Assembly: GCA_904502025.1 (NCBI GenBank)
Contig: CAJGDJ010000005.1
Location: 5,002 to 69,001 of the forward strand
Direction: 5' to 3'
DNA: 64,000 bases
Source: an uncultured Muribaculaceae bacterium
GTDB taxonomy: Bacteria > Bacteroidota > Bacteroidia > Bacteroidales > Muribaculaceae
Both the position numbers and the translations under genes were made by a program. Shown here in pieces: positions 1 to 64,000 of the stretch. The notes under the pieces were generated by a model that worked only from the letters and a program-made list of their open reading frames with translations, was not told the DNA's origin and ran no database searches. How positions within the stretch are numbered: the stretch's first letter is position 1; every line of letters starts with the position of its first letter.

Positions 1-518
1 CGCACCTCAGGCAAACCAGGATTAAGATATGTCTTTTCGCCATTTGACAAAAGGATTCCTCTATCTTCTAATGAATTATCTATATCAGTTTTCCAGTTTG
101 TCCCATTATGAGCCCAACGATATGGATTTACCCAAGCATAACAATCAATACCTCGCTTGTGACACTCTTCAACTACAAATGCCAAAGGGTCCCACCCTGG
201 GTTAGTGCCACGAGTGCCTGTGAGATACGACGACCATGGTTCATAACTCGATTGATACATGGCATCACACATCGAGCGAACTTGAAAACAGACCGCATTC
301 ATATTCATCAATTTCAAACCGTTGAGATAGTCAATCATTTCTTGCTTTTGTTGAGCTATTATTTCGGGACTCGTGCCTTTCACTTTTGGCCAGTCAATAT
401 TTGCGACAGTAGCAAGCCATGTTGAACGCCATTCACGTTTTGGCGCATCGGCACTCACACTTACACAAAATGCGATAGCCAATATTGTTGTAACAAGAAA
501 CCTTTTAGCCATAATCAT
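1..518 (-). CDS. Glycosyl-hydrolase-like 10 (GHL10 / YngK-type) secreted protein. Only the N-terminal ~172 codons are present; the rest lies beyond the window start.
   Basis: Not in the ORF track because it runs off the edge. My minus-strand translation from ATG 516-518 reads MIMAKRFLVTTILAIAFCVSVSADAPKREWRSTWLATVANIDWPK...CHKRGIDCYAWVNPYRW. It has a signal peptide and the RxxW[IL]xTVxNIDWP motif I associate with the GHL10 family. Confidence 0.6.
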   Translation of the reverse strand, partial: MIMAKRFLVTTILAIAFCVSVSADAPKREWRSTWLATVANIDWPKVKGTSPEIIAQQKQEMIDYLNGLKLMNMNAVCFQVRSMCDAMYQSSYEPWSSYLTGTRGTNPGWDPLAFVVEECHKRGIDCYAWVNPYRWAHNGTNWKTDIDNSLEDRGILLSNGEKTYLNPGLPEV

Positions 519-531
519 ATCGTTATGACCA

Positions 532-539
532 CAAATATA
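532..539 (-). promoter_or_regulatory. Bacteroidetes -7 box TATATTTG upstream of the GHL10-like gene
   Basis: Matches TAnnTTTG, 13 nt before ATG 518. Confidence 0.5.
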
Positions 540-574
540 GCGTATTTTTTAATCAGACACTTATATTAACTCAT

Positions 575-610
575 AAAAAACAGAGTGTCGGCATTAAAAC
601 ACCGACACTC
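575..610 (-). terminator. Rho-independent terminator after der
   Basis: Stem GAGTGTCGG/CCGACACTC followed by a T-run on the minus strand (A-run 575-581 on plus). Confidence 0.7.
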
Positions 611-632
611 CTCAAAATAAATTTGTCTTATC

Positions 633-1949
633 TTACTTTTCGCGCATGAATACACAAATCGGTGTTCCGGTAAATTCCCAATTTGCACGTATCTTATTTT
701 CAAGATAACGGCGATATGGCTCTTTCACCCATTGTGGGAGGTTACAGAAGAAAATAAACGTTGGCACCGGTGCTCCTTTAAGCATTGTTACATACTTAAT
801 CTTCACATATTTACCCTTATTCGCGGGTGGTGGATATGCCGCAATAGCTTCAAGCATCACATTATTTAATTGTGATGTAGGCACAAGACGAGTGCGATTT
901 TGATATACCTCCACTGCCGTTTCCAACACCTTATAAATGCGTTGTTTTGTCAATGCCGAGGTGAAAATAATAGGAAAATCGGTAAATGGAGCAAAACGTT
1001 CACGAATGGCAGCTTCATAATGCTTAATCGCTTCGAGTGATTTATCTTGCACTAAGTCCCATTTGTTGACACACACCACAAGACCTTTTTTATTTCGTTG
1101 AATCAATGAGAAGATATTAGTATCTTGTGCTTCAATGCCTCGTGTAGCATCAATCATAAGGATACACACATCAGATGCTTCAATAGCTCGAATGCTTCGT
1201 ATTACCGAATAATATTCAATATCTTCGTTGACCTTTGTTTTCTTACGAATACCGGCAGTATCTACAAGATAGAAATCAAACCCAAACTTATTATAGCGAG
1301 TATATATACTATCGCGAGTTGTCCCCGCTATATCGGTTACGATATTGCGTTCTTCGCCAATAAATGAGTTTATCAACGATGATTTACCCGCATTAGGCCT
1401 ACCAACAATAGCAAATTTTGGAATATTCTCAAGCTCTTCTTCAGCCTCTTCGACCTCAGGAAATTTCTTAACCACATCATCAAGGAGGTCGCCTGTTCCA
1501 TAACCACTCATAGCCGACACAGGATATGGATCACCAAGACCTAAACTATAAAATTCGGGTACATTATAAAGCCAATCATTAGAATCGACCTTGTTTGCAA
1601 CCAGAATCACAGGTTTCTTTGATTTACGAAGAATTTCAGCCACATGGTCATCAAGGTCTGTTACACCATTCATGGCATCAACAACAAACAATATCACATC
1701 GGCTTGTTCAATAGCCAACGCCACCTGCTTATTTATCTCACCTTCAAATATATCTTCGGAGTTTACAACCCAACCGCCTGTATCTACGATTGAAAACTCA
1801 CGCCCACCCCAATCTACTTTTCCATATTGGCGGTCGCGAGTAGTACCTGCAGTTTCATCAACGATAGCCTGACGTGATTCGGTCAATCGATTAAACAGCG
1901 TTGATTTACCCACATTGGGGCGTCCTACTATAGCTACAAGTTGTCCCAT
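633..1949 (-). CDS. der: Ribosome-associated GTPase Der/EngA
   Basis: Two tandem GTPase domains, each with [17 protein letters not shown]1 and DTGG/DTAG G3 motifs, plus a C-terminal KH-like domain. 438 aa. Confidence 0.95.
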
Positions 1950-2020
1950 ATTTCTATATTACTTATAGTTTTTCAATTATTAGTTACAAATATAATCATT
2001 TTATGTGAAAGGCTATCATT

Positions 2021-2911
2021 TTATTCCATATAACCAAACGAGCGTAATTTATTTTCTCGATTCCTCCAATTTGGCTCTACCTTTACAAACATTTCAAGAT
2101 AAATACGTTTGCCAAAGAATGTTGCAATATCTTTGCGAGCATCTATACCTACTTTCTTGAGCATAGACCCTCCTCTTCCGATAATTATACCCTTTTGACT
2201 ATCACGTTCCACATATATCACAGCCATTATATGAATCGCCTCATCGCTTTCATCAAATTTTTCCACAATAACCTCAACCGAATATGGCACCTCTTTATCA
2301 TAGTTCAGGAGTATTTTTTCTCGAATAATTTCAGTTACAAAAAATCGAGCCGGCTTATCGGTTAACGCATCTTTTCCAAAATAAGGGGGACACTCTGGCA
2401 ACAATTCAACAATTCGTGCCATAAGATTTTTTACATTAAAATGTTCCTTGGCCGATGTTGGAAATATTTCGGCGTTTGGCAATCGTTCCTTCCATCGCGT
2501 TACGATTTGCACCAAATCATCTTGTCCTTTTAGTAAATCGATTTTGTTGATAACCAACAACACCGGAATTTTCTCTTTCGCTACTTTTGCAAGAAAATCT
2601 GCATTCTTCTCCGGATCCTCCACCACATCGGTTACATATAAAAGCACATCGGCATCGGTTAAAGCACCCTCCGAAAAGTCAAGCATACTTTTTTGAAGTT
2701 TGTATTTAGGCGACAATACTCCGGGAGTATCAGAAAATACAATTTGATACTCTTCAGTATTCACAATCCCCATAATGCGATGACGAGTAGTCTGTGCTTT
2801 TGCTGTAATAATACTCACACGCTCTCCCACCAAGTCATTCATCAATGTTGATTTTCCCACATTAGGGTTACCCACAATATTTACGAAACCGGCTCTGTGC
2901 TCGTTGGTCAT
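2021..2911 (-). CDS. era: GTPase Era
   Basis: G1 GNPNVGKST, G3 DTPG, G4 NKID and a C-terminal KH domain. Adjacent to der. Confidence 0.95.
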   Translation of the reverse strand: MTNEHRAGFVNIVGNPNVGKSTLMNDLVGERVSIITAKAQTTRHRIMGIVNTEEYQIVFSDTPGVLSPKYKLQKSMLDFSEGALTDADVLLYVTDVVEDPEKNADFLAKVAKEKIPVLLVINKIDLLKGQDDLVQIVTRWKERLPNAEIFPTSAKEHFNVKNLMARIVELLPECPPYFGKDALTDKPARFFVTEIIREKILLNYDKEVPYSVEVIVEKFDESDEAIHIMAVIYVERDSQKGIIIGRGGSMLKKVGIDARKDIATFFGKRIYLEMFVKVEPNWRNRENKLRSFGYME

Positions 2912-2950
2912 AATCGTTATGCTTTAAGTAATTTATATCTATACTCTCCA

Positions 2951-3014
2951 AACACAAAATAAACACGAAAATAGCCCTATTATCACCCTTTGATGACCTT
3001 GCTATTTTCGTGTT
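2951..3014 (-). terminator. Hairpin terminator after fabH
   Basis: 14-bp perfect stem AACACGAAAATAGC/GCTATTTTCGTGTT with a 25-nt loop, followed on the minus strand by TTTATTTTGTGTTT. Confidence 0.6.
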
Positions 3015-3057
3015 AATATATTGCCTTGAAAGAAGAGTCCTTTAATCAATTAATTTA

Positions 3058-4038
3058 TTAAATATCCCAAATCACGTACATTGCACCCCAAGTAAATCCG
3101 GCACCAAATGCAGTTAGGATAAGTTTATCTCCCTTTTTAATTTTATCTTTATATTCATCTAAACACAACGGTATTGAGGCTGCACTCGTGTTTCCATAAT
3201 GTTCTATATTTACAAGTACTTTTGAAGGGTCAACTCCGGCACGCCCAGCGACTGCCTCAATAATACGCAAATTAGCTTGATGAGGAATAAACCAATCAAT
3301 TGAATTCATACATAATCCATTACGTGTTACGACCTCAATTGACGAATCAAGCATATTTGTTACCGCATGTTTATAAACGTTGCGACCGTCTTGGTACACA
3401 TAATGTTCCCCGGCATCAATCGATTCATGCGAAGCCGGTTTAACTGAACCTCCGGCTTTCATCAACAAATGCTCCACATGGCTTTCTACTCGAAATACAC
3501 CATCGATAACTCCCACATTCTCATTGGTTGGTTCAACCAAAACTGCAGCTGCAGCATCGCCAAAAAGGGGGCAAGTGGTGCGGTCGGAATAGTTTACCAT
3601 CGATGACATTTTTTCAGTTGCCACAACAACAACCTTTTTATACATTCCTGAGCGAATATAGGCTGTAGCATCTTGAAGAGCCACAAGGAATCCGGTACAT
3701 GCAGCTTGAATATCGTATGAATACGCATTTTTCACTCCACAACCACCAGCAATAATCGAACCTGTTGAAGGAAATCTATAATCAGGATTTGAAGTTGCAC
3801 AAATCAACAAATCAACATCATCTGGATTAGTTGAAGTTGACTCAATCAATTTATTAACAGCATTTATGCCCATAAAAGAAGAACCTACGCCCTCTTTCTT
3901 CAAAATATGACGTTCTTTGATTCCTACTCTTGTAGTAATCCATTCGTCGCTTGTATCAACCATCCTTGACAACATCTCGTTGTCAAGGATATCTTCCGGA
4001 ACATAAGATGCAATACCGGCAATTCTTGCGTTAACCAT
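3058..4038 (-). CDS. fabH: 3-oxoacyl-ACP synthase III (KAS III)
   Basis: Thiolase-like motifs AACTGF (active Cys), IPHQANLRI and YGNTSAAS. Start moved to ATG 4036-4038 (MVNARIAG...), inside the longer track ORF. Confidence 0.9.
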   Translation of the reverse strand: MVNARIAGIASYVPEDILDNEMLSRMVDTSDEWITTRVGIKERHILKKEGVGSSFMGINAVNKLIESTSTNPDDVDLLICATSNPDYRFPSTGSIIAGGCGVKNAYSYDIQAACTGFLVALQDATAYIRSGMYKKVVVVATEKMSSMVNYSDRTTCPLFGDAAAAVLVEPTNENVGVIDGVFRVESHVEHLLMKAGGSVKPASHESIDAGEHYVYQDGRNVYKHAVTNMLDSSIEVVTRNGLCMNSIDWFIPHQANLRIIEAVAGRAGVDPSKVLVNIEHYGNTSAASIPLCLDEYKDKIKKGDKLILTAFGAGFTWGAMYVIWDI

Positions 4039-4138
4039 AAAATCGGTTTTGTTTGACTTATAAAAATGCAAAACATCTCCTAAATAAAAAAATATTCAGG
4101 AGATATATATGTTCATAGGGAATCTCCCTGTCGCTTGA

Positions 4139-4324
4139 TTAAACAGCAGCGTTCTTTTCAATAGCGACTTTACCACGGTAGTAGCCACATTCGCCACATA
4201 CTGTGTGATATACATGCCATGCACCACAATTAGGGCAGATAGCAAGTGTAGGAGCAACTGCTTTGTCGTGAGTTCTACGTTTTGCAGTTCTTGTCTTTGA
4301 TTGTTTTCGTTTAGGATGTGCCAT
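4139..4324 (-). CDS. rpmF: 50S ribosomal protein L32
   Basis: 61 aa starting MAHPKRKQSKTRTAKRRTH, with a CPNCG...CGECG zinc ribbon. Shows the conserved yceD-rpmF linkage. Confidence 0.9.
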   Translation of the reverse strand: MAHPKRKQSKTRTAKRRTHDKAVAPTLAICPNCGAWHVYHTVCGECGYYRGKVAIEKNAAV

Positions 4325-4341
4325 TTTATTTAATTATTTTA

Positions 4342-4878
4342 TTAATTGTTTTCACTTAATTCTTTTAGTTTTGCCCATCGTGGGTCAATTGCTTGTTCTT
4401 CTTCTGATTCAAGTTCCACACCTACGCCCACTTGATGTTTTCGCAACACTTCACTCATTGACTCATTGCATTCTCCATCGGAGTGTACGTGCATTATAGG
4501 TATCTCCAAAGATACTGTATCATAAATTAAATCAGCAACATTAAAGTAGTTCTCATTTTCAGGGATTTCAAGCACCTCATCAGAGTCATCACAATATTCA
4601 TCGCCATATTTCACTACAATGTGATATTCAACATCTACCGGTTGTTGCATATAATCAAGGCAACGATCACAAATAAGCGTCATTTCTCCCTTTATATCAA
4701 AATTAAGGTCGTAAATATCGCCTTTGTGGATTACCGATAGCTTCACATTTAAGTCGGCATCTTGAATATCAGAACTTTCCATTTCAGTGAAAAATTCCTT
4801 ACCTAAATGATACTCAAAACTTTGAGTTCCAATAGGCATACTCTTTAGCGGTAGCTTAAATTCTGAAAACTGTCCCAC
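4342..4878 (-). CDS. yceD: DUF177 / YceD-family protein (large-subunit rRNA accumulation protein)
   Basis: Acidic 178-aa protein with a CDRC motif, immediately upstream of rpmF. The ORF begins with GTG (4876-4878). Confidence 0.75.
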   Translation of the reverse strand: MGQFSEFKLPLKSMPIGTQSFEYHLGKEFFTEMESSDIQDADLNVKLSVIHKGDIYDLNFDIKGEMTLICDRCLDYMQQPVDVEYHIVVKYGDEYCDDSDEVLEIPENENYFNVADLIYDTVSLEIPIMHVHSDGECNESMSEVLRKHQVGVGVELESEEEQAIDPRWAKLKELSENN

Positions 4879-4902
4879 TTAATATTGTTTGAAAAAACTG
4901 TG

Positions 4903-4910
4903 CAAAGTTA
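4903..4910 (-). promoter_or_regulatory. -7 box TAACTTTG for the yceD-rpmF-fabH operon
   Basis: TAnnTTTG, 24 nt upstream of the yceD start. Confidence 0.55.
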
Positions 4911-4962
4911 GCTAATATCTTCTTAATTGACAACTTTTAGACAAAATATTTCAATCTTTGTC

Positions 4963-6612
4963 CTATTTTTGCCCTATTTGAGGCTCTATTACTTGGAGAC
5001 GGTCGCCGGTTTCATCTACAATGGTGCGATGATAACGATCATCATACCCCGGGAATTGAGGATACACAGGCATTCCATACTGAGAACGCTCAAACCTTCC
5101 ATTCTTCTCTTTTTTCACATTACCATCGAGATATTTAACCAACAAATAGTCGCCTAACTCTTTATATTTTACCACATATTTTTTTGACCAAATATTAGAG
5201 AGATCTTGCAATAGCTTTGAAGATACCGCCGGAGCAAACTCGGCAATCTCTCGTTCTATCATATTAACATCGGCAGCAATCGAATCCTCCAATGCCGTCT
5301 GCACTTTTCTCACATCATCAATCATCAACGAATAGCGTTGATACGTTTGATTCGACACATAATTAGTTACCCAAAATGCAGCGTCCCACGACAAGTTATA
5401 CATATCGCCATTCCCCACTGCAAATTCATGAGGAACAGTTGTCGTACAATTATAAAACGGCACATAAACACACGTATTTGCATCATCTACACCAAACCAT
5501 AAAATTGTTTTCATATAATCGGGCTTGTCGTTTCGCAATTGAGCCACCAATGAAAAACCGGTTTGTTGTGTAGCGATAGCTCGTTCATGAGTGTATGTTT
5601 TACCATCTACCTTATAAGTCAACGGACGCCAACGATAAGGCAACTTAAATGGTCCGGCACCAATATCTTGTGTCATATCGAGTGGCGTGCCCTCAAAGTG
5701 GTCTCGCATCATATTTTGCATATCTCTAACCCCCACTTTGCGAGTTGGCTTAACCCAAAGAGGCAACACTTCGCCCTCTCCTTTAAGAATCCATGGCAAA
5801 TAAGAGTCCATACCATCGGCAAAACGATTATAATAGCTCCACACACGAGCATCGCAACCTCGCAATGCACTTGCATCGGTAATTGCGTATGCCAAAGAGA
5901 AACTAAACTCTTCATCTTTACCATTAAAATATCCCTGCTTACGAGCAAACTTAATTACATCGGGAGAATAAATGCAATTTTCCTTATCTTTTAATGGGAA
6001 ACGATGTATGCGAGAGTGGTTGGCATGACCTGAGATACAATCATCGGGCACACGAATAGCAACCCACACCGCTCCTTTTTCTTTTCCACCTTTACCTATA
6101 AGCTCCATTATCCACACCTCATTAGGATCGGCAATAGTAAATGATTCACCTGAGCTTGCATAGCCATAATCTCTAACTAAATTAGTCATTACCGTAATAG
6201 CCTCACGAGCAGTCTTTGCCCTTTGAAGTGATATGTATATCAATGAACCATAATCGATAATTCCGGTCGTATCAACAAGTTCTTCACGACCACCCCATGT
6301 GCTTTCCACAATCACAAGCCCATGTTCATTCATATTACCTATTGTGCGATAAGTGTGAGCGACTTCGGGAATTTCGCCCAAAAATTTACCGGTGTCCCAC
6401 TCTATCACTTTTCGCATTGTTCCCGAAGGGTAATCAGCTGCCGGTTGATTATACAACTCTCCATACAATGTATGACTATCGGCAGCATACGTAACTAACG
6501 CACTTCCGTCGGGCGTCGCAGCTTTACCGGCTATAAGCCCGGTACAAGCATTTGCATCTACAGCCGAAACTAATAATATTGCTACTAAAACAATAATTGA
6601 TTTGATTCTCAT
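4963..6612 (-). CDS. Peptidase family C69 dipeptidase, secreted
   Basis: A signal peptide is followed by the ...NACTGLIAGK nucleophile Cys typical of C69. 549 aa. Confidence 0.75.
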   Translation of the reverse strand: MRIKSIIVLVAILLVSAVDANACTGLIAGKAATPDGSALVTYAADSHTLYGELYNQPAADYPSGTMRKVIEWDTGKFLGEIPEVAHTYRTIGNMNEHGLVIVESTWGGREELVDTTGIIDYGSLIYISLQRAKTAREAITVMTNLVRDYGYASSGESFTIADPNEVWIMELIGKGGKEKGAVWVAIRVPDDCISGHANHSRIHRFPLKDKENCIYSPDVIKFARKQGYFNGKDEEFSFSLAYAITDASALRGCDARVWSYYNRFADGMDSYLPWILKGEGEVLPLWVKPTRKVGVRDMQNMMRDHFEGTPLDMTQDIGAGPFKLPYRWRPLTYKVDGKTYTHERAIATQQTGFSLVAQLRNDKPDYMKTILWFGVDDANTCVYVPFYNCTTTVPHEFAVGNGDMYNLSWDAAFWVTNYVSNQTYQRYSLMIDDVRKVQTALEDSIAADVNMIEREIAEFAPAVSSKLLQDLSNIWSKKYVVKYKELGDYLLVKYLDGNVKKEKNGRFERSQYGMPVYPQFPGYDDRYHRTIVDETGDRLQVIEPQIGQK

Positions 6613-6625
6613 AATTTATTTTTAT

Positions 6626-9600
6626 TTATTTTACTTCTAATATTTTTCCTTTATCTACATACCACAAAAAGCCCCTCACATTTTCATGACCCATATCAAT
6701 AAGATGTTTCATGTATTCTTTAACTTGGTCTTTATAATCTTCTGACTCTTCTCCAAATTTATAATCAACCACATCAATCGTACCTTCTGCTGTCCATACT
6801 ATACGATCGGGGCGTGTATGTTTTGCATCTTTTTTAAGACATATCGAACGCTCATTTACAACCTTTCTATATCCTTCAAACCATTTCAACACCCTCTCAT
6901 CAGAAAAGGCTCTCGATAACATCACATACATTTCATCAAGCTCTTGGTCTGATATATTATTTCGATACCCTTGTCGCTTTAACGCCAATTGCAAATCTGA
7001 CAAATGATACACATGCTCCATTACCCTATGCAAAAAGACTCCTCTATTTTTTGCATCTTCAATCTGACCGTCATCTTCCATCTCGGTTAATTTCCAAAGA
7101 TCATCACGGTCAGCCGAGATATAAGGCGAAGCTTCGCGTTCAAAAACCACTTCGGCCGGTGGTATTTTTTTCTCTTCGTCTTTCTGTGCCACTGTCGGCT
7201 CACCAATTTCAAACACGCTTTTTTTATCGGCCGAATTTAGCGGAATATACAGTTCTCCTTTGGCTCCACTATGATATTCGGTTAATGATGCACAATAATC
7301 GGGAGAAGCAACCTCAAATGCTTCATATATTGCCGTCGAGATACTATTCTTTTCTGTTTTACCCGTAACCATACAATTAACGCATAATTCATCGATGGCA
7401 CGCGTAAATGCTACATACGTAACATTAATAGTATCAACTTTTTCAGCTCTTAGATTTTGTTCATATTGATACTTCAAAGGTGTATCCTCAAGGCTTTTTG
7501 TGTTTTTAAGTGCAAACACAGGTGGTATTAATTCTCCATCAATACCATCGATTGCAACACTGTCAAACCAACGATAATCAGCTTTTTTAGGATCATCAGT
7601 AATAGGCCAATTTGCAATAGGAATATGCACACACTTAAATTCCAACCCTTTTGATTTATGAATGGTCATCACTCTAATGGCATCAACATCGGTCGATGAA
7701 GCCAAATAGTGGCTCGACGAGCTATCCCACCAACGAAGAAACGAATTAACATCATGACTTCCTCGCGAACAAAAATCCAACACTTCGTCTTGAAATGCTG
7801 TTATAAACGCAATATCACGCATTCGCAAATCTTCGGGGATATAACGCACTATTATTCGTTCAACCAAAGTTGGCAAACTCACATGTTCTATCTGCTCAAC
7901 CTCATCAATCAATTTATCGACATCGGACGAATCTCCATTTATGGCTTTATTCAATGCTTCATTAGGTTCTACACCCCTATTTGTATAAAGCACATAACTA
8001 TGTAGAATTTGATTAAACCGACGTTTTGACATATATCGTGACCCACCCTCAATATCGCTACTCAACAATCGCAACACACTGATAATTAGTTTTACCATTG
8101 GCGATGAGTCAACTTTGAGAGCTCCATCTGATATAATATTTATCTTTGGAAAATCGACTTCGGGGTCAACCATCAAATCCATTAAATAATTAATCGCACT
8201 TTCGCCATCATTTCCGTTGCGAACAAGTATTGCAATATCTTTTTGTTGGTATCCCGAATCCAACTGCCGTTTTATATCGACAGCCATCTTTTCAAATGAT
8301 TTCAGTTTTTTATCATCATCGTCATCAATAAACTCAAACTTCACATACCCACGATGATTCTCATGTTTTTCCGACACTTGCTGTGTTATATTTGAATACT
8401 CGTCCTCCACATCAAGTATATATGACAAAGCCGAGAACAGTGTGTTATTAAATTTCACAACCTCTGCCGAACTTCGCCAATTTGTATTTTCCTTCACATC
8501 GACTCCTCGCTCATTTATTTGACCGGTAAAATCATTTGCCACTTGATTTTGCAACAATGAAGGGTCGGAATTTCGAAAACGATAAATACATTGTTTAACA
8601 TCACCAATAATGAGATTGTCATTATCCTGCGAAAGACTTTCAGAAACAAGAGGGTTAATATTTTGCCATTGCAAACGCGAGGTATCTTGAAACTCATCAA
8701 TCAAAAAATGATTTAACCTCACCCCCATTCGTTCATATATAAATGGAGCTTCATCTTCACTAATGATACGTTGCAACAAATCATTAGTGTCCGACAAAAG
8801 TATTAAATTATTATTTTCCCGAAACTCCTTAATAAATCTCATTGTGTCACCAATCAGCCCCAAGCCATAAATATTTTTGCGTATTAACGCCAAAAACTTC
8901 AATCGAGGTATCAGCTCAACAATTCGCTCTATCGCCGACTGAACAGCCTCTTCAACCTCTTGCGACACTATATAACCTTTCTTAAATATCGGTTTTTCAT
9001 GATTGGCAACCCCCTTAATGGTATTTGACAAGTCAATATCGTCTATTTTTTGGTTAAGAATATCCTGCCATTTTATTATCGGAGTTTTCACATGATGCTG
9101 CATACCCGCAACATCATCTTCACTTAATAGCTTAAATATGTTTTCCGCTGTATTTTTTATCACATTTCGAGTTACCCCTATTTGCTTTTTCAACTGCTCC
9201 TCAAATCTCACAATTCGGGTAGGGTCATCAAAATATGATTCCACATCATTGTTTAATCGCAACCTAAACTGCTCGTCGGATAATTTCTTGATAAATCGCA
9301 ATAAATCGCCATATATCTGCGACTTACGATTAAACAAATTAAAACTACCTCCCTCCTCTATTTTTTGCATCATAAACTGTCGCAACCATTCAGCCAAAAG
9401 CTTTGAGCGAGAGTCATTTCGATAGTTTATCGCATTAAACAACTCATTCACACCTGAGGAAATGGCAAATGAATCATCTAATTCCACTTCATAATTTCCG
9501 GTAAGGTCGACTTCAAATGCAAACGTACGCAACACATTTTGAAAGAAGGCATCGATTGTGCTTACATTGAAAAAAGTGTAATCAAACAGCAATTGTCCTA

Positions 9601-9925
9601 ATACAGTTTCGGCAGTTGCCTTTAACTCATCTTTAGTGCATTCAAAAAGACTCAATAAATCTTTTAGATAAGGACTTTTTTCGCCCCCCATAGCAGGCAA
9701 CTCGGCAATTATAGCAAGTTCCTTTATGATGCGACGTTTCATTTCATCAGTCGCCTTATTCGTAAAAGTTATGGCAAGAACATCTTGATGCTCCTCTTGA
9801 GGATTTTTATTAAGCCTATACTTTCCGGTATTATGATCTTTATAACCCAACACCAACTTTATATACTCGTATGCAAGAGTATATGTCTTTCCCGACCCCG
9901 CCGATGCTTTATAAACCGTAAGCAT
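6626..9925 (-). CDS. UvrD/Rep-type helicase fused to a PD-(D/E)XK nuclease (AddA/RecB-like)
   Basis: Walker A ASAGSGKTYTL at the N-terminus, a DEFQDTS helicase motif, and a C-terminal RPDRIV...IDVVDYKFG nuclease motif. 1099 aa. Confidence 0.85.
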   Translation of the reverse strand: MLTVYKASAGSGKTYTLAYEYIKLVLGYKDHNTGKYRLNKNPQEEHQDVLAITFTNKATDEMKRRIIKELAIIAELPAMGGEKSPYLKDLLSLFECTKDELKATAETVLGQLLFDYTFFNVSTIDAFFQNVLRTFAFEVDLTGNYEVELDDSFAISSGVNELFNAINYRNDSRSKLLAEWLRQFMMQKIEEGGSFNLFNRKSQIYGDLLRFIKKLSDEQFRLRLNNDVESYFDDPTRIVRFEEQLKKQIGVTRNVIKNTAENIFKLLSEDDVAGMQHHVKTPIIKWQDILNQKIDDIDLSNTIKGVANHEKPIFKKGYIVSQEVEEAVQSAIERIVELIPRLKFLALIRKNIYGLGLIGDTMRFIKEFRENNNLILLSDTNDLLQRIISEDEAPFIYERMGVRLNHFLIDEFQDTSRLQWQNINPLVSESLSQDNDNLIIGDVKQCIYRFRNSDPSLLQNQVANDFTGQINERGVDVKENTNWRSSAEVVKFNNTLFSALSYILDVEDEYSNITQQVSEKHENHRGYVKFEFIDDDDDKKLKSFEKMAVDIKRQLDSGYQQKDIAILVRNGNDGESAINYLMDLMVDPEVDFPKINIISDGALKVDSSPMVKLIISVLRLLSSDIEGGSRYMSKRRFNQILHSYVLYTNRGVEPNEALNKAINGDSSDVDKLIDEVEQIEHVSLPTLVERIIVRYIPEDLRMRDIAFITAFQDEVLDFCSRGSHDVNSFLRWWDSSSSHYLASSTDVDAIRVMTIHKSKGLEFKCVHIPIANWPITDDPKKADYRWFDSVAIDGIDGELIPPVFALKNTKSLEDTPLKYQYEQNLRAEKVDTINVTYVAFTRAIDELCVNCMVTGKTEKNSISTAIYEAFEVASPDYCASLTEYHSGAKGELYIPLNSADKKSVFEIGEPTVAQKDEEKKIPPAEVVFEREASPYISADRDDLWKLTEMEDDGQIEDAKNRGVFLHRVMEHVYHLSDLQLALKRQGYRNNISDQELDEMYVMLSRAFSDERVLKWFEGYRKVVNERSICLKKDAKHTRPDRIVWTAEGTIDVVDYKFGEESEDYKDQVKEYMKHLIDMGHENVRGFLWYVDKGKILEVK

Positions 9926-9953
9926 AGTTTTTCGACATTCTAAAATTAGGCAA

Positions 9954-10298
9954 TTATATTATTCGAGCTTTATAGCCTTGCTTTGTAAGGAAATTCAACA
10001 CAGCATCACGCTTGTCGCCTTGAATCAGAATCTCGCCACCACGAGCCGACCCTCCTGTTCCAAGCGATGCTTTCATTTTGCTTGCCAATGCCGACACCTC
10101 GTCATCATTGATAGCAAATCCGGTTACTATCGTTGCCACCTTTCCGCCTCTACCCTTCTTTTCAAGAATTATATCAAGGCGTGGTTGCTTCGTTGATGTT
10201 TTTTCGTCGTTTTCCACAGTTGAATCTTCCCCTTGAGGCAAATCGGGATTCGAATCAAGAAAAGCCTGCAAGCCGGCTTGCCAATCATTCATTTTCAT
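9954..10298 (-). CDS. SUI1/eIF1-family translation initiation factor homolog (YciH-like)
   Basis: 114 aa. The C-terminal part, GGKVATIVTGF...LGTGGS...ILIQGD, resembles the SUI1 fold signature. Confidence 0.75.
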   Translation of the reverse strand: MKMNDWQAGLQAFLDSNPDLPQGEDSTVENDEKTSTKQPRLDIILEKKGRGGKVATIVTGFAINDDEVSALASKMKASLGTGGSARGGEILIQGDKRDAVLNFLTKQGYKARII

Positions 10299-10310
10299 TT
10301 GTTGACTTTT

Positions 10311-10778
10311 TTAGTTATTACATTCGTGATGATTACACAACTCGCCATGGACATCACAGCAGCTATCAATAGGCTCGCCATCTCTTATATCGCATGGAGC
10401 ATCAATTACATCAGAAAGCGTTCGCAACATTTCGGTATATTGAACATCTTCTACCGACAAATCTGAAAAACACGCAGCCACCGAATCAGCATTTTTCTCA
10501 ACTGCAGCATGATAACATTTTGTAGCAACTGCCATATTCTCCACTTCATTTAACTGCTCCGACAGCTTTACATACACCATCGATAATCGGCATAACGACT
10601 TCACCGAAGCATCGGCTATATCAACTTCTGCCATTATATCATCACTGATTTCTTGAGCCGCTTTATAATCTTTTCGAGCAATAAAATCTTCAGCATCAGA
10701 GATTGCGTGATGCCCGACACCTCCTGAACATGCCGAAAACAACAACACTCCCATCAATATCAAAAAAAACTTCTTCAT
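10311..10778 (-). CDS. Hypothetical lipoprotein with a Cys/His-rich C-terminal tail
   Basis: MKKFFLILMGVLLFSAC lipobox. Start set at ATG 10776-10778; the track start at 10799 is TTG and would overlap the promoter box. The tail reads ...DSCCDVHGELCNHHECNN. Confidence 0.6.
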   Translation of the reverse strand: MKKFFLILMGVLLFSACSGGVGHHAISDAEDFIARKDYKAAQEISDDIMAEVDIADASVKSLCRLSMVYVKLSEQLNEVENMAVATKCYHAAVEKNADSVAACFSDLSVEDVQYTEMLRTLSDVIDAPCDIRDGEPIDSCCDVHGELCNHHECNN

Positions 10779-10803
10779 ACTAAGTATTTGATAGTTCAAA
10801 AAG

Positions 10804-10811
10804 CAAAGATA
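10804..10811 (-). promoter_or_regulatory. -7 box TATCTTTG for the lipoprotein/SUI1/helicase/C69 gene string
   Basis: TAnnTTTG, 25 nt upstream of ATG 10778. Confidence 0.5.
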
Positions 10812-10914
10812 ATATTTTTAATCCACAATGCACAATCACAAAATAAGATTTTGCATCACACACAATCACAATAAGCTCTATTTTGACCAATAAGCCGAGA
10901 AAGAGATAAAACAA

Positions 10915-10942
10915 AAACGCTGACTCGTGAGAATCAGCGTTT
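10915..10942 (-). terminator. Terminator after tRNA-Gln
   Basis: Stem AAACGCTGA/TCAGCGTTT flanked by T-runs on both strands. Confidence 0.7.
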
Positions 10943-10951
10943 TATTTTAAG

Positions 10952-11022
10952 TTGTCTTACCAGGACTCGAACCTAGACAGGCAGAACCAAAAACTGCAGT
11001 GCTACCATTACACCATAAGACA
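10952..11022 (-). tRNA. tRNA-Gln (anticodon UUG)
   Basis: Manual cloverleaf. Acceptor TGTCTTA/TAAGACA, D arm GTGT-AATGGTA-GCAC, anticodon arm GCAGT-TTTTGGT-TCTGC (anticodon TTG), T arm CTAGG-TTCGAGT-CCTGG. 71 nt with no encoded CCA. Confidence 0.85.
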
Positions 11023-11059
11023 ATCCTTATTTGCCCAAGACTTCCGTCCTAAAGCGTTG

Positions 11060-11067
11060 CAAAGTTA
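11060..11067 (-). promoter_or_regulatory. -7 box TAACTTTG for tRNA-Gln
   Basis: TAnnTTTG, 37 nt upstream of the mature tRNA 5' end. Confidence 0.5.
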
Positions 11068-11108
11068 CGCACATTTTTTTTACTGTGCAAACTTTTTTGC
11101 AACTTTTT

Positions 11109-12401
11109 TTATTTTGCAATGAGCAAGAAATAATTCTTTTTACCCTTTTGAACAAGTATATACTTGTTATTGAGCAACATGTCGGCCGAAGCATCGGCAT
11201 ACACATCGGTAATCTTTTCTTTATTGATTGACACACCTCCTTGTTGTGCAAGCTTACGAAGTTCGCCTTTAGATGGGAATACCGCAGCTTTTTCAACCAA
11301 AAGATCAGCAATTTTTACACCGGCTTCGATGTCGGCTTTTTCAACTTCGAATGTTGGCACACCTTCAAACACCGCCAAAAGTGTAGCTTCGTCGATTTTG
11401 CGAAGAGTTTCAGAAGCTTTGTTGCTGAAAAGAATTTGCGAAGCTTCAACAGCAGCTTCATATTCGTCGGCAGAGTGTACCATTGTGGTTATTTCTTTTG
11501 CAAGACGCTTTTGCAATGGACGCAAGCCGGGGTCTTTTTCTTGTTCTTCAACCAATGTCTGGATTTCTTCGCGAGAAAGTTCGGTGAAAATTTTGATATA
11601 TTTTTCAGCGTCTGCATCTGACACGTTCAACCAGAATTGATAGAACTTATAAGGAGAAGTGTAGCGAGAATCCAACCACACGTTACCACTTTCAGTTTTG
11701 CCAAATTTACCACCATCGGCTTTGGTAATTAGAGGACATGTGAGTGCGTAAGCTTCACCACCAACTGTGCGACGAATCAATTCAGTTCCGGTGGTAATAT
11801 TGCCCCATTGGTCAGAACCGCCAAGTTGAAGACGGCAATTTTTCTCTTTGTAGAGAGTTAAGAAGTCATAACCCTGTACAAGTTGGTAAGAAAACTCGGT
11901 AAACGACATTCCTTGTTGAGACTCTCCCGAAAGACGCTTCTTAACCGAATCTTTTGCCATCATATAGTTTACTGTGATGTGTTTGCCCACATCGCGAATA
12001 AAGTCGAGGAATGAAAAGTTTTTCATCCAGTCGTAATTATTCACCAACTCTGCTGCGTTTGGAGCGTCGCTATCAAAGTCGAGGAACTTTGCAAGTTGCT
12101 TTTTGATAGCTTCTTGGTTGTGGCGGAGAGTTTCTTCGTCAAGAAGTTTACGCTCTTGGCTTTTCATTGAGGGGTCACCAATCATGCCGGTAGCACCTCC
12201 TACGAGGGCAATGGGTTTATGTCCGGCACGTTGAAAATGCTTAAGCATCATCACTCCCACCAAGTGTCCGATATGTAAAGAGTCGGCAGTTGGGTCAATA
12301 CCCAAATAAGCCGTAGTCATTTCTTTTTTTAGTTGTTCGTCTGTTCCGGGCATCACAGTGTGAATCATGCCACGCCAGGTCAATTCTTCGATAAAATCCA
12401 T
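11109..12401 (-). CDS. tyrS: Tyrosine--tRNA ligase
   Basis: Class I motifs HIGH (SLHIGHL) and KMSKS-like (KFGKT), with a C-terminal S4-like domain. 430 aa. Confidence 0.95.
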
Positions 12402-12444
12402 TATAGTATATTGTTATATTATTTTTCAATATTATTTTCAACTG

Positions 12445-12452
12445 CAAAGTTA
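12445..12452 (-). promoter_or_regulatory. -7 box TAACTTTG for tyrS
   Basis: TAnnTTTG, 43 nt upstream of ATG 12401. Confidence 0.55.
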
Positions 12453-12546
12453 CACAATAAATTTGTATTTACCCGATTATCAAAGACATTATTTATGAAG
12501 ATTAAATCATTAAATCTCATTTGTGTTAATTGTGAATTAAATGTGC

Positions 12547-12554
12547 TATCTTTG
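12547..12554 (+). promoter_or_regulatory. -7 box TATCTTTG for the DEAD-box helicase
   Basis: TAnnTTTG, only 4 nt before ATG 12559. This predicts a leaderless or near-leaderless mRNA. Confidence 0.5.
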
Positions 12555-12558
12555 TGGC

Positions 12559-14349
12559 ATGAAAACATTTGAAGAATTAGGGGTAAGCGATGAACTGTTG
12601 CTTGCCATTAGTGAGATGGGATTTGAGATGCCTATGCCTGTGCAGGCAAAAGTAATCCCACATTTATTAAATGAAGATAATGATGTGGTGGCACTGGCTC
12701 AGACCGGTACCGGAAAAACGGCTGCATTTGGGTTGCCGGTGTTGCAACGCATCAATTCATCATTGCGAGAGCCTCAAGCTGTAATATTGTCACCCACACG
12801 AGAATTGTGTTTACAAATAGCCGAAGATCTTGCCGACTTTTCAAAATACCTTCCCGAAGTAAATGTATTGCCTGTATATGGAGGCTCAAGCATCGAAAGC
12901 CAAATACGCTCATTGCGTAGAGGGGTGCAAGTGATTGTGGCTACTCCCGGTCGTTTGCTCGACTTGATTAAACGTGGCGTGGCACATCTCGAAAATGTTC
13001 ACACCGTAATTCTCGATGAAGCCGACGAAATGCTCAACATGGGATTTCTTGATTCTATCAATGAGGTTCTTTCGCATGTTCCCGAGCAACGTAAAATGTT
13101 AATGTTCTCAGCGACAATGCCCCCCGAAATTGGCAAAATTGCAAAGAAATACATGCACGATCCGGTGGAATTTGTTGTAGGACAACGCAACGAGGGTGCT
13201 GCCAATGTGAATCACATATATTATATGGTACATGCTCGCGATAAATATCTTGCTCTCAAACGCATCGCCGATAATAATCCAAGCATATATGCCATAATAT
13301 TTTGTCGCACACGTCGCGACACTCAAGAGATTGCCGATAAACTCATTCAAGACGGATATAATGCCGACGCTCTTCATGGCGACTTGTCGCAACAACAACG
13401 CGACTTGACTATGAAGAAATTTCGCGACAGAGTTATATCTATACTTGTTGCTACCGACGTGGCAGCTCGAGGTCTTGATGTAGATGAGCTTACCCACGTA
13501 ATCAACTATGGATTGCCCGATGACACAGCCGTATATACTCATCGTTCAGGGCGTACAGGTCGAGCCGGAAGAACGGGAGTTTCAGTTTCTATTGTCCATT
13601 CTCGTGAAAAGAGCAGAATACGTGATATCGAGAAAATTATCGGGAAGAAATTTGAACGCAAAGAAGTTCCTTCTCCCGAACATATTATCGAAAAACAACT
13701 TTATAATCTTGCTCATCGATTAGAACAGGTGGAAGTCAACGATGAACAAATCGATAAATATTTCACCGGTGTAAGTCGAAAACTTGGCTGGCTGTCGGGA
13801 GAAGATTTATTAAAACGCATTCTTTCTCTTGAGTTTAACCGCCTGCTTGATTACTATAAAGATGCACCCACAATTGAGGTAATTGAAGATAAGAAACCCC
13901 AAAAAGACAAAAAAGAACGTGGCGAGAACAACAAGCCCCGCAATGAAAAAGAAAAAGATCGTCGCACAGCCGAAAAAGGCATGGCTCGTGTGTATATCAA
14001 TCTCGGCAAATCCGATGGCTTCTATGCCGGCAACCTCATTGAGATTATTAATAAATGGGTGCCGGGGGCTCGTGTCGAAGTGGGACGTATCGACCTTTTA
14101 TCAGGATACTCACTTTTTGATGTAAAAAAAGGAGATGCAAAACGCGTAGTGGCTTCACTCAAAGGCAGCGATTTTCTTGGCAAACGAGTATTCACTGAAA
14201 TTGCCGACCCCGAACGTGATTATGCACGAGCTTCGGCTCGTCGCAATCGCAAAGTCGCAGTAGGAGATAATAGTGATGATGTCGAAAACTTCGACAAGCC
14301 CAAACATAAAAGACGTGATGGCAAAAGATTTTCACGTCGCAAAAAATAG
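12559..14349 (+). CDS. DEAD-box ATP-dependent RNA helicase (DeaD/CsdA-like)
   Basis: AQTGTGKT, DEAD, SAT and HRSGRTGRAG motifs, plus a basic C-terminal extension. Start set at ATG 12559 because a TATCTTTG -7 box occupies 12547-12554. Confidence 0.93.
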   Translation: MKTFEELGVSDELLLAISEMGFEMPMPVQAKVIPHLLNEDNDVVALAQTGTGKTAAFGLPVLQRINSSLREPQAVILSPTRELCLQIAEDLADFSKYLPEVNVLPVYGGSSIESQIRSLRRGVQVIVATPGRLLDLIKRGVAHLENVHTVILDEADEMLNMGFLDSINEVLSHVPEQRKMLMFSATMPPEIGKIAKKYMHDPVEFVVGQRNEGAANVNHIYYMVHARDKYLALKRIADNNPSIYAIIFCRTRRDTQEIADKLIQDGYNADALHGDLSQQQRDLTMKKFRDRVISILVATDVAARGLDVDELTHVINYGLPDDTAVYTHRSGRTGRAGRTGVSVSIVHSREKSRIRDIEKIIGKKFERKEVPSPEHIIEKQLYNLAHRLEQVEVNDEQIDKYFTGVSRKLGWLSGEDLLKRILSLEFNRLLDYYKDAPTIEVIEDKKPQKDKKERGENNKPRNEKEKDRRTAEKGMARVYINLGKSDGFYAGNLIEIINKWVPGARVEVGRIDLLSGYSLFDVKKGDAKRVVASLKGSDFLGKRVFTEIADPERDYARASARRNRKVAVGDNSDDVENFDKPKHKRRDGKRFSRRKK

Positions 14350-14377
14350 TTTTATTGAAAAAGTTGTTATATAAGAT

Positions 14378-15013
14378 ATGAAACGAATATTTTGTGTAAT
14401 AATTAGTATTTGTACCTTAGCATTTGTGCTTGTTGCAAAAAATGACACCCGCCCGGTAGCGGCAAAACATCTGTTTATTGAGGCTCCCGATGAGATATTT
14501 CCTATGCTTGAAGAAAACACTCGTCTTGACATGATTGATTATTACGAAAGTGCGTATAATCGACCCTCGTTAAATGTGTTTGAAGATTCAAGCATGGTTA
14601 CATATTGCGACAGCACTTGCATTAAAATTAAAGCGTCAGAAGTATTGCAATATCAATTGTCGATGCCTGCTAAAAATCTGATTTTACTAATTTCAACTCA
14701 TTCAATCCCTATGTACGATAGTGAAATATCATTCTATGATTTTGAATGGGAAAAACTATCGACCGAAAAATATTTTTCATCGCCAAAACTTGCTGACTGG
14801 CTCACTGATGATGGCAAAAAGATGCGTGATGATGTAGAAAATGCCGTACCTTTCATCATTGCAAGTTATAATTTTGATGTTGAGAGTGGTGTATTGACAA
14901 TAACCAACCAATTGAAAGATTATTTTGATAAAAACACTTGGCAACAAGTGTCAAAATGGCTCTCTCCTCAATTAAAATATAAATGGACAGGAAAAAAGTT
15001 TAAGAAACAATAA
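14378..15013 (+). CDS. Hypothetical secreted/anchored protein (possibly DUF3256-like; from memory, unverified)
   Basis: 211-aa ORF with a hydrophobic N-terminus, tightly packed upstream of xseA. No motif recognised. Confidence 0.6.
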   Translation: MKRIFCVIISICTLAFVLVAKNDTRPVAAKHLFIEAPDEIFPMLEENTRLDMIDYYESAYNRPSLNVFEDSSMVTYCDSTCIKIKASEVLQYQLSMPAKNLILLISTHSIPMYDSEISFYDFEWEKLSTEKYFSSPKLADWLTDDGKKMRDDVENAVPFIIASYNFDVESGVLTITNQLKDYFDKNTWQQVSKWLSPQLKYKWTGKKFKKQ

Positions 15014-15035
15014 TTCTTTGAAAAAGCCTTTAGCG

Positions 15036-16334
15036 ATGAACGAACAAACACTCACTTTGCTACAACTCAATCAACGTATTGCCGCGTTGATGACCGTGCC
15101 CGACACACAAAACGTGTGGGTTACTGCCGAGTTGAGCGATGTATCGGTGCGTGGCGGACATTGTTATATGGAACTGCTGCAAAAACACCCCGATACCGGA
15201 GCTACACTCGCAAAGGCACGAGGTGTGATTTGGGCAAATATATATTCTCGCCTTGCGGTAGAATTTCTCAATGCTACCGGTCAACGATTTACGTCAGGGC
15301 TGAAAGTTATGGTGCGAGCATCAGCATCAATGCACCCGATTTATGGCATGTCGCTTGTGATTACTGCCGTAAATCCCGAATACACTATGGGCGATTTGCT
15401 TCGTCTCCGTCGTGAAATTCTTGAACGATTACAACGTGAGGGCATCATCGAAATGAATCGCCAACTCGATTGGTGTGAAGTGCCTTTGCGAATAGCAGTG
15501 GTATCGGCTCGTGGGGCTGCCGGATATGGCGATTTTATTAACCAATTATATTCCAACTCCTCACATCTTAACTTCAAAACACAACTTTTTGAAGCTGTGA
15601 TGCAGGGCGACCGCACTCCATCAACAATTATTTCCGCTCTTAACCAAATTGCAATGCAACAAGATGAATGGGACGGTGTGGTTATAATTCGTGGAGGTGG
15701 AGCGACGAGCGACCTTGTGGCATTCGAAAACTATGAGTTAGCTGCAAATATAGCACAATTTCCCTTGCCTGTTATTGTGGGAATTGGACATGAACGCGAC
15801 ATTACGGTACTCGACTACGTGGCTAATATGCGTGTAAAAACCCCAACCGCCGCTGCCGAATGGTTGATAAATCGTGGTGACATAGCATTGGAACATCTTC
15901 GTTCAATGGGTGCTTCGATATTGCAATTAGTGAGCGATCGCATTGCTGGAAACAAAGAACAGCTCTCTCGCTATGAAGTCTTATTACCTACTGCCCCTAT
16001 AACAGCAGTAGAAAGAGAATCGGCACGATTACGAAGCGACATGTTGTCGTTGGCTCAAATTGGAGCCCGTCGCATTACGCCTGAACTCGCACGGCTTGAT
16101 CATATTGCCGGCTCAATTGCATCGGCAACCGGTGTGGTGCTTCACCGTCGAAACGACCAACTTAATTCTATGCAAGCTATGCTCAATGCACTCTCGCCTG
16201 AGGCAACTTTGCGTCGTGGATATTCAATTACTCGCGTGAATGGGAAAGCAGTAACCGATGCGTCGCATGTGCCAACGGGTACTAAAATCGAAACAACCCT
16301 TGCCAATGGCACTATAACATCAGTAAAACAATAA
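15036..16334 (+). CDS. xseA: Exodeoxyribonuclease VII large subunit
   Basis: N-terminal OB-fold region and IRGGGATSDL...GIGHERD motifs, followed by xseB. The track start at 15018 is TTG; the first ATG is at 15036. Confidence 0.88.
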   Translation: MNEQTLTLLQLNQRIAALMTVPDTQNVWVTAELSDVSVRGGHCYMELLQKHPDTGATLAKARGVIWANIYSRLAVEFLNATGQRFTSGLKVMVRASASMHPIYGMSLVITAVNPEYTMGDLLRLRREILERLQREGIIEMNRQLDWCEVPLRIAVVSARGAAGYGDFINQLYSNSSHLNFKTQLFEAVMQGDRTPSTIISALNQIAMQQDEWDGVVIIRGGGATSDLVAFENYELAANIAQFPLPVIVGIGHERDITVLDYVANMRVKTPTAAAEWLINRGDIALEHLRSMGASILQLVSDRIAGNKEQLSRYEVLLPTAPITAVERESARLRSDMLSLAQIGARRITPELARLDHIAGSIASATGVVLHRRNDQLNSMQAMLNALSPEATLRRGYSITRVNGKAVTDASHVPTGTKIETTLANGTITSVKQ

Positions 16335-16348
16335 AAACTACATTATAT

Positions 16349-16570
16349 ATGGCAAACGAACTACAATTTAAGTCCGTAAAGGAAATGACCTATACCGAGG
16401 CTGTAAGTGAATTAGAATCAATATTGCAAATGATGCAAGGCGATAAATGTGACATCGATCGATTAACCGACTTTACTCGTCGTGCAACTGAGTTGCTCTC
16501 CGAGTGCCGTTCACGACTCACCACTACCGACGAACAACTACGCTCAATTCTCGCTCAATTAGAAAAATAA
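16349..16570 (+). CDS. xseB: Exodeoxyribonuclease VII small subunit
   Basis: 73-aa helical protein (...YTEAVSELESILQMMQ...) directly downstream of xseA. Confidence 0.85.
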   Translation: MANELQFKSVKEMTYTEAVSELESILQMMQGDKCDIDRLTDFTRRATELLSECRSRLTTTDEQLRSILAQLEK

Positions 16571-16576
16571 ATCAAT

Positions 16577-17905
16577 ATGATAAATCGTAACTTTATCTTC
16601 GCCATAATGTTGTCATGCTGCATTATTTCAAATGCCACTGATTTTATTGGGCATTGGAAAGGAAAAGTTGCAAATCTTCCTATCGTATTTCACATTACTA
16701 ACGATAGTGTGTGGAGTGCAACACTTGACTCACCTATGCAGGGGGCAATGGATATTAAGTGTGGCAAAGTTGTGGTAATAGGCGATAGCATCACAATCAA
16801 TATGCCTGCACTGCATGCTGATTTCAAAGGGGTAATAGCACAAGATAACAAGGCAATCATTGGCACATTTACGCAAGGAATGTCATTGCCGTTGACCCTT
16901 ACTCGCACCACAGCCGAAGCGACAAAGTATAATCGTCCGCAAGAACCACAACCTCCATTTGTATATAATTCGCAAGATGTAACATTCCAAAACGGAGATA
17001 TTACCCTCGCCGGAACTTTGACAACCCCATTTTGGGGCAAAAGCCATAAAGCCGTTGTGCTTGTGAGTGGCAGTGGATCACAAAATCGTGATGAGGAATT
17101 ATTTGGACACAAGCCATTTGCCGTCATCGCCGACTATCTCACACGTCATGGCATTGCAGTTTTACGATATGATGATCGTGGTGTAGGAGGCTCATCGAAA
17201 GGGAACAAAGATGACACAACACTCGACCTCGCTACCGATGCAATGGCTGCCGTTGAATACCTTAAATCTCGAAACGATATTGATACAACTCATATTGGCA
17301 TTATAGGACATAGCGAAGGGGGATTAATAGCTGTGATTAACGCTGCACAACATTCCTATGATGTTAATTTTATTGTAACTCTTGCCGGTCCTTATGTGAG
17401 TGGCAAAGATATATTGGTGCGTCAAAATCAGCTTATAGCCAAAACGATGGGACAGACATTAAATGATGAGCAGTTGGTGCAGATTGAAACTATTTTTGAG
17501 ACAATTTATAATTCAACCGACACCGACCAACTTGCTGTTCGCTTGACCGAAATATTAAAAAGTGATAGCACCAACAAACAACAAGATATTGAAACAACCG
17601 TGAGAGTGATGACATCTCCTTGGTATGTGGCGTTTGTGAAACTCGACCCCACTCAATATCTCTCACAAGTGAAATGCCCGGTATTTGCTATCAACGGCAC
17701 ATGGGACTATCAAGTTGATGCTATACAAAACCTTGAAATGGCACAAAAAATGATACCACATGCCACGATAAAGCGATATGAGGGATTAAATCACATGTTC
17801 CAACCTTCTTCATCACGCCAAGCGAGCATGAACTACGGAGCAATCGAAACCACAATTTCCGAACATGTTCTACACGACATTGCAGAGTGGATAAATAAGT
17901 TATAA
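16577..17905 (+). CDS. Secreted alpha/beta-fold hydrolase
   Basis: Signal peptide, GHSEGG nucleophile elbow (GxSxG), and a late ...GLNHMF His region. 442 aa. Confidence 0.7.
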   Translation: MINRNFIFAIMLSCCIISNATDFIGHWKGKVANLPIVFHITNDSVWSATLDSPMQGAMDIKCGKVVVIGDSITINMPALHADFKGVIAQDNKAIIGTFTQGMSLPLTLTRTTAEATKYNRPQEPQPPFVYNSQDVTFQNGDITLAGTLTTPFWGKSHKAVVLVSGSGSQNRDEELFGHKPFAVIADYLTRHGIAVLRYDDRGVGGSSKGNKDDTTLDLATDAMAAVEYLKSRNDIDTTHIGIIGHSEGGLIAVINAAQHSYDVNFIVTLAGPYVSGKDILVRQNQLIAKTMGQTLNDEQLVQIETIFETIYNSTDTDQLAVRLTEILKSDSTNKQQDIETTVRVMTSPWYVAFVKLDPTQYLSQVKCPVFAINGTWDYQVDAIQNLEMAQKMIPHATIKRYEGLNHMFQPSSSRQASMNYGAIETTISEHVLHDIAEWINKL

Positions 17906-17918
17906 CGATAAGTCATAT

Positions 17919-17959
17919 AAAATGATTAAGGCAACATCAAATGTTGCCTTAATCATTTT
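17919..17959. terminator. Bidirectional terminator between the convergent hydrolase and acyl-CoA ligase genes
   Basis: 19-bp perfect stem AAAATGATTAAGGCAACAT/ATGTTGCCTTAATCATTTT with loop CAA. The A/T runs are built into the stem ends. Confidence 0.8.
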
Positions 17960-17986
17960 ATCGAATTAGATAAATATTTTATTGTG

Positions 17987-19888
17987 TCAAGCTAACGCAT
18001 CTATATTTTGTTGATTGAGAAGTTGTTTTCCCTCAGGGGTGTACATATAGTCAATGCGATCGGCGTAGGCTTTTTCAATTTTTCCACGCACCATTTTCAT
18101 TGTACTGTTAATCATTTGATTTTGCTCAGTAAATGGTTCAGCCAATACTGCGATAGCTGCCGGCAACCAACGATCGGGGAACATCGTTTCGTGTTCGCCA
18201 CCTTTCTTAAACATAGCCACATCGGCATCAATCAATTTCAATGCTTCAATGCGACCTTCTTCGGTATCGAGCGACAATCCTTTTTCGTTCAATGCTCGTT
18301 TCAAATAATCTTTATTCGGAACAACTACTGCCGTAGTGTATTGTGATTGATTATTATATAGCATTACTTGGTCAATACTTGGTGCTAATTGCACTAATGC
18401 TTCTTCAATTCCTTCGGGACTGTATTTTTCGCCGTCGCTTGAAATAAGAAGGCTTTTGAAACGACCTTTAACATACAACAAGCCCTCTTTGGTCATGTAG
18501 CCCAAATCGCCGGTATAAAGGTAACCATCTCTGATTGTTTCGGCAGTAGATTCGGGATTTTTCCAATATCCTGCCATTACATTCTCACCTTTCACTACGA
18601 TTTCGCCCATTTCACCAAGAGGTAATTCGTTGCCCTTGTCGTCGCAAATCTTGAGGTCGATAGGGGTTACCAGTTTACCACTTGAACCGAAACGATATTT
18701 TTCGGGACCATTAGACGAAAGCACCGGAGTAGCTTCTGAAAGCCCATATCCCTGATACATAGGCATTCCCACACCAACATAGAATTTTTGCAAATCTTTA
18801 TCAAGCAATGCACCTCCACCTATAAAGAAACGCAATTCGCCTCCGAAATTTTCACGCACTTTTGAAAAAAGAATTTTATCAAAAAGAGCAACAAGAGGTT
18901 TGAGTAATAAACGGAATCCTTTGAAGTCGAGATTACTATCGCCATAATAGGTTTGTTTTACTTTCAGCCCGAAATTGAAAAGTTTTTCGGTTGTTTTACC
19001 TTTTGCACGAATAGCTTGTTCGATATTCTTCTTGAATGTTTTAGCCAGTGCAGGCACACTCAAAATGAAGTGAGGCTTTACCTCTTTGATATTTAGAGGA
19101 ATATTTTTGAGAGTTTCCAATGGAGTACGTCCCACTTGTACGGTTGCAGCAGTTGCTCCTTGAGCCATCATTATGTAAAACCCTACAACGTGAGCAAAAC
19201 AGTGGTCAAGAGGGAGAATGATTAGCGTACGCCATGTTTCATCGATGTCAACAAGAGTGAGCGATTGCTCCACGTTGGCTGTATAGTTGCGGTGGGTTAA
19301 CACAACCCCTTTGGGATCGGCAGTTGTTCCACTGGTATATGTAATAGTGGCATAGTCATCATTTTGGATTGATTGTGCCACACTGAGAAATTCCTCCATT
19401 GAGTGTGACGCAAGAAACTCATCGCCCATTTTAAGAATTTCTTCAAGGGCGATTTCTTTCTCCTCAAAACTATCTTGTTTATCAAAAACGATGATATGTT
19501 TTACATCGGGAATTTCATCTTTGATTGCACGAACTTTCTTTAATTGAGTTCCTGAAACCATGATATATTTCACATCGCCATGAATGAGACGGAACATCAA
19601 GTCGTTACGTTCTTCAAGTTTTATTGAAAGGGGTACGTTTACAGCACCTGCATAAAACATTGCAAGCTCGCCCACAACCCACATGTTGCGACCTTCGCTC
19701 AAGAGAGCCATGTTTTCGCCTTTTTTAACTCCGAGAGCTTGAAGCCCGGCTCCAAGGCGATATACTTGTTCTTTAACTTGCGAATAGGTGGTTTTAGTCC
19801 ATTCTTTGCCTACTTTTTCTAATAAGAATGTGTTATTAGGATAACGTTTTACCGACGCTTCAAATAGGTCAACAATAGTTTTTTTCAT
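17987..19888 (-). CDS. Long-chain fatty acid--CoA ligase (AMP-forming)
   Basis: AMP-binding signature TYTSGTTADPKGV, YGLSEATP and TGDLGY motifs. 633 aa. Confidence 0.9.
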   Translation of the reverse strand: MKKTIVDLFEASVKRYPNNTFLLEKVGKEWTKTTYSQVKEQVYRLGAGLQALGVKKGENMALLSEGRNMWVVGELAMFYAGAVNVPLSIKLEERNDLMFRLIHGDVKYIMVSGTQLKKVRAIKDEIPDVKHIIVFDKQDSFEEKEIALEEILKMGDEFLASHSMEEFLSVAQSIQNDDYATITYTSGTTADPKGVVLTHRNYTANVEQSLTLVDIDETWRTLIILPLDHCFAHVVGFYIMMAQGATAATVQVGRTPLETLKNIPLNIKEVKPHFILSVPALAKTFKKNIEQAIRAKGKTTEKLFNFGLKVKQTYYGDSNLDFKGFRLLLKPLVALFDKILFSKVRENFGGELRFFIGGGALLDKDLQKFYVGVGMPMYQGYGLSEATPVLSSNGPEKYRFGSSGKLVTPIDLKICDDKGNELPLGEMGEIVVKGENVMAGYWKNPESTAETIRDGYLYTGDLGYMTKEGLLYVKGRFKSLLISSDGEKYSPEGIEEALVQLAPSIDQVMLYNNQSQYTTAVVVPNKDYLKRALNEKGLSLDTEEGRIEALKLIDADVAMFKKGGEHETMFPDRWLPAAIAVLAEPFTEQNQMINSTMKMVRGKIEKAYADRIDYMYTPEGKQLLNQQNIDALA

Positions 19889-20090
19889 AACGTTATTTGA
19901 TTAGTTATCTTAGATTCTGGGCGTAAAGGTAGTAAAAAAATGCCAAAAAGTTATAAAAAATGGTTTTTTTCTCGTATCTCGGATTAATGTTTAAGCCTTG
20001 CACGCCAATCTCCACCTAAAAACATGCGTTTGACTTATAGCTAACATGTTACCTTATCAAAATTCCCATTGCCCACTTCACATTCTGCAT

Positions 20091-21281
20091 TTATCCCTCA
20101 CTGAGTGGCACTTCGATGCGGAAAGTTGTGCCTACTCCGGGTTCAGAGGCAAGTACATAGATTTTGCCTGAGTGGTATTGTTCTATGATACGTTTGGCAA
20201 GTGTCAATCCAAGTCCCCAGCCACGTTTCTTTGTGGTATAGCCGGGATTAAATATTGTTTTGAAATTCTTTCGTGAAAGCCCTTTCCCTGTATCAACCAC
20301 TTCAATATAACCTACTCCTTTGTCGGTTCCGGTGGTTATGGTTATCGAGCCAGAGCCTTCCATGGCGTCAACTGCATTTTTTATGAGGTTCTCCATTACC
20401 CACTCAAATAGCGGAGCAGATGCCATTACCGGGATAAATCCGGCACAGGTGTTTATTGTCAAAGCAATGCGTGAAGATATACGCGATGCCATATACGACG
20501 ATGCATGTATAACTACATCGTTGAGATTTTCGGCATCCATTTGTGGTTTTGAGCCTATTTTTGAAAAACGCGATGCTATGGTGCTTAGTCGTTGCACATC
20601 CTTGTTCATCTCGGCTACCGTATCAGCGTCAACGCCAAGACTTTCCATTAACTCCATCCATGCCATAAGCGACGAAATTGGTGTGCCAAGTTGATGAGCT
20701 GTTTCTTTTGATAACCCCACCCACACCTTGTTTTGCTCGGCTGTTTTGGTTGATGTTACAGCAAAATACACCACAGCGATAAAAGCAAGCATCACAAGTA
20801 GCTGTATGTAAGGATAGTAGCTCAATTGCTTCAACAGAGTGGAATCTTCATAATATAGATATTGATTACTACCCTCGCCTATTTCAATATGAATCACGTT
20901 TGATGAATTGCGAAGGTCTTCGAGTTTGTCGTTTAGATATGTTGCATTTGCTTCCGACAGATACATCGGATTTAATGGATCAATTGGTTCAGGCAACGAG
21001 AAGTTACTATGCGACAAGATATTTCCGGCATCATCGGTCAATAACACTGGGATTGTGTGATTACGATTGATTATACTGAATAGAAAATCTACATCGGTGC
21101 CCGACTGCTGGGTAATCATCTCCTTTGTTGCATCAGCCCATATTTCCATTCGTTCTCGCTCCTGTTGAGAGAGGTCCTTAACTAAATTATTAAAGAAATA
21201 CAAGAATATTGCCACAACAACCACTGCAACCACAAGAAATGCGATTTTACCATATCGGCGTATGTCGTAAATATTAGCCAT
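20091..21281 (-). CDS. Orphan sensor histidine kinase with two TM helices and a periplasmic loop
   Basis: H-box ETAHQLGTPISSL, N-box LIKNAVDAM, and G-boxes DTGKGL and GWGLGLTLAKR. TM segments lie near aa 14-34 and 155-177. The track start is TTG; the first ATG is at 21279-21281. Confidence 0.85.
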   Translation of the reverse strand: MANIYDIRRYGKIAFLVVAVVVVAIFLYFFNNLVKDLSQQERERMEIWADATKEMITQQSGTDVDFLFSIINRNHTIPVLLTDDAGNILSHSNFSLPEPIDPLNPMYLSEANATYLNDKLEDLRNSSNVIHIEIGEGSNQYLYYEDSTLLKQLSYYPYIQLLVMLAFIAVVYFAVTSTKTAEQNKVWVGLSKETAHQLGTPISSLMAWMELMESLGVDADTVAEMNKDVQRLSTIASRFSKIGSKPQMDAENLNDVVIHASSYMASRISSRIALTINTCAGFIPVMASAPLFEWVMENLIKNAVDAMEGSGSITITTGTDKGVGYIEVVDTGKGLSRKNFKTIFNPGYTTKKRGWGLGLTLAKRIIEQYHSGKIYVLASEPGVGTTFRIEVPLSEG

Positions 21282-21320
21282 TAACAATAAAACGAACTAT
21301 ATTGTTGATTATTATAAATG

Positions 21321-21328
21321 CAAATTTA
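21321..21328 (-). promoter_or_regulatory. -7 box TAAATTTG for the histidine kinase
   Basis: TAnnTTTG, 39 nt upstream of ATG 21281. Confidence 0.5.
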
Positions 21329-21349
21329 GGCAAAAGAACCTAAAATTAC

Positions 21350-21357
21350 TAACTTTG
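21350..21357 (+). promoter_or_regulatory. -7 box TAACTTTG for pnuC-TPK
   Basis: TAnnTTTG, 31 nt upstream of ATG 21389. Confidence 0.55.
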
Positions 21358-21388
21358 TCAATTATTATTTCTCCACACCTATATCTGT

Positions 21389-21967
21389 ATGGAATATTTA
21401 GAAATTATAGGCACAATAGTAGGGCTGATATATTTGTGGCTTGAATATAACGCAAGCATACACTTGTGGATAGCGAGTGTTGCGATGCCTATTGTCTATA
21501 CTTTCATCTTTTTTGATGCCGGATTGTATGCCGACATGGGAATACAAATATACTACGTTTTAGCGTCGATTTACGGCTTTGTTTGCTGGAAATGGGCAAT
21601 TGGCAGCAAAGACAAGGAAAACTCGGCAAAAAAACTGAAAATAGACCACACTCCACGTCATCTAATAACTCCTCTGAGCTTAGTTTCTGTTGCTCTCACA
21701 TTTGCCATAGCATATATTCTTATTGCTTTTACCGATAGCAATGTGCCTTGGTGGGATAGCATAACCACCTCGCTTAGCTTTGTGGCGATGTGGCTGATGG
21801 CTCGCAAATATATCGAGCAATGGTGGGTGTGGATTGTTGTCGATGTAATAAGCTCCGGACTTTATATCTATAAAGAACTATATTTCACTGCCGGCTTATA
21901 TACTCTTTATGCCTTAATCGCTTATTTTGGTTATAAAAAATGGAAAGAACTAATGCTGACACAATGA
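21389..21967 (+). CDS. pnuC: PnuC-family vitamin transporter (likely thiamine-type PnuT given its TPK partner)
   Basis: 192-aa polytopic protein with a W-rich PnuC-like C-terminal half (ARKYIEQWWVWIVVD...). Confidence 0.8.
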   Translation: MEYLEIIGTIVGLIYLWLEYNASIHLWIASVAMPIVYTFIFFDAGLYADMGIQIYYVLASIYGFVCWKWAIGSKDKENSAKKLKIDHTPRHLITPLSLVSVALTFAIAYILIAFTDSNVPWWDSITTSLSFVAMWLMARKYIEQWWVWIVVDVISSGLYIYKELYFTAGLYTLYALIAYFGYKKWKELMLTQ

Positions 21968-22593
21968 CAAGCTATGATTTTATGCCCGAAGCAATAGTTG
22001 TAGGTGGTGGCGACTTCCCCTCTCACCAAGTGCCATTGAAATTGCTCCACAGCACTTCAATGGTGGTGTGTTGCGATGGTGCTGCCGATGAATATATCGC
22101 ACTTGGACATACACCTTGGCGTATCGTTGGCGACGGTGATTCCTTGAGCGATGAAGCAAAAACAAAATATAGCGACATTATTCGCATCAATCCCAACCAA
22201 GAAACCAATGACCAAACAAAAGCCGTTGAATATCTTGCTCACAAAGGGATAACCGATATTGCAATCATAGCTGCAACCGGACGTCGCGAAGACCACACTC
22301 TCGGCAACATCAGTTTGCTCATCGAATATCTTCACATGGGATTAAATGTAAGAATCTACACCGACTATGGCGTGATGATTGCATGTCATGGCAACCAATC
22401 GTTTTCATGTCGCAAAGGCACTGCTGTGTCAATTTTCGGATTTGGGACAAAAGGAATGACAGGCATAGGGCTTGCCTACCCCATACGCGATTTCACATCA
22501 TGGTGGCAAGGAACGCTCAATAAAACCACCCAAGAGATGTTTCACATCACTTGCGAAGGAGATTATATCGTATATATTGATTATAACCGATAG
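21964..22593 (+). CDS. Thiamine diphosphokinase
   Basis: VVCCDGAADEY and IVGDGDSLS motifs. ATG 21964-21966 overlaps the pnuC TGA 21965-21967 (ATGA coupling). Confidence 0.8.
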   Translation: MTSYDFMPEAIVVGGGDFPSHQVPLKLLHSTSMVVCCDGAADEYIALGHTPWRIVGDGDSLSDEAKTKYSDIIRINPNQETNDQTKAVEYLAHKGITDIAIIAATGRREDHTLGNISLLIEYLHMGLNVRIYTDYGVMIACHGNQSFSCRKGTAVSIFGFGTKGMTGIGLAYPIRDFTSWWQGTLNKTTQEMFHITCEGDYIVYIDYNR

Positions 22594-22612
22594 CGTTTAT
22601 CGACGATAACGA

Positions 22613-23458
22613 TTAATAATCAGTCTTCATAAAGTCTTGTTCAATGAAGCGAGCTACGGCATCGGTGGTGTTGGCACCGATGATTTTGTGGGCTATGGAT
22701 TTTACCTCTGGACGAGCATTTTCAACTGCAACAGCCACATCGGCAACTTGCATCATTGGAATATCATTGAGATTGTCGCCAAACACCACCACTCTATCAG
22801 CCCCTACTTCGCCGGCAAGTTGTCGCACTGCCGCAGCTTTCGACACTCCCGGGGCAAACAATTCAAGTAGCCCTATATTCTCATCAAAAATATCAATATA
22901 GCACGACACCGAACAATCTACCGTAACACGCAAATCGTCGGCAAGGGCAAATATATTCTCTCTATCGCCCATCGCAAAAAAGAATACCACTCCGGGAAGA
23001 TATGGCAATAGCCCATGAGGAGCATCGATATTGAAATTCTTTAACCCAAGATTCAATCTCCCATCTACAAACGCACGCTCCTCGGCTATCATCGCTCCAT
23101 TGTGATATACTTGCATCGACTTCCCATCGGGCAATGTGTAACGAAACGGATTAACCCCATATTTCCCACACTTTGCCATTAGTTGACGATATGTATCTTC
23201 GGCAAGATAGCACACATTGCGATAGCTCTTAGTATCGCGACACCACATAGCTGCACCGGTCATTACAATTGCAGGCAACGATGTCTCGGCTTCGGTTAGA
23301 ATCATTTCTACCGTAGCCGGTGTGCGAGCCGTAGCAACAGTTATATTCGCTCCTCGGCATGTTAAATCAGTAATAATGCGAGCCGAGGTTTCACTCAACT
23401 TACTATCGGCACCCAACAACGTGCCGTCCATATCGGTAATGTAAAGTGTCTTCGCCAT
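22613..23458 (-). CDS. Cof-type HAD-IIB family hydrolase
   Basis: Motif I ITDMDGTL and motif IV GDNLNDIPM. Start set at ATG 23456-23458; the upstream TTG extension contains the -7 box. Confidence 0.82.
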   Translation of the reverse strand: MAKTLYITDMDGTLLGADSKLSETSARIITDLTCRGANITVATARTPATVEMILTEAETSLPAIVMTGAAMWCRDTKSYRNVCYLAEDTYRQLMAKCGKYGVNPFRYTLPDGKSMQVYHNGAMIAEERAFVDGRLNLGLKNFNIDAPHGLLPYLPGVVFFFAMGDRENIFALADDLRVTVDCSVSCYIDIFDENIGLLELFAPGVSKAAAVRQLAGEVGADRVVVFGDNLNDIPMMQVADVAVAVENARPEVKSIAHKIIGANTTDAVARFIEQDFMKTDY

Positions 23459-23468
23459 AATTTGGGTG

Positions 23469-23476
23469 CAAAGATA
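23469..23476 (-). promoter_or_regulatory. -7 box TATCTTTG for the HAD hydrolase
   Basis: TAnnTTTG, 10 nt upstream of ATG 23458. Confidence 0.45.
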
Positions 23477-23482
23477 CAAAAA

Positions 23483-23830
23483 TTATTGGTGTCTGATAAA
23501 AATAGGAAGGAGTCTCTATCAATGAATTTATGCGGTTAAGAGTTCTTGTGTAAATTACAAGCCCCATATAGTGAAGAACAATGGCATTCCCGAAGGTAAT
23601 GCTTAGTATGTAGCCGTGCATAGGCTCTTCGAGCCTATGCACGGAATGGGATTTGTATTGAATAGAATCTGGAAGATTCGTTATTTGAAATCATTAAGGT
23701 TTCTTGCAGAAACTAATTCTTGCTTATACATTACCGGGCTTATCCACTACGTGGCTAAACCCGGCTACGAATAATCAACCCCTTTGGGGTTGCCTTTGCT
23801 CTTGAAAAAATTTTATCGGGCTCCATTAAC
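23483..23830. repeat. Two diverged, tail-to-tail copies of the same REP-like family
   Basis: The left end ATTATTGGTGTCTGATAAA and GGCATTCCCGAAGGTAATGC..GTAGCCG match the reverse complement of copy B and its flank. The right end (23730-23830) carries CCCGGCTACG and TTGAAAAAATTTTATCGGGC in the opposite orientation. There is a 13-bp perfect hairpin with a TTC loop at 23615-23643. Confidence 0.6.
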
Positions 23831-23866
23831 AAAAAATAAGCACGACTCCGAAGAATCGTGCTTATT
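23829..23866 (-). terminator. Terminator after the SusF-like gene
   Basis: Stem AATAAGCACGA/TCGTGCTTATT followed by TTTTTTG on the minus strand. Confidence 0.75.
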
Positions 23867-23891
23867 GAGTTTATGCTATACTTGTTCGAAA

Positions 23892-25238
23892 TTATTCGAG
23901 GTAGCAAGCGTAAGGAACAACTGAAAGGTCGAGAGTGATTGTGTAAGTACCTGCAGCAGGAGCTTTGAGGTTAGCTCCACCAGGAACGAGTGTGTATTCA
24001 TCGTCTCCACCAAGGTTGATCGCCCAATCGTTGTTGCAACGGAACTTGTATTCATCTCCATCATTAAGAGTGATTGTACCGGTCCAGAAGATACCATCTT
24101 CTGAAGTAAGAGCCAATGATTCTGACCAACCATTGAAAGAACCGATAACACCGATAGTTTCAATCTTAGTCGCTTTCCAAGTCAATGCAGCGATATTAAC
24201 GTCACACCAATATAGACCACTTTCTGCGACTGTGAGGTCTTTAGCACCGCCATTGGTTGATAGTTTGCCTTCTTCACCACCGTCACCATAGTTGATGTGA
24301 TTCCAGTCAGCAGCTGAAGTAAATTTGAAACCACCTGTTGAAAGGTTAGCGAAACCGTAGTAGTTAGCGTAGTCAGTAGTTGACAACATCATTGATCCTC
24401 CGTGATTCCAACCGTTAGCATCACCAGGAGTCCAAAGGTTATCGAATGCAGGAGCAAATGAGTAAGTTAATGTTTCCATATTAACTGAAAGCACCCATGG
24501 ACCGAGAGTTGACATTGTTGCAAAACCTTCGCCTTCAGCCAATGTACCAACTAATTCGTCGGTTTCACTTGCTACAGGAGCATAAGCAAATTTCACTCCC
24601 TTGATAGCCCACTCGATAGGAGCCTCAATGTCAAGTTTTAATGAAAATACAGGGTTGTCATATTGGTCTCCTGAATGATTCAATGCAATAGTTTCACCAC
24701 CTTTTATAACGATGCTGTATGATTCTTCAATTTCATGAGCAGCAGGGAATGGTGTAACTGATACTTTGTGAGCTCCATAGTAAAGGTTAGGATTACCTAC
24801 ACGCACCGATGATGTTCCGTTTACCACGTATGCAGCAAAACGCACGTATGCATCTTGAGTTTTTGGATTTTTACCAAGCACTTTAAGGTGAGCAGCTTGC
24901 CAATCAGCAGGAGCAACACACACTTGATTATTAACAATCTCTGTTGCAACATCTTGAGCACCGGCAAAGTCTTCGTTTCCTGCCAATTGCATCACAAATG
25001 TCAATTCTCCTGCAGCAGGAAGATTTTGTGCTTGAACAACATTAAGTACCACAGCATTTGCTCCGGCATTTTCAAGTGCATTCAAGTCAAAAGTTGGATT
25101 CCCGACTGAAACTGTAATGCCTTCAGCCGACATAATTGGCTCTTGAGGGTTGCTTTGAGGTTGTGCTGGTTCATAATCCTCACACGCAGTGAAACCAAGC
25201 GCAAGAGCCGCCAATAACATTATGCTAAATTTTTTCAT
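23892..25238 (-). CDS. SusF/SusE-family outer-membrane glycan-binding lipoprotein
   Basis: Lipobox LGFTAC. Repeated CBM-like units such as GSFNGW...W..T..L..GDEYKFRCNNDWAINLGG. Fourth gene of the susC-D-E-F order. Confidence 0.7.
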   Translation of the reverse strand: MKKFSIMLLAALALGFTACEDYEPAQPQSNPQEPIMSAEGITVSVGNPTFDLNALENAGANAVVLNVVQAQNLPAAGELTFVMQLAGNEDFAGAQDVATEIVNNQVCVAPADWQAAHLKVLGKNPKTQDAYVRFAAYVVNGTSSVRVGNPNLYYGAHKVSVTPFPAAHEIEESYSIVIKGGETIALNHSGDQYDNPVFSLKLDIEAPIEWAIKGVKFAYAPVASETDELVGTLAEGEGFATMSTLGPWVLSVNMETLTYSFAPAFDNLWTPGDANGWNHGGSMMLSTTDYANYYGFANLSTGGFKFTSAADWNHINYGDGGEEGKLSTNGGAKDLTVAESGLYWCDVNIAALTWKATKIETIGVIGSFNGWSESLALTSEDGIFWTGTITLNDGDEYKFRCNNDWAINLGGDDEYTLVPGGANLKAPAAGTYTITLDLSVVPYACYLE

Positions 25239-25350
25239 ATTGTTTATTTCTCTTGATTTTTAACTTCTCGGAGTGTTGAGTGGATAGTGGTGCTACCCAC
25301 TCAATCCCGACAAATTATTGATTAATCATTTTTTATGAAATTAAATGTGA

Positions 25351-26223
25351 TTATTGTGCTACTTTTTCAAGAAGTACTGAATTCACATTCAAGTCAACAG
25401 TAATCTTCATTGGTGAGCCATCCCAGTTGTCAACTTGGATTGAACCCTTACCTGGAGCAACAAGAACTCCACTATACTTACCAGATGACATATCTACAGT
25501 AATAGGGTTATCATCAACTTGAGTACCTACAGATGCTCCACCATCCCAACCGGTCAATTCGGTATAGAAACGGAATGTGAGACCACCGGCTGGCATGTTG
25601 AATGTAGCAGAATAGATTTTACTACCGATAGCATCATCAGCTTCAAACAAACGCCATTCAGCCAATGCACCTGCATTACCGGCATCTGGGCCAGTCCAAC
25701 CACCAACACTACCAATCAAATAGATAAATCCTGGAGATTGAATAGCACAATATTCTTTCACTTGGTTTAATTTAACTACATTAGAAAGAATTTCGCTACT
25801 TTCTATACCTTTGATATAAGCACGCACACGGAAATAAACGGTACGAGCAGGCTCATCGGTATATTCTTCTTCACTTGTGATACCGCGAAGTTTACAAATC
25901 GCTTCAGCGATTCCTTTTGCAGATACTTGAGCATTACATAGTTTATGCTCTGCTGAAAGTTCTACAGAAGTAGAATCGGTGAAGTTTTCAATTAGAGAGA
26001 CTTGCACTTTGTATAGAGGTGTCGCTGCATATCCATAGTTTGGTTGCGACCAAGTGAAATCTATAGTACCATCTTCAGTGAGTTCATAATACTGATTAGC
26101 AAGAGCAGGAGTATTGAGAACAAACTCTGTTGGGTCATTATATTTAGGATCGGTATCCGCCTCACAACTTGTGAACGATAGAACGGCTACCAAGCATGCA
26201 AAAAGAATTGATATTTTTTTCAT
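25351..26223 (-). CDS. SusE-like outer-membrane lipoprotein
   Basis: Lipobox LSFTSC, an N-terminal SusE-type region (FVLNTP...FTWSQPNYGY) and a C-terminal W-rich CBM-like domain. Located downstream of the susD-like gene. Confidence 0.7.
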   Translation of the reverse strand: MKKISILFACLVAVLSFTSCEADTDPKYNDPTEFVLNTPALANQYYELTEDGTIDFTWSQPNYGYAATPLYKVQVSLIENFTDSTSVELSAEHKLCNAQVSAKGIAEAICKLRGITSEEEYTDEPARTVYFRVRAYIKGIESSEILSNVVKLNQVKEYCAIQSPGFIYLIGSVGGWTGPDAGNAGALAEWRLFEADDAIGSKIYSATFNMPAGGLTFRFYTELTGWDGGASVGTQVDDNPITVDMSSGKYSGVLVAPGKGSIQVDNWDGSPMKITVDLNVNSVLLEKVAQ

Positions 26224-26262
26224 TTTACTTTACTCTTGTTAAGATTCAACATTGAGTTTTGA

Positions 26263-27933
26263 TTAGTAGCCGGGGTTTTGTTCGTAACCTTGGAAACTGA
26301 TAACTGTAGAAGGAATTGGGAAGAGATTCATGTGAATAGGAGTAGCTGTACCACCTTTTGCCACATTACCTTTCCAGTTCCAGTTATAGTTACCACCGGC
26401 ATATTTGTTATGACGCACTAAGTCGGTGCGACGGCAGTTTTCGCCATAAAGCTCACGGCTACGTTCATTAAGAATATTTTCGGGAGTGAGCTGAGCCACT
26501 GTCCAAGGTTCAATCCAAGAACGTTCACGAACATAGTTTATATATTCAAGAGCTGCATTGCGATCACCCACGCCACCAAGCACTGCTGCTTCGGCTGCAC
26601 TCAAGTAAATTTCAGCAAGACGGATAACACACCAGTCAGCATCGGCAAACGCATTTGATGCAGGAGGATTCTTTGATTCATCAACACCACCAAACTCATC
26701 GTAAGCATAGTTGGTATATTTTACCGGCACGTAACCATCGGCAAAGTTAGTGATGTCGGCATTTTCGATTTTTGCACCATCTTTCTTAGTCATCCAAAGA
26801 GAAGCACGAGCATCGATTGAGTTACCTGCATCGTCCCAGTCAAAGCGTTCAGAGAGTTGTTGACGAGCATTCATACAAGTCCAAGAAGCGTTCAATCCGG
26901 TTGTGGCATTAGTCATGTTAAGACCTGGAGTTGAAGTTGAAGAACCTGCTGCGATGTAGAATGTAGTACCACCATAGTTTTGAAGTTTCAAACCATCTTG
27001 AGGAATACCCCAAATGATTTCATTCACGCGTGAACCTTGCGACATATATTCATCATTGTTTGCTCCAAAGAGGGCAATGTATGAGTCAGCAAGACCTGAG
27101 CCATTGAAACCTTCACCTTGGTGATGTTTGATGATTTTATCGCAGATAGCCCAACATTTGTCGTATGCAGGAGTTCCTGTAAACACACCTGCATTAAGAT
27201 AGAACTTAGCGAGAAGTGCATCACAAGCTTCTTTTCCTACGAAACCATAAGATGGTTCTTTATATGTGTCGCCCCATTCAGCCGATACGGCTTCAAGACC
27301 GGCAACAACCTTATTGTAAAGCTCAGCACGTTTCATTTGTGCAGGAGCAGTACCGGCAGGCATTGTTTCATCTTGATAACCTGCGTTACCAAACATGTCG
27401 ATTGCATAGAAGTAGCAAAGACCACGAAGCACTTTCACTTGACGTTTGTATTCTTGAGCTACAGGCAACAAGTTTTCAGTGAGATAGAAGTTTCCATTCT
27501 CAACTGTGCGGATAAATTCGTTGCAAAGAGCGATACAAGTGTAAATACGAGAGTATGTAGTGTACATCACACCATTATCAGCAGCAAATTGCATAGTTGC
27601 AAGTTCATATTGACCGGCGTCGCCAAATTGTTTCCATGCAAATTCATCGGTTGTCAATTCGTTACAAACGAATACGGCACGAGTAAACGAATTAGCACCG
27701 GCATCACCACCCGAAATGATAGAGCTACCGGGACCATTGTAACCCGAAGTTGCAAGAGATTGGTAACATTCGGTCAAAACACGATCCATATATCCCTTTG
27801 GGTCGTTCTTAAATTCTTCAGGGGTCAAATCGCTATAGTCAATTACCGGATTATTGAGGTCATCAACGCAAGAGGTCAAGCCAAGCGATGCAACCAATCC
27901 CAAAGCAATGAAAAATTTATTTATTGATTTCAT
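26263..27933 (-). CDS. SusD/RagB-family nutrient-binding lipoprotein
   Basis: Lipobox LGLTSC. 556 aa with a TPR-like SusD architecture, immediately downstream of the SusC-like gene. Confidence 0.88.
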   Translation of the reverse strand: MKSINKFFIALGLVASLGLTSCVDDLNNPVIDYSDLTPEEFKNDPKGYMDRVLTECYQSLATSGYNGPGSSIISGGDAGANSFTRAVFVCNELTTDEFAWKQFGDAGQYELATMQFAADNGVMYTTYSRIYTCIALCNEFIRTVENGNFYLTENLLPVAQEYKRQVKVLRGLCYFYAIDMFGNAGYQDETMPAGTAPAQMKRAELYNKVVAGLEAVSAEWGDTYKEPSYGFVGKEACDALLAKFYLNAGVFTGTPAYDKCWAICDKIIKHHQGEGFNGSGLADSYIALFGANNDEYMSQGSRVNEIIWGIPQDGLKLQNYGGTTFYIAAGSSTSTPGLNMTNATTGLNASWTCMNARQQLSERFDWDDAGNSIDARASLWMTKKDGAKIENADITNFADGYVPVKYTNYAYDEFGGVDESKNPPASNAFADADWCVIRLAEIYLSAAEAAVLGGVGDRNAALEYINYVRERSWIEPWTVAQLTPENILNERSRELYGENCRRTDLVRHNKYAGGNYNWNWKGNVAKGGTATPIHMNLFPIPSTVISFQGYEQNPGY

Positions 27934-27961
27934 AATTTATCTTCTTTACTTTAATTAGAGA

Positions 27962-30900
27962 TTAGAAAGTCGCAACCAAACCGAGAGTAGCAGTAATAGG
28001 ACGTGGATAAACATTGTTATCGATACCTGAGAATACTTCGGGGTCAAGACCTTTATAATTAGTAATTACGAATGGATTTTGAACTGCACCATACAAACGC
28101 AATTTGAGTTTGTCGTTAAACAAGTCAGTCCAAGTATAACCAAGTGTGATGTTATCGCAACGAACAAAGCTTGCATCTTCAAGGAAGTAGTCGCTACGCA
28201 CAAGGTTTGAGTTAGCACTTGCATCATTGAAATAGAAGTCGGTTTTCACAAGGTTGTTAAGACCATAGCGGTCAACAGTTGTGAGGTTTGATTTTGATGC
28301 AAGAACTGAGTTAAACACATAGTTGCCAAAGTTTGCACGGAGTTGGATTCCGAGGTCCCAATTTTTATAGTTAAATGTGTTATTCCAAGCAGCTGTGATT
28401 TTTGGATCACGAGAATGACGAATCACAAGGTCGTTATCATTAATTTCACCATCTTGGTTTTGGTCAACATATTGGTTTGGTAATGGGTTGCCATCTTGAT
28501 CATAAACTTGCTCTAACAACATGAAAGAGTATGCCGGATAACCTGCTTTGTGAACTTGAAGAGCACCTGCATTTTCTGAAGCAGGGTTACCTGCAGCTTG
28601 GAGATAGTAAGATTGATCTTCTTCATTAGAACCTGTCAACTTAGTCAACTCATTTTTGTTCCAAGCCACGTTAATACCTGTGCTCCAAGTGAAGTTTTTA
28701 GTTACAACCGGTTTTGCACCAATGTTAGCTTCAACACCAATATTGCAAAGCTCACCAATGTTGCGATCCATGAAGTTGGTAGTAGTCATACCGGCAGGAA
28801 CAGGCACGTAAGCAAGCAAGTCTTTAGTATCACGCATATAAGCTTCAATGCTTGCAGTGATGCGGTTATTCAACCATGCCATGTCGATACCCACGTTATA
28901 TGTTGTGGTTTCTTCCCATTTGAGGTCTTCTTGATAAGCTTTTGGATAAAGCGGACGAACCCATTGTTGGTCCTTTCCATCAGGAGATGGATAGTCACTC
29001 ACACCCGATGAAGTAGATTGAGCATATACAGGAAGATATGCATAATATCCACCTACAGCTTGTTGACCTGTAACACCCCAACCAAGGCGGAGCTTCAACT
29101 CATTCATTTTGTTCTTAGCCGATTCGAAGAAGCCCATTTCTGAGATTTTCCAACCAAGAGCTACTGATGGAAACAAGCCCCAACGTGTGTCGGGAGAGAA
29201 ACGTGAAGTTCCGTCGTTACGTAAGTTTACTGTCAAAAGATAAGTGTTATCAAATGTATAGTTCAAACGTCCGAAGAATGAAACAAGATTTAATTGACCT
29301 CTCCAAGGCAATGGCAACTCTTGATCTTCGTAAGTGTGTCCTACACGGAATGCCGAAGCAGGATTTACTTCTAAGTCATAAAGACCGGTAACAGGATCAT
29401 AAAAATTTGCCCATTCAAAGTTGCGATAACCAACAGAATTCATGAGCGTTTTGTTTGATCCATTGTAGTCAAATTGTTGCCATGAATAACCCACCATCAC
29501 GTCAAGATTTGACTTGATAGCTTCAAACTCTTTCTTATAGTTAGCATAGAAGTCAAGAAGCATGTTGTGTTGCACTTCATTATGATAGTAGATTGTACCT
29601 GCACCATCAGAATAGTTGCCACGCCATGCCATAGGTGAGTTTTGAGCAGTTGTGCTAACTGTTTTGTTCTTTGACACGTCATAACCGAGGTTCAAGTTAA
29701 GATGAAGCTCAGGAAGGAAGTGAAGAGCATAATCAATTTGAAGATTACCTGTTGAACGCAACACCTCTGCTGTGTTGTTAACGCATTCAAGCATTGCAAG
29801 AGGGTTGTTTGGAGAGTTGTCAAGAGGCTTACCTGAAGCATCGGTCAATGTAGTATAACCACCATATATTTTGGTTTTACCATAATCGGCCATGTTATAA
29901 TCAGTATAAACAGGGAGAGTTGGGTTGTAAGTAAGAGCAGCACCAACAGCTCCTTGGTCAGCCATTCGGTTTTTAATATAAGTACCATCGGCTTTTGCTT
30001 GAATAGAAAGCAAACCATTGAAGAATTTAGGAGTCAAATTGAAACCAACAGTTGTGCGGTCCATGCGTGAAGTTTCAAGAATACCATTGTTATTGGTATA
30101 TGAAGCAGAAACGCGATAAGGAAGGAAGCCTACTTGACCACCTACGCTTAAGCTATAGTCGTGAGACACTGTTGTGCGAAGCACTTCATCTTGCCAGTTA
30201 GTGTTAGCTGTTCCAAGTTGTGAAATTGCTGATTCAGTAGCAATTTGGTTCATAACCACATCACGGAATTCATCACCACTCATCACATCCCAAGTTTTGC
30301 GAGCTGTGTTAACGTGCATATTGGCAGTGAAGTTGATTTGAGGTTTACCACTCTTACCTTTTTTGGTAGTGATGATAATCACACCATTTGACGCACGAGA
30401 ACCATAAATAGCAGTTGCCGAAGCATCTTTCAAAATGGTCATAGACTCGATATTTTCGGGAGATACCATAGTCAATGGATTAGTACCACCATAACCTTGG
30501 TCGCTCAAGGGCACACCATCAAGCACGATTAATGGGTCGTTACTTGCACTCAAAGATGCACCACCACGAATACGAATAGTTGCACCACCTGTTGGATTAC
30601 CACCATCGGTTGTAACAACCACACCGGGAGAAGCACCCACAAGCATGTCTTGAGCCGAAGTAGAGATACCTGCCTCAATTTCATCGGGTTTAATCACTGC
30701 TACAGAACCGGTAGCGTCACTTTTCTTAACGGCACCATAACCAATGGCTACGACTTCGCCAAGCACTACACTGTTCTCTTGTAGAACTACATTAATTGTG
30801 GTTTGACCATTAACGGGAACTTCTTGAGTGTGATAACCCACATACGAAATCACAAGTGTCGCATTGGGATTCACTTGAAGCGTAAAATTACCGTCAAAGT

Positions 30901-31084
30901 CGGTTTGTCCACCTGTGGTTGTTCCTTGAACAAGCACACTGGCACCGATGAGTGGCTCACCGGCGGGATCACTTACAGTCCCTGAGACTGTAATCTTCTG
31001 CGCTAAAGCAGGGAAAGAAAGGCATAGCACCATCACAAGGGCGAGCCAGGCTTTCCGATTCATTTGAAAACAAATGTTCTTCAT
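27962..31084 (-). CDS. SusC/RagA-family TonB-dependent outer-membrane transporter
   Basis: N-terminal carboxypeptidase-regulatory-like domain ([18 protein letters not shown]), a plug with [27 protein letters not shown], and a terminal Phe. 1040 aa. Confidence 0.95.
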   Translation of the reverse strand: [1040 protein letters not shown]

Positions 31085-31115
31085 GCAAGAATTTTTTTAG
31101 TTTTACTTAGTTTTA

Positions 31116-31123
31116 CAAAAATA
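31116..31123 (-). promoter_or_regulatory. -7 box TATTTTTG for the susC-like operon
   Basis: TAnnTTTG, 31 nt upstream of ATG 31084. Confidence 0.5.
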
Positions 31124-31490
31124 TTTATTAATCTCTATTTTCTTCTATACTTAATTTTTGACCATTAGACCTAATTTTTTATTGCGATTTAAGTAGCAAC
31201 TGCATAAACACGACAAAGCAAGCACAATATGCCCATTGCATATTTGCTTTTTCAGCGACGTGTTATTTTGGTATCATACTCAATAAATCCTTAAAATCAT
31301 GCCTATATAGGCTTTATTGCCATTTTACAACAATAAAACTATATTTTCAACCTACAAATTAAACTATAATTTTTCAAATTTGTTCACTTTTCACGGCTTA
31401 ATTGTTCGCATTTTCATCAATTTAACAAATCTAAATTAAAAATCGTTTACAATTTTAACATTTCAATCCCTCTCACTAATTATCTTAATT

Positions 31491-31529
31491 GAAACAACAA
31501 GGGCTGTGCCTGAATTTTGACACAACCCC
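31491..31529 (-). terminator. Probable terminator after the aminotransferase
   Basis: Imperfect stem GGGGTTGTG/CACAGCCC followed by TTGTTGTTT on the minus strand. Confidence 0.45.
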
Positions 31530-31567
31530 ATGAGATTTCAGAAAAGATTAATATGTTCCTTTATTCT

Positions 31568-32761
31568 TTACGCAAGTTTAGCGAGAGCTTCCTTAATGCG
31601 GTGCATTGCTTCGCGAATATTATCATCGCTTGTAGCGTATGACAAACGGATATATCCGGGGAGACAAAATGCTTCACCATCAACGGTTGCCACATGTCCC
31701 TCTTCAAGAAGATACATCGCAAGGTCGGCTGCATTATTGATTACTTTGTCGCCATATTTCTTTCCAAAGTAGCTAGACACTTCGGGGAATAGGTAGAATG
31801 CACCTTGTGGCTCATTAACTTTGATGCCCGGAATTTCGCGAGCAAGAGAAACCACGAGGTCGCGGCGGCGTTGGAAAGCTACACGCATATCCTCAACACA
31901 TTGTTGCGAACCGGTGTAGGCAGCTTCAGCCGCTTTTTGAGCTACCGACGAAGCTCCTGATGTGTATTGACTTTGTAGTTTGTTGGTAGCTTTAGCAACC
32001 CAAAGAGGAGCTGCAATAAAACCTATACGCCAACCTGTCATTGCGTATGCTTTAGACACTCCGTTTACGATGATTGTGCGATCGGCAATTTCGGGGAATG
32101 AACCGAGAGAAGTAAACTCGCCGGTAAAGTTAATATGCTCGTATATTTCATCGGCAAGAACAAGCACGTCGGGATATTTTGCAAGCACTTCAACGAGTCC
32201 TTTCAATTCGTCTTTAGTATATACACTACCTGTTGGGTTAGAAGGAGAGCAAATCAACACCATACGTGTTTTAGGAGTGATCGCAGCTTCGAGTTGTTCG
32301 GGGGTAACTTTGAAATCTTGCTCGATAGATGCAGGAACAAGAACGTTTGTACCTTCAGCAAGCTTCACCATTTCCACATAACTCACCCATGCAGGAGTGG
32401 GGATAACCACCTCGTCTCCGGGATTGATCACACTTAAAATCACATTACAAAGCGATTGTTTTGCCCCTCCCGACACAACAATCTGTTCGGGCGTGTAATC
32501 AAGACCGTTTTCGTTTTTTAATTTGTCGGCAATAGCTTTACGCAACGACAAATACCCGGGAACGGCCGTGTAGAATGTATAATTTTCATCGATGGCACGT
32601 TTTGCAGCCTCTTTAATATGGTCGGGCGTATTAAAGTCGGGTTCGCCAACTGAGAGGTTAATTACGTCAACGCCTTGAGCCTTAAGCTCGTTACTCTTTT
32701 GCGACATCGCTAAAGTTTGCGATGGGGAGAGCGATTGAACACGATCAGAAATGTGAGTCAT
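31568..32761 (-). CDS. Class I PLP-dependent aminotransferase (AspC-type)
   Basis: PLP-lysine motif NGVSKAYAMTGWRIG. 397 aa. Confidence 0.9.
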   Translation of the reverse strand: MTHISDRVQSLSPSQTLAMSQKSNELKAQGVDVINLSVGEPDFNTPDHIKEAAKRAIDENYTFYTAVPGYLSLRKAIADKLKNENGLDYTPEQIVVSGGAKQSLCNVILSVINPGDEVVIPTPAWVSYVEMVKLAEGTNVLVPASIEQDFKVTPEQLEAAITPKTRMVLICSPSNPTGSVYTKDELKGLVEVLAKYPDVLVLADEIYEHINFTGEFTSLGSFPEIADRTIIVNGVSKAYAMTGWRIGFIAAPLWVAKATNKLQSQYTSGASSVAQKAAEAAYTGSQQCVEDMRVAFQRRRDLVVSLAREIPGIKVNEPQGAFYLFPEVSSYFGKKYGDKVINNAADLAMYLLEEGHVATVDGEAFCLPGYIRLSYATSDDNIREAMHRIKEALAKLA

Positions 32762-32796
32762 TTTCTAAGTTGATTTACTGATTTATATTACTAATG

Positions 32797-32804
32797 CAAA
32801 GATA
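32797..32804 (-). promoter_or_regulatory. -7 box TATCTTTG for the aminotransferase
   Basis: TAnnTTTG, 35 nt upstream of ATG 32761. Confidence 0.55.
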
Positions 32805-32966
32805 ATATAAAGAATTGATACCCCAAAGAGTGAAACAATATTTATCTGAGACAATTGAAAATACCCGACAATCTCAACATCTTTCCGGGCATTGCCTCTT
32901 TGAGTCAGTACCCGGCTACGCAAAAAGCATTACCTTCGGCAATACCGTTAGCCTTTTATATTCTTT

Positions 32967-33136
32967 AAATCACGACATTTACACCATTCTCGTCCTCCGG
33001 ACGGCTTGGCGAGGAGGATTGATTATTTCCTTTCCTGGGGTATCGCTTCGCTCAACCCTCGGTTATTATAGACGCTACGCTCTCCCGTGCTTCGCACGCA
33101 TTTGCCCTTGAAAATGCTTTATCGGACACCAATAAT
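32967..33136. repeat. REP/MITE-like ~170-nt hairpin-rich intergenic element, copy B
   Basis: Aligns with 57233-57400 with about 14 differences by manual alignment. Contains hairpins TCCTCC..GGAGGA, GGGT..ACCC and CGTGC-TTC-GCACG. It ends with TTTATCGGACACCAATAA. Confidence 0.8.
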
Positions 33137-33243
33137 ATTCTTTCTATTAAAATCCAAAAACAGAAAGAATGTGCAGTGGTCCCCTAATACAGAGGAGGAA
33201 TATTTGCTCATGAGAGCTTAGCAGTGCTCTCTTGTTTTTAGGG

Positions 33244-33297
33244 AGTATCGTCTTTAGCGACCTTAAAGTCTTTAGTGACCTTAACGACTCTAAAGAC
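33244..33297. repeat. 9-bp tandem array, 6 units
   Basis: Plus-strand units are AGTATCGTC, TTTAGCGAC, CTTAAAGTC, TTTAGTGAC, CTTAACGAC, TCTAAAGAC. Consensus YTTARNGAC. Confidence 0.85.
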
Positions 33298-33312
33298 CAC
33301 AACGCCGAGAGT

Positions 33313-33351
33313 AAAAAAACTAAGCGAGCAACCCTTATGGATTGCTCGCTT
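33313..33351 (-). terminator. Terminator after the 1303-aa cargo gene
   Basis: Stem AAGCGAGCAA/TTGCTCGCTT followed by TTTTTTT on the minus strand. Homologous to the hairpin at 60334-60372. Confidence 0.8.
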
Positions 33352-33397
33352 TTATTGATTTATAGTAACTATATTTACTATAGTTATCTATTTACAA

Positions 33398-36300
33398 TTA
33401 CTTAACGTAAACTTTAGATACTTTGTTGCCTTGGCGTTTGATGAAGATACCATTAGATGGTTCAACAACTTTCACACCTTGGAGGTTGTAGTATTCAACA
33501 GGAGCTTCTACTTCTTCCATTTCTTCAACTACGATATCTTTAACACCGCTTTGTTTAGGTTCAACAGCGAAGCAGAGTTTTTCAGCAACTGTTCCAGGAA
33601 CATAGTGGTAGATGTAAACTGAGTAGTCGTTGTTAGGAACTGCGATGATGCTACCCATACAAGCACCAAGACCTGCTTTTTGACCTTCAGTCCATGTAGC
33701 TACGCAAGTACCTTCTTCGTCATAGATTGCGAAGTTAGAACCACGAGTACCAGTTGTACCGTCAGTTGTTACAGGCATGATAAAGTATTTTTTGCCATAG
33801 AGTTCGAACCAGTCGAAACCTTCAACTGATGCGTTAGCAGTAGTATAGCTACCAGAAGCAGCACCAAATGTCCAAGCTTTAACCATATCTGAGTTGTCAT
33901 CGTTCCAAGCAAATACTGAACCTGGAGTACCACGAGAACGCATAATGAATGCATTTGAAAGGTCGCCATTGTCGTCCATAAGAGCGTCGATTTCAGCAAC
34001 AGTTTCGAATGCAGGTTGAGGACAGCAAGAAGTTGTCAAACCAACACCTGCGATAGCATTAGTAACTTGAGTGTATTCAGTATCTACAGCACCATTCTTA
34101 ATCTTAACAACAAGAACAGAAGTACCACCGTTAGGAACGATGAATGCATAACCACCTTCGTTTGAAAGCATGTTACCACGGATGCGGCCTAATTGGTCAG
34201 TACGAGCAGGAGTGTAACCTTCGATAGCGCTCAAGTCAATTTTGTAAGTTGATTTGAGGTCAGCAGAGATTACTGCGAAGTTCTTACCTGAAGCAACACC
34301 AGAGAAACCAGTTGATACGAGGAAGTTACCAGCATCGTCACAACCGATAGCAGTTGAGATAGTTTGACCGTAGTATTCTTTAAGAGCAGCTGAAGGATCG
34401 TAGTAAGTGTTATTACCTGTAGCTGTTACTTGTACGAGCAAGTTAGTTGATTTATCAGTTACGATAATCTTGTCGTTAGAAACAGCTGCGAAACGGAGTT
34501 CACCACCAGCAGCAGTACCAGGAACACTTGAAGTGTTTTGCCATACTTTAGTAAGACCTGTAGGAATAGCAGCTTCAGCAGTACCCTTAACAGCGATAGT
34601 CTTAGTTGCAGCACCTGCAGAAGTCAATGTGATAGTTGCATTGTGGCTACCGGCAGCAGATGGTTTGTAAGTAACAGTAATGTCACCACCGTCAGTACCA
34701 AGAGAAGTCTTATCGATAGAGAATGTAGAACTACCGGCAAGAGCAACAGAGATATTGCCGGTGAGCAATTCACCACCGATAGAAATCTTTTGAGAAGCAG
34801 ATTTACCTTCAACAGCTGTCAATGTTACTTCAGCAGGAGCAGTGATTTCAGGAACTTTTTCGTAAGTGTAAGTAGGAACTGTACCATTTTTGTAGTAAGC
34901 GATACCTTGGTTGTGAATCAATACCCACATTTCAACACCTTTGTCTCCGTTTACGTTAACACAGATGCTTGAAGAAAGAGTAGTGTTACGAGTTTTAGAA
35001 CTCATACCAGCTGATGGATAGCTACCTGAGTTCTTAAGACCTTCAACAGCCCAACCACCGCTACCATCGATGAGGATAGCACGACCACCGAGAAGAGTAG
35101 TAGTTTTGATTTCGTCAGCAGTAGCAGCAGAACCGGCTTTAGTTACAGCTTGATAGTCAGTTGCAAATGCATATTTGTTACCTTTGAATGTGAAAGGAAC
35201 GAAGTCGTTACCACAACCATGGAATGCAGCTTCGATGTTGAATGCTGTCAATGGAAGAGAAGTAGTCAATTGACCATTACCAGTGATTTGTGATGGCAAG
35301 TATTGTTGACCACATACCCAGTAGTTGTTACCTTCAGGAATAGCACGAGGAGACATACCGATGATGAAACCGTCGATATCAGCAACTACAGGAGTTTTTG
35401 ATGCAGTACCATTAGAAAGAGCATAAGTAACAAGTGAGTTACAGTTGCCGTTCTTAGTGTTACCATCAGCATCTTTATAATCACGAGTTTGTTGAGCTAA
35501 GTAAACGAGTTTACCGCTTGTCAAGTTACCTTGAACTTCGATAGCGTCACCAATACGAGTCATACCACCGAGGTCGGTAGTTTCAAGAAGTACGCGAGGA
35601 GCAGCATCATCATTATCCCAAATGTAAACTTTGAGAGTTTTCATTGTTTCATTAGTTGCCAATGCGATGTTAGTACCGATGATTTTACCATCAACGTAAG
35701 CAACGTCAACAAGTTTCAATGCACCACCTTCAACACCTGTCATGTTAAGGTCTTTGATGTGTTCAGCAGTTTGAGCTTTGATAACTTTCACAACACCATT
35801 AGCAGCATCAACTACATAAAGTTTACCGTCGCCAAATGCCATGTTACGATAGTTAGTCCAGTTAGCCATCCAAGTAGCTTTCTTGTTAGAATTTTCAGAG
35901 TAGTTCCATCCTTCAGTGAACTTCAATGGAGGGTTCTTAGCTGTACCGGTTACAACCATAGAAGCTTTGTGAGTTCCACTTACGAATGAGATAGTAGTAG
36001 AGTGTGACCCAGCTGATTGAGGTTTGTAAGTAACTTCAAATGTACCACCTGATGTGCCGAGAGAAGTTTTGTTGATAGAGAAGTTAGTGTTATCGCTATT
36101 TGAGATAGTGATGTTAGCAGAAAGTGAAGTACCTGTTACAGTAATAGTTTTAGCAGAAGTGTTACCTACAGCAGTTTCACCGAAGCCAGTAGAAGTTGGA
36201 TTCAATGAGATACCAGTGTCAACACCTTCGCTCATGTTAATATCGTTTTGAGTTGCAACATTGTTAGAAACAGATACTGTTTTAGTTACAGTTTTGTAAC

Positions 36301-37309
36301 CTGATTTCTTAAATGTAAGAGTATATGTACCAGCAGGAACGAAGAATGCATATACACCATTACATTTAGCACCAGTAGTTACAGTTTGGTTAAGATTATT
36401 ACCACTCAATGTTACAGTTACGTCGTTCAATGCGAGGTAAGAGTCACGGCCACGAGTTGTGTAGTTAGAGTAACCACAACCTTTAGAAGTGTCGCGAACG
36501 TCACCCACGATACAGCCAGGAAGTTGACCAGAACCACCAGGAGCAGTCAAACGTGCAACAGCGATTTGCCATGCAAGGAATTTGTTATAGAGTGAAGATT
36601 TGAAACGCAATGATTCAGGACGGTAGTCGTGGAACCAAGTTTCAACCAAGTAACCGGGTTGAGTGTTTGTACGAAGCACACCATAGTGCCATCCCATCAA
36701 GTCGTAGTCGGCCATTGAACGAGGTGTTCCGTAAGTATATTCTGACAAACAACCATTTTTATAGTTGTTATAAGAGTCCCAATATGCCATACGTTCTGAA
36801 CCACCAATGTGGTTAGAAGAGTTTTGACCTTTATAAAGAGCTACGTGGTAATTAGCACTTGCATTAGCACCGTTAGAGTGCATAGAGATGAAGTAACCAC
36901 CATAAGAAGATGAATAAGTAGCGATTGAAGTCAAGTTCAAGTCAGAAGAAGATGTGTTAGTTGTACGAGACATCTTAACAGTACCACCATTCTTTTCCAA
37001 GAATTTTTGCATGTGGAATGCACGGTCGAGGTTACCTTCTGATTCATAGAAATATTCACCACCTGAAAGCAATGGCATTGGAGTAGGACGGTCGTCTGAT
37101 TCGAAACCACCGTGACCTGCGTTCACATACCATTTACCACTCTTATTATAGTTAGAACTTATTGATGTATTTCCGTTCTTGTAGTTAGCAGGAGAAGAAA
37201 GCGCATAAGTTCCAGTATAGTTTGATGCTACATCATAAGCATAAGTGACAGCGTCGGCACCAAAAGCAACGCCAGCCATTAATAATGCTGAAATTAATAT
37301 CTTTTTCAT
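33398..37309 (-). CDS. 1303-aa multidomain T9SS cargo. Domain order: signal peptide, Amidase_3-like (MurNAc-L-Ala amidase), CarboxypepD_reg-like, two [Ig-like + ~340-aa beta-rich] modules, short C-terminal sorting signal.
   Basis: Amidase motifs NAGHGG (H66), YESEGNLDRA, SMHSNG (H144) and GVLRTNTQPGYLVETWF (E223). Repeated Ig-like segments FSI[ND]KTSLGT.GG..VTYKP..AGSH. C-terminus VEYYNLQGVKV..GIFIKRQGNKVSKVYVK. Confidence 0.75.
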   Translation of the reverse strand: MKKILISALLMAGVAFGADAVTYAYDVASNYTGTYALSSPANYKNGNTSISSNYNKSGKWYVNAGHGGFESDDRPTPMPLLSGGEYFYESEGNLDRAFHMQKFLEKNGGTVKMSRTTNTSSSDLNLTSIATYSSSYGGYFISMHSNGANASANYHVALYKGQNSSNHIGGSERMAYWDSYNNYKNGCLSEYTYGTPRSMADYDLMGWHYGVLRTNTQPGYLVETWFHDYRPESLRFKSSLYNKFLAWQIAVARLTAPGGSGQLPGCIVGDVRDTSKGCGYSNYTTRGRDSYLALNDVTVTLSGNNLNQTVTTGAKCNGVYAFFVPAGTYTLTFKKSGYKTVTKTVSVSNNVATQNDINMSEGVDTGISLNPTSTGFGETAVGNTSAKTITVTGTSLSANITISNSDNTNFSINKTSLGTSGGTFEVTYKPQSAGSHSTTISFVSGTHKASMVVTGTAKNPPLKFTEGWNYSENSNKKATWMANWTNYRNMAFGDGKLYVVDAANGVVKVIKAQTAEHIKDLNMTGVEGGALKLVDVAYVDGKIIGTNIALATNETMKTLKVYIWDNDDAAPRVLLETTDLGGMTRIGDAIEVQGNLTSGKLVYLAQQTRDYKDADGNTKNGNCNSLVTYALSNGTASKTPVVADIDGFIIGMSPRAIPEGNNYWVCGQQYLPSQITGNGQLTTSLPLTAFNIEAAFHGCGNDFVPFTFKGNKYAFATDYQAVTKAGSAATADEIKTTTLLGGRAILIDGSGGWAVEGLKNSGSYPSAGMSSKTRNTTLSSSICVNVNGDKGVEMWVLIHNQGIAYYKNGTVPTYTYEKVPEITAPAEVTLTAVEGKSASQKISIGGELLTGNISVALAGSSTFSIDKTSLGTDGGDITVTYKPSAAGSHNATITLTSAGAATKTIAVKGTAEAAIPTGLTKVWQNTSSVPGTAAGGELRFAAVSNDKIIVTDKSTNLLVQVTATGNNTYYDPSAALKEYYGQTISTAIGCDDAGNFLVSTGFSGVASGKNFAVISADLKSTYKIDLSAIEGYTPARTDQLGRIRGNMLSNEGGYAFIVPNGGTSVLVVKIKNGAVDTEYTQVTNAIAGVGLTTSCCPQPAFETVAEIDALMDDNGDLSNAFIMRSRGTPGSVFAWNDDNSDMVKAWTFGAASGSYTTANASVEGFDWFELYGKKYFIMPVTTDGTTGTRGSNFAIYDEEGTCVATWTEGQKAGLGACMGSIIAVPNNDYSVYIYHYVPGTVAEKLCFAVEPKQSGVKDIVVEEMEEVEAPVEYYNLQGVKVVEPSNGIFIKRQGNKVSKVYVK

Positions 37310-37312
37310 GGC

Positions 37313-38239
37313 TTATTTTTCTTTAATAGTCATTAGGAAAAGTTTACCATCTTCGGTGTGGAAAGCAATTTTGCTACCATCGGCACTAACCGCAGGGAAA
37401 GTTTTGATTTCAGAAGATGTAGTAGAAAGTTGTTGAAGGTTTTTACCATCGGCACCAACAATCATGATTTCACCTTTAGTGAGATAGTAACCATCATGGT
37501 CTTCGTTGTGACCTACGATATGGCTATTACCACGCCATTGAGGACAACCCATTTCGCCAAGGTTAACTACATTCTTACCATTGATGTCGCAAACATAAGA
37601 ATAATCTGCACAGTGGAAAAGAATTTTTGTTTGGTCGGGAGAAAGCGAAGTCCAGCAATATTGAGGATCCCAAGAACCGAATTGTCCTTTAAGAGGATCT
37701 AATTCAATGCGACGACCGTTGTTATAAACAACAATCTTAAGATCTTCTTCAGTAACGAAGATTTCGTTAGGCATTTGAACAGCTGAAATAGGGCGAGTTA
37801 CTTGTTTAGTAGTAACTTTACCTTGCAATCCAACAGAAACCTTACCATTCACAAAGTTAAAGCGGTTAAAGTGGTCAGCTTTTTGAAGAATAGCTGTACG
37901 CTCCAATGTGTTAAGGTTAATGCTGTAAAGCGAGTTACCTTGAATCTCATCGTCTTTTTGACGCACAATCAAAGTTTTACCATCTTCGCTGATAGCAGGC
38001 AACCAACCGGCACCACGCATGTCAGTGATTTTTTGATACTTTTGGGTTTTGAGGTCAATGATACCAAGACCATCATAACCGGCTGATGAAACCAAAAGAG
38101 AATTTCCATCGGGAGTAAACATAGGATGGAAAACATCTTCGGCTTCTACTGAAAGTTGTTGAGTACTAACAACTTCGAATTGCTGAGCTTGAGCTGTCAT
38201 AGCAGCTACTGCAGCGAGTGTCAACAGAAGTTTTTTCAT
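37313..38239 (-). CDS. TolB-like (PD40/WD40-like) beta-propeller protein with signal peptide
   Basis: Signal peptide ending AQAQQ. Repeated SPDG/SEDG/SADG-K-hydrophobic PD40-like motifs. The stop lies 3 nt before the ATG of the 1303-aa gene. Confidence 0.55.
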   Translation of the reverse strand: MKKLLLTLAAVAAMTAQAQQFEVVSTQQLSVEAEDVFHPMFTPDGNSLLVSSAGYDGLGIIDLKTQKYQKITDMRGAGWLPAISEDGKTLIVRQKDDEIQGNSLYSINLNTLERTAILQKADHFNRFNFVNGKVSVGLQGKVTTKQVTRPISAVQMPNEIFVTEEDLKIVVYNNGRRIELDPLKGQFGSWDPQYCWTSLSPDQTKILFHCADYSYVCDINGKNVVNLGEMGCPQWRGNSHIVGHNEDHDGYYLTKGEIMIVGADGKNLQQLSTTSSEIKTFPAVSADGSKIAFHTEDGKLFLMTIKEK

Positions 38240-38326
38240 GTAGAAACTGGTTTAAGAAGTTAATTAATATAATAAATTTATGTTAGTTTTTACGCTAATT
38301 ACGTTAGTTACATGCACTATAAGTTG

Positions 38327-38334
38327 CAAATATA
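38327..38334 (-). promoter_or_regulatory. -7 box TATATTTG for the TolB-like/amidase-cargo operon
   Basis: TAnnTTTG, 87 nt upstream of ATG 38239. Confidence 0.5.
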
Positions 38335-38426
38335 GAAATTTATTTATTAAAAAAAGATAATTAGACTCTTCGATTTAAGGTTTATTAAGATTTTTTCAAC
38401 CTATACAAACTTAGTTAAAGCCTGAT

Positions 38427-39236
38427 TCAGACTTTCTGACAAATTGAAACGAAAATACGACCTATAATGAATATTACAGCAAACAATATCACTATTATCG
38501 CTGCACATGGCACATTAATCATTGCCGACATAAACAGCCCTACCACTCCACACACAATAGAAATAACCATCGACAACAACACCATCATCTTAAATCGCGG
38601 AGCAAACATTTCGGCAATCATTTGAGGCAACGTGAGCATCGACATCAACAACATTATGCCTACAAGACGTATCGTAAGCACAATACACACAGCCACCATC
38701 GCTGTCATCAAGTATGAAATTACCTTTACCGGCAATTGCGACACTCGAGCAAAGTCTCTATCAAATGCACATGCAATGATTTTATCATAAAAAAGAGCAA
38801 AAAACAAAATCAAGATAATGGTATATATCGCAAATGCCACCAAATCGGAAGATGAAATTGTCAATATATTTCCAAAAAGGAACGCATTCAGCTCCGGGAC
38901 ATAACCGGGCGTGAGAAATATAAACAGCACCCCTATTGCCATTCCCAACGCCCACACCACAGCCGTGGCAGAATCTTCACGCACACGATAACGCTCCGAC
39001 AACCATTCCACGCCTGCCGAAGCCGTAATGGCAAACACGGCAGCCATCATTATTGGGTTAACCCCGAGATAATAGCCCAATCCGAGCCCACCGAAACAAG
39101 CATGAGTTACTCCACCCGAAATTGAAACCAATCGACGTGTGATAATATATGTGCCAATAAATGCCGCAGCGACACTTATTATTACAATGCCAAGCAAAGC
39201 ATTTGTAAAAAATGAATATTGCAACAGTTCAAACAT
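38427..39236 (-). CDS. Metal ABC transporter permease (ABC-3 / ZnuB-MntB type)
   Basis: Polytopic protein with ITRRLVSISGGVTHACFGGLGLGYYLG, resembling the ABC-3 signature. Start set at ATG 39234-39236 (MFELLQYSFF). Confidence 0.75.
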   Translation of the reverse strand: MFELLQYSFFTNALLGIVIISVAAAFIGTYIITRRLVSISGGVTHACFGGLGLGYYLGVNPIMMAAVFAITASAGVEWLSERYRVREDSATAVVWALGMAIGVLFIFLTPGYVPELNAFLFGNILTISSSDLVAFAIYTIILILFFALFYDKIIACAFDRDFARVSQLPVKVISYLMTAMVAVCIVLTIRLVGIMLLMSMLTLPQMIAEMFAPRFKMMVLLSMVISIVCGVVGLFMSAMINVPCAAIIVILFAVIFIIGRIFVSICQKV

Positions 39237-39295
39237 CTTAACTGATTTTCTACAAATTACACATATATTATATAACAATAAAAAAATATAATTTG

Positions 39296-40555
39296 TTATT
39301 CTTCGTCTATAACCTCATGATATGGAATCTCGGCGTCAACAAATGAGAAACCGGCTTGGGCAAGATGTTCCCAATATTCGGGATAGGACTTTGACACTAC
39401 CTCAACATCATTTATTATCAATCCGGGTATATATAACGCAGCCGGAGCAAATGCCATTGCCATGCGATGATCATCGTAGGTGTTAATACATGGTTGCTCA
39501 AAAACGGGGTGTTGCTCGCCGTCCCAAATAAGCACCGAATCATGCTCTATGCGAAGGTCAAAGCTCAGCTTCGCCAACTCGGTTTTTAACGCCTCAAGAC
39601 GGTCGGTCTCCTTTATTTTCAACGTAGCCAACCCTGTCAATTTGAACGGGATACGGAGCATACAACATGTAACAGCAATCGTCTGTGCAATATCGGGTTG
39701 CTCACTCAAGTCGAGCTCGATATGCGACCTTTGTTCGGGCGAAGGCATAAGCGACAATTCGCCATCTTCAAATTGCGAATCGACACCTAATTCCTCAAAA
39801 TATTTCATTAAAAAGCTATCTCCCTGAGTGCTTTTTTCATATAATCCTTTTAATGCTACACAGCCAGCCGAAAGTGCCGAAATTTCATACCAATACGATG
39901 CCGCACTCCAATCAGCTTCAACATCGAAAGGTACAGACTTATACATTGCATGTGGGATTGTAATCACATTCCCCTCAAACTCACAATCCACACCCCAATA
40001 ACTCATCATAGACAATGTCATTAAGATATATGGACGTGATGTGATTTCTCCCTCGAGATTAATTATCAATCCTCGCTTCATCAATGGGGCAATCATGAGC
40101 AAAGCCGAAATATATTGCGAGCTTATCGATGCCGGTAGCGACACCTCCCCCCCCTCGAGTTCTTGACCCTCAATACGCAATGGAGGAAAGCCCTCAGCAT
40201 CAAGATAATCGATTGTTGCACCACATTCACGGAGTGCATCTACAAGAGCTTTTATGGGTCGTTGACGCATACGGGCGGAGCCATCGAGAGTAACAGTTCG
40301 CCCCGGAATGGAAGCAAAATAAGCTGTCAAGAATCGCATTGCTGTTCCGGCAGCACCTATATTCACATCGTCATTATCCGAAGTTAGAGCCTCAACCATA
40401 GCATCAGTATCATTACATTTAGCCACCACCTTAAGCGACAACGCATTAGGAGTCAACGCATTAATTATCAATGCTCGATTACTTATACTTTTCGACAACG
40501 GCAGAGAGATTGTTGCATCAATCATCTCTTCGGGTGGGAATATACGATAATTCAT
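39296..40555 (-). CDS. aroA: 3-phosphoshikimate 1-carboxyvinyltransferase (EPSP synthase)
   Basis: LPLSKSISNRALII N-terminal motif, GAAGTAMRFL, and the C-terminal DHRMAMAFA. 419 aa. Confidence 0.88.
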   Translation of the reverse strand: MNYRIFPPEEMIDATISLPLSKSISNRALIINALTPNALSLKVVAKCNDTDAMVEALTSDNDDVNIGAAGTAMRFLTAYFASIPGRTVTLDGSARMRQRPIKALVDALRECGATIDYLDAEGFPPLRIEGQELEGGEVSLPASISSQYISALLMIAPLMKRGLIINLEGEITSRPYILMTLSMMSYWGVDCEFEGNVITIPHAMYKSVPFDVEADWSAASYWYEISALSAGCVALKGLYEKSTQGDSFLMKYFEELGVDSQFEDGELSLMPSPEQRSHIELDLSEQPDIAQTIAVTCCMLRIPFKLTGLATLKIKETDRLEALKTELAKLSFDLRIEHDSVLIWDGEQHPVFEQPCINTYDDHRMAMAFAPAALYIPGLIINDVEVVSKSYPEYWEHLAQAGFSFVDAEIPYHEVIDEE

Positions 40556-40563
40556 TTCACTCT

Positions 40564-41745
40564 TTATTTCAACGAATTAACAGCATCGGCAAGCGATTGC
40601 AATGATTCAATTATCACTTTACGTGGAGAACCTATGTTTAACCTCATAAAACCTTCTCCCTCTTTACCAAACATTGTGCCATCATTTAGAGCCAAATGAG
40701 CCTTATTTACAAACAAGTCAACAAGTCCTGTTTGAGTAAGGTTAAGATCTCGACAATCAAGCCACAATAGAAACGATGCCTGAGGACGAAATGCCCTAAT
40801 TTGAGGAATATTTTTGCTTAAAAAGCTTTCAACCTCATCGATTGTACCCTCAATATATTCAAGCATTTGATTTAGCCATTCCTCGCCATGAGTATATGCC
40901 ATCTCTGCTCCAATAGTCGCAAACAATGTTGGAGAGCTAAACTCATTGGTCGCCAACCAATGATAAAAATCACTTCTTAATTTTTCATCTTTCACAACCA
41001 CCCACGAACTCACAAGCCCGGGGATATTGAATGTTTTTGACGGAGCTCCAAGCGTGATTGTTATAGCTTTAGCATCATCACTCACTTCTACAAATGGAAT
41101 ATGAGGCTTGCCGTAAAGCACTAAATCGCCATGGATCTCATCAGAAACAACAATCACACCATTATCACGACAAATTTTAGCCACCTCACGCATCTCCTCA
41201 GCTGCCCACTGAATACCAATCGGGTTGTGAGGATTGCAAAGAATCATCATCTTAGGACGCTCTGATTCGACGACTCGACGCAAATCGTCCAAGTCCATTT
41301 CATAACCATTCTCGGTTAGTCGCAAAGGGTTATTCACAACCTGTCGGCCATTACCCTCTATTACCATCTTAAATGGGTGATATACTGGCTGTTGAATTAA
41401 GATTTTATCCCCTCTATCAGTAAAATAATTTATGGCGTAGGCCACGCCACGTACCACTCCAGGTACAAAGGCAAGCTCTTGACGCGTAACTTCAAAATTA
41501 TGACGACGAGCAAGCCAATCGATAATCGACTGCCAATAGCTTTCGGGGGTAGAAGCATATCCATATACCGGGTGCTCCACACGTTGCCTCAATGCCTCGG
41601 AAATGTCGGGACACACAGCAAAATCCAAGTCGGCTACCCATAATGGAGTAAGTCCGGTTGTTCCATAAAGCGACTGTAATGCATCGCATTTCAACGCTCC
41701 ACTCGCACGACGATCAATAACTTGATCAAAATCATATTTTCTCAT
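40564..41745 (-). CDS. MalY/PatB-family PLP-dependent C-S lyase (cystathionine beta-lyase type)
   Basis: Class I/II aminotransferase fold with PLP-lysine motif GAPSKTFNIPG. 393 aa. Confidence 0.82.
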   Translation of the reverse strand: MRKYDFDQVIDRRASGALKCDALQSLYGTTGLTPLWVADLDFAVCPDISEALRQRVEHPVYGYASTPESYWQSIIDWLARRHNFEVTRQELAFVPGVVRGVAYAINYFTDRGDKILIQQPVYHPFKMVIEGNGRQVVNNPLRLTENGYEMDLDDLRRVVESERPKMMILCNPHNPIGIQWAAEEMREVAKICRDNGVIVVSDEIHGDLVLYGKPHIPFVEVSDDAKAITITLGAPSKTFNIPGLVSSWVVVKDEKLRSDFYHWLATNEFSSPTLFATIGAEMAYTHGEEWLNQMLEYIEGTIDEVESFLSKNIPQIRAFRPQASFLLWLDCRDLNLTQTGLVDLFVNKAHLALNDGTMFGKEGEGFMRLNIGSPRKVIIESLQSLADAVNSLK

Positions 41746-41814
41746 TGGCGTGAAAGTAACGAAATTTTATGTTCCCTAAAAATAAATTTTTAGAAACTGT
41801 TTGCGATTTTTCTA

Positions 41815-41822
41815 CAAAAGTA
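41815..41822 (-). promoter_or_regulatory. -7 box TACTTTTG for patB-aroA
   Basis: TAnnTTTG, 69 nt upstream of ATG 41745. Confidence 0.45.
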
Positions 41823-41856
41823 ATACTTTTTTTGTGATTGTTCCATGTTTTTATTG

Positions 41857-41864
41857 TATGTTTG
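41857..41864 (+). promoter_or_regulatory. -7 box TATGTTTG for relA/spoT
   Basis: TAnnTTTG, 57 nt upstream of ATG 41922. Confidence 0.45.
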
Positions 41865-41921
41865 TATATTGAAATAACGGCAATATAATCTATAACGACA
41901 AAATAACGTACAAAATCAAAC

Positions 41922-44147
41922 ATGGAGCAATATAAAATCGACCATAAAGCCGAAGATGAAATGATTGAAGCCGCTTTTCAAGAAGTGCTCGCAGGCTATC
42001 TCGCCAGCAATCACCGAAAAAAAGTGGAAATCATCACTCGTGCTTACAAATTTGCCAAAGAAGCACACAAAGGGGTCAGACGTCGTTCAGGCGAACCTTA
42101 TATTCTCCACCCTATTGCAGTAGCCAAGATTGCAAGCCAAGAAATCGGATTAGGCTCGACCTCAATTTGTGCAGCACTGCTACATGACGTTGTTGAGGAT
42201 ACAGATTACACTGTTGAAGACCTCGAACAACATTTCGGGAAGAAAATCGCACAAATAGTTGGAGGGCTCACAAAAATTTCGGGAGGTATTTTTGGGAATA
42301 AAGCATCGGTTCAAGCCGAAAATTTCAGGAAATTACTCCTCACCATGTCGGAAGATATTCGCGTTGTTCTTATAAAGATGGCCGACCGGCTTCACAACAT
42401 GCGTACTCTCGGCTCAATGACTCCCAACAAGCAATATAAAATTGCAGGAGAAACATTATATATATATGCTCCGTTGGCTCATCGGTTAGGATTGTTTGCG
42501 ATAAAAACCGAGCTGGAAGATTTAAGTTTCAAATATGAACACCCGGCTGCTTATAATCACATCAAAGAGCTAATAAAAGAATCAGAAGCCCATCGCACTG
42601 AGATATATCGCAAATTTTCGGCACCAATAAAACAAAAACTCGAAGAAATAGGGCTTAAATACGAAGCCAAAGCTCGCATGAAGTCGGTTTATTCAATATG
42701 GAACAAAATGGAGAAAAAGAAAGTTCCTTTTGAAGAAATATACGACATTTATGCCATGCGTATAATTTTTGATTGCGACGATCCCGACAAAGAAAAAATT
42801 ACTTGTTGGAATATATATTCGATAATTACCGACCTATACAAGCTACACCCCGACCGCACTCGCGATTGGATTAGTGTACCTAAAGCCAACGGTTATCAAG
42901 CACTTCACATTACAGTGATGGGACCCGATGGAAATTGGATTGAAGTACAAATTCGTAGCCGTCGCATGGACGAGATTGCCGAAAAGGGCTTTGCCGCTCA
43001 CTGGAAATATAAAATTGGTGATGGCGATGAAGAATCAGAACTTAACGTTTGGCTAAGAACAATCAAAGATATTCTCGACAACCCCGAACCAAGTGCCATC
43101 GACTTTCTCGACACCCTTAAACTCAACCTGTTTGCTTCGGAAATTGTCGTATTTACACCCAAAGGTGAACTTCTAACTTTGCCTAACAACTCAACTGTGC
43201 TTGATGTCGCTTTTGAGCTACATTCGCAATTAGGTCTTCACTGCATCGCCGGAAAAGTAAACCACAAACTCGTGCCACTCTCTCATAAGCTAAAAAGTGG
43301 CGACCAAGTAGAGGTACTTACTTCACAATCTCAAAAACCACGCCCCGAATGGGTAAACTTCCTTGCTACAGCTAAAGGGAAAAACCGATTACGTGTGGCC
43401 TTACGCAAAGACCAACAACCAATAAAAGAGCAAGGTAAAGAAATATTCACTAACTTCTTAAAAAAACACAACCTTGTTGGCACAAACGAAGTTATCACAA
43501 AAATATTAGGATTTTTACATATTGCAAATAGAGAAGATTTATATCTTGCATTAGGAAATAACGAAGTTTCACTCGACGACAATTTAGCTAAAAACATCAC
43601 AAAGCAAAACTCAACATCAATTCTTACCAAACTTTTCCGTCGCAAACCATCGTCTAACGATAAAAAAGAGGGAACAACAACCGAAATAAAAATCGACACA
43701 AAGGAAACCTACATTTTGCAACATAATGAAAATGGAGCAAACTTCAAAATTGCCGATTGCTGTTGTCCTATCCCCGGAGATGATGTTTTAGGTTTTATCG
43801 ATGAAAACAACGAAGTGATTGTTCATGCGTTGGATTGTCCTCGTGCAATGATGTTAAAAGCCGGATATGGTTCTCGTATTGTATCGACCGAATGGGAAGT
43901 TTCCACACAAAAATTCCTTGCGACCATACACATCGAAGGACTTGACCGATTTGGCATATTGCAAGAACTTATTCAATTAATCTCCTCAACACTCAACATC
44001 GATATTCGCAAACTAAATATCGAAGCTAAAAACTTCGTTTTTAGTTGCCAATTATCAGTATTGGTCAAAGACACTCAAGTTGTTACCGACTTATGCAATA
44101 AAGTAAAAAAAATAAACGGAGTGAAGCAAACAAGCCGAATATATTAA
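41922..44147 (+). CDS. relA: Bifunctional (p)ppGpp synthetase/hydrolase, RelA/SpoT family
   Basis: HD hydrolase motifs (HPIAVA...LHDVVEDT), a synthetase region (YQALHITV...EVQIRS), and TGS and ACT-like C-terminal domains. 741 aa. Confidence 0.93.
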   Translation: MEQYKIDHKAEDEMIEAAFQEVLAGYLASNHRKKVEIITRAYKFAKEAHKGVRRRSGEPYILHPIAVAKIASQEIGLGSTSICAALLHDVVEDTDYTVEDLEQHFGKKIAQIVGGLTKISGGIFGNKASVQAENFRKLLLTMSEDIRVVLIKMADRLHNMRTLGSMTPNKQYKIAGETLYIYAPLAHRLGLFAIKTELEDLSFKYEHPAAYNHIKELIKESEAHRTEIYRKFSAPIKQKLEEIGLKYEAKARMKSVYSIWNKMEKKKVPFEEIYDIYAMRIIFDCDDPDKEKITCWNIYSIITDLYKLHPDRTRDWISVPKANGYQALHITVMGPDGNWIEVQIRSRRMDEIAEKGFAAHWKYKIGDGDEESELNVWLRTIKDILDNPEPSAIDFLDTLKLNLFASEIVVFTPKGELLTLPNNSTVLDVAFELHSQLGLHCIAGKVNHKLVPLSHKLKSGDQVEVLTSQSQKPRPEWVNFLATAKGKNRLRVALRKDQQPIKEQGKEIFTNFLKKHNLVGTNEVITKILGFLHIANREDLYLALGNNEVSLDDNLAKNITKQNSTSILTKLFRRKPSSNDKKEGTTTEIKIDTKETYILQHNENGANFKIADCCCPIPGDDVLGFIDENNEVIVHALDCPRAMMLKAGYGSRIVSTEWEVSTQKFLATIHIEGLDRFGILQELIQLISSTLNIDIRKLNIEAKNFVFSCQLSVLVKDTQVVTDLCNKVKKINGVKQTSRIY

Positions 44148-44171
44148 CCATTATATTATAAAAATCAAGTT

Positions 44172-46208
44172 ATGAAGCTCGATTCAAAAAAAATAACCAC
44201 CCATATTATCTTTTTAGTGGCCACTGCGGCAATGATAGTATATTTTTTGCCTCGCAGCAAAAGTCAAACTATCACATACGAAGAAAACCGGCCATGGGAA
44301 CATAACATGCTCAGAGCTCCATTTGAGATATACATATACCCCGACACTGCCGAAGTTACCGACTCTATCAACAAAGCATTTACTCCTATTTGTCAACGAA
44401 ATAACAGCATCGTTGACAGCATTTTAGCTATCGTGTCAAAAAATACTTCGGTTTACACCAAAATCTCAGCAAAAATACGTGAACGCTATGAATTAGGCAT
44501 CGTTACTGCCGATATGTATTCAAAAATCGAAAGTGGCAAATTACCCACATTGAGATTACTCGATGGCAAAGTGCTTAAGAAAGTTTCTACTGAAAATTTT
44601 ATTTCGCCACGCAAACTATATCTCATGATTGACTCACTGGCTCAAGATTCCCTTTCTCGCAAATTCATGAAAGAGATTGATTTGCCTCGACTTCTCAACC
44701 CCAACATCACTATAAACGAAAGCCGTACGCAACAAGCATACAACGATGACATGGCTCGTGCCACTGCTCCTATAGGCGTCATAATGGAAAATGAACGAAT
44801 CATTGACCGTGGAGAAGTGGTTACGCACAAGCTTTACCGCATTCTTAACACCTACCAAGACATGCTGAAAAAGCAAGACCCCGAAACAAATAAAACTCAA
44901 TGGTTCAAAATCATCGGGCAATCGCTATTTGTGTTGATTTTAATCACTGTTTTGTATCTTTACTTGCAAAACTTCTGCCACGACACAATCTATCGCAAAG
45001 GGAATCTGTTATTCATTCTATTAATGACCGGAGTGTTTGCAATATGTGCCACCTTTGCAACCTCTTTATTTGGCAATGGCATATATCTCGTGCCATTTGT
45101 TATTATCCCAATTGTGATTTTAGTATTTTTTGATGCTCGCACTGCCATATTCTGCCATATTGTTGAAATTTTGATATGTGCATCGTTTGCACCATTCCCC
45201 CTTGAATTTATCATTGTTGAATTTTGTGCCGGAGCGGCGGCAATCTTCTCGCTTAAAGAATTATCAAAACGCTCTCAATTGTTACGCACTGCGTTGTTTG
45301 TTTTTATTGCCTACATTACTTCATACATTGCAGTAGAAATTCTTCTTAATGGCACACTATCTGACTCAGTTGTAAGAGTACTTGGCTTCTTTGCAATAAA
45401 TGCGGTACTAACCTCTTTTGCATATATTCTCATTTTCGTGATAGAGAAACTTTTCGGATTTATCTCTGTTGTTACGCTCGTTGAGTTATCCGACATCAAC
45501 AGTCCCTTACTTCGAGAGCTATCAGAACAATGTCCCGGTACATTTCAACATTCTATGGCTGTGAGCAACTTAGCTGCCGATGCCGTAGGAAAAATAGGAG
45601 GCAATGTGCAACTTGTGAGAACAGGTGCTTTATATCACGACATTGGCAAAATCGACAATCCGGCATTCTTTACCGAAAACCAACGTGGAGTCAATCCTCA
45701 TGATGCTCTCGATCCAATAAGAAGTGCCGAGATTGTAATCAACCACGTAAACGATGGCTTAAAACGTGCCACTAAAGCCAAATTACCAAAAATAATTCAC
45801 AATTTTATTTGCCAACATCATGGCTGTGGCAAGGCTAAATATTTCTACATTACATATTGTCAAAACCACCCCAATGAAGTGGTTGATGAAGCGGCATTCA
45901 CTTATCCGGGACCAAATCCCACAAGCAAAGAAACGTCTGTATTGATGATGGCCGACGCTGTTGAAGCTGCTTCACGCTCATTAAGCGACCATTCGGTCAG
46001 TGCAGTAACGGCTCTTGTCAATCGCATCATCGACTCACAAATTGAAGAAGGATTACACAACGACTCTCCTATATCATTCCGCGACATCAAAGTAATTAAA
46101 GAGGCTTTTATAAACCGTGTGAGCACCATATATCATTCTCGAGTGGTATATCCCGATGGAGCAACTTCAGCCAAATCATCTCCTCAACAAGCTACATTAA
46201 AGCTATAA
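44172..46208 (+). CDS. 7TM-HD (HDIG) membrane phosphohydrolase, PgpH/YqfF-type
   Basis: An extracytoplasmic N-domain, about 7 TM helices, then an HD domain with HSMAVSNL...ALYHDIGK...QHHG. 678 aa. Confidence 0.85.
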   Translation: MKLDSKKITTHIIFLVATAAMIVYFLPRSKSQTITYEENRPWEHNMLRAPFEIYIYPDTAEVTDSINKAFTPICQRNNSIVDSILAIVSKNTSVYTKISAKIRERYELGIVTADMYSKIESGKLPTLRLLDGKVLKKVSTENFISPRKLYLMIDSLAQDSLSRKFMKEIDLPRLLNPNITINESRTQQAYNDDMARATAPIGVIMENERIIDRGEVVTHKLYRILNTYQDMLKKQDPETNKTQWFKIIGQSLFVLILITVLYLYLQNFCHDTIYRKGNLLFILLMTGVFAICATFATSLFGNGIYLVPFVIIPIVILVFFDARTAIFCHIVEILICASFAPFPLEFIIVEFCAGAAAIFSLKELSKRSQLLRTALFVFIAYITSYIAVEILLNGTLSDSVVRVLGFFAINAVLTSFAYILIFVIEKLFGFISVVTLVELSDINSPLLRELSEQCPGTFQHSMAVSNLAADAVGKIGGNVQLVRTGALYHDIGKIDNPAFFTENQRGVNPHDALDPIRSAEIVINHVNDGLKRATKAKLPKIIHNFICQHHGCGKAKYFYITYCQNHPNEVVDEAAFTYPGPNPTSKETSVLMMADAVEAASRSLSDHSVSAVTALVNRIIDSQIEEGLHNDSPISFRDIKVIKEAFINRVSTIYHSRVVYPDGATSAKSSPQQATLKL

Positions 46209-46279
46209 CACAGTTTAGAGCCAAGCAATGCTTCGGCTCTAAATGCAATAAACCCACGTTAGTTAACGTTAAAATATAG

Positions 46280-49200
46280 ATGAAATATCGCCAATGCCGA
46301 CATATATTGCTTTTCTTCTCTGTGATTGTATTAATCTCAGCTCTTTTTTCATGTTCTGCAAAGAAAAACAATGCCGCCAATCGCAAATATCAAGCATTCA
46401 TCACCCGATATAACATCTACTTTAACGGCGACACTCATTTCAAAGAAACAATAAAAGAAATGGAGGGGAAATATGAAGACGATTATAGCCAACTGCTATT
46501 TATGCACCCTACCGAAGCTCGCATCAACACTAAAGCCCCTCAACCCAATGGCAATTTCGACCGCTCAATCGAAAAAGCTCAAAAAGCAATACAACTTCGT
46601 TCGATAACAAAACGTCCTAAGAAAAAATCGGGTAAACAAGATGCCAAATACAAAGAATGGCTTAAGCGAGAGGAATATAACCCATTCCTTCACAACGCAT
46701 GGCTAATGATGGGGCGTAGCCAATTTTTCAACGGCGACTTCCTTGGTGCGGCTTCGACGTTTTTCTACACCTCTAAACATTTTTGGTGGCTTCCTGAAAC
46801 CGTTCTTGAAGCGAAATTGTGGCGTGCTCGATGTTATTGTGCACTTGAATGGCTCTTTGAAACCGAAAACATTATCGTAAAAATTAAAGAGGACGAATTG
46901 TTAAACGACACACATCGCGATCTATACAACAACGTCTATGCCAACTATTACATCAAATTAAACGATTATGAAAAGGCTGTTCCTCACTTGCAAAAAGCAA
47001 TAAAATATGCAAAAGGAGAACAAAAAATACGCTTACAATTTCTTCTCGGACAACTTTATTCTCGTTTAGACAAAAAACAAGAAGCCTATGAAGCATTCAA
47101 AAAAGCCGGGAGTGCTTCAAATGCTACATATCGCACCAAATTTAATGCTCGCATAAAACAAAGCGAAGTATATTCAGGCGAAAACATCGAACCTGAAGTA
47201 AAAGCACTTAAACGCATGGTGAAATATGACCGCAACAAAGAATATCTCGACCAAGTTTACTATGCAATTGGCAATCTGTATCTCTCGCGTAAGGACACTC
47301 TTAATGCCATCGAAAATTATGAACTTGCAAATGAAAAAAGCACTCGAAACGGCATTGATAAAGCTATAAATCAAGTAACACTTGGAAACTTATACTATAT
47401 TCGACACAACTACGACAAAGCACAACCATGTTACTCCGAAGCTGTGCCACAATTGCCCGAAAACTATCCTAACTATCAACAAATAAAACGTCGCTCCGAC
47501 GTGCTTGATGAATTGGCTGTATATTCTCAAAACGTAACTCTTCAAGACTCTTTGTTGCGATTATCCGAAATGACTCCCGAGCAACTCAACAAAGTGATTG
47601 AAAAGATAATCGAAGAACTTAAAAAGAAAGAGGAAGAAGAAGCCGAAAATGCAAAACGAGAAGAATATCTTGCTCAACAACGTGCCCAAGGCTCAAATTT
47701 GCAAAACACAGGCAACTCTGCCCCTAAAACTTTCACTCTCAACACCGACGATTCTTGGTATTTCTATAATACCGCTACAAAGAATGCAGGGAAAACCGAA
47801 TTCCAAAAAACATGGGGTAGTCGAAAACTTGAAGACGACTGGCGACGCAGAAATAAAGCATCGTTTAATACCTCCGACTTTGAAAGTGGCAGCGATAATG
47901 AGTATGACGAAGATGCCGACAGCATTGTTGCCGGAGAAGATGCTCCCGAATTGTCGGAAGAAGAAATCAAGAGAGCTGAAGACCCTCATTATCCCGAATA
48001 TTATCTTAAACAAATCCCGAAAAACGATGTCGAAAAAACGACTTCCCACGAAATTATTCAAGAAGGATTATACAACATGGGGATTATCCTAAAAGATAAA
48101 ATGGAAGATTTCACAGCTTCTCGCTCTGAATTTAACCGATTGTTATCTCGTTATCCCGATAATATTTATCGACTTGACACATACTACAATATGTATATCA
48201 TGGCTGTTCGCGACAATAATGTTAACGAAGCCAATAAATATCGCGATTTGATTCTTGAGCAATTCCCCGAAAGTGGCTATGGCATCGCCATGCGTGACCC
48301 TAACTATTTCGAGAACCTCAAGATGATGAACACACACCAAGAAACATTATATGCAACTGCATACGACAACTATCTCAACAATCGCAACCAAGAAGTTCAT
48401 GACGCATATAAATACATGACTGAAAAATTCCCGCTCAGTCGCATCATGCCTAAATTTATGTTCCTTCATGCACTCGCATTCGTTACCGAAAACAATTCTG
48501 AACAATTCAACGCCACTCTAAAAGAATTGCTTGAAAAATATCCCGATACCGACATAACTCCTGTTGCATCGGCTTACCTCAAACAAATGGCTCAAGGGCG
48601 TAAATTAGAAAGCACTTCTTCCAATTTGCGTGGCATGATTTGGAGCACCCGACTAAGCAACGACTCTACTGCTAATGCCAATGCCGACAAACCGGCTGAA
48701 TTTACTATAAATGCTGCAGAGCCTCAACTATTGGTATTATTATTCCCCTCCGATAAAGTTTCGGCCAATCAACTTCTTTATGAAGTTGCTCGACACAACT
48801 TCACTTCTTTCACAGTCAAAGACTTTGACCTTGAATTAATGAACTTCGAGCAACTTGGATTGGTTATCATAAAAGGCTGCAATAACACTGATGAATTGAA
48901 ACAATATCGCAAAATAATGAATGAAAGTGCCGATTTCAAACTTCCACAACACGTGCGTCCGGTTGAAATCAGTGCAGCAAACTTTGATTTACTTATTAAA
49001 GAAGGGCGATCATTTGAAGAATACTTCAACTTCATTGGCGAAGAAGACTATAAAGCCACTGAAGAAAATGTGTTACCACCCGACGAATATGGCGAAAGTG
49101 AAGGAATACCTACTCCCGAACCAATAGTAGAAACGGCTGATAGCGTTCCCCCTGTTAAACAAGAGGAGGAACTGTCAAACAACATGACAACCGATAAAAA

Positions 49201-49357
49201 CATTCAATCGGCACAAAAAGAAAATAGCATAAATACTCCGGCAAAACAAAATAAAACGGTTCAACCCAAACCCGACCAAAATCAACAAAACAAGTCAAAA
49301 CAACCGACATATCCCACTGGGTCGGAGGGTGATGACCCACTTTTTGATATGCCTTGA
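46280..49357 (+). CDS. porW: T9SS periplasmic TPR lipoprotein PorW/SprE
   Basis: Lipobox LFSC followed by SAKKNNAANRKYQAFITRYNIYFNGD, which matches the SprE N-terminal pattern as I recall it. TPR-like repeats and acidic low-complexity regions. 1025 aa. Confidence 0.72.
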   Translation: MKYRQCRHILLFFSVIVLISALFSCSAKKNNAANRKYQAFITRYNIYFNGDTHFKETIKEMEGKYEDDYSQLLFMHPTEARINTKAPQPNGNFDRSIEKAQKAIQLRSITKRPKKKSGKQDAKYKEWLKREEYNPFLHNAWLMMGRSQFFNGDFLGAASTFFYTSKHFWWLPETVLEAKLWRARCYCALEWLFETENIIVKIKEDELLNDTHRDLYNNVYANYYIKLNDYEKAVPHLQKAIKYAKGEQKIRLQFLLGQLYSRLDKKQEAYEAFKKAGSASNATYRTKFNARIKQSEVYSGENIEPEVKALKRMVKYDRNKEYLDQVYYAIGNLYLSRKDTLNAIENYELANEKSTRNGIDKAINQVTLGNLYYIRHNYDKAQPCYSEAVPQLPENYPNYQQIKRRSDVLDELAVYSQNVTLQDSLLRLSEMTPEQLNKVIEKIIEELKKKEEEEAENAKREEYLAQQRAQGSNLQNTGNSAPKTFTLNTDDSWYFYNTATKNAGKTEFQKTWGSRKLEDDWRRRNKASFNTSDFESGSDNEYDEDADSIVAGEDAPELSEEEIKRAEDPHYPEYYLKQIPKNDVEKTTSHEIIQEGLYNMGIILKDKMEDFTASRSEFNRLLSRYPDNIYRLDTYYNMYIMAVRDNNVNEANKYRDLILEQFPESGYGIAMRDPNYFENLKMMNTHQETLYATAYDNYLNNRNQEVHDAYKYMTEKFPLSRIMPKFMFLHALAFVTENNSEQFNATLKELLEKYPDTDITPVASAYLKQMAQGRKLESTSSNLRGMIWSTRLSNDSTANANADKPAEFTINAAEPQLLVLLFPSDKVSANQLLYEVARHNFTSFTVKDFDLELMNFEQLGLVIIKGCNNTDELKQYRKIMNESADFKLPQHVRPVEISAANFDLLIKEGRSFEEYFNFIGEEDYKATEENVLPPDEYGESEGIPTPEPIVETADSVPPVKQEEELSNNMTTDKNIQSAQKENSINTPAKQNKTVQPKPDQNQQNKSKQPTYPTGSEGDDPLFDMP

Positions 49358-49383
49358 TATATTAACCTAAACAAATTTAAACA

Positions 49384-50925
49384 ATGAATACTCACACCAT
49401 ACTTTGGGCCGACGATGAAATTGATCTCCTTAAGCCTCACATAATGTTCTTAAAGAGCAAAGGGTACAACCTAATGACCGTTAACAATGGTCGTGATGCC
49501 CTTGAATTAGTCGAATCGCAACATTTCGACCTCATAATTCTTGACGAAAACATGCCGGGATTAACCGGGCTTGAAACTTTGTCGCGAATCAAACAAATTT
49601 CGCCACACATTCCTGTCATCATGATTACAAAAAGTGAAGAAGAAAACATCATGGACCAAGCTGTTGGCAACAAAATTGCCGACTATCTCATCAAGCCGGT
49701 AAACCCAAATCAAATTTTGCTTTCTATAAAGAAAAATCTACATAGTGAGCAATTAGTATCGGTACAAGCCACATCTGACTATCGCCAAGAGTTTAACAAC
49801 ATCACAACACTCATATCAAATGCTTCCTCTATTGAAGATTGGTATGAGCTATATAGCAAATTAGTATTTTGGGAATTGGAATTGGCATCTGCCGACACCA
49901 ACATGGACGAGCTTCTTAACATGCAAAAAATCGAAGCCAACTCCACCTTCTATAAATTTGTAAAAAAGAATTACGAGAAATGGCTCTCTACCGATAATCA
50001 CCCGGTTATGAGTCCCGATATTTTCAAATCAAAAGTATTTCCGCTACTCGATAATGGGGAAAAAGTATTTTTCATTCTCATTGACAACTTCCGTCTTGAC
50101 CAATGGCGTACCATTAAACCATTGTTGAGCGATTACTTTACATTTGAAGAAGACCAATATTGCTCAATTCTACCCACAGCAACGCAATATGCTCGAAATG
50201 CGATATTTTCAGGACTTATGCCATCGAAAATCGAGAAAATGTTTCCCGACCTATGGATTGACGAAGATGAAGATGAGGGAAAAAACATCAACGAATCTCC
50301 TTTAATCGAAACTCTTTTCAATCGTTATCGCCGTCAATGCAAATTCTCTTACAATAAAATTAACGACTCTGTTGCCGGCGACCGTCTCATTCGTGAATTT
50401 TCTAACCTTGAGAGCAATGACCTAAACATCATCGTTCTAAACTTCATCGACATGCTATCGCATGCTCGCACCGAGTCAAAGATGATTCGCGAATTAGCTG
50501 CTACCAATGCTGCATATCGCTCTTTGACTGAATCGTGGTTTAAGCACTCATCTGCTCTTGAATTATTCCGTAAAATCGCCGAAAAAGGGTATAAAATAGT
50601 TCTTACTACCGACCACGGCACTATTCGTGTCGATAATCCGATAAAAGTTGTAGGAGACAGAAATACTAATACCAACCTTCGATATAAACTTGGCAAAAAC
50701 TTAAGCTATAACCCCAAGCAAGTATATGAGATTAAACGTCCTGAAGCCTATGGACTTCCATCTCCAAATATTTCTACCACCTACATATTTGCCGGCAATC
50801 GCGACTTTTTTGCCTACCCCAATAACTATAACTACTATGTGCAGTATTATACCGACACATTCCAACATGGGGGCATTTCTCTCGAAGAAATGATTATTCC
50901 GTTAATCACATTATCAGCTAAATAA
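49384..50925 (+). CDS. porX: T9SS response regulator PorX (receiver + PglZ/alkaline-phosphatase-like domain)
   Basis: CheY-like receiver (ILWADDE...[11 protein letters not shown]...KP) fused to a ~380-aa PglZ-type domain ending ...[10 protein letters not shown]. 513 aa. Confidence 0.8.
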
Positions 50926-50939
50926 AAAACTGCAACATT

Positions 50940-51362
50940 ATGAGAACTATACATCTAAAATCAATTGACGACATCGCTCAAGCCGCCCACGAATTTGTGG
51001 CAGAAATGGGCGACGAAACCGTATATGCCTTTTATGGCGAAATGGGTGCCGGCAAAACAACGTTCATTAATGCATTGTGTAAAGCTCTTGGTGTTGAAGA
51101 TGACACTACCAACTCTCCATCTTTTTCAATCATCAACGAATATCGTAGCGACACAACCGCCGAGTTGATATACCATTTCGACCTTTATCGCTTAGATTCG
51201 CTCGAAGAAGCATTCGACATTGGCGTTGAGGATTATTTCGACTCTGGTGCATTATGCTTCCTTGAGTGGCCTGAACGAATTGCCGATATACTCCCTAACG
51301 ACACTGTGAAAGTTTCAATCATCGTAAACGATGACAACTCTCGTACCATCACTTTAGAATAA
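50940..51362 (+). CDS. tsaE: tRNA t6A37 biosynthesis ATPase TsaE
   Basis: 140 aa with P-loop GEMGAGKTT and the YHFDLYRL motif. Confidence 0.85.
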
Positions 51363-51365
51363 ACG

Positions 51366-52115
51366 ATGGCGATTCCATCTAAAAACATAATCAAACTACA
51401 GTCAACAGGCTCTACCAACAGTTATCTTGCAGGTAGAGCCATTGATTTGCCTCATGCCACAGTCGTTTCGACTTATAACCAAACCGCCGGACGTGGACAA
51501 CGTGGCAATTCTTGGGAATCAGAGCCCAATAAAAACCTATCGTTTTCAGTGCTTTTACGTCCTAAAAACATCATTGCCCGCCAACAATTCTACCTTTCCG
51601 AAGCTGTAAGCATCGCCATTGTAAACACCTTAAAACGACACATTCCAAACCAAAAAGTTTCTATAAAATGGCCCAACGATATATATGTCAACGACATGAA
51701 AATATGTGGCATTCTTATCGAAAATACACTTTCAGGATATAATATCTCTCAATCAATCGTAGGTGTGGGATTGAATATCAATCAACAAAAATTTATTTCC
51801 GACGCACCAAATCCAATTTCATTAACTCATTTTACTAAAATAACACACTCTCTTGATGACATACTTGAAAAGGTAACCGATGAAATTGTATCAACATTTG
51901 ACCACTACGACTCTACACAACAATTTGATACACTTCATAAAGAATATTGCTCTAAACTTTGGCACAAAGATGGCTTCTACCCTTACGCTACACCCGATGG
52001 GAATCGATTTGATGCTCAAATTGCCGATGTTGCCCCCGATGGCATTATCACCCTACGCGACACCAACAACGTCTATCGTTCCTTCGCCTTCAAAGAAGTT
52101 GCCGCTATAATTTAG
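51366..52115 (+). CDS. birA: Biotin--[acetyl-CoA-carboxylase] ligase (group I, no HTH domain)
   Basis: GRGQRGNSW motif and KWPNDI. 249 aa. Confidence 0.85.
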   Translation: MAIPSKNIIKLQSTGSTNSYLAGRAIDLPHATVVSTYNQTAGRGQRGNSWESEPNKNLSFSVLLRPKNIIARQQFYLSEAVSIAIVNTLKRHIPNQKVSIKWPNDIYVNDMKICGILIENTLSGYNISQSIVGVGLNINQQKFISDAPNPISLTHFTKITHSLDDILEKVTDEIVSTFDHYDSTQQFDTLHKEYCSKLWHKDGFYPYATPDGNRFDAQIADVAPDGIITLRDTNNVYRSFAFKEVAAII

Positions 52116-52168
52116 TCTAATTCGTGTCAAAAAGTATTGACTAATCAACATTTTACAAAATAAATCAT

Positions 52169-52176
52169 TATATTTG
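52169..52176 (+). promoter_or_regulatory. -7 box TATATTTG for the hypothetical gene at 52196
   Basis: TAnnTTTG, 19 nt upstream of the ATG. Confidence 0.55.
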
Positions 52177-52195
52177 TAAAATAGATTGGACTTAT

Positions 52196-52918
52196 ATGTC
52201 AATAAAAACAAATGTATTTATGACCCGACTTCTCTCACTTCTCATCATATTAATCACTTCATTTGCATTCACCACAAATGCCCAAATAGATTCGACTTCC
52301 ACTCGGGATAAATCCCCTAATATGGAAGAAATACGCGATTTTGCCGACTCTCGAAAATATGATAAACTCATGAAACGTTACGAAAAAAACGACCCTACAA
52401 TGAGTGTCAGCGAGTATCGTCAACTTTATTTTGGTTATGTGTTCCAACCTGAATACAAACCATATAAAAAATCGGATTACACCCGTTCAATCTCAACCTT
52501 GTATTACAAAGAACATCTTTCACGCATGGAATGCGACTCTATAATTAAATATGCTGAAATGTCATTAAAAGATGATCCTTTCAATCTTCAACAAATGAAT
52601 TATCTCATCTATGCCTATAAAACAAAAAAGAAACACAATCTTGCCCGTCATTGGCAAAATCGGCTAAACAACGTATTGCGAGCCATTCTTTCAACAGGTT
52701 CAGGAGAATCGAAAGAAACTGCATGGCACGTGATTAACATAGGACATGAATATGCCTTAATAAACTTCATGAGTCCAAACTATATCGTAGATCGGCACGA
52801 ATTTATTGAGCCACATTTCGACCACATTATCCTAAAACAATTGTCGAAGCAGCTTCCCGAAGGATTTTATTTCAACATAAAATACATGCTCGACGATTTC
52901 GACCGTTCCGGGAAATAG
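52196..52918 (+). CDS. Hypothetical secreted protein (possibly DUF4919-like; from memory, unverified)
   Basis: 240-aa ORF with a signal peptide and its own TATATTTG box 20 nt upstream. Confidence 0.6.
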   Translation: MSIKTNVFMTRLLSLLIILITSFAFTTNAQIDSTSTRDKSPNMEEIRDFADSRKYDKLMKRYEKNDPTMSVSEYRQLYFGYVFQPEYKPYKKSDYTRSISTLYYKEHLSRMECDSIIKYAEMSLKDDPFNLQQMNYLIYAYKTKKKHNLARHWQNRLNNVLRAILSTGSGESKETAWHVINIGHEYALINFMSPNYIVDRHEFIEPHFDHIILKQLSKQLPEGFYFNIKYMLDDFDRSGK

Positions 52919-52970
52919 CTATCTCAGTTATTAAACATATTTATAAGCAATAGTATTTCATTAATGTCTA

Positions 52971-53510
52971 TTAATACTTTTCTTTTGATGACATTTCATC
53001 AAGGGGTTTGCGTTGGTGTTGGCGATGGGTGTCGGTGGCATAGCCAAGCGAAATGACCATCAACACACGTTTGGAACGTGGTATCTCAAGAATTTTTCGC
53101 ATCTGTTTTTCATCAAACCACCCAAGAATACACGACCCTAATCCTTCTTGCGTAGCGGCAAGGGCAATATATGACGACACAATGCCACAGTCAATCAATG
53201 GAAAATGCTTGTTTTTTATCCAACCGCCAAGACGAGCTGTAAAGTTAGGTGATTCTTGCACAATAACAATAAATGCAGTTGCTTGGTCAACCCATTTGTT
53301 CATTCCTATCGAAGTCAACGCATGAGCCACTTCGACACAACGCGAAGCCTCGGTTACGGTTATCAAGTGCCATGGCTGTGAATTGCATGCCGAGGGAGCC
53401 AATCGTGCCGCCTCAATGATACGTGCAAGTTTGGCTGGCCCCACCTCACGAAAAGAATCGTATGCACGACAACTCTGACGAGCCTCTACAAGGTCATAAA
53501 AGTTTTTCAA
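52971..53510 (-). CDS. Nitroreductase-family protein
   Basis: 179 aa with N-terminal ...ARQSCRAY, a ...PSACNSQPW motif and ...GLGSC. The start codon is TTG (53508-53510), 9 nt after the ribE stop. Confidence 0.7.
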   Translation of the reverse strand: MKNFYDLVEARQSCRAYDSFREVGPAKLARIIEAARLAPSACNSQPWHLITVTEASRCVEVAHALTSIGMNKWVDQATAFIVIVQESPNFTARLGGWIKNKHFPLIDCGIVSSYIALAATQEGLGSCILGWFDEKQMRKILEIPRSKRVLMVISLGYATDTHRQHQRKPLDEMSSKEKY

Positions 53511-53519
53511 AGGTATCGT

Positions 53520-54128
53520 TTATTTATTTTGAAATTCAATCAAGCGGCTCAAATACTTGCCAATGATGTCAAACTCAATATTCACGCGAGTGCCTGCTAT
53601 AATATTTTTGAAGTTGGTGTGTTCAAAAGTGTAAGGAATGATTGCAACACGGAAACTATTGCGTTCAGAGTTACACACTGTGAGACTGACACCATTTACG
53701 GTTACCGAACCTTTCTCAACAGTCACATAGCCTTTTGAAGCCATTGCCGGGTCAACTTCATAAACAAACTTATAGTAATGACTACCGTCAACTTCTTCTA
53801 CACTTTCACACACTGCTGTGCAATCGACATGACCTTGCACAATGTGTCCGTCAAGACGTCCATTCATCAACATACTGCGTTCAAGGTTCACTAAATCGCC
53901 TACTTTCAAGCCTCCAAGGTTACTACGATCAAGCGTTTCTTGAATAGCTGTTACGGTATAATTATCATCGTTCAGCGACACAACTGTCAGGCACACACCA
54001 TTATGAGCCACTGATTGATCAATTTTCAACTCATTCACAAACGAGCATGTCAACGACAAATGCACATTGCCTCCATCACGCTCAATAGCCACGACCTTAG
54101 CGGCTTCTTCAACTATTCCTGAAAACAT
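53520..54128 (-). CDS. ribE: Riboflavin synthase alpha chain
   Basis: MFSGIVEE start and two lumazine-binding repeats (...VAHNGVCLTV..., ...TVNGVSLTV...). 202 aa. Confidence 0.9.
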   Translation of the reverse strand: MFSGIVEEAAKVVAIERDGGNVHLSLTCSFVNELKIDQSVAHNGVCLTVVSLNDDNYTVTAIQETLDRSNLGGLKVGDLVNLERSMLMNGRLDGHIVQGHVDCTAVCESVEEVDGSHYYKFVYEVDPAMASKGYVTVEKGSVTVNGVSLTVCNSERNSFRVAIIPYTFEHTNFKNIIAGTRVNIEFDIIGKYLSRLIEFQNK

Positions 54129-54175
54129 ATCGATTTATTGTTTTAATTTCTAATTATTGTTTTATTTTCACACTA

Positions 54176-54183
54176 CAAAAATA
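54176..54183 (-). promoter_or_regulatory. -7 box TATTTTTG for ribE-nitroreductase
   Basis: TAnnTTTG, 47 nt upstream of ATG 54128. Confidence 0.5.
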
Positions 54184-54578
54184 ACTAATAGAATTGAGAG
54201 TTGAAAATTATATCAACATCATATAAAAATGAAAAGTGTACTACTTCACAGTAGCACACCTCCCTCATAACCAAAATTCAAGTATATATAATTTACTTTA
54301 ACAAAACTTCATTGTTTTATCGTTTTATTCAATATACTTCTCTCTATACCTAAACTATAATAATTGGAATTTTCAATGCTTTTATATAAATGTATAAAAT
54401 AGTTAATTTATACCATCTCTGAATAAAAGTTGACTCTATTTTTCCTGATATTATTTTTATGCGTTTATATATATGTGCAAAATTAATGATTTAATTCTTA
54501 AATTTCACTTAAATAATGGCAATAAATATTAAAATCAGCCAAAATCTTTTCATTATTGCACAATCTACAATGTTTTAT

Positions 54579-54586
54579 TAATTTTG
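54579..54586 (+). promoter_or_regulatory. -7 box TAATTTTG for GH31
   Basis: TAnnTTTG, 28 nt upstream of ATG 54615. Confidence 0.5.
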
Positions 54587-54614
54587 TATCTGATAATATT
54601 ATACCATATTTACA

Positions 54615-56993
54615 ATGTACAAATCTAAAATCAGTAAAACTTTAGCAACAATAGCCCTTTTGCTATCTATCTCTTTAGCATCGTGGGCTGATAACGGAGT
54701 GATTTCTATCGCAACTCCATCAGGACGTGTAGTAACAGCTACCGCCATAAACGATAACATCATCAAAGTTTCTAACTCAGCGGCAGGAGAAGTTATTCCT
54801 AATTCTCAGTCAGCAATACTTGCTCCCCAAAAATTCAACGGAGAGATCATCTCTCAAGGGAACACCAAAATACTTACCACTCCATCAGGAGTGATTGTAG
54901 TATTGAATGGAAACGACGGCAGCATTTCAATCAATGCCGGAAACGATCGCATGATTGCCGATAACGGTGTTCGTGCATTAATTGATGGCAAACAACAGCT
55001 TTCGCTCGCAACTTCAGGTGTTGGTTCATACTATGGTGCAGGCGAACGTGGACATAGCCTTTCTCTCAATGGCGATACGCTTGTGATGTACAACAAACAA
55101 AACTATAGCTACATGAAAGGCGAAAAACGCATCAACCAAATGAATATTACAATGCCATTGTTCATTTCATCTAATGGCTATGCCGTACTTTTCGACGACT
55201 ATGCCGCCGCCGAAATGATTATGGGCAACCCTATTAAATACATAACCGAAGGAAAAGAACCGGTATCATACTATTTCATCAATGGAGGTGGCACTCTCGA
55301 AGGTGTAATGAAAGAATACACACTTCTCACCGGTCGTCAAGAGCTTCCGCCATTCTGGGCTATGGGATATATCACCTCGAAATATGGTTATAAAACCGAA
55401 GCCGAAACACGTGGCGTGATTGACACTCTCAAACGCGAGGGCTATCCGGTTGATGGTGTCGTACTCGATCTTTATTGGTATGGCAAAGAAGAAGATATGG
55501 GGCGTTTATCTTGGGATCCCATTCAATGGCCTACTCACAAAAAAATGCTCGCCGACCTCAAAAAGAAAGGTGTTAACACAATCATCATTTCTCAGCCATA
55601 CGTATTGACCAATGGTCGTGCAATTGATAACTATAACGAACTTTCTTCTAAAGGTATGTTCTGTCGCGACTCCATGGGCAACACCCACGAAGTAACTATT
55701 TGGGTTGGTTCGGGTGGCATGTTCGACGTTTCCAATCCCGACACTCGCCAATGGCTTCGCAATCGCTATAAACAGCTCACCGACGAAGGTGTAGGTGGTT
55801 GGTGGGGCGACCTTGGCGAACCTGAAGTACACCCATTCTCAATCTACCACCACAATGGTAAGACTGCTCGTGAATATCACAACCTATACGGAAACGAATG
55901 GAGCCGTATCATCTACGACCTATACAAAGATGAATACCCCGATACTCGCCTCATGACCATGATGCGTGGGGGTACAGCCGGATTACAACGTTTCAGCGTT
56001 TATCCTTGGTCAACCGACGTTTCTCGCTCTTGGGGTGGTTTGCAACCTCAAGTAACAATTATGCTCAATTCGGGACTAAGTGGTATGGGATATATGAGCC
56101 ACGACGTAGGTGGATTTGCTATCGACCCAGCCAACCCTGTTGACCCTGAATTATATGTGCGTTGGTTGCAACTCGGCACATTCTCTCCTATCCTCCGCAC
56201 ACACTCGCAACAAGTTGCCGAGCCATATAAATATCCTGAACAACGCAACATCATTCTCAACCTCATCAACGAGCGTTATAGATGGTTGCCTTATAACTAC
56301 ACTCTCGCCTACGAAAATGCCTCTCAAGGGTTCCCTATGGTGCGTCCGCTTAATTTCTACAGCAAGCAAGACACTCGTTTCGACAACATCGACGACCAAT
56401 ACCTATGGGGACGCGACGTTATGGTTGCTCCTGTCATGACTCAAGGTGCAACATCTCGCCACATCACCTTCCCTTATGGCAAATGGGTTGACTACAACAA
56501 CCCCACTATAACCTATAATGGAGGCGAGAACATCAGCTATAATGCTCCTCTTGAAGTATTGCCACTCTTTGTGCGTGCAGGAGCATTCATTCCTCAAGCC
56601 AACTATAAAATGGGCAACACGGGCGACTACACCAATGATTGCTACACTGTGAAATACTTCCCAGTTGACGGAGTAAAGTCAAGCTACACATTGTTTGAAG
56701 ACGATCGAAAATCAACACGTTCTCTTGCCGAAAATGCTTATCGTCTTATCGAATTTACCGGCGATGCAACCGCATCATCAACCACAATCAACATTAAAAG
56801 CAAAGGAGATTATGCAGGAGCAAAAGCGTCAAAGAAAATGACAATAGAGCTTAACGGCATCACTACCAAACCTGCCGGAGCTACCATTAACGGCAAAAAA
56901 ACATCAGTGAAATATGATGCCAAAGCATCAACTGCGACCCTCACATTCAATTGGAATGTAGCAAACGAGGTCACAATCGTTGTAAAGAAGTAA
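54615..56993 (+). CDS. Glycoside hydrolase family 31 (alpha-glucosidase/alpha-glycosidase), secreted
   Basis: Signal peptide, GH31-like catalytic region with GGWWGDLGEPE (nucleophile-type W.D.GE) and HNLYG. 792 aa. Confidence 0.78.
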   Translation: MYKSKISKTLATIALLLSISLASWADNGVISIATPSGRVVTATAINDNIIKVSNSAAGEVIPNSQSAILAPQKFNGEIISQGNTKILTTPSGVIVVLNGNDGSISINAGNDRMIADNGVRALIDGKQQLSLATSGVGSYYGAGERGHSLSLNGDTLVMYNKQNYSYMKGEKRINQMNITMPLFISSNGYAVLFDDYAAAEMIMGNPIKYITEGKEPVSYYFINGGGTLEGVMKEYTLLTGRQELPPFWAMGYITSKYGYKTEAETRGVIDTLKREGYPVDGVVLDLYWYGKEEDMGRLSWDPIQWPTHKKMLADLKKKGVNTIIISQPYVLTNGRAIDNYNELSSKGMFCRDSMGNTHEVTIWVGSGGMFDVSNPDTRQWLRNRYKQLTDEGVGGWWGDLGEPEVHPFSIYHHNGKTAREYHNLYGNEWSRIIYDLYKDEYPDTRLMTMMRGGTAGLQRFSVYPWSTDVSRSWGGLQPQVTIMLNSGLSGMGYMSHDVGGFAIDPANPVDPELYVRWLQLGTFSPILRTHSQQVAEPYKYPEQRNIILNLINERYRWLPYNYTLAYENASQGFPMVRPLNFYSKQDTRFDNIDDQYLWGRDVMVAPVMTQGATSRHITFPYGKWVDYNNPTITYNGGENISYNAPLEVLPLFVRAGAFIPQANYKMGNTGDYTNDCYTVKYFPVDGVKSSYTLFEDDRKSTRSLAENAYRLIEFTGDATASSTTINIKSKGDYAGAKASKKMTIELNGITTKPAGATINGKKTSVKYDAKASTATLTFNWNVANEVTIVVKK

Positions 56994-57023
56994 GCAGCAC
57001 CAATAAAAAACGAAATAGAACCG

Positions 57024-57069
57024 AAAAAGAATCTCAATCGCTGAATTTATGCGATTGAGATTCTTTTTG
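57024..57069 (+). terminator. Terminator after GH31
   Basis: 18-bp stem AAAAAGAATCTCAATCGC/GCGATTGAGATTCTTTTT ending in a T-run. Confidence 0.85.
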
Positions 57070-57110
57070 CGATTAACAAGCCCTCTATATATGATTAAAT
57101 CATTGAAGTA

Positions 57111-57148
57111 GTGCGAAGCACATGAAAGCGAAGCGTCTATAATAACCG
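57111..57148. repeat. Inverted partial copy of the REP-like element
   Basis: GTGCGAAGCACatGaAaGCGaAGcGTCTATAATAACCG is the near reverse complement of 57325-57362 (CGGTTATTATAGACACTACGCTCTCCCGTGCTTCGCAC). Confidence 0.7.
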
Positions 57149-57232
57149 CGTGGTTGAGGTCAAAGACCGAAACCTCCGGTTATTACAATCTACACATCTG
57201 CGTCTGACAGACGCGAAATAATCATATAGCAT

Positions 57233-57400
57233 AAATCACGATATTTGCACCATTCCCGTCCTCCGGACGGCTTGGAGAGGAGGATTGATTATTCCTTTCC
57301 GAGGGTATCGCTTCGCTCTACCCTCGGTTATTATAGACACTACGCTCTCCCGTGCTTCGCACGCATTTGCCCTCTAAAAAGTTTTATCGGACACCAATAA
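57233..57400. repeat. REP/MITE-like element, copy C (same orientation as copy B)
   Basis: See copy B. An inverted partial copy at 57111-57148 pairs with 57325-57362. Confidence 0.8.
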
Positions 57401-57419
57401 GTTTCGATAGCCTCATAAA

Positions 57420-58403
57420 TCATAGCCCGAAATAGCAACTCACGTATGCCGAATAATTGTTGTCGGCTCCGACTACTGAAGGGATTGACATTCGCACATT
57501 TGGAGCAATCTTCACATACTTACACACATTAAATTCAGCTCCAACCATCATTGCATCTTCATCTTTTGCTATGTTCCAATTTTTTTTCGACATAAGTTTG
57601 TCATATCGGGCAAAAATATTTACCAACTTACTCAATGTTGCCGAACCATATACCGAAAATCCATATAGATCGGCATCTTTGACAAATCCTGCATTTTGAT
57701 AGATATTATACTCCGCTCCGAGCGAAAAACAATCGTGCTTATATCCCACAAACGCAGCCCAATTATAGGCATCTTTTGCTCCATTTTGTGCTGATTCATT
57801 CAACGAACCATAACCACGCAACACCAATCCCTTTATTGGAGTGAATGTTACTCCTAATCCATATTGCAACCCATCTTTCACCTGCACCTTTTTATATCCT
57901 TCGCCATTCACAACGATAGCATCGGCACTTACCCATGGGGCAAATTGATATGCTATCGAAAGACCAAGGTCGGCACTGCTCCCAAATTTATATTCATCTT
58001 GGAACGACTTCATTATATATCGATAACCCCAGAACTTTTCTTGAGCTTTGAATTGAGTGGTGGAAATCATACCTCCATCAAGCGTCAAGCCGCCTGTTTT
58101 CCATGTTACTTGTGCATTTTTGATATATGCGATATAATGATAATCATCTACAGCCTTGGGCTGTCCCACATCAAGCACTGCCTTTATTTGTAATCCTTTG
58201 CCAAGTGAATACTGATAACCCAAATAGCTTCGATCGAGTTCAAATCCACGATCATCTCTTTCGGCACCAAAGCCGGTGTGAACATTTGCAAATACTTGAA
58301 TTATGGCTTTCCCTTGGGGCTTCGATACAGCTTCATTATCGCTTGCTTGAGCCACCATCGACGACACAAAAATCGTCAATAATAATATTAAATACCTATT
58401 CAT
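57420..58403 (-). CDS. Outer-membrane beta-barrel porin
   Basis: Signal peptide (MNRYLILLLTIFVSSMVAQA), alternating beta-strand pattern, and C-terminal ...YVSCYFGL. Start set at ATG 58401-58403. Confidence 0.6.
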   Translation of the reverse strand: MNRYLILLLTIFVSSMVAQASDNEAVSKPQGKAIIQVFANVHTGFGAERDDRGFELDRSYLGYQYSLGKGLQIKAVLDVGQPKAVDDYHYIAYIKNAQVTWKTGGLTLDGGMISTTQFKAQEKFWGYRYIMKSFQDEYKFGSSADLGLSIAYQFAPWVSADAIVVNGEGYKKVQVKDGLQYGLGVTFTPIKGLVLRGYGSLNESAQNGAKDAYNWAAFVGYKHDCFSLGAEYNIYQNAGFVKDADLYGFSVYGSATLSKLVNIFARYDKLMSKKNWNIAKDEDAMMVGAEFNVCKYVKIAPNVRMSIPSVVGADNNYSAYVSCYFGL

Positions 58404-58464
58404 TCTTTCACAAATAAGCATCGAAACACAATCTCTACAGTGAGATTATCAACTTAGCTTATCT

Positions 58465-58539
58465 TGGTACTCCGGAGCAGAATCGAACTGCTATTTACTC
58501 TTTAGGAGAGAGTCGTTCTATCCATTGAACTACCGGAGC
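58465..58539 (-). tRNA. tRNA-Arg (anticodon CCU), CCA encoded
   Basis: Manual cloverleaf. Acceptor GCTCCGG/CCGGAGT (G1-U72), D arm GTTC-AATGGATA-GAAC, anticodon arm ACTCT-CTCCTAA-AGAGT, T arm AGCAG-TTCGATT-CTGCT, then A-CCA. 75 nt. Confidence 0.88.
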
Positions 58540-58559
58540 TCATTGCAATTTTTGCGTGG

Positions 58560-58567
58560 CAAAGATA
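58560..58567 (-). promoter_or_regulatory. -7 box TATCTTTG for tRNA-Arg
   Basis: TAnnTTTG, 20 nt upstream of the tRNA 5' end and directly after the folA stop. Confidence 0.55.
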
Positions 58568-58571
58568 GTGG

Positions 58572-59063
58572 TTATTGGCGAGATAAGCAAACAAAGCAAT
58601 AATCAACACCACTACGCTCATCGGCTATCCACCCACTTTCTTCATCTATTTGCCATTCATCGGTATCAATAGTCGGGAAAAAAGTATCGGCATCAACCAC
58701 ATCGGCATCTATCTCGGTGAGATAGATTTTAGATGCATATTTAATTGCTTCTCGGTAGATTTCCCCTCCGCCAATAACAAACACTTCATCTACGTTGCCT
58801 GCCACCGCGAGAGCATCTGAAAATGACCCTACTGTAACAATGCCCTCATGTTGATAGTCGTTTTGACGTGTTATTACGATATTTTTGCGACCGGGGAGTG
58901 GACCTTTTGGAAATGATTCAAACGTTTTACGCCCCATAATGATAGGGTGTCCCATTGTTATCTCCTTAAATCGACGCAAGTCGGCACTGATGTGAAACAG
59001 TAAATCCCCTTTACGACCTATTGCGTTATTATTTGCCACTGCTACAATTATAGATATCTCCAT
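58572..59063 (-). CDS. folA: Dihydrofolate reductase
   Basis: ISIIVAVANNNAIGRKGDLLFH...IIMGRKTFES...VIGGGEIY motifs. 163 aa, downstream of thyA. Confidence 0.9.
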   Translation of the reverse strand: MEISIIVAVANNNAIGRKGDLLFHISADLRRFKEITMGHPIIMGRKTFESFPKGPLPGRKNIVITRQNDYQHEGIVTVGSFSDALAVAGNVDEVFVIGGGEIYREAIKYASKIYLTEIDADVVDADTFFPTIDTDEWQIDEESGWIADERSGVDYCFVCLSRQ

Positions 59064-59082
59064 ACCATTTTTTTCATTATAT

Positions 59083-59174
59083 TATTCTGTCTAAAAAACA
59101 GTCCTCCCCTGTTTTAGGGGAGGTGGGTCAGCGACCCGGAGGGGTTAGTCCCTTCTGTCATTCTGTCTAAAAAA
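59083..59174. repeat. 16-nt direct repeat flanking GC-rich hairpins in the thyA-folA spacer
   Basis: ATTCTGTCTAAAAAAC occurs at 59083-59098 and 59159-59174. Between them are the hairpins CCTCCCC-TGTTTTA-GGGGAGG and GGGTC-AGC-GACCC. Confidence 0.75.
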
Positions 59175-59201
59175 CTCTTTGCGTCATTCTGGCTGAAACC
59201 A

Positions 59202-59996
59202 TTAGACTGCGACTATTCCTTTGATATGTGGATGTGGGTCATAATCCTCAAGCTTGAAATCCTCATATTTGAAGTCAAAGATGCTTTTTACATCAGGATT
59301 AATCACCATGCGAGGAAGTTTGCGTGGCTCACGTGACAACTGCTCTTGAATTTGTTCAAAATGATTATTATAAATATGAGCATCGCCAAGAGTGTGAACA
59401 AAATCACCAGCTTCAAGACCTGTAACCTGTGCTACCATCATAAGCAACAACGCGTAAGATGCAATATTAAATGGCACACCGAGGAATGTATCGGCACTGC
59501 GTTGATAGAGTTGAAGACTCAACTTACCATCAGCCACATAGAATTGAAAAAATGCATGACATGGAGGAAGATTCATATTAGGAAGGTCGGCAACATTCCA
59601 TGCACTCACAATTATGCGACGTGAGTCGGGATTATTTTTAATTGTCTCGATGACCTCCGAAATTTGATCGATATGACCACCATTATAGTCGGGCCATGAA
59701 CGCCATTGATAGCCATAGATATGCCCTAAATCACCATTCTCATCAGCCCATTCATTCCATATTCTCACACCATTGTCTTGAAGATACTTTGCATTAGTAT
59801 CCCCCTTTAAGAACCACAATAATTCGTGTATAATTGATTTGAGGTGGAGTTTCTTTGTTGTGAGCAATGGGAAACCATCGGCAAGATTAAAACGCATTTG
59901 ATAACCAAACACACTTCGTGTTCCTGTACCGGTTCGGTCACTCTTTTGAGTGCCATTTTCCATAATATGGCTCAATAAGTCAAGATACTGTTTCAT
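59202..59996 (-). CDS. thyA: Thymidylate synthase
   Basis: Starts at MKQYLDLL and has the ...PPCH active-site Cys region ([11 protein letters not shown]). 264 aa. The 72-codon upstream extension in the track ORF covers repeats and the promoter box and is not coding. Confidence 0.93.
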
Positions 59997-60013
59997 AATA
60001 ACATTATTTTTTA

Positions 60014-60021
60014 CAAAGATA
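60014..60021 (-). promoter_or_regulatory. -7 box TATCTTTG for thyA-folA
   Basis: TAnnTTTG, 17 nt upstream of ATG 59996. Confidence 0.55.
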
Positions 60022-60187
60022 GTGCAAGCCGAGTGCAAATGCAAATTAAGCTTGCTTAAATTTGTTTTGCCGAGGCGAAGCCTATCTAAGACGATGTCAA
60101 CGTTAGTGCAAATCGAGAGCAATAACAAAAATAAAACTTGTTTTAATTTTGTATTGCCGAGATGTAGCCTAAAAGAACAGAATGACA
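60020..60187. repeat. ~84-bp imperfect tandem duplication upstream of thyA
   Basis: Both units start with TAGTGCAA..CGAG.GCAA (60020 and 60104) and contain TGCCGAG..G.AGCCTA (60068 and 60155). Confidence 0.6.
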
Positions 60188-60256
60188 CAATGAGCAGAAG
60201 GGCATAAGACAATTAAATATCGTAGGGACAAATATACAGTCAACCAAAATCAGGAT

Positions 60257-60319
60257 ATTAGAGTCCTTAAAGTCGTTAGTGACCTTAGAGACCTTAAAGA
60301 CCTTTACGACTCTAAAGAC
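60257..60319. repeat. 9-bp tandem array, 7 units
   Basis: Plus-strand units are ATTAGAGTC, CTTAAAGTC, GTTAGTGAC, CTTAGAGAC, CTTAAAGAC, CTTTACGAC, TCTAAAGAC. Confidence 0.85.
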
Positions 60320-60333
60320 TTCGATGCCATGAG

Positions 60334-60372
60334 CACAAAAACAAAGCGAGCATCCCATGAGGATTGCTCGCT
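60334..60372 (-). terminator. Terminator after the RCC1/LRR cargo gene
   Basis: Stem AGCGAGCA(A)TCC/GGATGCTCGCT followed by TTGTTTTTG on the minus strand. Confidence 0.75.
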
Positions 60373-60424
60373 CGTATTAATTTATAGGAACTATATTTCC
60401 TATAGTTTTCTATTTATCTGCTAA

Positions 60425-63148
60425 TTACTTAACAAGAACTTTAGATGCTTTGTTGCCTTGAACTTTGATGAATACACCATTTTCAGGGTTAATAACTTTT
60501 ACACCTTGGAGGTTGTAGAATTCAACAGAAGCATTGTTGCTATCGATTTCAATACCTTCTACACCAGCTTCGCTTGCTTTTACAAGGTTGAATTTAGCCC
60601 ATTTAGTGTTAGCTTTGAATGAATCGAATGCTGCATCAGGAACGATGATTGTGATATCACCAAATTTCACATCAAATTCATCGAAGATTGCTACATAAGC
60701 AGGAGCTTCTTCACCATAGTAAGATGACCAGTCAACAGTTTTCATTGAAGTACAATCGTCAAACATGTTTTTGCTCAATTTCATTGCAGAAGCAAATGTA
60801 ACTTTTTCGAGTGAAGAACAGCCTGAGAATGCATATTCAGAGTCAGTAAGGCTTACACAGCCAGTCAAGTCGATTTCTTTTAAGCCTGAACAGTTGAGGA
60901 ATGCAGAGTTAAAATCGCCAAATTTAGCAGCTTCAGCTACGCTTGGGAAGATTATAGTGTTAAGAGCACGACAACCAAAGAACGCACCAGTATTAGAAAG
61001 ACCAGCAGGAACATAGAGGTCAGTCATTGCAACAAGAGTAGCTTGGCTCATATCAACAACTTCAAGAACATCGTTACCAGCTTTAGGGAAGCCCATGTTG
61101 TTACCGATAGCATTAGTCAAAGCAGTGAATGATTCAGTGCTCCATTCGCCAGTGAGGACAATTTTCTTAGCGTTTGCAAGTGAAGCAGGAATGTTGTTTG
61201 CACCAAATTTGAATACACCTTCTTCAGGTTTAGCGATAGTAAGTTTGCCCCAGTTAGCATCTTTTACGAATGCGTCGTAAGCAGCAGAAGGAACAGTAAC
61301 TGTGATAGCTTTCAAATCATTGATGTATTGGAATGCATCGCCACCCATTGCAGGTGCAGAAGAACCTTCGTAAGAAGTCCAATCGATTGATTTGAGTGAT
61401 TGACAGTCGCCAAACATAAATTTACCTATAGAGATGTAAGCAGGAAGAACTACGCTTTCAAGAGCAGCACATTTGTCGAATGCACTTTCAGTTGCAGATG
61501 TGATTGATTCGCAGTCAGAGAGGTCGATTGAAGTGATAGCACATTCATAGAATGCGTCGATGATAGAAGTTACGTTGTTGCATCCTTTCAAGCTGATGTT
61601 TGCTAATGTGCTACAGTTTTGGAATGCTGAGCGGAGGCTTGAGAAGTTAGAAGCTTGGTCTTCAACTGGCATAACCACTGTGTGAAGAGCTTTCAAACCA
61701 CGGAATGCTCCATAAGAACTTGCACCGATTGTTACATATAATGAAGCTCCAGCTTCGATTTCAGCTTGGCTCATGTCAATAACTTCGATAGAGCTATTAC
61801 CTGCAGGAGGGAAACCTGCGTTGTTACCAATAGAAGCAGAAAGGTTAGTGAAGTCGTTAGTGCCCCACACACCCGTAAGAATGAGTTTCTTAGCAGCTGC
61901 AAGACCTGAAGGAATATGTTGTGCATCGAAAGTGTAAACACCATCACCTGATTCTTGACGTTTTTCGCCAAGTGTGATAGGAGTTGTAGAGAATGTCATT
62001 TGATCTTCTGAAGAATGGTCCCCAAGTTGGCCTGCACGATTGTTACCCCAGCCAATGATTTTGCCATCTTCAGTCAAAATTGTAGTATATCTTTGGCCAC
62101 AAGCGATTGATTTTACAACAGCACCACCAAGGTCGATTTCAATTGGTTTAGCTTCAAAAGGAATATTGCTCAATTCAGATGAAACACCTTCGCCATTACC
62201 AAGTCCGCCATCTGCATTTGACCCCCACGCATATACTTTAGTGATTACACCATTTTCACCAACACCTACTACGCGAACATTTTCGCAACCCGACATAGTA
62301 ATAACTTTGCCAGGAATGTCGATTTTAACAGGAGTTTGAACATAGTGAATTGAAGTGTCGGCAATACCGAGCATGTCAGCATCGTTAGCACCCCAAGCCC
62401 ACAATGAACCATCTTTTTTGATACCGTATGAGCTACGGTCAACAGCAAATACTTCAGCCCAATCAGTGTCAGTGCCGATTTGAGTAGGAGTTTTTACATT
62501 TTGAGGAAGAGAAGTCAACTGATCGCAGTCGTTGAAACCCCAGCCCCAAAGTGAGCCGTCGTTTTTCAATGCGATAGTGTGAGAGTTACCTACGCTTGCT
62601 TGTTTCCAATCGGTGTCAGTACCAATTTGTTTAGGTTTTGATTGGTTAGCATAGTTGCCAAGACCAAGAGCACCCATTTCACCTTCTCCCCAAGCCCAAA
62701 GTGTACCATCAGCTTTCAAACCGATTGCACTACGACCAAAGAAGCGAGTAACAGCAACTGATACCCAGTTATTATCTTCACCAATTTGAGTAGGAGATTT
62801 GTGGCTAACACCATCACCTACACCTTGAATTCCTTTAGAGTTATCACCTACAGCCCAAATTGTGCCATCTTCTTTAATAAAAAAAGCATATGCTTGACCT
62901 GAAGAAACGCATTTCCAGTTTGTTTCAGTGCCTACTTGTTGAGGAACAGCTGTTCTTTCAACTCCGCCACCGATACCGAGCTGACCACTTTCGTTCCAGC
63001 CCCAAGCCCAAAGTGAACCATCTGCTTTAATTGCGTAAGTAGAACCATCGCCCGCTGTAATAAACTTCCAAGTTTCAGTTTGAGCCGATGCACTTACAGT
63101 CATTGCCAAACTACAAAGAGCAAAAACAAGTTTTTTCATAATTTTCAT
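60425..63148 (-). CDS. T9SS cargo made of a seven-blade RCC1-type beta-propeller, two duplicated BspA-type leucine-rich-repeat modules and a short C-terminal sorting signal
   Basis: Seven W[AG]WG.N..GQLG-like repeats in aa ~45-375. Two ~220-240-aa paralogous modules start at GVYTFDAQHIPSGLAAAKKLILTG and GVFKFGANNIPASLANAKKIVLTG and carry F.NC..L..I.L LRRs. The C-terminus VEFYNLQGVKV..GVFIKVQGNKASKVLVK matches the 1303-aa protein. Confidence 0.75.
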   Translation of the reverse strand: MKIMKKLVFALCSLAMTVSASAQTETWKFITAGDGSTYAIKADGSLWAWGWNESGQLGIGGGVERTAVPQQVGTETNWKCVSSGQAYAFFIKEDGTIWAVGDNSKGIQGVGDGVSHKSPTQIGEDNNWVSVAVTRFFGRSAIGLKADGTLWAWGEGEMGALGLGNYANQSKPKQIGTDTDWKQASVGNSHTIALKNDGSLWGWGFNDCDQLTSLPQNVKTPTQIGTDTDWAEVFAVDRSSYGIKKDGSLWAWGANDADMLGIADTSIHYVQTPVKIDIPGKVITMSGCENVRVVGVGENGVITKVYAWGSNADGGLGNGEGVSSELSNIPFEAKPIEIDLGGAVVKSIACGQRYTTILTEDGKIIGWGNNRAGQLGDHSSEDQMTFSTTPITLGEKRQESGDGVYTFDAQHIPSGLAAAKKLILTGVWGTNDFTNLSASIGNNAGFPPAGNSSIEVIDMSQAEIEAGASLYVTIGASSYGAFRGLKALHTVVMPVEDQASNFSSLRSAFQNCSTLANISLKGCNNVTSIIDAFYECAITSIDLSDCESITSATESAFDKCAALESVVLPAYISIGKFMFGDCQSLKSIDWTSYEGSSAPAMGGDAFQYINDLKAITVTVPSAAYDAFVKDANWGKLTIAKPEEGVFKFGANNIPASLANAKKIVLTGEWSTESFTALTNAIGNNMGFPKAGNDVLEVVDMSQATLVAMTDLYVPAGLSNTGAFFGCRALNTIIFPSVAEAAKFGDFNSAFLNCSGLKEIDLTGCVSLTDSEYAFSGCSSLEKVTFASAMKLSKNMFDDCTSMKTVDWSSYYGEEAPAYVAIFDEFDVKFGDITIIVPDAAFDSFKANTKWAKFNLVKASEAGVEGIEIDSNNASVEFYNLQGVKVINPENGVFIKVQGNKASKVLVK

Positions 63149-63180
63149 AGACTGATGTTTTATATTTAGTTATTAATAAA

Positions 63181-64000
63181 TTATTTTATGATTACTTTAT
63201 GAGCAATGCCTTGAGGACCTTTCACTACATAAATGCCGTCTGCAACATTGTTGAGGTCAATTGAGGTTTCGCCTTCAACAACTGATTCTGATGCTACAAC
63301 TTTGCCAGATAAATCATATACGTAAACTTCACCTGCAATAGCAGTGTTTATGTTGATAGTTTTACCTACAACAGAAACTGAAAATTCGTCAGCTTTATTG
63401 ATAGTTACATTTTCAACACCTGCTTCAGAAATGCCTGAACGAATTACAGGGCAGATAGCAAATGTAGCGTTTCCACCACCATAGCTTGCTACCGGACGCA
63501 TATAGTCGCTATCTCCTTCTTGGCGTGCAAATGAGTTATGTGAAAGTAGGTTGCTTTGCTCTACTTCATTCATTTTTTTTCCTTTAAGGTCGGTTAATAG
63601 GCAGAGGTCATCACTTGAAGGGTCGTTAGAGAATCCTTCGATTGAGATGAAGAAATAAGGTTTTCCGTATAGGTCGATAGGCTCATCGAGTGTGATATTT
63701 GCCACAGCTCCATCATAAGTCAATGCCCATGCTCCATTTTCACCGTCAGATTTAATGTCGGTATATTTTAGGTAAGCACCATTCAAAGGCATTGCAGTCA
63801 AAATCATATAAGAATCAGTGATAGTGGGCAACCACACTTGTACAGTGAGCCGAGCATCTTCCTTATATTTAGTTGGCTTTCTGTAGAAATAGACATTGAT
63901 GCCATCAAGGTAAGTATCGTCTTGTCCTACCATAAACAAGTTACCCCAACCTTTAATGTTTTTAGCGTTTGAACCGCCAAGGAATCCTTCACCTTCGCCA
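63181..64000 (-). CDS. T9SS cargo of unknown function. Only the C-terminal part is present; the gene continues past the window end.
   Basis: The reading frame stays open upstream of the listed Met to position 64000. It has a canonical type-A-like CTD (...EVYVYDLSGKVV...IDLNNVADGIYVVKG...HKVIIK). Confidence 0.65.
   Translation of the reverse strand, partial: GEGEGFLGGSNAKNIKGWGNLFMVGQDDTYLDGINVYFYRKPTKYKEDARLTVQVWLPTITDSYMILTAMPLNGAYLKYTDIKSDGENGAWALTYDGAVANITLDEPIDLYGKPYFFISIEGFSNDPSSDDLCLLTDLKGKKMNEVEQSNLLSHNSFARQEGDSDYMRPVASYGGGNATFAICPVIRSGISEAGVENVTINKADEFSVSVVGKTININTAIAGEVYVYDLSGKVVASESVVEGETSIDLNNVADGIYVVKGPQGIAHKVIIK

Follow-up and report, generated by a model that had tools for sequence, protein, structure and literature searches.

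The minus strand of the 64,000-nucleotide stretch of DNA analysed here (the window), from an uncultured Muribaculaceae bacterium, carries two adjoining open reading frames: a beta-propeller gene of 308 aa at 37313..38239 and, directly downstream, a gene of 1303 aa at 33398..37309 encoding a large protein with an amidase domain. The original prediction had placed these genes next to each other with a gap of 3 nt, and both the ORF coordinates and the junction proved to be as it described. The propeller stop codon and the amidase start codon form the junction TAA-GCC-ATG, so that the two ORFs also share one reading frame. Features of the locus are listed below in the direction of transcription.

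38327..38334, minus strand: TATATTTG, a -7-like box 88 nt upstream of the propeller ATG (read from sequence)
37313..38239, minus strand: PD40-type beta-propeller gene, 308 aa, inferred to encode the amidase's dedicated partner (ORF, PD40 profile, linkage)
37310..37312, minus strand: spacer GCC between propeller stop TAA and amidase ATG, 3 nt (read from sequence)
37250..37309, minus strand: putative signal peptide of the large protein, aa 1-20, MKKILISALLMAGVAFGADA (sequence features; conserved in homologs)
37136..37249, minus strand: N-terminal extension rich in S, N and Y, aa 21-58 (alignment of N-termini)
36533..37135, minus strand: Amidase_3 domain (N-acetylmuramoyl-L-alanine amidase), aa 59-259 (PF01520, aligned residues, Foldseek)
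36224..36517, minus strand: CarboxypepD_reg domain, transthyretin-like, aa ~265-362 (PF13620, 33.2 bits against a cutoff of 32.3)
35945..36214, minus strand: Ig-like domain 1, aa ~366-455 (filamin, ASH and choice-of-anchor-D matches)
34910..35944, minus strand: beta-propeller module 1, aa ~456-800 (AF2 pLDDT 87.3; Foldseek)
34574..34882, minus strand: Ig-like domain 2, aa ~810-912 (BLASTP to Ig-like domain 1; AF2 strands)
33548..34573, minus strand: beta-propeller module 2, aa ~913-1254 (AF2 pLDDT 90.2; Foldseek)
33506..33547, minus strand: acidic linker, aa 1255-1268, predicted to be disordered (pLDDT <50, model residues 461-474)
33401..33505, minus strand: 35-aa C-terminal tail, aa 1269-1303, ..VEYYNLQGVKVVEPSNGIFIKRQGNKVSKVYVK, presumably a shortened sorting signal of T9SS type A
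33312..33351, minus strand: terminator-like hairpin followed by a T run, with a 13-bp stem containing 7 GC pairs

A compact junction is typical of the relatives: in 75 of 77 loci the gap between propeller and amidase genes lay between -4 and +15 nt. We take the upstream box to fit TAnnTTTG, the -7 consensus of Bacteroidetes promoters, with the reservation that a short AT-rich motif may match by chance. The terminator-like hairpin begins 47 nt past the stop codon of the large gene, and no such site was found at the junction between the two genes. The best explanation of these signals, as read from the DNA alone, is that propeller and amidase genes form a putative self-contained bicistronic cassette, bounded by the -7-like box and the terminal hairpin. 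Its neighbours in the window are a metal ABC permease and aroA-like genes. Both cassette genes lie at one extreme of the window's main codon-usage axis, together with SusC/SusD genes and another protein bearing the same tail; this much of the earlier suggestion of optimal codon usage stands, but with no ribosomal-protein reference the set cannot be called 'optimal' here.

An amidase domain with its zinc and catalytic residues

The large protein matched Amidase_3 (PF01520) with 35.9 bits over aa 62-251 (cutoff 27), and distant relatives scored 40-70 bits. The original prediction had assigned this region to Amidase_3 from four short motifs, and all four were found, with the family placement borne out by the profile. 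The putative zinc ligands H66, E89 and H144 and the catalytic E223 line up with GHGG, E, H and E of the solved amidases 4rn7 and 5j72, as had been anticipated, and the same four residues were invariant in 17/17 aligned family members, with amidase-domain identity down to 46%. A profile of the amidase family matched 4rn7, 5j72, 5emi, 7rag and 7tj4 with these residues aligned. The AF2 model of the domain agrees with the Amidase_3 fold, in which helices flank a twisted beta-sheet: in Foldseek comparisons it matched LytH (7tj4) with a TM score of 0.83 and 2.7 A rmsd, AmiC2 (5emi) with 0.81 and 4rn7 with 0.74, and CwlD was also among its structural matches. The N-terminal extension preceding the domain occurs in only part of the family, and its first 20 residues were modelled at pLDDT 85-92. 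The amidase domain thus keeps every residue needed for cleavage of MurNAc-L-Ala, although activity is predicted only.

Two further features bear on how such an enzyme may be controlled. H144 and E223 are 79 residues apart. The corresponding spacing is ~65-70 residues in uninhibited amidases and longer than 79 in AmiC, and comparison with these values, the first of which is close, suggests that there is no large blocking insertion of the AmiB/AmiC type. The residue at His+2 is Asn (H144-S-N146; family consensus SLHSN) and not Asp. In LytH (D195), AmiB and AmiC an Asp at this position coordinates zinc, and activator-independent amidases carry Asn there (PMC9245657).

A PD40 propeller linked to the amidase

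The small protein met the threshold of the Pfam PD40 family (PF07676; 33 bits, cutoff 20.9), as did the distant orthologs L061 and L073. Its N-terminus has the sequence features of a type I signal peptide (..TAQA/QQFEVV), and neither a lipobox Cys nor a sorting domain was found in it. It had been called a TolB-like propeller, and this description holds for the fold: the protein has PD40 repeats in common with TolB, and its family profile matched TolB propellers in the PDB with E values of 5e-7 to 1e-4. Identification as TolB itself was rejected, in that only the propeller repeats matched and the score against the TolB model TIGR02800 was 43.5 bits against a cutoff of 343. In contrast to TolB, the protein has no N-terminal alpha/beta domain, nor any extra domain in its place, and tol-pal genes were not found adjacent to the cassette; across 82 loci the amidase was the sole conserved neighbour.

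As predicted, the two genes are conserved together. Of 77 testable amidase loci, all 77 have a propeller gene immediately before the amidase gene on the same strand; conversely, in 68/69 propeller loci from metagenomes the amidase is the next gene downstream. These linked loci span Bacteroidota and Ignavibacteriota, including Prevotellaceae, Marinilabiliaceae and, in the Ignavibacteriota, Melioribacteraceae, and no third conserved gene family was found around the cassette. In several genomes the cassette is present as two or more paralogs. There are also natural fusions (P0496 and P0502), in which the C-terminal half of the propeller is joined to the amidase, the carboxypeptidase-regulatory-like domain and further Ig-like domains. 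P0496 itself has a T9SS sorting domain at its end. Its form, seen in 19 cluster members spread over many independent contigs, lacks a separate upstream propeller gene. This near-universal adjacency and the natural fusions support the inference that the propeller is a soluble periplasmic protein and the dedicated physical partner of the amidase. Identity of the propeller does not track that of the amidase domain, as at locus L013, where the amidase is 87% identical and the propeller 54%, and so there is no sign of tight cognate co-variation.

Exchangeable Ig and propeller modules

The region following the amidase begins with the carboxypeptidase-regulatory-like domain proposed earlier, which scored just above the PF13620 cutoff and was found in every distant relative tested; the model also matched carboxypeptidase D (1qmu), in which a catalytic domain is likewise followed by a TTR-like domain. 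Ig-like profile matches were obtained at aa 366-448. The original prediction had described the remainder as a duplicated module consisting of an Ig-like domain and a beta-rich part of ~340 aa. The duplication is evident for the Ig pair (41% identical, E 1e-15) but no BLASTP similarity was seen between the ~340-aa parts, which belong to no Pfam family. AF2 models of both Ig and propeller modules nevertheless had the same top structural match, the DUF4623 protein BACEGG_03550 (4ftd), itself an Ig domain with a propeller: for module 1 with E 1.3e-13, followed by the filamin-NHL region of Lin41, and for module 2 with E 2.6e-12, followed by Lin41 filamin-NHL and CyRPA. The likeness to 4ftd is structural only, with no match to the DUF4623 sequence profile, and the function of 4ftd is itself unknown. 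Module 2 is swapped among relatives in a mosaic pattern, and it also occurs as a stand-alone secreted protein or fused to CBM26 or NAGPA.

Since Ig and propeller modules of the kind found in adhesins make up >60% of the large protein, and occur alone with the same tail, the protein could be read as an adhesin or scaffold whose amidase domain binds peptidoglycan for co-aggregation with Gram-positive bacteria, catalysis being irrelevant. We consider this very improbable. Binding-only derivatives usually lose their catalytic residues, whereas all four are invariant in the aligned members of this family, and the strict partnership with the propeller would be left unexplained.

Module swapping also recalls polymorphic effectors, and together with the paralogous cassettes and the pairing of a lytic domain with an adjoining small periplasmic protein it would suit a toxin-immunity pair, in which the amidase would lyse competitors and the propeller, as a periplasmic immunity protein, would shield the producing strain and its kin. 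The Tae-Tai pairs of the T6SS likewise set a cell-wall amidase beside a small periplasmic protein. However, Tae effectors are not Amidase_3 enzymes, and the present pair differs from them in amidase family, in secretion system, in having the partner gene upstream and not downstream, in lacking evident delivery into a target periplasm, and in the part-fusion of partner to enzyme in some lineages. An enzyme released outside the cell cannot pass the outer membrane of Gram-negative kin to reach their peptidoglycan, and immunity to an incoming toxin therefore seems unnecessary. It is the catalytic domain that is conserved in this family and the binding modules that vary, divergence of the partner does not follow that of the amidase domain, and the fused forms export part of the partner, which argues against a classical immunity protein confined to the periplasm. 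We therefore hold a toxin-immunity function to be improbable, and the fusions better fit a bound partner acting like a prodomain or cofactor.

The C-terminal tail and export

The large protein had been predicted to end in a T9SS-type tail. This could be supported only indirectly: a sorting domain recognised by profile was ruled out, with no match to TIGR04183 or PF18962, and the last 104 aa matched no Pfam or NCBIfam family even at E<=10. The support comes from relatives, from other proteins with the same tail and from T9SS components in the window. Several relatives with 56-83% best-segment identity have, in the position of the tail, a canonical sorting domain of type A (TIGR04183 or PF18962), among them one that is 70% identical (P0034; TIGR04183), and distant relatives also pass TIGR04183 or PF18962 at the C-terminus. 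Across the large-protein family, the C-terminus is generally a T9SS type A sorting domain. When the short tail was aligned by hhalign with the family's canonical sorting domains, the probability was 80-82% and E 1e-5, the tail corresponding to a canonical domain that has three deletions, and it was modelled as three short strands with pLDDT 64-82. The same short tail is shared by unrelated proteins of cargo type: it ends an RCC1/LRR protein (BspA-type LRR) in the window, as well as a Peptidase_C10 protein with an I69 prodomain and CBM26 and NAGPA proteins. PorW/SprE (674 bits, cutoff 250) and PorX (830 bits, cutoff 300) are encoded in the window, as is, at 63181..63939, a protein whose sorting domain is canonical. 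There is thus good support for the inference that the 35-aa tail of this copy is an abbreviated sorting domain. If so, the large protein would fold in the periplasm and be exported by the T9SS to the surface or medium, which for this particular protein is inferred by analogy only.

Amidase_3 enzymes are usually periplasmic in Gram-negative bacteria. As such, and given that T9SS profiles do not recognise the tail and that the partner resembles TolB propellers, the enzyme might not be exported at all and might instead serve in cell separation or recycling, assisted by a TolB-like helper. We find such a housekeeping role barely credible in the face of the bona fide sorting domains of relatives, the length of 1303 aa with exchangeable surface-type modules, and the several paralogs per genome. 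The H144-E223 spacing also gives no hint of a blocking helix of the AmiB/AmiC type, no LytM partner is encoded nearby, and the small protein fails the TolB model and lacks both the N-terminal domain and the adjacent tol-pal genes.

Latency, activation and the inferred role of the partner

We tentatively favour a model, to which we give somewhat less than an even chance, in which a peptidoglycan amidase exported by the T9SS is accompanied by a propeller partner that acts as a latency and escort factor, in the manner of a detached prodomain; activity, secretion and the role of the partner are all inferred. The propeller would bind the amidase once both arrive in the periplasm, and would keep it folded and harmless to the producer's own wall until the T9SS carries the amidase to the cell surface or medium. 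Outside the cell the amidase may act on the peptidoglycan of other bacteria, for instance in wall debris or in the exposed walls of Gram-positive cells, with the Ig-propeller modules as putative targeting or binding units; both of these steps have weaker support.

The detached-prodomain role is suggested by the precedent of other T9SS enzymes. Gingipains and C10 proteases with Inhibitor_I69 are hydrolases whose folding takes place in the periplasm, ahead of T9SS export, while an inhibitory or chaperone domain at the N-terminus keeps them latent, and a C10 protease with Inhibitor_I69 from a related Muribaculaceae MAG (locus L054) carries the same tail as the large protein. The Spi inhibitor of SpeB acts in trans and the prodomain in cis, and the separate and fused forms of the propeller mirror the two arrangements. 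In contrast to the gingipain and C10 prodomains, to which it is unrelated, the propeller is as a rule made separately and has a signal peptide of its own, and inhibition has not been shown. There is no direct evidence that separates inhibition from activation, chaperoning or co-export. Export of half a propeller in the fused forms means that an inhibitor would need to be removed outside the cell, and there is no evidence of a cleavage site. On structural comparison, it also counts against latency that the closest neighbours, LytH and CwlD, are activated by their partners and not inhibited.

This last point leads to the alternative that the propeller is an activator or cofactor subunit, which binds the amidase, stabilises the metal site or presents substrate, as in ActH-LytH and GerS-CwlD, and leaves the cell with the enzyme as a holoenzyme. 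LytH and CwlD are partner-activated amidases without a blocking helix and are among the best structural matches; the fusions place the C-terminal half of the propeller in the exported polypeptide; and a tight 1:1 operon fits a stoichiometric subunit. Against this, the Asn at His+2 is that of activator-independent amidases and not the Asp of LytH, AmiB and AmiC, and if an always-active holoenzyme were put together in the periplasm before export, the producing cell's own wall would be at risk. Without a sorting domain, the free propeller could be co-exported only by piggy-backing, which to our knowledge is not established for the T9SS. We regard activation as unlikely.

Under either role, latency or activation, the cassette can be set beside known amidases with a dedicated partner. 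LytH-ActH of S. aureus, CwlD-GerS of C. difficile and AmiA/B/C with EnvC/NlpD of E. coli have the same catalytic family and fold, and their partners, of unrelated folds (TPR, beta-sheet lipoprotein and LytM), converge on control of the amidase (PMC9245657). The present pair differs in its PD40 beta-propeller partner, since that paper reports no such fold for the partners it discusses, and in that the enzyme's family consists of T9SS cargo and not of housekeeping enzymes of the cell envelope. Further differences are Asn in place of Asp at His+2 and the apparent absence of a blocking insertion.

Implications

Bacteria of the Cytophaga-Flavobacterium group grow on peptidoglycan of B. cereus and degrade its walls (Peterson 2006 as cited in PMC11205867), and this is an ecological precedent for the use of foreign walls.

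In the literature searched we found no description of an amidase paired with such a propeller, nor, in agreement with the original prediction, of a T9SS amidase system with a periplasmic partner, the search having included a review of T9SS cargo. A far-reaching interpretation would be that the PD40 propeller represents a structurally new kind of Amidase_3 regulator, which as a detached prodomain keeps an exported amidase latent in the periplasm, that the cassette is the long-sought wall foraging or lysis system of T9SS-bearing Bacteroidota and Ignavibacteriota in gut and sediments, and that the 35-aa YYNLQG tail is a natural minimal T9SS export signal. Taken together these claims are possible but doubtful.

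T9SS cargo folds next to the producer's wall, and the safe passage of a wall-cutting enzyme has not been addressed. A dedicated partner in nearly every cassette, in two phyla, offers a concrete and testable answer to this question of self-protection and, if the proposal is true, would bring to four the unrelated folds known among protein partners of Amidase_3 enzymes, the others being the LytM, TPR and GerS types. Should the short tail prove functional, engineering would gain a compact export signal. An exported amidase may explain old reports of Cytophaga-Flavobacterium bacteria feeding on Bacillus peptidoglycan, and in the abundant Muribaculaceae of the gut it could recycle wall debris or attack Gram-positive neighbours, and could also destroy NOD-stimulating muropeptides and so affect host signalling.

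A conserved two-gene cassette

The original prediction placed a propeller gene 3 nt upstream of a large amidase gene, and both minus-strand ORFs, as well as the gap, were found to be correct, with TAA GCC ATG at the junction.

33398..37309, minus strand, large amidase gene (ORF, 1303 aa)
37313..38239, minus strand, propeller gene (ORF, 308 aa)

That the two genes are co-conserved was borne out from both directions. In a forward scan restricted to one genome per species, 580 amidase-subfamily loci were found and 80 kept, and a propeller homolog lay directly 5' on the same strand in 77 of the 77 kept loci with enough upstream sequence; 75 of these gaps fell between -4 and +15 nt. The linked propellers were as low as 23-34% identical to that of the window in Ignavibacteriota, Prevotellaceae and Marinilabiliaceae, whose amidase proteins are of ~800 aa and carry a canonical sorting domain. 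In the reverse scan, 565 metagenome loci were found with a propeller profile headed by a sequence from Melioribacteraceae; among those kept, the amidase gene was directly 3' of the propeller in 68 of the 69 with room downstream, the lone exception having a different ORF there, with 377 nt available. Clustering of flanking ORFs in 82 loci recovered the cassette families in 79 and 78 loci; no other family exceeded 7, and no further gene, be it for immunity, a transporter or a recycling enzyme, was conserved. The cassette is a two-gene unit, independent of genomic context. Several genomes contained two cassettes, and no named cultured carrier was found among the family members examined. At some loci two tandem propeller matches were present, a second, more divergent paralog lying directly 5' of the first (Ignavibacteriota loci L067, L071 and L076).

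Within the window, the two ORFs are in the same frame and parted by TAA GCC only (37307-37315). Fusion by stop-codon readthrough was considered and given no significance, and the in-frame junction is probably not meaningful, since gap length and frame differ among relatives. A TATATTTG box 88 nt 5' of the propeller ATG fits the Bacteroidetes -7 consensus (it was read from the sequence, and a chance match is possible). The large gene is followed, after 47 nt, by a GC-rich hairpin (13 bp) and a T run, and no terminator-like element was found between the two genes. Use of an optimal codon set had also been claimed: along the window's main axis of codon usage, the cassette genes do fall at the extreme where SusC/SusD and the other protein bearing the tail are found, but the term "optimal" lacks a ribosomal-protein reference. 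The SusC/SusD pair, with two downstream lipoprotein-like genes (23892-31084, minus strand; a polysaccharide utilisation locus), sits past the cassette and an aminotransferase gene, and no link of such a locus to the cassette was seen at other loci. Directly 5' of the cassette (38427-39278, minus strand) is a zinc/metal ABC transporter permease gene, which resembles AztB/ZnuB but scores under the cutoffs; zinc is also the metal of the amidase, yet other loci show no conservation of this neighbour.

Natural fusions of the two proteins were also found. In P0496 (1025 aa) and P0502 (1179 aa), a signal peptide and a short N-terminal piece precede the propeller's C-terminal half (45% identical in P0496 to aa 161-303 of the window's propeller, E 5e-34), which is followed by a linker without a second signal peptide, Amidase_3, a segment like the transthyretin-like CarboxypepD_reg domain (CRD; Pfam-supported in P0496 only, not in P0502) and Big_5; the C-terminus of P0496 is Por_Secre_tail, whereas P0502 goes on into Big_2 repeats. 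Cluster members of the P0496 form number 19, mostly of 1025 aa and on many independent contigs, and no separate propeller gene was present 5' of it at the one locus examined; on these grounds and for lack of a second signal peptide in either fusion, assembly artefacts were rejected as an explanation. The existence of such fusion proteins is Rosetta-stone evidence that propeller and amidase may work as one physical unit, and since they carry a propeller half in one polypeptide with the enzyme, part of the propeller can apparently travel with the exported enzyme.

The enzyme and its partner

Both the predicted assignment of the N-terminal part of the large protein to Amidase_3 and the predicted residue alignment held: the PF01520 profile was matched above cutoff (35.9 bits, cutoff 27, aa 62-251). 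Homologs of the large protein are Muribaculaceae MAG proteins, usually called 'N-acetylmuramoyl-L-alanine amidase' where NCBI gives a name, and the closest genome contigs are Muribaculaceae MAGs. Since a PDB search with the amidase domain as a single sequence gave only a weak LytH match, a family profile was built from 17 members of 46-86% identity, and this matched 4rn7, 5j72 (Cwp6), 5emi (AmiC2), 7rag (CwlD) and 7tj4 (LytH). The family motifs GHGG, YES, SLHSN and LVEtWF align with the GHGG, E, H and E positions of solved Amidase_3 structures, the counterparts in the window protein being H66, E89, H144 and E223, all invariant in the family alignment. AlphaFold model 1 (aa 22-800, mean pLDDT 87.3) superposes on LytH (TM 0.83, 2.7 A), AmiC2 (TM 0.81) and 4rn7 (TM 0.74), and is also matched by carboxypeptidase D, where a catalytic domain is followed by a transthyretin-like domain in parallel to the amidase and CRD. 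The Amidase_3 domain is intact in its catalytic residues, and a binding-only adhesin fits less well.

At the His+2 position of the third zinc ligand the window protein has Asn (H144-S-N146); this position is Asp in the activator-dependent LytH, AmiB and AmiC and Asn in many self-sufficient amidases (PMC9245657). The 79-residue spacing of H144 and E223 leaves little room between them for an AmiB-type blocking helix, an inference from spacing and not from coordinates. A phage origin or an endolysin was rejected, with just 3 weak generic Amidase_3 matches in 2.9 million viral contigs, from which the family is essentially absent.

The small protein has a type I signal peptide (MKKLLLTLAAVAAMTAQA/QQ) without a lipobox cysteine and passes the Pfam PD40 cutoff (33 bits, cutoff 20.9). 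It is not a member of TolB, failing that model (43.5 bits, cutoff 343) and lacking both the N-terminal domain and a tol-pal context. Clustered at 50% identity, the ~300-aa proteins of the propeller family fall into hundreds of groups, and are named in their sources only as PD40-domain proteins or Tol-system components. A relation to PorE, in which a propeller is joined to a CRD and a peptidoglycan-binding domain, was considered, but membership was rejected on a score of 16 bits (cutoff 600).

C-terminal tail and secretion

The prediction of a T9SS-type tail survives only through indirect support, from the sorting domains of relatives, the sharing of the tail and PorW/PorX, as the protein's own 35-aa tail fails every profile. 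The last 104 aa matched no Pfam or NCBIfam sorting-domain profile even at E<=10, so that by profile test the large protein is not recognised as type A cargo. Five indirect lines of evidence nevertheless point to its export by the T9SS, which is untested. The window features concerned are:

46280-50925, plus strand, porW/sprE and porX, adjacent to each other, ~9 kb from the cassette
60425-63148, minus strand, RCC1/BspA-type LRR protein (907 aa), whose short YNLQG tail is 74% identical over 31 aa to that of the amidase protein
63181-63939, minus strand, ORF directly 5' of the RCC1/LRR gene, ending in a canonical type A sorting domain

PorW and PorX scored 674 and 830 bits, respectively. A TIGR04183- or PF18962-positive domain occupies the tail position in P0034 (70% identical to the window protein) and other relatives, including those from Melioribacteraceae, Marinilabiliaceae and Prevotellaceae. 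In profile-profile comparison the short tail aligns with the relatives' sorting domains (probability 80-82%), resembling a canonical domain that has lost three internal stretches and kept the YxLxG and GIYI...KVxVK strands; in AlphaFold model 2 (aa 795-1303, mean pLDDT 90.2) it is built as three short strands, preceded by an acidic linker that is disordered. Identical tails occur on unrelated proteins, namely the RCC1/LRR protein listed above and Peptidase_C10 with an I69 prodomain, Omp28-like, CBM26 and NAGPA proteins; typical cargo of the T9SS includes C10 proteases and LRR proteins of the BspA type. As the neighbouring ORFs at 60425-63148 and 63181-63939 end in one tail type each, the organism would appear to use short and canonical tails side by side. 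A housekeeping periplasmic amidase fits less well.

A third tail variant in the amidase family is a Dockerin_1 domain, which replaces the T9SS sorting domain at L023:9878-13729 (41.8 bits) and also at loci L032, L041, L064, L069 and L078; dockerins on these amidase proteins, which come from MAGs of Bacteroidales type, imply either a cohesin partner not yet known or another mode of anchoring.

Modular architecture and probable recombination

In the remainder of the large protein, CarboxypepD_reg was matched at 33.2 bits (cutoff 32.3) and Ig-like domains at aa 366-448. The claim of a duplicated module stood in part: identity between the two Ig-like domains is 41% (E 1e-15), and both models have 4ftd, a Bacteroides eggerthii DUF4623 protein with an Ig domain and a beta-propeller, as best PDB match (E 1.3e-13 and 2.6e-12), but BLASTP between the modules aligned the Ig domains only, the ~340-aa parts sharing no sequence similarity. 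Pfam and NCBIfam scans of both ~340-aa parts gave no family match; further structure matches were to Lin41 filamin-NHL (both models) and CyRPA (module 2). Because both models best match 4ftd, the predicted architecture is signal peptide, amidase, CRD, two successive Ig-plus-propeller units and tail.

Module 2, the second of these units, appears to be exchangeable among relatives, some of which are 88-89% identical over aa 22-800 and just 19-27% in module 2, with one relative showing the reverse. In mosaic examples (window 33548-34573 and homologs P0037, P0044 and P0046) module 2 and tail are both swapped. At locus L013 identity is 87% in the amidase versus 54% in the propeller, so that the two are uncoupled. 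Taken together, the swapped modules and tails and this uncoupling point to frequent recombination at the cassette locus, as far as can be judged from identities. Module 2, often with its Ig-like domain, is also very common in Muribaculaceae as a stand-alone secreted protein of ~400 aa with the same short tail, and is found fused to CBM26 ('starch-binding protein') or NAGPA domains. This family (window 33401-34573; proteins P0255-P0360) has a DUF4623-like fold, no Pfam family and no annotation.

Discussion

At the level of sequence, our analysis establishes a T9SS sorting domain family-wide and a propeller that is a dedicated, physically linked partner of the amidase. We infer that the window copy would be exported via its abbreviated tail, that the exported amidase would act outside the cell on foreign peptidoglycan, and that the Ig-propeller modules may be targeting units. 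For the propeller we favour the role of a detached prodomain, which would keep the amidase latent and help it to fold, or escort it, on its way through the periplasm, and this is the weakest step. It is favoured because T9SS cargo folds beside the producer's own cell wall, because the enzyme looks self-sufficient (Asn type, apparently without a blocking helix), because the partner gene is first in a tightly coupled operon, and because fused and free propeller forms mirror the prodomain and free-inhibitor pairs of other secreted hydrolases. In the main rival reading the propeller, like ActH or GerS, would activate the amidase or be a subunit of a holoenzyme, and the fusions and the structural neighbours agree equally well with this. 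A classical toxin-immunity pair fits less well.

Partner-controlled Amidase_3 enzymes and T9SS cargo are each already known. No published description of the amidase-propeller pair was found in the literature searched, and the original statement that no T9SS-exported amidase with a partner had been described held there also, the T9SS cargo review PMC11205867 included; amidases go unmentioned in that review, although it cites work in which bacteria of the Cytophaga-Flavobacterium group were shown to feed on peptidoglycan from Bacillus. What is new here is an Amidase_3 family, exported and tied almost invariably to a PD40 propeller partner, a cassette which, with its functional claims awaiting experiment, is of real interest to specialists in the T9SS and in cell-wall hydrolases.
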